From assembly GCA_041640595.1 (NCBI GenBank), contig JBEPZY010000013.1, forward strand, positions 1 through 26,145: a DNA stretch of 26,145 bases. The letters are read 5' to 3'. Made by a program: the position numbers and the translations under genes. The stretch's first letter is position 1. The number at the start of each line of letters is the position of its first letter. Of the stretch, positions 1 through 26,145 are shown in pieces. This DNA comes from Gemmatales bacterium (lineage in GTDB: Bacteria; Planctomycetota; Planctomycetia; Gemmatales; HRBIN36). The notes under the pieces are model-generated. The model ran no database searches, had not been told where the DNA came from, and saw only the letters and a program-made list of their open reading frames with translations.

Positions 1-126
1 CTCATCCACACCCTCAAAGAGCAGATAGAATACTTGAAGGGCGAGAACGCGTGGCTAAGGGCTAAACTCGACGAGACTCTCGCCCGAATCCCCGCGCTCC
101 CGGCCCCGGCGTCCGCGGGACAGGGA
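1..126. repeat. Terminal direct repeat (left copy), circularisation overlap
   Basis: 1-126 is identical to 26020-26145; 126 bp fits a k-1 overlap for k=127. Confidence 0.95.
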
Positions 127-295
127 CTGAGACTCAGCCGGTGGCAAGCGCTCAAAATCGCGATACTCGGACACTGACAGTGTGTCTGTTAAGTCGAACT
201 AACCGGTGTTAGGCGAGGATGATGGACTTTTGACTAAAAACGAGCTAAGATGTGTCCAACTTTAGGGGCGCAGCTACATGGAAAGGAGGTGCAGC

Positions 296-466
296 ATGGC
301 CAAGAGATGCCCCACATGCAATGGGAAAGGCACAATTAGATGCAAGAATTGTAATGGAAGTGGTAAGACTGGGGACATTCTCACAGGCTACCGCGATTGC
401 AGCCGGTGCGGCGGCCTTGGCGAGCACAGCTGCCCCAATTGTGGTGGTTCTGGAGAGGTTGACTAA
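296..466 (+). CDS. Stand-alone DnaJ-type zinc-finger microprotein (56 aa)
   Basis: Four CxxCxGxG motifs (CPTCNGKG, CKNCNGSG, CSRCGGLG, CPNCGGSG); RBS AAGGAGGT 5 nt before ATG 296. Confidence 0.85.
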   Translation: MAKRCPTCNGKGTIRCKNCNGSGKTGDILTGYRDCSRCGGLGEHSCPNCGGSGEVD

Positions 467-559
467 ATTTGAACTCCTCTAAAAGAGGCAGGAAGCCTGC
501 GCCGCAGAGGGGTAGAGTGCAGTTTGTTCCCCCTTGACTTTGCAACCCCAACCCAATCC

Positions 560-817
560 TCAGATTAGGTTCAATCTCTTCAGATCCTCTTCTCTCCAAC
601 CAGCCTCAAGATAGCTTTTAAGGGTCTTTCTAGGTAAGGTATCGCTCCCTTTGTGGTAATGAACCACTACCATCCGGCCATCAGGATGACTATAGATACG
701 GGCTCCGGTGCGTGTGCTTCTCTTTAATAATAAAAAACCATCCCGTTCGAGAGCCAAGATCAAGTCCCGAACGGGAGTATTGCGCAATAAATGGAGGAGT
801 CGACCTACCTCCTTCAT
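560..817 (-). CDS. hicA: HicA-family toxin
   Basis: 85 aa basic protein with HicA-like LERDGF...IYSHPDGRMVVVHYH...TLKSYL pattern; overlaps the hicB stop codon. Confidence 0.75.
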   Translation of the reverse strand: MKEVGRLLHLLRNTPVRDLILALERDGFLLLKRSTRTGARIYSHPDGRMVVVHYHKGSDTLPRKTLKSYLEAGWREEDLKRLNLI

Positions 818-1057
818 AAACTAACCGCGATAGCTGGGGAAGGGCTGATGGTTACTTTCCCCTCTGCCTCTTTGGGGAGAGGCCTACCTTCCTCAACGAG
901 GACTTCAAGATAGGCCTGAGCTGCCTCCCTAATGCTCTCTAAGGCCTCCTCCTTCGTATATCCCCACGTAGCAACAGCCAGGGAGAGCAGGGATGACGGC
1001 TGACCAGCGACCATCTTTCTCCTGCTCTAACTCTACCTGGAAGAAATAGGTCTTCAT
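814..1057 (-). pseudogene. hicB: HicB-family antitoxin with a +1 frameshift near 973 (real or sequencing error)
   Basis: RBS AAGGAGGAG and ATG 1057 give MKTYFFQVELEQEKDGRWSAVIPALPGC; removing one T continues into ATWGYTKEEALESIREAAQAYLE; span 244 = 3n+1. Confidence 0.85.
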
Positions 1058-1087
1058 CTGCTCCTCCTTTGGCATGTGAGCATTTTC

Positions 1088-1115
1088 AGTATACTCTAAA
1101 AAGGAATCAAGTCAA
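1088..1115 (-). promoter_or_regulatory. sigma70-type promoter for hicBA
   Basis: TTGACT-16-TATACT on the minus strand. Confidence 0.55.
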
Positions 1116-1240
1116 CCTGGCGCTCTTGCCCTGGAGGAGAGCTTGCAAAAGGCCTCCCGTTTGATTTGTAAATACAGGGATCTCAGCCTGCTGTGCAGCT
1201 CCTCGTAGCTCAAGCCGGCCTCATCGAGCTGGGCCTCGAC
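1112..1240 (-). pseudogene. 3' remnant of a small hypothetical gene, homologous to 25181-25378
   Basis: EAQLDEAGLSYEELHSRLRSLYLQIKR aligns with EARLDEEGLSYQELRQRLVDLYRRIKR; the 5' part is replaced by transposase remnant. Confidence 0.65.
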
Positions 1241-1532
1241 GCGGCAACGACGGCGCAGTTGCGCGCGGCGAGGAAGCGACCCTTGATCAGGCGACAAAGC
1301 CGCTAATGCGCGGATGGATGCCAAGCTCTACCATCGGCGCAGTTTGATGGAGACGGTGATCGCGGTGCTCAAGTGCAAGTATGGGGCAGCGGTGAGCAGC
1401 CGGGTCTGGTGGCGACAGTTTCAGGAGCTGGTGATCCGGTGCTTGGTCTACAACGTTGAGCGGGCGGTGAAGCTAGGGATGACCTTCCTTGATAGGCTCT
1501 TGTCCCCTATGCTTATACTTCTTCAAGCATGA
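1241..1532 (+). pseudogene. IS5-family (IS903-like) DDE transposase C-terminal fragment
   Basis: YHRRSLMETVIAVLKCKYG...QFQELVIRCLVYN is a YREK-type motif; the N-terminus is missing. Confidence 0.75.
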
Positions 1533-1590
1533 CGATTTTAAATAATGTTCACAAAGAAAGCAACCCCATTTTCATGCTTTTCTTGCTCAT

Positions 1591-2273
1591 AACTTTAGGT
1601 CAAGAGATTGTTCCCAGGGCCTAGCACCCAGTCAGTGGAGATACTATCCAACACAATCAGCGGCAGCACCGCAAATTCCTTGGGCACCTGCACCCCTAAC
1701 TCCCAAACTTGCGCCACGGACTCACGCCGCCCATCCCTGTGCCGCTATGCTCGCGCTCCACGTTTTGTAATAGTACACCCACTGCGCGGCTCTCTTCAAG
1801 AGCTCCCGCTCATCTGCCATCCCCAGCAGCAGCGGCAGGTAGAACTCCTCGTCGTCGGTGCGATGGCTCCGCTCCACCCGCCCATTGTAGCCCTTCCTCC
1901 CCAGGGAGAAGCGCACCAGTTGCGCTCCTAAGGGCTGAAAGAACCTCTGGTTGAGCCACTCAATCTGCTGCAGGCTCTCCCCACCCCACTCACTGCTTGG
2001 CCTTCGGTCTGGAAGCGGCGCACCCACTGGCGGACCACCTGGCGGCTGGTCTGCCACCGCTGGGCCGTCTGGGCAATGGAGCCGGTAGCAAGATAGGTCT
2101 GCACCAGCTGGAGTCTTGCTTCTGTTTTGTTCATCTTGTACACTTCCTGGTACGATAGCTCCATAGCGTGCATCCTTTCTGGGCCGTTTTCCAAAGTTTA
2201 GCCCGTGAGAGGATGCCCGCTTTCTTGAGAGGGGTCCAGAGCTCCCCCTGGTACCGATCTCTTGGCGCAGGGA
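1591..2273 (-). mobile_element. Internally deleted IS481-like element (HTH plus integrase-core remnant)
   Basis: N-terminal HTH (ARLQLVQTYLATGSIAQTAQRWQTSRQVVRQWVRRF) joined to NGRVERSHRTDDEEFY; imperfect inverted repeats CAAGAGATTGTTCCCAGGG (1601-1619) and CCCTGGTACCGATCTCTTG (about 2246-2264); outer ends are approximate. Confidence 0.75.
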
Positions 2274-2283
2274 CCCCTCGCTC

Positions 2284-2312
2284 TTGACAAGCCAGTACGT
2301 ATATGATATAAT
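2284..2312 (+). promoter_or_regulatory. Consensus sigma70 promoter
   Basis: TTGACA-17-TATAAT upstream of the 2364 gene. Confidence 0.75.
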
Positions 2313-2363
2313 AAAATAATTTGCGTAGCAGCCAGCCGGTCCGCAAAGAAGGAGAGGATCTAG

Positions 2364-2558
2364 GTGCCCAGAATCCCTAAGGAGCTCATGAAGTATGGGC
2401 GGATCACGATTTACGCCGGCAGTGAGAGCCGGAAGGCCAAATTCCTTAAACTCTTGAAGCAAGGGCAAGGCAAGTCCATCTCCCAGCTGATCGAGGAGGC
2501 GGTCACGGAGTTTTTGGAGGCTAGAGGTAAACTGGGAAAGGACGGCAAGTCGCCCTAA
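2364..2558 (+). CDS. Ribbon-helix-helix (CopG-like) DNA-binding protein
   Basis: RITIY...KSISQLIEEAVTEFLE; RBS AGGAGAGG; GTG start. Confidence 0.75.
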   Translation: MPRIPKELMKYGRITIYAGSESRKAKFLKLLKQGQGKSISQLIEEAVTEFLEARGKLGKDGKSP

Positions 2559-2633
2559 AGCGGGAAAAGGGCACAGATTGCGGAGGCAGGGGAGGATGAG
2601 AGAGATGAGAGAGATGGAGGCGGGGTAGCGCAA

Positions 2634-2942
2634 CGGAAACTGAAAAATGCATATGGGACCAGAATTCTCCTGACAGGCCTGTTGCTTTTTTTGCTTGCTT
2701 CTCTTCAGTGCGCGCAAGACCTGCCGGCGGCGCAAGTCATCACCGAAGAAGCCGTCGTCCAGATCGCCGCCTTCAACGGCACCCAATTTCTGAAGGCCGG
2801 TTCAGGCACGATCATCCACCCCAGCGGGCTTATTCTGACCAACTTCCACGTCATCAGCATGGTTAATGCCTCTGATGCGGAGATCCAAAGCAACGAGGAA
2901 ATCAGCGGCAATACAATTACGAACAACCAGGGCATAGGATAG
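2634..2942 (+). pseudogene. Chimeric remnant: trypsin/HtrA-like protease N-part fused to a beta-helix (NosD-like) fragment
   Basis: AVVQI...GSGTIIHPSGLILTNFHVI followed by ISGNTITNNQGIG; catalytic Asp and Ser are absent. Confidence 0.6.
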
Positions 2943-3196
2943 ACGGCAACGCTTTAGGCCCCACTCAGGGGGAACTTCAGATGCATCTGATGCAAGAGAG
3001 GTGTTGCAATGAAGCGCTATTTGGCAGTAAGTTCCGAGGTTGGGGTTCAGGTAGAACCAAGACATCAAGTCTTTACCGACGGTAAGCAAAGGACGGCAAG
3101 GACTATCGACACGCAAAGGTGAGGAAGCCTGTGAAAAGCCAGCAGAGAAGTATCAGAAAGATGAATCTTCAAGCTAAAAGTAGGAGGTGTCCAAAG

Positions 3197-4873
3197 ATGA
3201 AGTTAGTTAGGTTCGTGTCAGTCGTTGTGCTGCTGGCGGCTGTGGGATTGTGGCCCGGCTTCGTAGGGGCTCAGCCGCCTGGCCAAGCCGGAACGGTGCC
3301 CCCCGGGATCATCGTCAAGCCCCCAGGGGAGTCGGAGTTACAAGTCAGCATAAATGTCGGCCAAGCAGTTTACAGAGAGGAAAAGGAGGTCGAGGCAGGG
3401 GGATATATTCGCTTCACTCTCAACAAGCAAGCGGTAGTCTATCTTTTGCTCATTAAGAGTGATGGGGAGGTCCGTCTCCTCTTTCCCAATAAGTTCGTTC
3501 AAGCCAACTTCCTTCTCCCCGGCACATATACCTTCCCTGGCCGGGGGCTGCTGGAGAGCCCCTTTGAGATTCCAGGGCCGGAGGGCATAGCCTATGTGCA
3601 GACGATTGCCACCCCAGTCTCCATCGGGTTGGAGCCTCAGGCTTTCACAGAGGAGTTTCCTCTCCTCGGCAGGGCGCCTGAGGCGGTCAAGACCTGGATA
3701 GAGAGACTCATTGCGGGGAAGCAGCTGCGGCCAGCGGAGTGGACCGCCGCCTGGACCCACTACGAGGTCATCAAGAAGACCACACCCTTCGCAGAGCCGC
3801 CAACCGGCGATCTGACCGTCACGGTGATCGATAAGGAGAAGAGGCAACCGCTGGCGGATGCGAAGGTCTCGGTGGCTGGAAGGCCAGGCCTCGTGTGGAC
3901 TGATGTCCGAGGCGAGGCCCAAGTCCTTTTCCTACCGCCAGGAGATCACCAAGTGAGTGTGGAACGAAACGGTTACAAGCCGGCGATGAAGCCGGTCAGG
4001 ATCGGGAGCGGTCAGCAGAGCACAGAATCGTTCGAGCTCGATCCGGAACCCAGGCGGGCGGTGCTCAAAGCGCCAGCTAAAGCATTTGTAGCGGAGATAA
4101 TTCGCTTCGACGCTAGAGAGTCCTCTGGCCCCATCATCCTCTATGAATGGGTCTTCGATGGCAACTGCACCGGGGATGTGTGCACCATCCAAAAAAGGAC
4201 GCGCCAGCCCTTCGTCGATCATGCCTACGACAAGGCCGGGGTTTATAAGCCCATTGTCATCGTCGTTTTCGAGGATGGGACGACGGCGCGCGGGGAGCTC
4301 CCATCCCCAGGACGGATTACGATTACCCCCAGGCCGGAAGTGCCGGGAGCACCGGGCAGCACCGTTTTGACCAGAACCCCTATTAGCCCAGCGAATCCCA
4401 CCCCTATTGTGAACCCGATCACCATGAGCCTCATTAGTGGTGGGGCGAAGTTCATCGCTGCTAACACTTCGTATCAGGACCATCTCCAGCATGCTAACGT
4501 TGTGGTGCAAGCCGGGCAGCAAGCCACTCTGTTCTTCGATTACCAGATTGAAGCCTTGCCGGACCGGATTGGCCCCGGAAGCGGGGTAGAGATCCAATCC
4601 TTCGTGCTGGTTCGCTTCTTTGACTCAGCCGGCCAAGAACTGGCTCAAGGCCAGGCCTTCACTGTCAATACGAAGGGAGCAGCGGGTTTATGCCAGGCCA
4701 GCGGCACCGGGGGAAGCCAGCGCCCTCCGGTAAGGCAGTGGTTGTTCTGCCAGCAACCGCTCACGGTGCCTCAAAATACGGCCGTTGTGGTCATCGAGGT
4801 TGGGTTAGACATCCCCAAGAATCCAAGTGGCAAGCCCGTGACCATCGCCTACAAGAATCTGGATCTCAAATAA
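3197..4873 (+). CDS. Secreted DUF4384 + carboxypeptidase-regulatory/PEGA-like + PKD domain protein
   Basis: RBS AGGAGGT; signal peptide; IRFTLNKQAVVYLLLIKSDGEVRLLFPN (DUF4384); LPPGDHQVSVERNGY; IRFDARES...YEWVFDG...HAYDKAGVY (PKD). Confidence 0.8.
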   Translation: MKLVRFVSVVVLLAAVGLWPGFVGAQPPGQAGTVPPGIIVKPPGESELQVSINVGQAVYREEKEVEAGGYIRFTLNKQAVVYLLLIKSDGEVRLLFPNKFVQANFLLPGTYTFPGRGLLESPFEIPGPEGIAYVQTIATPVSIGLEPQAFTEEFPLLGRAPEAVKTWIERLIAGKQLRPAEWTAAWTHYEVIKKTTPFAEPPTGDLTVTVIDKEKRQPLADAKVSVAGRPGLVWTDVRGEAQVLFLPPGDHQVSVERNGYKPAMKPVRIGSGQQSTESFELDPEPRRAVLKAPAKAFVAEIIRFDARESSGPIILYEWVFDGNCTGDVCTIQKRTRQPFVDHAYDKAGVYKPIVIVVFEDGTTARGELPSPGRITITPRPEVPGAPGSTVLTRTPISPANPTPIVNPITMSLISGGAKFIAANTSYQDHLQHANVVVQAGQQATLFFDYQIEALPDRIGPGSGVEIQSFVLVRFFDSAGQELAQGQAFTVNTKGAAGLCQASGTGGSQRPPVRQWLFCQQPLTVPQNTAVVVIEVGLDIPKNPSGKPVTIAYKNLDLK

Positions 4874-4919
4874 AGGGGGTGAGGCCCCGCATAGGAAGAT
4901 CAAGCGCGTCAAAAGGAGA

Positions 4920-5583
4920 ATGAGGAAAATGAAGGCTAAATGGCATCTAGCTGTAGCTGTGTTAGGATTATTGTTGTTGGTGTCACCAGGGTCCAGTCAG
5001 TCGGTCGTGGTCCTGTTCGAGATCTTCTTCAGCAAATCCATCGACAGTGGGAAGACCTTCAGCACACCAACTGCGGGGGAGTCAAAGCAGCCAGCTCTAG
5101 GGACGGAAGGGGCGAGGGTCTTCGTGGCTTGGGCAGATAACACCCGCGAACCCTTGCTGAACTCCGACGGGACCACCAACGTCTTCCTGCGGGCCTCGCT
5201 CGACGGCGGCCAGAGCTTCCTCCCTAAGCCGGTGAACGTCTCCACCAGCACGGAATTTGCGCCCGCGGAGCGACCGGCCTTGGTAGTCGACGGCACGACC
5301 ACACCCCCGACCGCCTTTCGCGAGCCGGTTACGCTCGGTTGTCCACAGGGCAAGAAGGTCCTCGTGATGTGGACAGAGGCCTTCGCCGGCACGACGCAGA
5401 TCTTCTCCAACGGCGCCCCTGACTGCGCACACGCTGGACCCCTTCAGCCCCCCGCGGAATCTTTCACAGTCTCCGGAGAAAGCCTCGAAGAATCCAGCCG
5501 TAGCCACGGACGACACAAACACTTCGTGCGCCGGTGAGGCTGAGCTGAAGGAAAGGGCAGAGGAGGCCAACAAGGCCGCTTGA
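4920..5583 (+). pseudogene. Secreted Asp-box (BNR/sialidase-like) repeat protein, frameshifted near 5440 and truncated
   Basis: Signal peptide; Asp boxes SIDSGKTF and SLDGGQSF; removing one C at GGACCCCTT restores the repeat-like PFSPPRNLSQSPEKASKNPAVA. Confidence 0.65.
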
Positions 5584-5608
5584 GAGAATATCAGGGATAG
5601 AAGGGGAG

Positions 5609-8443
5609 ATGAGGCAAAAGCTAAGAAAGGAGGATATAGCGAATATGAAAGCTATAAAAAACAATAAAGAGCAAAGGCATGTTGGAGAAAGAGGAATACG
5701 ATTTTTTAAGGTTTTAGGACTGACAGCTATTTTGCTGTCGGTTCTAGGGCTTGGGACGATCTCCCAAGTGGAAAAGAGCGTGAGCGTAGAAATTCCCGAT
5801 CTGCCAGCCGACTGTACTAAGCAGGGGGCACTGGATCTCACTTGTCAAGTCCCTACGGGAAGCACTTTGAAGTTCACGGTACGAGGTGTGGCCGTGCCCA
5901 GCGATCGGGTTGAACTCTTTGCCGAGGGTCTACCCGCCAATGCCAGCTTCCGTTGTACACCCACATCCCGTTGCTCCGGCACCGGCAGCATTAGTGAAAC
6001 CTTCTCCTTCACACCAACAACGGATCAGGGGGGACGCGCCTTCCTTGTGACTTTTAAAGCCACAGCCTCCGGTCTGACAGACGTCAAGCGGGTGCGCTTT
6101 AATGTCGCACCTCGGGCCAGCTTCCGCACCAACCCCTTCAATGCTCCCGTGAATGCTCCAGTTACCTTCGATGCCTCCAGCTCACTAGCTCTTCCGGGCC
6201 GTCGGATTGAGCGCTACAGCTGGGACTTCGGCGATGGCTCCCGGCCTCAGGAGGTCACTACACCCATAATTCAACACACCTATACGCAGGCTGGGACGTT
6301 CATCGTCCGCCTGACGGTTAGTGACAGCGGCGGGGCTCAAGCCACAGCGAGTGCGACCCTAACCGTCATCCGTCCCGAGGATGTTCAGCGGGTAAGAAAC
6401 AATATCATAAGCACCCTGCCGATCCTCACAGCTCCGGAGCCTGTTACCCTTGATCCCCCTAAGATTCTCGAAAGCATCCAGAAAGGGGAGGTTGTCGAGC
6501 TACCCATCTTGGGGAAGGGCAACCGAGCAGAAGGGGTGCCAGTGCGCCTGGAGCCCAATCCACTGGGAGCAGGCCCCATTGTGACCTTCAAGGGGAGCGC
6601 TACAATCGAGGGTCAGCCCAACAGCGTCGTCCGGCTGACGGTCACCCGGAGCTTCATCAGCGGCTACATCCTGATGGACGGCCTATGGTCCTTCATCGAG
6701 CCGCTGGATCAGTTCCAGATCTCCCCGGCAGGTACCCCCTTCAATCACTTCGTCTATAACGCTACAGGGAATAATTTCAAGCTCGACCTCTCTATGGATG
6801 CGCCCCCGCGAGCTGGAAGTTCTGGCTCGAGCCAGCTTAATAACTACCCGCAAGGAGCTGCTCTACAGGCACTTTCGCACCCACCCAGTTTGGGCTTGCC
6901 TATGCCTCCCAGCGAGCTGGCAATAACGGCAACGGCGGCTCAACAAGCTCCTGAGCCATTCTTTGTCCTTCTGCAACCCCTTTCACTGAAGTTCAAAGCA
7001 GTTGAAAGAGGAAAGAACCCTGAACCCCAGAAGCTCACGATCAAGAACAATCTCGATGGGAGCTTGAGCTGGAGCGTCAGTGCTAAGGACCACGCCGGCC
7101 AGCCGCTCCCTTGGCTCACCCTAACCCCTTCAAGCGGCTCCCTTAGCCCCCGAGGAGGGGAGGCCTCCATCATGGCCTCTATCAACATTGCGGGCTTGTC
7201 CCAAAAGTTCTTCCAAGGGAGGATTACAATCAATGCAGGGGGAGCGAAAAAGGAGCTTGATGTGAGCCTGCTGATCTGTCCCTCCGGGGACGAATGCCTC
7301 CTGGAGCGGGAGCTTCCCATCGCCTTCGTGGTCGATGAAGAGTTCCGCCGCCTTTTCCTCCAGAAGGTGCGCATCACTGCGGAAAAAGGTCAGGAGCAAG
7401 AGATCGAGCGCTGGAAGCTGGAGCCGCAAAGTCTAAGCAATTTCGTTGAAGGCATCTTTGCGTTCACGCAGCCCTGCCTGCCCCAAGGGACCTTCAGACT
7501 TCAGTTCCGCCTCGTCCCCCAAGATCAGAAGGAGCCACCGGTCATCGATGTGCGCGAAACAGACGGCCTGAGGCTGCGAAAGGAGTTGGCTGAAAAGCTC
7601 AGAGGCGAACAGCGCTTTCGAGACGCTTTACTGGTGCACCTACTCACCGGCAAGGACCTCAAGTTGCAAGGCGGACCCCTCTTTGGGGTTGCCTGGCAGG
7701 CTCCACAAGATGAATTACAGGAAGTAGTAGTTGCTGGCTTAGGGACTCCTTATAACCAATCCATCTCCCAGATGGCCCCAGAACCCCCTTACTTAGCGAC
7801 GCTCTACCAGCGAGTCATCTTGATTGCCCATGAGCTGGGCCACTCCTTAGGCGCTGTACATGTGGAGGACATTAAGAAGGTAGAAGAAAGAAAAAGGGAG
7901 CCCATCGCCGTGCCGGAGGAGTGCCTCGGTGATCTAGCCAAGCTCACCTTCCCTGCTGGCAGTACCGTAGCAACCGGTGACTCGGACGTGGGTAACGCCC
8001 TAGTCCCGTTTGACTCAAAAGAGAAATACCTAGACGAGAACAACAACGGGGCTTATGATCCCGAAGAGATCATCTATAGAGACGAGAATGGAGATGGAGG
8101 CGGCACAGTCTCTGCTGAAAAAGACAAGCGATTGAATGGATGCGGACAAGGCTTTCCCGTAGATAATAAAGACCCCAATATTAATAAGGCCCTAAGACCG
8201 TTTGCAACAAGTGAGAAGCACACAGATCAGGGGAACAACCGATATGACCTTGGGGAGAACATCTACAAAGATGTAGACAACGACGGCCGGGTCTCCTCTG
8301 GCGACATCCGGTTAATGGCAGTTGGATCTTTGCTCAAGCCCAACCTCATGTGCAGGGCGTTCACCGGAGACCATCTGCCTGCCTTCGGCTTGCATAATGA
8401 CAGCCTTATCCGCGAAGTCCTTAGACAAAGAATCTCCAAATAA
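5609..8443 (+). CDS. Exported M12B/reprolysin-like zinc metalloprotease with Ig-like, PKD and BACON-like domains and acidic repeats (start may be 5644)
   Basis: HELGHSLGAVH metzincin motif; VTFDASSS...YSWDFGDG...HTYTQAGTF (PKD); PWLTLTPSSGSL (BACON); DENNNGAYD and DVDNDGRVS repeats. Confidence 0.8.
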   Translation: MRQKLRKEDIANMKAIKNNKEQRHVGERGIRFFKVLGLTAILLSVLGLGTISQVEKSVSVEIPDLPADCTKQGALDLTCQVPTGSTLKFTVRGVAVPSDRVELFAEGLPANASFRCTPTSRCSGTGSISETFSFTPTTDQGGRAFLVTFKATASGLTDVKRVRFNVAPRASFRTNPFNAPVNAPVTFDASSSLALPGRRIERYSWDFGDGSRPQEVTTPIIQHTYTQAGTFIVRLTVSDSGGAQATASATLTVIRPEDVQRVRNNIISTLPILTAPEPVTLDPPKILESIQKGEVVELPILGKGNRAEGVPVRLEPNPLGAGPIVTFKGSATIEGQPNSVVRLTVTRSFISGYILMDGLWSFIEPLDQFQISPAGTPFNHFVYNATGNNFKLDLSMDAPPRAGSSGSSQLNNYPQGAALQALSHPPSLGLPMPPSELAITATAAQQAPEPFFVLLQPLSLKFKAVERGKNPEPQKLTIKNNLDGSLSWSVSAKDHAGQPLPWLTLTPSSGSLSPRGGEASIMASINIAGLSQKFFQGRITINAGGAKKELDVSLLICPSGDECLLERELPIAFVVDEEFRRLFLQKVRITAEKGQEQEIERWKLEPQSLSNFVEGIFAFTQPCLPQGTFRLQFRLVPQDQKEPPVIDVRETDGLRLRKELAEKLRGEQRFRDALLVHLLTGKDLKLQGGPLFGVAWQAPQDELQEVVVAGLGTPYNQSISQMAPEPPYLATLYQRVILIAHELGHSLGAVHVEDIKKVEERKREPIAVPEECLGDLAKLTFPAGSTVATGDSDVGNALVPFDSKEKYLDENNNGAYDPEEIIYRDENGDGGGTVSAEKDKRLNGCGQGFPVDNKDPNINKALRPFATSEKHTDQGNNRYDLGENIYKDVDNDGRVSSGDIRLMAVGSLLKPNLMCRAFTGDHLPAFGLHNDSLIREVLRQRISK

Positions 8444-8456
8444 GGGGTGAGAAATC

Positions 8457-9497
8457 ATGAGAGCAAAGAAGAGCGTAATCCTAATCGTAGTGATGCTGTT
8501 GGCGGCCCTTACTGCCTTCAGCACGCTAGCTAAAGTTGGAATTAGATTGACAGTTGAGCCCAAATCGGTAGATGTCGGTAAGGTAGTTACCATCAAGGTT
8601 GAGAATGTGGGGGATGTCCAGCTCACTTACACGCTGGAAGTCACCCGCCCCGACGGCGGTAAGGACACCCTCGCCCAGAACCGCGCCCTGCCTGTCGGTG
8701 CCACTCATTCCTTCTCTTATAAGACGGAGAAAGTAGGAACATATAAGGCGCGGGTGACCTTCGATTCCGCCACTGTGGAGGATACATTTGAGGCGAAATC
8801 TCCGTCACAGCCCCCCAGCTTCCGCGTCTCTGTCGCCGTCGATCGGAGCAGCCCCTGCGAAGGAGAGACGGTCAACATCACGATCAGCGTCCGGAACGTG
8901 GGCAACGGCTCTGGAACAGCAGATCTCGAGCTGCGGATCGATGGCACGCTGCGCCGCAGTTGGAGCCTCCCCTTGGCCCCAGGCGAGCGCACGGAGGTAT
9001 CGGAAAGGGCGTCCTTTAGCCGCGGAAGCCACACGATCGAAGCCCGCGTGTTCTGGCAGGGCACCCGACATGATTCCGACTCCACGACGATCTCCGCCCG
9101 CTCCGGGACCTTCTTTAGGGTCGGCTCCCTCGATGCCCCCAGCCGCGTCTCTCCGAACCAGTCCTTCACTGTCTCCGCTACCATCCGCAACACCGGCTGC
9201 AGCTCCAGTACACAAACGATTCGGTTCTTGGTGGACAACTCCGTCCGGGATAGCCGCCGGATCAGCCTGGCGGCTGGGGAGAGTACCACCGTCTCCTTCG
9301 GCTGGAGCTTCAGCTCCAAGGGCACGTATCGGGTTACCATCGCCTCTGACGACGATTCCAGCTCGACCACCATCGTCGTCAATACGGCAGTACCAAGCGT
9401 GACTGGATGGGGCCTGATCGCCTTGGGAATACTCTTTGCATGGTCCCTTGCCTGGGTGATCCGCAGAAGGGTAGCACATCGGCCTACTAGAGCATAA
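8457..9497 (+). CDS. CARDB/Ig-like repeat surface protein with IPTL-CTERM-like sorting signal
   Basis: Signal peptide; three VxNxG Ig-like modules; C-terminal VPSVTGWGLIAL + TM helix + RRR. Confidence 0.8.
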   Translation: MRAKKSVILIVVMLLAALTAFSTLAKVGIRLTVEPKSVDVGKVVTIKVENVGDVQLTYTLEVTRPDGGKDTLAQNRALPVGATHSFSYKTEKVGTYKARVTFDSATVEDTFEAKSPSQPPSFRVSVAVDRSSPCEGETVNITISVRNVGNGSGTADLELRIDGTLRRSWSLPLAPGERTEVSERASFSRGSHTIEARVFWQGTRHDSDSTTISARSGTFFRVGSLDAPSRVSPNQSFTVSATIRNTGCSSSTQTIRFLVDNSVRDSRRISLAAGESTTVSFGWSFSSKGTYRVTIASDDDSSSTTIVVNTAVPSVTGWGLIALGILFAWSLAWVIRRRVAHRPTRA

Positions 9498-9719
9498 GTG
9501 CAAAGTCAATGGAATGAAAGTGTCTTCCGCGTACAGCTTCTAGTGGGAGGAAAGCTTCTGGAAAAACAGGTTCCAGTTGGTCAAACAGCCGATCCTGAGG
9601 GTGTTCAAGGAAGAATCGAGTCAGCTGTCAAAGCACCTACTCTAACTGAATGGGGTTTAATCGGCTTAAGTATGATTCTAGCAAGCTCCCCGCATAAAGG
9701 TTTAATGAATGAGCAATAA
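9498..9719 (+). pseudogene. Remnant carrying a truncated second IPTL-CTERM-like tail
   Basis: APTLTEWGLIGLSMILAS; no signal peptide and no basic tail. Confidence 0.5.
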
Positions 9720-9858
9720 AGGATGGGAGCAGCAGAAGAAGGGAGCCCCTCTGAATCCCAGGCAAGCTGAGGAGGAACAGGAGAGAGGGGGACTAACTAA
9801 GAGGGGCCGCTTTCTCTTCATGGGCGCTTGACCTGGCTGGCTCTTCTGTTTTGGGGAA

Positions 9859-10041
9859 ATGAAAAGAGGCCCCTCAGCGCCCCTGCGGCAAAAGGCTTCT
9901 CAACATGTTGTGCCTAAACAGAAAGCGGTTGGGATTAAAAAGGCGATATCGGCCAGGCAAGCCCAAAAGATAGCAAGAGAGCTGGGCGTCAAGCTGAGTG
10001 AGCTAAAGAAGGTAAAGGGGCTAAGGATTAAGCGGAGCTAG
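9859..10041 (+). CDS. Small basic protein, C-terminal-half paralog of the 22307 and 22659 genes
   Basis: ISARQAQKIARELGVKLSELKKVKGLRI matches LTLAKAKRIAEKLGKSLEELRKVRGLKI. Confidence 0.6.
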   Translation: MKRGPSAPLRQKASQHVVPKQKAVGIKKAISARQAQKIARELGVKLSELKKVKGLRIKRS

Positions 10042-10314
10042 CAACTCAAAGACCGGCACCAGAAGGCAGCTCCACCCCGCTGAATGGCTTGAATCTCCCC
10101 GCAGCTGTGGCGCGTGCTTTAGCCTCCTCGCTAGGCCTTTTTGCTTGCGCGGCCTTTTTTTCGTATTCGAGGCCACACAGCTTAAGGCCTGAGCTCGTTG
10201 GTCGTAGACAATGACTCGCAGAGGCATGCTGGCCATACCCAACTAGCATTGCCATTAATGCAATAATATTTCATTCTTCGGCCAGCCAGGCAAAGGAGGT
10301 GGGAACTTCAGGAG

Positions 10315-11277
10315 CTATGACGGCATTGCAGACGAAGATACAGGCCGATCATCTCCAGCTCGTACTGCCGCTCTCAATTGCTCCCTGGCCAGATCCGCTT
10401 GCTTCCTCTGCCACTCCATCTCCTGTCTCTGCCTAGCAGCCCAGTCTCGCCACACCTCCCCCACGGATCTCCCTTCGGCCTCGTACTCCGCCCGCTTCAG
10501 CCTCGCTCGTTCCACCTCTAGAGAGTGCAGCCACCACAGGTATTCGTTAGTGTCTACAAACCGTCTCCGCTTCCGTCTTGGCTTGGCCTTGAACAGCCCC
10601 TTGAGCAGCCCCATGAACCACCGGCACAGCTCGCCAAGGGACTTCACCCACCCAGGCACCCTGAGCTTGTGTGCCAATCCCCTCAGCTTCTCGAAAAGCT
10701 TTAGCGCGTAGGTGCACGTCTTGCCCTTGAGGTGCCGGCCCACCAGGGCCGTGCAGATTCTTAGGTAACCTTTGGGCAGCGTAGAGTTCCCTAAGGTCTC
10801 CCGGAAGGCCTTCATGCACCGGTTCCACTGCTGGCGGTTTGCCGGAGAGATTATCTCCCCCGACATGGCCTCAGGCCTATCACCCGAAGGGTGTATATTA
10901 TTTAACTTCATCCTATACCTTGTAGGGGGGTGACACTTTTTCTGCGCGACTGCTTCACGCTTTTGGGGCTTGCGCCAGTTGAGCCAATAGACGGAGTGCT
11001 TGCCCCGGCCGGTTCTAGATTGGTGTAAGAAGAGCAGCCTCACCTTCTGTAAGAAGGCGATGGCCTTGTAGACGGTCTTGCGGGAGAGGCCGGTCTGGAC
11101 ACTGATCTGGCAGGCGTCCAGCTCGAAGAATCCCTGCTGGTCCGCAATCATGTAGAGATAAGCGAAGACCCGGCGTGCACTCTCCGAGCGCTGAACAGCG
11201 AGCACCTTGGGGAGTTGGAAGGTTCCGGGGACCGGGGACTTGACTTTTTGACAAAAATCCCTTATACTGGTTTTCAC
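10315..11277 (-). CDS. Winged-HTH protein, probable replication initiator (Rep-like 1)
   Basis: QISVQTGLSRKTVYKAIAFLQKVRLL...GRGKHSVYWL wHTH; very basic; plasmid backbone context; start uncertain. Confidence 0.6.
   Translation of the reverse strand: MKTSIRDFCQKVKSPVPGTFQLPKVLAVQRSESARRVFAYLYMIADQQGFFELDACQISVQTGLSRKTVYKAIAFLQKVRLLFLHQSRTGRGKHSVYWLNWRKPQKREAVAQKKCHPPTRYRMKLNNIHPSGDRPEAMSGEIISPANRQQWNRCMKAFRETLGNSTLPKGYLRICTALVGRHLKGKTCTYALKLFEKLRGLAHKLRVPGWVKSLGELCRWFMGLLKGLFKAKPRRKRRRFVDTNEYLWWLHSLEVERARLKRAEYEAEGRSVGEVWRDWAARQRQEMEWQRKQADLAREQLRAAVRAGDDRPVSSSAMPS
11240..11268 (+). promoter_or_regulatory. Promoter for an antisense RNA opposite Rep-like 1
   Basis: TTGACT-17-TATACT. Confidence 0.65.
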
Positions 11278-11333
11278 AGGGTCGACAAACCAGTTGGCGG
11301 ACTCTGAGCTGGTAGCTCAGAGTCTTTAATTTT
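11275..11333 (+). ncRNA. Putative counter-transcribed RNA (about 60 nt)
   Basis: Lies between a promoter and an intrinsic terminator, antisense to the rep leader, with no ORF. Confidence 0.55.
11300..11333 (+). terminator. Intrinsic terminator
   Basis: Perfect 11-bp stem GACTCTGAGCT/AGCTCAGAGTC followed by TTTAATTTT. Confidence 0.7.
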
Positions 11334-11410
11334 ATAGGGTTCTACTCACCACTATAATCTGTCCACTGGTCGTCCATTCACCCCCTCTTAGGTAAAGGAG
11401 CATTATAGCA

Positions 11411-11800
11411 CTATTCGGTCTGCTGAGACAAGCCACGGGCAAACAGCCCCTTGAACCAGTCCACCACTCTCTTCCAGAACGGCTTACGCAGCTGCAAGAC
11501 CTTCATGTGCAGGACCTCAATTTGCCGGTTGGCCCGCTCAAGCTGGGTCCTCAAAGCTGATGCCATATCTGGTGTAATGTTATTCGCTATCATCTGGCAG
11601 GCATCAGTAACAGTCGGCACTCCGTCCTTGAGGTACTGCTGCACTTTCTTGAACATCTCGACATCGCTTTCACTGTAGATGTCCTTGTTGCCTAAGCCCT
11701 TCTTAGGATCAATGAGGCCGAACTTCTTGAGCGTGTTGCGCCAATACTGGACCCTGGTCTCACGCTCGGCAAGCTCCGCACAAAGCTCTTTGAAATCCAT
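11411..11800 (-). CDS. MerR-like HTH + coiled coil + amphipathic tail (RacA/pSK1 Par-like)
   Basis: MDFKELCAELAERETRVQYW...YSESDVEMFKKVQ; heptads LRTQLERANRQIEVL; tail KPFWKRVVDWFKGLF. Confidence 0.7.
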   Translation of the reverse strand: MDFKELCAELAERETRVQYWRNTLKKFGLIDPKKGLGNKDIYSESDVEMFKKVQQYLKDGVPTVTDACQMIANNITPDMASALRTQLERANRQIEVLHMKVLQLRKPFWKRVVDWFKGLFARGLSQQTE

Positions 11801-12036
11801 GCTATTTATATAGTTACCGTACCTGAAGACGAGGGGAAAGGACAGGCGTCACCTCGTACGGAGACTAGTGGGTGGTCAAACCTCTTGTTGGTCTAACGGG
11901 GTTGTTTCACCGGTGCTTGTGCGCCCGGTGCCAGGTGGTGACCCAAGCGCGCCGAGCGTCCCCTCAGCACACTGGTCTGCCAGGGCGGGAAGGGTACAGT
12001 GCGGTATCTTAGCAGTCCTGCCCCGATAGGTTGCGC

Positions 12037-12079
12037 TTGCATCTTAGGTAACCATTGTGATATACTTGGTTACCTAAGA
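12037..12079 (+). promoter_or_regulatory. Promoter embedded in a 13-bp inverted-repeat operator
   Basis: TTGCAT-18-TATACT with TG extension; TCTTAGGTAACCA (12042-54) and TGGTTACCTAAGA (12067-79). Confidence 0.7.
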
Positions 12080-12089
12080 AAGGAGGGCT

Positions 12090-12377
12090 ATGCCTCTGCC
12101 CCGACGCCTCCACCAGGATGTGCGAAAACTGAGCTCCCACCAGATCAAAGAGCTCCAGGCCATCCTCAAGAAGCTCCTCCACCACAAGGAGGGCATCGCC
12201 GAGCGACTCCCTAGCAGGAAAGGCACTCGGCACTACACCTACCGCCAGGAGTACGTCAAGTGCGGCAAGGAAGGCTGCAAATGCGCCCGGGGAAAAGGCC
12301 ACGGCCCCTACTGGTATGCCTACTGGAAGGAACAAGGCAAGCTCAAGAAACGATATCTTGGGAAGACCCGGAGGTGA
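12090..12377 (+). CDS. DUF6788-like zinc-binding protein
   Basis: YVKCGKEGCKCARGKGHGPYWYAYWKEQGKLKKRYLGK; RBS AAGGAGG. Confidence 0.75.
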   Translation: MPLPRRLHQDVRKLSSHQIKELQAILKKLLHHKEGIAERLPSRKGTRHYTYRQEYVKCGKEGCKCARGKGHGPYWYAYWKEQGKLKKRYLGKTRR

Positions 12378-12383
12378 TCGCCT

Positions 12384-12926
12384 ATGTTGCGTGTCAGGGT
12401 GCGCTACGAAGATGAGGAGCGCCGCAGGGAGCTGAAGAGAGCTGGCTTCCGCTGGAACCCTCAGCTCAAGCTCTGGGAGGGCCAAGACACCTCAGCTAAC
12501 CGGGAGCTGCTCGATCGGCTGGGGCTGGAGCCGGAAGCTCTCCCAGCTATCCCCCAGAGCGAGGAGGTAGACCGCAGGGATGAGGTGCGCCAGGAGCTGT
12601 TGCAGGATGTCGTCGGCGAGTATATCTACAACTTTACCACCAGGGAGGGCAAGCGCATCGTCGGGGTGAGCTGGGCCGGGGCCAAGCGCTTAGCCCAGAC
12701 TTATCTGCCGGGGCTGGATGTGGAGCTGGTGCGCGTCGACCAGAATGAGAGATGGATTGCCGTAGTAGTGAAGGTCAAGTGGGAGAAGGGCAGCGCCTTA
12801 GGAGCAGCGCAGATCCCAGCTACCGAGAGATTCGCCTACCCTATGGCGATCAACAAGGCACAGCGCAACGCGATCATGAACCTCCTCGATGCAGCCCTCA
12901 TCAAGAAGGCTATCAGGGGCACCTAG
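12384..12926 (+). CDS. DUF5710-like N-domain + Rad52/Sak-like annealing domain (putative)
   Basis: ELKRAGFRWNPQLKLW; C-part ending AYPMAINKAQRNAI; RBS GGAGGTGA. Confidence 0.5.
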   Translation: MLRVRVRYEDEERRRELKRAGFRWNPQLKLWEGQDTSANRELLDRLGLEPEALPAIPQSEEVDRRDEVRQELLQDVVGEYIYNFTTREGKRIVGVSWAGAKRLAQTYLPGLDVELVRVDQNERWIAVVVKVKWEKGSALGAAQIPATERFAYPMAINKAQRNAIMNLLDAALIKKAIRGT

Positions 12927-13095
12927 AGGGCTGATCCTACCTAGGAGGATTATCAATTGGAGGATTTTCAATGTAAAGGTGCTGATTCTGGCTATTGTGT
13001 TAGTATTGGCTACCCTAATCCTTCTCCTACTTTTCCCGAGTGCTTTCGCTCCTTCTATTGTTATCTTATCGCCGGTCGTGGTGGGACGGTAATTT

Positions 13096-13383
13096 TTATC
13101 GAGCTAGCAATAGAAAAATAAAGGCTATTATAACAAAGAAGAGAATCGGATAGTCTTGAATGATATGAATTAACCCCGCACTAGCCCCTCCGGTACATGA
13201 CTTCCCTTTTTTCTTGGCTGCCTTGCAACCCACAAGGACTGCTGATAATGGATCGTGATTGTATCTGCGATGAGCACGGCCGGGATACTTCTTCACTGGG
13301 CGATCTATAGCCGCGTGAACTTCATCGTAGTCATCACCAAGCAATAACTTAGTAAGTTTGCGATGCTGATATCTCTGTGGCAT
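13096..13383 (-). CDS. Small His/Asp-rich putative metal-dependent hydrolase with C-terminal TM anchor
   Basis: H7, VHAAID, HRRYNHD and HIIQD motifs, then ILFFVIIAFIFLLL. Confidence 0.6.
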   Translation of the reverse strand: MPQRYQHRKLTKLLLGDDYDEVHAAIDRPVKKYPGRAHRRYNHDPLSAVLVGCKAAKKKGKSCTGGASAGLIHIIQDYPILFFVIIAFIFLLLAR

Positions 13384-13406
13384 GGTTCCTGTCCCGCTAC
13401 TAAGAA

Positions 13407-13556
13407 CTAAAAACCAAAGAACTTTTCAAAAAAACTTCTCTTTCTGCGCGGTTGTCCAGCGTCGCTCCGCTTACGTCGCCAAGTGCCCTTCTTAGTTCGA
13501 GAACGAGCCTGCTTTCCGACGTGGGGCAAGTTGCAACCGCACCTGCGATCCGCCAT
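13407..13556 (-). CDS. 49-aa basic microprotein with amphipathic tail (absent from ORF track)
   Basis: RBS AGGAGGTGA; MADRRCGCNLPHVGKQARSRTKKGTWRRKRSDAGQPRRKRSFFEKFFGF. Confidence 0.75.
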   Translation of the reverse strand: MADRRCGCNLPHVGKQARSRTKKGTWRRKRSDAGQPRRKRSFFEKFFGF

Positions 13557-13593
13557 TTCCGTCACCTCCTAAATAACAGAGTGCTATTGATTC

Positions 13594-13622
13594 AATATAA
13601 AACTTTTCGGCCCAGATGTCAA
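13594..13622 (-). promoter_or_regulatory. Promoter for the 13556/13383 operon
   Basis: TTGACA-17-TATATT. Confidence 0.6.
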
Positions 13623-13684
13623 ACAATAGAAATATCAAGGTATTATAACATCAAATCCCAAATTACTGACGAGCATCTTTAGTG

Positions 13685-14323
13685 TTAGAAATAAACTATC
13701 TTCATGTGGGCTCTACCAAGACAACCTAACGAAGCTGGAAAACTAAAAAACATTTTTGTTTTTAGAAAGTTTTTTCTTATACGCTCTAACCAGCTTGTGC
13801 GCTCAACCTTTATAGCTTGTTCCAATTGCTTACCTATATCGAGTGCTTCACCAATCACAACCCTGAGATCAAACAACAGATCAGGGTAGAGATCAGATCG
13901 GGCATCTTCTTCAGTAGCCCCAAGGTCTACTTGTTGTTTCACTAGTTCAGAGGCATGGGAACCAGGCTTGAATGCAAGTTCATCTTTATATGAGTTTGCT
14001 TTCCTTAAGAGTTTGTAGAAACAGGTTAAAAGCTCATTCGTCCCTGGTTGCAATAAACCTAAATCACCTTGCACTCGATCATAAACATCTGTCTGGTAGT
14101 TCGTATACTGTTGCGGAACTCCTATTTTCCACGATCTTCGTTTTCTACTGCTCTCTCGTATATAACTGAGGTGTGAATGTGCTTCAGAGAGCTGTTTTAC
14201 ATTTAAGGAGATTTCTGGTTCAAGGCGGTTAAGTAGGTGATTTCGCTTACGGCGCTCCTTAGCTACTTCTCCTATTCCTAACCACTCTAGGAGAGCTTTA
14301 ATGAATTCCATAATCAACCACAC
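13685..14323 (-). CDS. Hypothetical helical protein in an AT-rich segment (start may be 14311)
   Basis: 212-aa ORF with no recognised motif. Confidence 0.6.
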   Translation of the reverse strand: MWLIMEFIKALLEWLGIGEVAKERRKRNHLLNRLEPEISLNVKQLSEAHSHLSYIRESSRKRRSWKIGVPQQYTNYQTDVYDRVQGDLGLLQPGTNELLTCFYKLLRKANSYKDELAFKPGSHASELVKQQVDLGATEEDARSDLYPDLLFDLRVVIGEALDIGKQLEQAIKVERTSWLERIRKNFLKTKMFFSFPASLGCLGRAHMKIVYF

Positions 14324-14700
14324 TCTTTCATCCTTGACACTAACCCATTATTGTCAAGGAGTGTACTCCGGAAGTGAGAGAAAGTCAAGAAGGGATCGGG
14401 GGTGGGGGTTGGGGAGATGGAGAGGGTAATGTCAAAGTCATATCCGAATCGGCTGAAATGAGGTATTTATGGTGCTCTTTCAAACACTTCTTTATCACAG
14501 TCAATAATTCGATTCTTTCGGCAATTTTGCTTGCAAACGGGAAGATGTCCATTTGTTTGGCGACCTCGTGCATTTCGTTCTGAATTGTGTAGGTTATATC
14601 TTCAAGAAGATTTTTAATTATCGCGATTATGGATTTGAATCAGGTAAGGAGCAACGCAGCCCCTCTTTTTTACTCTATAGTCTTGTGCTATACTTAAAGC

Positions 14701-14880
14701 ATGAAGCCTGAGAAGAAACCAAGGCTGAAGCAGAGGCGTCATCTTGTGCCGATCCTCATATCCCCGCGCTTTGAAGAGACGTGGATGGAGTTTCTGAAGC
14801 TCAAGCCAGCGTCACTCTCTCAGAACGCCTGGATTTGCTATGCCATAGAGAAGTATCACTGGAGCCGTCCTAGAGATTGA
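14701..14880 (+). CDS. 59-aa RHH-like regulator, probably leaderless (absent from ORF track)
   Basis: TGCTATACT 6 nt before ATG; LVPILIS...SLSQNAWICYAIEKY. Confidence 0.55.
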   Translation: MKPEKKPRLKQRRHLVPILISPRFEETWMEFLKLKPASLSQNAWICYAIEKYHWSRPRD

Positions 14881-15812
14881 TGGAGGAGAGCTATGGGGTA
14901 GATAACATGGCTGATGTCGTAGTTCAGGTTTCAGGGCTGACCAAAATATATAAAACCGGAACCCAGGCTCTCAAGGGAGTCAGTTTTTCGGTTCATCGAG
15001 GAGAGATATTCTGCATATTAGGACCTAACGGAGCGGGCAAAACCACTCTCCTAAGGATTCTGGCTACCCAGCTTGAGCCTAGCAGCGGTGAAGCCCTCGT
15101 TCTTGGATTCAGCGTCCTTAGCCAAGTATCATCGATTCGCAATCACATTGGCGTTGTACCACAAGAAGCCCTCCCTGATCCTGAGCTTACTCCTTGGGAT
15201 CACGTATTCTACTACCTTCTTTCGCGAGGAGACTCGGTAAAGGAAGCTAAATACAGGGCAAAATGGGCGCTAGAAGTAACCGAGCTATGGGATCAAAGGG
15301 GCATAGCTACCGCTCATCTTTCAGGGGGAATGAGGAAGAGAGTCTTAGCAGCTATGGCCATTGCCACTAGAGCACCTCTACTCTTACTCGACGAGGTGTC
15401 TGCTGGGCTGGACCCATTGAGTAAGAGAGCACTATGGAAAGCACTTTTTGAATTGAAAGCCGAATCTACAATCATCCTCACGACACACTCCATGGATGAA
15501 GCTGAAGCGCTGGCAGATAGGGTTGCCATAATGAATCAGGGGCGTGTGCTGAAGGTGGGGTCTCCTCAAGAATTAAAAGAACTGATTCATGTAAAGCGCA
15601 AGATCATACTGCTAAACTCTTCTATGCTTGATGAGTTTAGCGTGCTTGGTAGGATTGAGTCTTACGGCGGTAAGACCATAGTTTATCCCCAGAATGGCCA
15701 GGCAATGGAACAACTCCTTAGCCAGGCAATGGAGAAGGATATTGAGATCCTAATACAGCCCATAACACTTGAAGATGTTTTCATCAAATTGATCAAAGAG
15801 GATGAAGGATGA
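14877..15812 (+). CDS. ABC transporter ATP-binding protein, DrrA/CcmA-like (start may be 14907)
   Basis: GPNGAGKTT, LSGGM, LLLLDE and TTH motifs. Confidence 0.95.
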   Translation: MMEESYGVDNMADVVVQVSGLTKIYKTGTQALKGVSFSVHRGEIFCILGPNGAGKTTLLRILATQLEPSSGEALVLGFSVLSQVSSIRNHIGVVPQEALPDPELTPWDHVFYYLLSRGDSVKEAKYRAKWALEVTELWDQRGIATAHLSGGMRKRVLAAMAIATRAPLLLLDEVSAGLDPLSKRALWKALFELKAESTIILTTHSMDEAEALADRVAIMNQGRVLKVGSPQELKELIHVKRKIILLNSSMLDEFSVLGRIESYGGKTIVYPQNGQAMEQLLSQAMEKDIEILIQPITLEDVFIKLIKEDEG

Positions 15813-16543
15813 GACTAGCGTGGCAAATAGCATCCATATCGATGATGTTGGCGCTCCCTACGCTACGTCACCCCCTTTGGCATCTAACAATCTCAGTGAT
15901 TCCTGCAAGTCTCTTTTTTGTCTTTTGGCTGATCGGAGGAATCGACCTAGGACGCCATGCACTCTTAGGCGCATTAGTCGCTATTGCCGTTAATGCCGGA
16001 ATTGTCTCCCTACCTCAGCTAATTGTGGGGCTCAAGCACAGACGCTTACAGGATATGTTCATTGCAAGTCCTGTAGGGCCCGTGGCCTATGCCATGGGAA
16101 CAGCACTCTCTCGTTTAATTTACGTTTCCCCTTTGATCATAATCGTCTTGCTCATCCTTACCTTAGGAGGTTTCATACCAATACGGAGCCTTCCTATGAT
16201 TGCCTTAACGCTCATGATGACATGGTGGGTGGGCAGCTTTTTGGGCTTCACTATATCTACGTATATAAGCAACATAGTATATATCTCAGGTGTTTCAAAC
16301 TTGCTAGGCTTGCTCCTTAACCTTATACCTCCCGTGTATTATCCGTTGAGCTTGGTTCCAAATGAATTTAGCTGGCTGGCATTACTCATCCCAACCACCC
16401 ATGCGGCTCAGCTGGTCCGAGCTTATGCTGGCACAGTCAACACTGGAGTTTGGGATCTAATTTTGAGCTGGCTAGCGCTGGTTATATATGGCGTCATCTG
16501 TAGCCTTCTTGTCGCCTTCAGAAGCCGTTGGCGTGAAGCTTGA
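15809..16543 (+). CDS. ABC-2 type permease
   Basis: About 6 TM segments; PPVYYP...LIPTTH motif; ATGA overlap with the ATPase. Confidence 0.9.
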   Translation: MRLAWQIASISMMLALPTLRHPLWHLTISVIPASLFFVFWLIGGIDLGRHALLGALVAIAVNAGIVSLPQLIVGLKHRRLQDMFIASPVGPVAYAMGTALSRLIYVSPLIIIVLLILTLGGFIPIRSLPMIALTLMMTWWVGSFLGFTISTYISNIVYISGVSNLLGLLLNLIPPVYYPLSLVPNEFSWLALLIPTTHAAQLVRAYAGTVNTGVWDLILSWLALVIYGVICSLLVAFRSRWREA

Positions 16544-16768
16544 AGTGCGCCCCGAATTTTGGAAAAAGGAGTTAATCAAGTATCCTGGTCCAAAAGGCTC
16601 GTGTAATATGCTATCAACCGATCAGTGGGGAAGAATCTGCCAGTCGGCATCGCCTCAGTTCGGCCCGGTGTGCAGGCCCAGCGAAACGTAAGGGTCCAGG
16701 AAGTCGCAACTTCCCTTTACACCATAGCACTTGACATATTTTGCTCAAAAAGATACAATCATCCCGAC

Positions 16769-17398
16769 ATGACCCAGAAATCCCCCGGCCGCCCACGAGC
16801 CCTCCGCTGCTTCGGCTATGCCAGGGTCTCTACCGTCAAGCAGGTGGAGACCCCAGGAGGGATCCAGGCCCAGGTCGAGAAGATCAAGAAGTTCTGCGAT
16901 CTCCATCATTACCAACTCCTTAAGGTCTTCAAGGACGAAGGGATCTCAGCCATCGATGAGCGGCCGGCCTTCACCAAGATGATGGCAGCTGTGGCGCGCA
17001 AGGAAGCAGATGCCGTCATCGTCACCCGCCTTGATAGGCTGGGCCGTTCCGTCCTAGACCTCGTCTCAACAGTGACGGAGCTGCAAAGGCAAGGCTGTCA
17101 GTTCATCGCCTTGGAGCAGAACATCAACACGACCACAAGTGAGGGGAGATTGCTCTTCAATATCTTATCTGCCTTTGCAGAGTTTGAGCGAGAGATCATC
17201 AAGGAGCGGATGCTGGCTGGCAGGATGCGAGCCAGGGAGCACGGGGTGATAGACCATCGGCCGAGGCTGAACATCCCCTTAGATGAGCTCAAGGATTTAT
17301 ATTTCAACCGCAAGCTCTCGGTGACCGCCTGTGCCAAGTTCTACAGATGTTCTCGGCAGACAATCTATGAGAGGTTAAAAGAGATCCGTAAGTCTTAA
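16769..17398 (+). CDS. Serine recombinase (resolvase/invertase family)
   Basis: GYARVST, RLDRLGRS, AFAEFEREIIKER and a C-terminal HTH; TTGACA-17-TACAAT at 16731-16759. Confidence 0.95.
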   Translation: MTQKSPGRPRALRCFGYARVSTVKQVETPGGIQAQVEKIKKFCDLHHYQLLKVFKDEGISAIDERPAFTKMMAAVARKEADAVIVTRLDRLGRSVLDLVSTVTELQRQGCQFIALEQNINTTTSEGRLLFNILSAFAEFEREIIKERMLAGRMRAREHGVIDHRPRLNIPLDELKDLYFNRKLSVTACAKFYRCSRQTIYERLKEIRKS

Positions 17399-17680
17399 AA
17401 CGCTCCATCGTTCGTTCCTCATTCCGAAAAGGTTTCACCTGGGGATTTCGACTTCGTAACGGTCTTCACACGGATGCCTGATCGTGCTAGAACGTCTTCC
17501 CCTATAGACCCGCCCCCCTGTGCGCTCGGTAGGGGGCTTTTCTCTCCACCACAACGCGCCCATGGTGAACCGGTCCACGACTCGCATCATGTAACGTCCG
17601 TTAGTGGGCATAACGCCTCCTCGGCCGGCCCTCTTGCATCTGGGCATTCATGGCCATATAATGAGCCATGGGTGATAGCC

Positions 17681-17938
17681 ATGTTAAAGGTCCCCTTGGC
17701 CGAAGCAAAGAACAAGCTGACCGAGTTGATTCGCCAGGTGGAGGCTGGCAAGCAAGTGGTGATCACCAAGCGCCGCAAGCCCGCGGCCCGGCTCCTCTCC
17801 GAGGCCACATATGAGCAGCTCCAAAAGAGGTTGGCCGTGGCCGGACTCCAGGCCCTCAGGGATCGCTGGCGGGCCGCCGGAATCAAGGCCCAGGATCTTC
17901 ACCAGGAGTCTCGACGCCTCCTGGAGGAGCGGACGTAG
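17681..17938 (+). CDS. Phd/YefM-family antitoxin
   Basis: VPLAEAKNKLTELIRQVEAGKQVVITKRRKPAARL. Confidence 0.9.
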   Translation: MLKVPLAEAKNKLTELIRQVEAGKQVVITKRRKPAARLLSEATYEQLQKRLAVAGLQALRDRWRAAGIKAQDLHQESRRLLEERT

Positions 17939-17940
17939 AA

Positions 17941-18429
17941 GTGAAAGTGGCCGATCGCAGGCGCAAGGGGGAGCCGGGGCGAGCCCCGCTCTATGTGATC
18001 GACGCCAGCGCGCTGCTGGCGGCCTTCCTGCCGGAGGAGGACTGGGAGGCGGAGGCCGATGCCCTCTTGGAAGGCTGGCAGGAGGGGAAGGTGCGGCTGG
18101 TGGCGCCGACGCTCACCTCCTATGAGATCCTCAACGGCCTCTACATCGCGGTGCGAGGCAAGGCGGGGCGGCCGCCCCGCCTCACTGAAGCGGAGGCTTC
18201 TGAAGCCTGGGCACTCTTTCAGGGGCTGGGGATCCCTCAGGTGGGGGTGGAGGAGGTGGCCACGGACGCTTTGGAGTTAGCCTTCCAGCACCGGTGGCGG
18301 AGCGTTTATGATATGGCCTATGTGGCGTGGGCCAAGAGGCTTAACACAAAGCTGATTACAGCGGAGCCCCCTCTGGCAGAAGCCTTCCCCAAGTGGACCC
18401 ACCTCATCTGGGAGCCCTTAGCATTATGA
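17941..18429 (+). CDS. vapC: VapC/PIN-domain toxin
   Basis: YVIDAS...YEILNGL...SVYDMAYVA...LITAE. Confidence 0.9.
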   Translation: MKVADRRRKGEPGRAPLYVIDASALLAAFLPEEDWEAEADALLEGWQEGKVRLVAPTLTSYEILNGLYIAVRGKAGRPPRLTEAEASEAWALFQGLGIPQVGVEEVATDALELAFQHRWRSVYDMAYVAWAKRLNTKLITAEPPLAEAFPKWTHLIWEPLAL

Positions 18430-18553
18430 GTCGCTGGAGCCCAAGGCGCCGTGCCACCTGGGGTGAGGGAGGCTGACGTGACACGCCAGGGGGACAAACC
18501 TGGTTCACAACTCCTAGCTTAAGGAAGGCGTTCGCCACTTTGCAGTCGTCGTG

Positions 18554-19141
18554 CTATAATGACTGCTCTTTGCTTTTGCCCTGACAGACCGGACTGATCC
18601 GAGGGGCTACCCCCCTAGCTGTCAGATCCGTGCGGGCTCTGGAGTCGATCATCTTGAGCAGTTTCATCTTTTGATCAGGTGTAAGGTGATCCCCTAGCTT
18701 TATAGATGGCCGTTGGTTGCGATGGTGGGTTGAGGGTCTTTTCCCCAGTTGTTGGCCAACGTAGTGGCGCCCTAGCTCGTGATCTTTGATCTTCCGTCCA
18801 TACCAGTCTTTAAGTTGCTTGATCTTGGCAGCATGGGATTCCCTTTCTTGCTTGAGCGTTGCTTCCAGACTTCTAACTTTTTCTTCGAGCAATTTGATTC
18901 GACAGTGAGCTCGATCCACCTGAGCTTGGTATTCTTGGGCCTTTTCAGCCCACCGCACTTCAGGGTCAGCTGCAAGGTCAATGAGCTGATTAAGAGCCTC
19001 GATGTCTCTCTTTATCTTGTCTTGAAGCTCCATGAGAACGGTGACTTCCGATTGATCATCTTTTGTCTTCTTGCGATCAAGCCTACGTTGAAGCTCGTCG
19101 TAGCACTCTTGTATGTCTTCTTTAAGAGAGTTAAGTCCCAT
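18554..19141 (-). CDS. Coiled-coil hypothetical protein
   Basis: RBS AAAGGAGG; long heptad repeats. Confidence 0.75.
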   Translation of the reverse strand: MGLNSLKEDIQECYDELQRRLDRKKTKDDQSEVTVLMELQDKIKRDIEALNQLIDLAADPEVRWAEKAQEYQAQVDRAHCRIKLLEEKVRSLEATLKQERESHAAKIKQLKDWYGRKIKDHELGRHYVGQQLGKRPSTHHRNQRPSIKLGDHLTPDQKMKLLKMIDSRARTDLTARGVAPRISPVCQGKSKEQSL

Positions 19142-19376
19142 AATTGGGCCTCCTTTCTTTATGAATGAAGACGCCCTTGGGAAGCACTCTTAGCAAAGAA
19201 GTGCAACCCGAGGGCGTATCTGTATCTATGCTGTTATTGAGACTTGTGAGCTAAGCTCAGGAAACCGACTGAGAGTGTGAGGGTATAATACGCGCGCACG
19301 CGCGCGTGTTAATAAAAATATAACGCGCGTATATATATATATATTAGGGAAATTGAGACCAGAAGCGGACAAACTC

Positions 19377-19405
19377 ATTCTAGCACGAGATCGGCTTGTT
19401 GTCAA
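19377..19405 (-). promoter_or_regulatory. Promoter upstream of the 19141 gene (about 230-nt leader)
   Basis: TTGACA-17-TAGAAT with TG extension. Confidence 0.6.
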
Positions 19406-19471
19406 GCCCCCCTGAAAGAGGCTTCCCTAGCGTATTTTCTGATCAATGGCCACTTCGAGGGCCACTTCGAG

Positions 19472-19677
19472 CTGTCAGTGTCCGAGTATCGCGATTTTGA
19501 GCGCTTGCCACCGGCTGAGTCTCGGTCCCTGTCCCGCGGACGCCGGGGCCGGGAGCGCGGGGATTCGGGCGAGAGTCTCGTCGAGTTTAGCCCTTAGCCA
19601 CGCGTTCTCGCCCTTCAAGTATTCTATTTGCTCTTTCAGGGTGTGGATGAGGGCTTGCTCATCCCCTTGCTCGCGGC
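19472..19677 (-). repeat. 206-bp inverted repeat; partner spans the junction (25994-26019 plus 1-180)
   Basis: Reverse complement matches apart from three substitutions and a CAAGCC/CCAAGC change. Confidence 0.95.
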
Positions 19678-19951
19678 TCGCGCTGCTCTGCAGGGGGTCA
19701 GAGGAGCTTCCATTCGGGGATGGGTTTAGGTCTGCGGCAAGCTGTGAGCAAAGCTCTTGCAGACGAATACCCTGAGCACGTAAGTCCTTGGCGCGTTCTA
19801 AGAGTCCGATAGCTTGAGGATTTATCAGCCATTCCCCGTGCGATCCGTAGCCTTGCATACCGTTGAGCAAGGGCTTGCAAGCATAGAGCAAGCGCCTCGC
19901 TTGCCACTCGGATAGTCCTAACCTGGCCGCTATTTCCTTGACGCTCAGCAT
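19475..19951 (-). CDS. HTH + coiled coil + amphipathic tail (Par/RacA-like 2)
   Basis: MLSVKEIAARLGLSEWQARRLL; LKEQIEYLKGENAWLRAKL; tail RLSRWQALKIAILGH. Confidence 0.7.
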   Translation of the reverse strand: MLSVKEIAARLGLSEWQARRLLYACKPLLNGMQGYGSHGEWLINPQAIGLLERAKDLRAQGIRLQELCSQLAADLNPSPNGSSSDPLQSSASREQGDEQALIHTLKEQIEYLKGENAWLRAKLDETLARIPALPAPASAGQGPRLSRWQALKIAILGH

Positions 19952-20033
19952 AGCAAGAGCGTAGCGGTTCAGGGTTTAGCTTGTCGCCGACGTCGGTCTG
20001 GGAGGGTAGGGAAATTGGGGACCTCTCTCGGCA

Positions 20034-20051
20034 ACGTGAACCGGTTCACGT
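20034..20051. repeat. Perfect 18-bp palindrome ACGTGAACCGGTTCACGT
   Basis: Read directly from the sequence. Confidence 0.9.
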
Positions 20052-20168
20052 CTTCACGCGCGCGCGAGGACAGGTCCATAACGAGAGGGGGTTTCACAAG
20101 AGCTATGCCGGTTGGGAAGGGCGATGGCGGTGATGGTGCTGGGGTGTCGGGGACCCGACAAAGAAGAC

Positions 20169-20196
20169 CAGTGAAGCTGGTTCACTGAATACCCCC
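20169..20196 (+). repeat. Left inverted repeat of the sigma cassette
   Basis: CAGTGAAGCTGGTTCACTGAATACCCCC versus reverse complement of 21687-21713, CAGTGAACCGGTTCACTGAATACCCCC. Confidence 0.85.
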
Positions 20197-20351
20197 CTTG
20201 ACTGAGATAACCCTATGAGACTCAAAATCCCGGACATTTCAACAACGATGGTCTACGTCCATATGGCAGGCACAGCACTCAGAGAAGCGCACGCCAAGGC
20301 CAGCCCCGTGGATAGGTTGCTGGGGGGATAGACTAGAAGCTTATGAGTTGA

Positions 20352-21299
20352 TCAATATATACTTTTGCTTTCGTACTTCAACCATAGATCACGCAGTTGC
20401 TCATATCTCCCCCACCGCCACCATGCTCCTTGCAACTTCTCTATCCCCTTGATCTCGATCTGGCGTACCCTCTCTCTGGTGATGTTGAAGACGCGCGCCA
20501 CGTCCTTGAGCGTGCGCTGGTGGTCATCTTCGAGACCATAGCGTAGTCTAAGAATCTCTTTCTCACGACTGCTTAACTGATTGAGCACCCGATGGAGTTC
20601 TTGAGACAAGGCTGCGCTAGCTAACTCTGCAGCCAGTGAAGGTGCCTGTTCATCTTCTATCAAGTCCTCGAGCACCTCTTCGTCATTATCATTGTCAATC
20701 AGCTCTTCTAAGGATCTGGGAGGCAACCAATTCTGCTCAAGTAGCGCAATACGCTTGAGCCAAGCGATCTCCTTTTTATCTATGCCCAAGGCATCTGCAA
20801 GTTCTTTAGCTTTGGGCTCTCTGTGATATTGTTGAATATACTGTTCCCTGAATCGTTGCAGTTTACGAACAGAGACCCTTTTAGGAATACGAACTAACTG
20901 GGATTGTTCAGCAATGGCGCGCTGGATTGCTCGATGGATCAACAACCTTGCATACGTGCTGAATCTAGCGCCCCGTGTGTAAGCGAAAGTCTGTGCTGCA
21001 CAGATCAACCCTAGGCTCCCCTCTTGAATCAGATCCATCAGCGAGAGCCCTTGATATTTATACTTATACTTCACAGCGATTGATGCAACTAACCTCAGAT
21101 TTGACTCGACTAGAGCATTTCTAACCTCCTTATACCCCATCGCTGCGAGGGCAGCCATCAAATCTTCTTCTTCTTTTGAGAGCAAGGGGAACTTGCTTAT
21201 CTCTTGGAAATAAACTGAAGCTTGAAGGGTGTCATAGCACGCTTGTTTATCAATATCCCAATCTAATCTGTTGAGATCATCGTTCAAGTTTCGATTCAT
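20352..21299 (-). CDS. Divergent RpoD/SigA-like sigma70 factor (regions 1.2, 2, 3, 4)
   Basis: YFQEISKFPLLSKEEE, NLRLVASIA, DLIQEG, FSTYA, TRERVRQIE; likely start ATG 21299 (frame is open to 21434). Confidence 0.9.
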   Translation of the reverse strand: MNRNLNDDLNRLDWDIDKQACYDTLQASVYFQEISKFPLLSKEEEDLMAALAAMGYKEVRNALVESNLRLVASIAVKYKYKYQGLSLMDLIQEGSLGLICAAQTFAYTRGARFSTYARLLIHRAIQRAIAEQSQLVRIPKRVSVRKLQRFREQYIQQYHREPKAKELADALGIDKKEIAWLKRIALLEQNWLPPRSLEELIDNDNDEEVLEDLIEDEQAPSLAAELASAALSQELHRVLNQLSSREKEILRLRYGLEDDHQRTLKDVARVFNITRERVRQIEIKGIEKLQGAWWRWGRYEQLRDLWLKYESKSIY

Positions 21300-21686
21300 A
21301 ACTGCCCCTAGCTTGTTTGCTTCAAGGTTCCATACTCCATGCTGCAATCTAGGTTGCTTTGAAGCGGTTTTGGCCGAGACGAGAATTCGGGCTTGAATAC
21401 CCCACCCTTGGGCGGGGAGCTTCACTAGGCCCAACTATGTTAAGCAACTAAACTAAGGCGAGGCAAGTGTAGGGAAAACCTTGAAAATCCCTGCAGCTAT
21501 CCGCCTGCTCGCGCCGATGCTCGTACTTCGGCACCGTTTAACCAAGGGGCGAAGAAGCGGCTCAAACTGGATGCCCTCAGAAGGTGAACCTGAGTAGCAC
21601 TTACAAATTGGGCCTTGCGTAATTGTCGGGGGGCCTCGGCGTCTACCCTTTAGGGTGGGCGGCGGGGGTGGTGGTGGGTACGCGGT

Positions 21687-21714
21687 GGGGGTATTCAGTG
21701 AACCGGTTCACTGA
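21687..21714 (-). repeat. Right inverted repeat of the sigma cassette, containing the 20-bp palindrome TCAGTGAACCGGTTCACTGA
   Basis: Read directly from the sequence. Confidence 0.85.
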
Positions 21715-22115
21715 CGGAAGCCCCCACACCCAGGCCTGATCTGTGGTTAATGCTCGTGTGTCTTACCCCATAGACCCAAGGGGGGCTTAGGAGCTCCCCC
21801 CACTCTCATCATCAATCCAGCTCTCGATGACCTTCTCGCGCTTGCAGTCCACCGCCGTGACGACGTTGGATCCGTCGGTGTATTTGAGTAAGAGCGCGAC
21901 GTTGTGGCCCTTGTGAGCGGAGAAGGCTTCGAGGGCCTCGTCCACGTCTTTGACGTGAGCGACGACGACCGGGAGCCCCGCGATCTTGACTTGAGCGAAG
22001 GCCGGGATGTAAACTTGGGTGCCGTCTCTTGGGCCCTGGGCGATCCTCTGGATCAGGCGCTCAGGGCCGCTTCTTCCGTCCGCTTCTCGATGGTTGTTTG
22101 GATCATTGATCTCAT
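21695..22115 (-). pseudogene. Hypothetical gene with a -1 frameshift near 22062
   Basis: MRSMIQTTIEKRTEEAAL continues in another frame as ERLIQRIAQGPRDGTQVYIPAFAQVKIAGLPVVVAHVKDVDEALEAF; a perfect promoter sits directly upstream. Confidence 0.6.
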
Positions 22116-22124
22116 CTTGGCTAT

Positions 22125-22153
22125 ATTATAGCACGTATCGCACTATGTGTCAA
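22125..22153 (-). promoter_or_regulatory. Consensus sigma70 promoter
   Basis: TTGACA-17-TATAAT, 9 nt before ATG 22115. Confidence 0.75.
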
Positions 22154-22306
22154 GGGGGAGCCTGCTCTTTTTCTCGATTAATTGCGTGAAGACATTCGCC
22201 TGTTTTGCTCTTCAAGACGCTATTTGATTTTAGGGGCATTCGTCACCTTTTTCTCGACTTGACAACGATCCCGATAATGATATAATACCTGCTATGGTGA
22301 TCGGTA

Positions 22307-22555
22307 ATGTATCTCGCGAAGGGGTTCACAAGGCGTGCCAACGGAGACAAATGGATTTATTGGATGCTCAAAGAGAGCGAGTGGAACAAAGACGAGAAGC
22401 GTCCGGTCCAAAGATACCTGGCATACATCGGACCAAGGCCGGAACTCACGCTGGCCAAGGCGAAGCGGATCGCGGAGAAGCTAGGCAAAAGCCTTGAGGA
22501 GCTGCGCAAGGTGCGGGGGCTGAAGATCCTCGATGAAAGTGATGATGCGCGATAG
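22307..22555 (+). CDS. Small protein resembling the IS1634 transposase N-terminal domain plus helical tail (paralog A)
   Basis: MYLAKG...IYWMLKESEWNKDEKRPVQRYLAYIG; promoter TTGACA-16-TATAAT at 22259-22286. Confidence 0.75.
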   Translation: MYLAKGFTRRANGDKWIYWMLKESEWNKDEKRPVQRYLAYIGPRPELTLAKAKRIAEKLGKSLEELRKVRGLKILDESDDAR

Positions 22556-22658
22556 ACGGCTTTTGACCAGACCCCAAGTCCCTATAAAGCTCTCCCCATC
22601 GGCATTTTTTCTCATCACTCGCCTTGACGGAGTTTCACATCACTGCTATACTGGAACC

Positions 22659-22889
22659 ATGTATATTACCAGAATAGCTATTCAGCGAAGAAGCGGCAAG
22701 CAGTGGTCTTACCAGGTTCTACATGAGAACGCATGGGATAGGCAGAGAAAAAGGCCTATCCAACGCTATCTAGGGTACATTGGGACGAATCCAGAGATCA
22801 CTCTTGAGAAAGCGAAGGCGCTGGCGAGGTGCTTACATGTGGATCTCGACGACCTACGGAAGGTGAGGGGGTTGATGATTAGAGAATGA
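22659..22889 (+). CDS. Paralog B of the same family, leaderless
   Basis: MYITRIAIQRRSGKQWSYQVLHENAWDRQRKRPIQRYLGYIG; TTGACG-17-TATACT at 22624-22652, 6 nt before ATG. Confidence 0.75.
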   Translation: MYITRIAIQRRSGKQWSYQVLHENAWDRQRKRPIQRYLGYIGTNPEITLEKAKALARCLHVDLDDLRKVRGLMIRE

Positions 22890-22894
22890 AGCTC

Positions 22895-22978
22895 AAAAGC
22901 AGAGACCCCACGCTGTTGCCGCAGCGTGGGGTAGTTCCAACAGCCAAGGAAAGCTCCTCCTTTTTGGGGCCTCCTTGT
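22895..22978 (-). ncRNA. Putative antisense sRNA (about 80 nt) upstream of Rep-like 2
   Basis: Minus-strand TTGACT-18-TATAAT (22985-23014), then an 11-bp perfect stem ACCCCACGCTG/CAGCGTGGGGT (22905-22932) and CTCTGCTTTT. Confidence 0.5.
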
Positions 22979-23138
22979 GCATTTATTATAGCCCATTTTT
23001 ATGCCCCTAGTCAAGAGGCCTTTCCCCCCACCCTGATGACCAGATCGAAGCCGGGAGCTGCGAGATCATGTTTCAATACCACACTGGTCCAATGGAGCAG
23101 CGGCCCTGCCGGAGGAGGGCAGCTCGGAGGGAGATCCA

Positions 23139-24216
23139 ATGGACAGAAAGAGCAAGAACGGGTGGACTAAAATCCCCGCGGCCATTCTGGACTGCTCAGG
23201 CTTATCTTGGAAGGGGGAGTGGGTCTGGATCGTCCTGGCGTGGCACACCCGACCCGACCGGCCTGCCTGTTGGCCATCCCTTCAGACGCTCTCCCAGTGG
23301 GCTGGCCTGAGCGAGTGGGCTGTAAGACAGGGCTTGGAGGAACTGGAGAGGGCTAGGCTGTTAGTTATTGAGTCCTCAAGCTACAGAAGTAAGTTCTACA
23401 GGCCTCTCATACCCCCAGGACGTTGGATCGCTATTCCGAACACCCTCCTGGCAGATGAAGTCCTCAGTGTGGAAGACAAGCTCGTTTATATTCACCTCTT
23501 CAAAGACCTCCCTCGGCGTAAGAGGCTGGTCTCTAGAAGGCAGACAGAACTGGCCGAGGAGATGAGCCGCCTTATCCCTGGATTCACCCGCAGGCGGGTC
23601 CAGCTCGCCCTGGAGCGGTTAGAGGACTCTCACTACATCACCAGCACTTGGGGAGACCGCCGTAAACCCAAGGGCTACTCTCCCTGCCCCTTCCTGGGCG
23701 AGCCCCCTCAGCTTGTGGGTGATGATGTGCAACAAGCTGTGCCAGATCAGAACGGCAAAAACCCTGCGTCTAGACCCCATCTCTCACACGATCCACCCCC
23801 TCGCTCACACGCTGTTGCACCTCGATCTGATGCGGATTTTCACCACAAAATCGAGGGGGCTGTGTGCAACAGCGTGCAACAAGATATTGCAGATCAGAAC
23901 TGTGAAATCCCTGCGTCTGGCCCCCCTCTCTCACAACTAAGAAGTTCTTAAGGGGGAGACTGCTTCTTCTTCGCTGCCTGAGAGAAAAAAAATAGAAAAG
24001 ATAAGCTCTTCTGATGATCTTGCTCAAAACGGTCGCGATTTTCAAAATGACAGCTCTCATTCGAGTGAGTATCGCTTTCGCACGATTATCCGCTGGGCTC
24101 AAAAGAGGGGGTGGATCGAGATCAGAGACCCCTTTACCGGTGAATGGCATCAAGTGAAAGCATCAGATTGCCCCGAATGGGTTGTTCGAGAAGCTTCTTG
24201 CTATAAATCTGGCTAG
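23139..24216 (+). CDS. Tandem winged-HTH (HTH_36-like) replication-initiator-like protein (Rep-like 2), +1 frameshift near 23940
   Basis: WTKIP...CWPSLQTLSQWAGLSEWAVRQGLEELE; second unit WIAIPN...RRVQLALERLE; continues in the +1 frame as EVLKGET...WIEIRDPFTGEWHQVKASDCPEWV; span 1078 = 3n+1. Confidence 0.7.
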
Positions 24217-24346
24217 AAACCCCCTTAGGGGATAAAGCTAGCAACGGCCTTAATAGACCCCTAGCGGGGCTATGAGAACGCGATGAGAATGAAAGGCGGG
24301 CCTCTTGATTCTCGTACGCCGCCGCGCTAGACTGTCAGACAGGAAA

Positions 24347-24820
24347 TCATCCCCCTGCAAGGTAATCATCCAAGACCAAGATCGCGATCCCTTCGCCCTC
24401 CACCCTCTTCAGCCCTTCATCGTTCGTCAGGAAGGCCTTAGCCCCCTCCCTTAAGGCCGTGCCGAGCAGGAGGGCATCCGGGGTGCGAAGCCCGTATGCT
24501 CCCCTCAGGCGGGCAGCCTCCTTGGCGATCTCATAGTCCGGAGCCACGATGGTCGTGTGAGGCACCCCCTGGAGGAACCGTTCACAGGCCAGGACCTGCT
24601 CTTCCTTACCCAAGGCCAACGGCTTCACCAGGAGCTCGGTAACGGAGATCGTCGAGATCACACCACTGAACTCTCCCCTCGCTAGGAGGGAGAAGACGAG
24701 CTCTGTAAGCTTCGCATAGGGCATGAGGCCCTCGAGGTGGTAGATCAGGATGGAGCTGTCCAGCACCACCTTCCCATGCTGGACGAGCTCAGCGGCTAAT
24801 CTCTGGCCTTCTCGGCCCAC
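24347..24820 (-). CDS. vapC: VapC/PIN-domain toxin
   Basis: VLDSSILIYHLE...ISVTELLV...LRTPDALL...FLTND. Confidence 0.92.
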   Translation of the reverse strand: MGREGQRLAAELVQHGKVVLDSSILIYHLEGLMPYAKLTELVFSLLARGEFSGVISTISVTELLVKPLALGKEEQVLACERFLQGVPHTTIVAPDYEIAKEAARLRGAYGLRTPDALLLGTALREGAKAFLTNDEGLKRVEGEGIAILVLDDYLAGG

Positions 24821-25056
24821 GATGCCCTCTCCCCTTGGAGGTATAGCTTGATCTCCTCCCTTGTCCGGCCAAAGGTTCCTTTGAGCATCCCCCTGGTGGA
24901 GGAGGCATACTTCTCCGGGGTGAGGAGAACGGCCCGCCCCTCTTCCACAGTGATGATCAAGGGATCGCCCTCCTTGAGGCCGATGGCCCCACGGATCTCC
25001 TTCGGTAGGACCATCTGACCCTTCCTCCCAAGTTTGACTACCCTCGCTATGGTCAT
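24796..25056 (-). CDS. vapB: AbrB/MazE-fold antitoxin
   Basis: KLGRKGQMVLPKEIRGAIGLKEGD. Confidence 0.9.
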   Translation of the reverse strand: MTIARVVKLGRKGQMVLPKEIRGAIGLKEGDPLIITVEEGRAVLLTPEKYASSTRGMLKGTFGRTREEIKLYLQGERASWAEKARD

Positions 25057-25180
25057 CCTATATCACCTTGGTTTGATTATACAAGAAAAGTCTGTATCCC
25101 TGCAATCATTCAGACTAAGGCTAGGATTGTGAAGACTCAGCTTCAAATAACACCTTTCAAAAAGCTTCACTATTGAGGAG

Positions 25181-25378
25181 ATGCAGACCACAACGGCACA
25201 AAACGACTACTACCGCAAAGTCTTAGTGATCTCTGCTTCAAGTATGACTACACTTTGACCCCCGAGGACTGGCGGATCCTCGACGAAGCCCGCCTCGATG
25301 AAGAGGGCCTCAGCTACCAGGAGCTGCGCCAGCGGCTGGTGGATCTTTACCGCCGGATCAAGCGGGCATGCACTTAAT
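25181..25378 (+). pseudogene. Small hypothetical gene, frameshifted near 25222, homolog of 1112-1240
   Basis: MQTTTAQNDYYRKV continues in another frame as LSDLCFKYDYTLTPEDWRILDEARLDEEGLSYQELRQRLVDLYRRIKRACT. Confidence 0.6.
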
Positions 25379-26019
25379 ATATTATACCTAATTCACGCGC
25401 AAATGGACACCCCAAATACCAGTTTCTGTTGCCTGAAACGAACGGCCATTTATGCAAATCTATCAGATATCTCAAGCTGCTGCCTGCCCATATTTGTGGG
25501 CTTGTTTCAGAACATTGTCAAGACACACCCCCCTACCCTCAACCCTATAATCGCGACCGCAGGCGTCTGGGCCAGCGGATCTCCCTGACCTCGAAGATCT
25601 TAGCGAGGGGGCGGCTAAGACTTAGAGTCGGATTTTTGTGAAACCCCTTGATGCTCCTGCGCCGGCGCGCTAGACTCCCTATCGGGTGAAGGCCTCGCTG
25701 ATCTCTTCAGGTGGCCGGTGAGTAATCTCATACGGGGCCTTTCGGAATGATCGAGAGGATCGTCAAAAAGAGCCTAGGATGACACTCCACTTCCTTGGGA
25801 ATGATTGGCCCCCTATCCTTCGGGTGGGTGGAGGGAGCACCGCAGTGGGGGCTCACACGTTGCCAACCTGAGTGGGCATAATCGAGATCTCCTTGCGTAA
25901 TTGGTAAGGGGGCTGCCCCAGCAATGGCAAAAGAGGCCGCAGCGATCTTGTCCCTTGCTCGGCCGTCAGTCGCGATAGCCTTCCAATCGCACCGCCGCGA
26001 GCAAGGGGATGAGCCAAGC

Positions 26020-26145
26020 CTCATCCACACCCTCAAAGAGCAGATAGAATACTTGAAGGGCGAGAACGCGTGGCTAAGGGCTAAACTCGACGAGACTCTC
26101 GCCCGAATCCCCGCGCTCCCGGCCCCGGCGTCCGCGGGACAGGGA
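26020..26145. repeat. Terminal direct repeat (right copy)
   Basis: Identical to 1-126. Confidence 0.95.

Follow-up and report, generated by a model that had tools for sequence, protein, structure and literature searches.

An intact sigma70-family gene with a diverged -10 surface on a probably plasmid-like contig

Introduction

Nowhere are primary sigma factors more conserved than in regions 2.3-2.4. What, then, is to be made of a sigma gene that is RpoD-like on either side of these regions and heavily substituted within them: does its product still open promoters, does it read a new -10 element, or does it act without opening DNA at all? The question is raised by a gene in a window of 26,145 nucleotides (the whole stretch of DNA that was analysed), which an initial annotation had described as a plasmid-borne RpoD-like sigma factor lacking its promoter-melting residues and had read either as a decoy or as a sigma with re-programmed -10 specificity. 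Here we describe the gene, its relatives and its surroundings, and weigh the possible explanations of its unusual sequence.

An intact sigma70-family gene

The gene and the parts of its product, P0001, are located as follows.

20352..21299, minus strand: sigma70-family gene encoding P0001 (315 aa), divergent, without region 1.1 (ORF, Pfam, NCBIfam)
21138..21233, minus strand: region 1.2, spanning roughly aa 23-54 (Pfam PF00140 at 23.9 bits, cut-off 22)
20994..21125, minus strand: regions 2.1-2.2, core-binding D403/Q406/E407 retained (alignment to E. coli sigma70)
20874..20993, minus strand: regions 2.3-2.4-3.0, where the -10 and extended -10 surface is eroded (alignment to E. coli sigma70)
20727..20744, minus strand: in-frame insertion of about 6 aa ahead of the sigma finger, in all three clade members (alignment)
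20430..20603, minus strand: region 4, -35 recognition helix intact with R584, E585, R586, R588 and Q589 (Pfam, alignment)

The reading frame is open over all 315 aa with no internal stop, as first described, and its ATG lines up in the alignment with the start of a homolog, P0002; a TTG start giving 360 aa was ruled out on that ground. Pfam recognises sigma70 regions 1.2, 2, 3 and 4, each at or above its cut-off and with sigma2, sigma3 and sigma4 in order, and region 4 is 71% identical to that of a Bipolaricaulota-type SigA, P0005. Region 1.1 gave no Pfam match, and only about 22 aa precede region 1.2. Aligned with the Bipolaricaulota-type SigA, region 1.2 carries a 2-aa insertion, while regions 2.1-2.2 carry another 2-aa insertion unique to P0001 together with the replacements N409 to S, K392 to V and R397 to Q. 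The best NCBIfam models are those of RpoD, yet P0001 stays below the cut-offs of all 25 models listed (220 against 572 bits for NF006666; 212 against 354 for TIGR02393), including those of RpoS and SigB, and the group 3 families among these models give sub-cut-off scores of 100-130 bits.

The best solved relatives of P0001 are SigA proteins. An AF2 model built from a 10-sequence alignment is helical and arranged like a sigma (mean pLDDT 64, pTM 0.41) and is weakest at residues 1-18, 133-142 and 184-220; Foldseek searches with it put SigA/SigS chains on top at low TM-scores of about 0.3. The model supports the predicted helical sigma domains and is silent on melting.

A sequencing artefact was also considered and rejected, because Logan contigs of the hot-spring metagenome run X1 match positions 20294-22202 without difference, though X1 may be the source sample, and because P0002 and its near copy P0269 independently carry the same residue pattern. 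P0001 is thus a real and unusual sigma70-family variant that does not belong to group 1 and is not typical of group 2 or 3.

A rare clade that groups with Bipolaricaulota sigmas

Searches covering 5.8 billion proteins and 1.84 billion representatives found one close cluster, made up of P0002 (311 aa) and P0269, both on short Logan contigs and about 67-68% identical to P0001, so that the clade amounts to three sequences in two clusters across all collections searched. No further member was found among the 50% representatives beyond P0002; a targeted search of longer proteins gave high scores for P0001 and P0002 only, and a search of shorter proteins gave none. In PLSDB, all matches among the plasmid records listed (30 of 77) were below 60% identity, and pBS32 does not appear among these 30. 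Ordinary sigmas at 45% or less over long matches were all that 20 relatives of the binned genome held, and the ESM Atlas returned only generic sigma clusters. The best protein matches reach about 50% identity, and those named to organism are all sigmas of Bipolaricaulota/Acetothermia.

The homolog search and sigma70 phylogeny that had been proposed as checks thus both gave results: P0002 and P0269 carry many of the same substitutions, and the clade groups with Bipolaricaulota primary sigmas. In quick maximum-likelihood trees, calculated with SH-aLRT support only and with group 3 rows left out, it sits in a group with five named Bipolaricaulota rows (SH-aLRT 98), and the same placement is found when positions 414-462 are removed (SH-aLRT 99). 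The stem of the clade is long, at 0.99 with the full alignment and 0.73 with 414-462 left out, and its tips measure 0.21 and 0.35, where the median end branch is 0.11. Judged from these alignments and trees, P0001 is likely a fast-evolved, intact sigma70 copy that derives from the primary sigma of a Bipolaricaulota host, although its kin may be P0050-type Bipolaricaulota-like paralogues instead of Bipolaricaulota SigA itself. One X1 contig, read by hand, runs from region 4.2 into the C-terminal tail of a P0003/P0005-type SigA, a weak hint that a host with this type of SigA is present in the same run.

A probably plasmid-like contig and its repeats

The window is a whole contig with a 126-nt overlap between its ends. 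This overlap lies inside an inverted duplicate of about 200 nt of the 3' half of ORF 19475-19951, so circularity is likely, short of proof. The features that bear on its nature are listed below.

10315..11277, minus strand: second Rep-like protein (PHROG replication initiation families, best E 5e-6)
16772..17398, plus strand: serine resolvase (Pfam PF00239, E 2e-42)
20169..20196, plus strand: left arm of a 27/28-nt inverted repeat around the sigma gene
21687..21713, minus strand: right arm of the same repeat
21787..22115, minus strand: small ORF upstream of the sigma gene, frameshifted near 22053 in this copy
23139..23951, plus strand: Rep-like HTH protein (Pfam HTH_36; PHROG replication initiation families, best E 3e-11)

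Further matches on the contig are HicA, Phd, two PIN toxins, a MazE/AbrB antitoxin, a MerR-type HTH protein, an ABC transporter and large PKD/CARDB proteins; the 26 ORFs scanned in Pfam and the 12 scanned in PHROGs gave no match to capsid or conjugation families. With the terminal overlap, the two Rep-like genes, the resolvase and the toxin-antitoxin genes, the contig is likely plasmid-like, and the initial description as plasmid-borne stands to that extent.

The contig was binned into a planctomycete genome, whose main contigs hold a near match, with one mismatch, to a planctomycete-specific 16S primer. Its tetranucleotide correlation with these main contigs is 0.36 (155 chunks: mean 0.96, minimum 0.24), so it was probably mis-binned, and given also the tree position of the sigma with Bipolaricaulota we reject a planctomycete origin.

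X1 is the only listed run that holds the stretch, perhaps as its source sample, and the holders listed include no RNA run. Around the sigma gene the X1 contigs differ in many places, with numerous variants and joints in its flanks and with indel variants near 22053, as expected from a family of related elements that share modules. The gene itself sits in a repeat-bounded module that has lower depth than its flanks in this run. The right arm of the repeat holds a 14-nt palindrome that recurs at 20036 and, with one mismatch, at 17565, giving four matches on the contig at up to two mismatches against 0.05 expected; the palindrome is absent from the other contigs of the bin. Searches for related elements found no match in viral contigs for ORF 19475-19951 or for an 18-mer of the inverted repeat, and blastn of positions 16500-24000 against plasmids found no related element. 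Rfam gave no match, and a cluster look-up of ten neighbour proteins returned seven singletons and three not found. No anti-sigma or other control of a potentially harmful competitor was identified near the sigma gene.

Ordinary promoters are conspicuous, and two of the candidates may bear on expression of the sigma gene.

21437..21466, minus strand: weak sigma70-type promoter candidate (8/12 consensus), some 140 nt upstream of the start codon
22125..22153, minus strand: perfect sigma70 consensus promoter with TG, facing the frameshifted small ORF and then the sigma gene

The former is the only candidate in 21300-21720 at the threshold used, and from the latter there may be read-through into the sigma gene. 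Over positions 9000-26145 we counted 26 canonical promoters, two of them perfect, against 10.9 +/- 3.2 in shuffles, and a strict promoter pattern occurs 11 times in the 26-kb contig against about 0.5 per 100 kb in large contigs. Because of this richness, the genes of the contig appear to be served by ordinary SigA. Behind its 55 TTGAC sites no shared alternative -10 was apparent by eye.

The -10 surface is mostly replaced

With residues numbered after E. coli sigma70 as translated from NC_000913.3, the six replacements named at the outset map exactly: K414 to C100, K418 to T104, W433 to L119, W434 to L120, Q437 to R123 and T440 to Q126 (that is C/T, LL, R and Q). The list was incomplete, for it missed K392V, R397Q, Y425A, T432R, R436H, V454K, H455R and a 2-aa deletion at about 457-458 that removes E458, just past the 20874..20993 stretch; R448 is replaced as well. 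To say that the melting residues are lacking was also too strong, since P0001 retains N383, R385, L386, Y394, F419, Y421, R423, F427, S428, T429, Y430, R441 and R451. All three clade members retain the core-binding residues D403/Q406/E407 (core residues as listed in bioRxiv 10.1101/2020.09.07.285775), the -35 readers R584/E585/R588, and F419/F427. They also retain Y430, Y394, R423, R441 and N383/R385/L386, so that part of the base-capturing apparatus is still constrained.

How unusual the losses are can be seen from a background set of 268 related sigmas, which are full-length matches, mostly group 1/2-like, and all span the region. Position 434 is W in 268/268 of them and position 433 in 262/268 (changed in 6), and none of the 268 has R at 437. 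Among positions conserved to at least 90%, P0001 is changed at 14/29 within 414-462 against 10/55 elsewhere (Fisher p=0.005), and the most-changed background protein (n=268) reaches 10/29 within the same stretch. Table 3 of Bae et al. 2015 (PMC4593229) gives 12 promoter-contacting residues, each 99.4-100% conserved in 1002 primary sigmas; of these, P0001 has lost 8 and P0002 has lost 9, with position 468 already variable in our background sigmas. In regions 2.3-3.0, P0005 is 82% identical to E. coli and P0001 is 47% identical to P0005, whereas in region 4 the corresponding values are 39% and 71%. As far as sequence identity goes, the usual conservation gradient is inverted in P0001, with 2.3-3.0 diverged and region 4 kept.

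P0002 and P0269 share with P0001 the changes K418T, K426R, W434L, R436H, Q437R, R397Q and R448Q and the 6-aa insertion, and differ from it at 414, 425, 428, 429, 432, 433, 440, 451, 454, 455 and 458; P0002 is without S428/T429 and R451, which P0001 keeps. In region 4, P0002 is changed at conserved residues (E555K, E591A, K593R, K597E), and relaxation is therefore not limited to the -10 surface.

What the replaced residues do in other sigmas

Housekeeping sigmas all have the W-dyad, according to PMC4593229, whereas alternative sigmas need not and tend to carry bulky hydrophobics in its place. Passages of PMC12784957 and PMC10216364 describe sigma28 and sigma32 as functional with other wedge residues, in the order WW > HW > QR, which agrees with the remark in the initial annotation that some group 3 sigmas lack the WW pair and stay active. 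Changing all of F427/Y430/W433/W434 to alanine blocks the open and not the closed complex (an excerpt of PMC10911233, citing Cook and deHaseth 2007), and of these four P0001 keeps F427 and Y430. W433L is slightly defective in a passage of PMC1919498. With W433A initial binding is unaffected and isomerisation is slower, by 2-3-fold at 37 C and by about 7-fold at 25 C; sigma28 is functional with I79/R80 at the position of the W-dyad, and Q437H and T440I are known suppressors of -12 specificity; FliA orthologues vary at position 433 (planctomycete, 30 best-scoring loci). Weak-melting sigmas are said to be stringent in promoter recognition, a result that goes under the name of Koo et al. 2009. Since working alternative sigmas lack the dyad and the defects of W433A and W433L are mild, impairment cannot be diagnosed from a missing WW by itself. 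What speaks for it is that Y425, R397, R436, Q437, T440 and the extended -10 residues are lost as well, and that these positions are variable. Open-access full-text literature gave no description of a P0001-like protein or of a natural non-melting copy of a primary sigma, and no case of a sigma used in non-productive form as a repressor by a mobile element.

Released or re-programmed?

Our tentative first choice is that P0001 is a melting-impaired sigma that would compete for core or hold -35 boxes. A re-programmed sigma would presumably hold a new set of -10 contacts, and a released one would let them vary; comparison of orthologues speaks to both. We used 17 DNA-contact sites, made up of the 12 of Table 3 in PMC4593229 plus Y425, T429, Y430, R436 and T440, taken as contacts from parts of PMC4496690 and PMC2613000; the list was drawn from papers but fixed once the alignment had been seen. 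At these sites P0001 differs from P0002 at 9/17 and from P0269 at 8/17. K414 and K418, to which the initial annotation assigned a role in -10 recognition and melting, were left off the list because the literature passages searched gave no roles for them.

Control pairs were matched by identity in the rest of the protein (60-75%; 60-80% for FliA); the pairs are not independent of one another, and the P0001 clade itself supplies one independent pair. At least 9/17 differences were seen in 0/4467 matched cellular pairs (maximum 6), 0/179 viral pairs (maximum 4) and 0/31 planctomycete FliA pairs from the 30 best-scoring loci (maximum 4), and among more distant control pairs (45-60%) in 31/22029 cellular and 2/220 FliA. 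Within the P0001/P0002 pair itself, the excess at contact sites (9/17) over the remaining positions (52/171) does not reach significance (p=0.10). Over positions 414-446 the two differ at 11/33, while the small or hydrophobic scaffold positions in 415-453, on a list picked post hoc, are identical at 12/12, and the -10 surface is still basic, with 14-17 K+R in the clade against 15 in SigA.

With 9/17 differences, above all matched controls, the -10 surface looks released and not re-fixed. A kept fold with a drifting base-reading face fits somewhat better with loss of sequence-specific -10 function than with one new specificity, though specificities may have diverged between plasmid lineages. 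On the choice between decoy and re-programmed sigma posed by the initial annotation, what can be read from the residues therefore leans modestly to a non-productive protein, whose melting would be impaired.

The strongest rival holds that P0001 is a working alternative sigma newly derived from a primary one, a reader of TTGACA-type -35 boxes with weaker melting and an altered -12/-10 preference that serves a few stringent promoters with the aid of heat; the differences between P0001 and P0002 would then reflect lineage-specific promoter specificity. We hold this to be a serious possibility and nearly as likely as impairment, because loss of the W-dyad is common in alternative sigmas and the habitat is hot. 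It accounts well for the retention of Y430, F427, Y394, R441 and N383/R385/L386 and of all domains, the acidic sigma finger included, for the bulky hydrophobics at 433/434 (LL/FL), as in alternative sigmas, and for H-R at 436-437 in both lineages, next to which the suppressors Q437H and T440I may be set; the function of sigma28 and sigma32 without the full dyad and the variation of FliA at 433 point the same way. It accounts less well for the drift between orthologues, since matched FliA orthologues differ at no more than 7 positions in 414-446 (31 pairs) against the 11/33 of P0001/P0002, for the further loss of S428/T429 and R451 in P0002, and for the contig, on which no alternative promoter motif was seen and genes have canonical promoters.

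Selection or decay

Simple decay, named at the outset as what would overturn the idea of a specialised sigma, is disfavoured here. Neutral point mutation to 33% amino-acid difference left the frame stop-free in 1/400 runs at each of two kappa values, and the indels among clade members and against SigA are all in frame. The clade has a tree length of about 1.5 changes per site, about 1 of it in the stem, with stop-free frames, and outside 414-462 P0001 and P0002 differ at 11/55 family-conserved and 34/81 family-variable sites (p=0.009). These proxy tests favour selection on the reading frame over decay, and the intact frames of P0002/P0269 with the same pattern and with core and -35 residues kept count against decay too, although protein databases list only intact frames and would miss broken copies. 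Searches at the DNA level gave 566 candidates in metagenome contigs, of which 0 were confirmed (clade motif scan 0), three distant sigmas only in genome contigs, and distant sigmas only in viral contigs (clade motif 0).

A milder version, in which a captured SigA fragment decays slowly under relaxed selection, its -10 function lost by selection for harmlessness only and with no current role, seems improbable to us. The high overall rate of the clade, visible in its stem and tips, its rarity, the lower depth of the repeat-bounded module in X1, the blindness of protein searches to broken frames and the changes at conserved sites outside the -10 surface (10/55 and 8/55) would all suit it. Against it stand stop-free frames and in-frame indels over so many changes, the concentration of P0001/P0002 differences at family-variable sites, and the identity of all 12 scaffold positions on the post hoc list.

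Least likely, and by our estimate rather remote, is a bait for SigA-targeting proteins, such as anti-sigma factors or phage inhibitors acting on region 4 or 2.2; it would shield SigA by sequestering them, with no need to read DNA. P0001 does have a region 4.2 almost identical to that of Bipolaricaulota-type SigA and a kept 2.2 alongside lost DNA-opening residues, and anti-sigmas are known to occlude such surfaces (PMC4598750). But several region-4 residues are changed in P0002, and no partner or defence setting came to light: in the nine proteins scanned, PADLOC gave nothing beyond the sigma's generic match to MzaA and, for one coiled-coil neighbour, weak hits with E above 0.001.

A putative competitor or repressor

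We return to the melting-impaired sigma. On this reading P0001 would be made from the weak upstream promoter or by read-through, would bind core RNA polymerase through sigma2.2 and sigma4, to judge from the kept residues, and as holoenzyme would dock on TTGACA-type -35 boxes and open promoters poorly, so acting as a competitor or repressor and not as a productive initiation factor. The reading draws on the inverted conservation gradient, the 8-9/12 changes in Table 3 residues, the selection on the frame and the unfixed -10 surface, as well as on the opposite pattern in viral sigmas and the canonical promoters of the contig. Precedents are the quadruple substitution of F427/Y430/W433/W434 and the core competition by the plasmid sigma SigN. 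It is weakened by W434L, R436H, Q437R, K418T and R397Q, which are common to both lineages and could encode a new specificity, and by the hot-spring habitat, where heat could help melting.

A more specific form, which we rate as doubtful but possible, is a dominant-negative pseudo-sigma selected on the plasmid, one that loads core and docks on -35 without opening and serves as a global damper or a promoter-locking repressor. In the former case host SigA transcription would be damped because core is tied up; in the latter P0001 would sit on strong TTGACA promoters, for example the near-perfect ones of the plasmid, and repress them. A HrpL holoenzyme has been described to occlude a neighbouring promoter (part of PMC5263251). 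The benefit to the plasmid is the least certain part of the explanation.

A natural, selected lineage that keeps fold, core interface and -35 helix while its -10 surface drifts is unusual in either case. If it is non-productive, a mobile element would here be using a sigma as a repressor; if it is productive, it would show an alternative sigma in the course of emerging from a primary one, and would test in nature which residues are the minimum needed for melting at high temperature. P0001 and P0002 offer two natural variants, from a rare clade of three sequences and an uncultured host.

Comparison with known systems

The closest known proteins are the group 1 RpoD/SigA sigmas, nearest those of Candidatus Bipolaricaulota, with which P0001 is colinear in regions 1.2, 2.1-2.2, 3 and 4 and shares the -35 residues R584, E585 and R588. 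It differs from them in being without region 1.1, in lying on a plasmid-like contig, and in having the invariant W-dyad, Q437, R397, V454, H455 and E458 replaced or deleted, and T440 replaced. Group 2 sigmas (RpoS, Mycobacterium SigB and the cyanobacterial ones) resemble P0001 in having region 1.2 and no region 1.1, according to a part of PMC4598750, but they keep group-1-like promoters and group-1-like DNA determinants, the latter being eroded in P0001 at 14/29 conserved sites within 414-462. Group 3 (FliA/sigma28, RpoH/sigma32, SigB/F/G) is likewise without the W-dyad and with sigma3, and can function with weaker melting, whereas P0001 groups with SigA, in trees without group 3 rows, and keeps the SigA-type -35 helix. 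Compared with FliA, the -10-facing residues vary more between orthologues in the P0001 clade.

MzaA, the sigma70-like subunit of the MZA anti-phage system, shares only generic sigma70 likeness with P0001. We rejected P0001 as an MzaA, because it has 315 aa where the model has 726 positions and scores 206 bits where the cut-off is 800, and likewise rejected an MZA system, since the other Mza components are absent from the nine proteins scanned (P0002 and eight from the window). Among mobile elements, most of the IMG/VR viral RpoD-like proteins fetched keep the WW motif and diverge in region 4, by eye the reverse of P0001, while phage sigmas of the Bacillus SigF/SigG-like type are described, in a part of bioRxiv 10.1101/2021.11.12.468384, as mobile copies of host sigmas that alter host transcription. 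SigN (ZpdN) of the Bacillus subtilis plasmid pBS32 comes near the proposed role: plasmid-borne, it inhibits SigA transcription by competing for core, as PMC10601692 reports; on that description SigN is productive with promoters and a regulon of its own, whereas P0001 groups with the primary sigmas.

Repeats and Palindromes

The sigma gene (20352-21299, minus strand) is flanked by inverted repeats (20169-20196 and 21687-21713), which are built round a core 14-nt palindrome that recurs on the contig:

20169-20196, palindrome site in a flanking repeat
21687-21713, palindrome site in a flanking repeat
20036-20049, palindrome site
17565-17578, palindrome site

This palindrome may be a recombination site or an operator site. 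In one contig of X1, a hot-spring metagenome run holding the stretch, position 17432 is joined to 20076, close to two of the palindrome sites. The contig ends (25994-26145 together with 1-180) fall within a ~200-nt inverted duplicate of 19472-19677 at 97-98% identity, the duplicated part being the 3′ half of a HTH/coiled-coil ORF (19475-19951), and the segment between the two inverted copies could thus be either invertible DNA or an assembly loop.

Promoters and Small ORFs

Near-perfect promoters of the form TTGACA-N16-18-TATAAT are unusually numerous across the whole window, and two of the window promoters are perfect, carry a TG motif and diverge from each other. Examples are:

22153, minus strand
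22259, plus strand
23014, minus strand
2284, plus strand
19405, minus strand
16731, plus strand

At 14334-14357, two divergent TTGACA boxes are each followed by TGTCAA in a palindromic, operator-like layout. A perfect promoter precedes a small ORF:

21787-22115, minus strand, frameshifted near 22053 in the window copy

X1 contigs carry indel variants near this frameshift. By eye, three small basic ORFs (22307-22555, 22533-22889 and 9859-10041) share a similar C-terminal motif; the two members scanned against Pfam gave no match.

Other Gene Clusters and Binning

3119-9719, large-protein cluster (DUF4384, PKD, BACON, M12-like peptidase, CARDB), probably secreted
13096-16543, low-GC island (43-48% GC), an ABC transporter pair and ORFs of no assigned function, apparently acquired separately

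The C-terminal tails of two ORFs in the former cluster resemble a sorting signal, possibly of IPTL-CTERM type. Tetranucleotide profiles of the present contig (C13) and of C14 and C15 in the same binned genome differ from those of its planctomycete-like main contigs, and all three are probably mis-binned. A terminal overlap is also found on contig C42, which is 2551 nt long.

Other Diverged Sigma Factors

Three diverged sigmas (P0212, P0205 and P0050) fall close to Bipolaricaulota SigA. In P0212 the dyad (W433/W434 in E. coli sigma70) reads YW and region 3.0 carries several changes, a milder form of the erosion found in the window sigma. In IMG/VR, viral RpoD-like sigmas form a large family (L007-L084) in which region 2.3-2.4 is conserved, WW included, but region 4.2 is strongly diverged; this pattern of conserved and diverged regions is the reverse of that in the window sigma.
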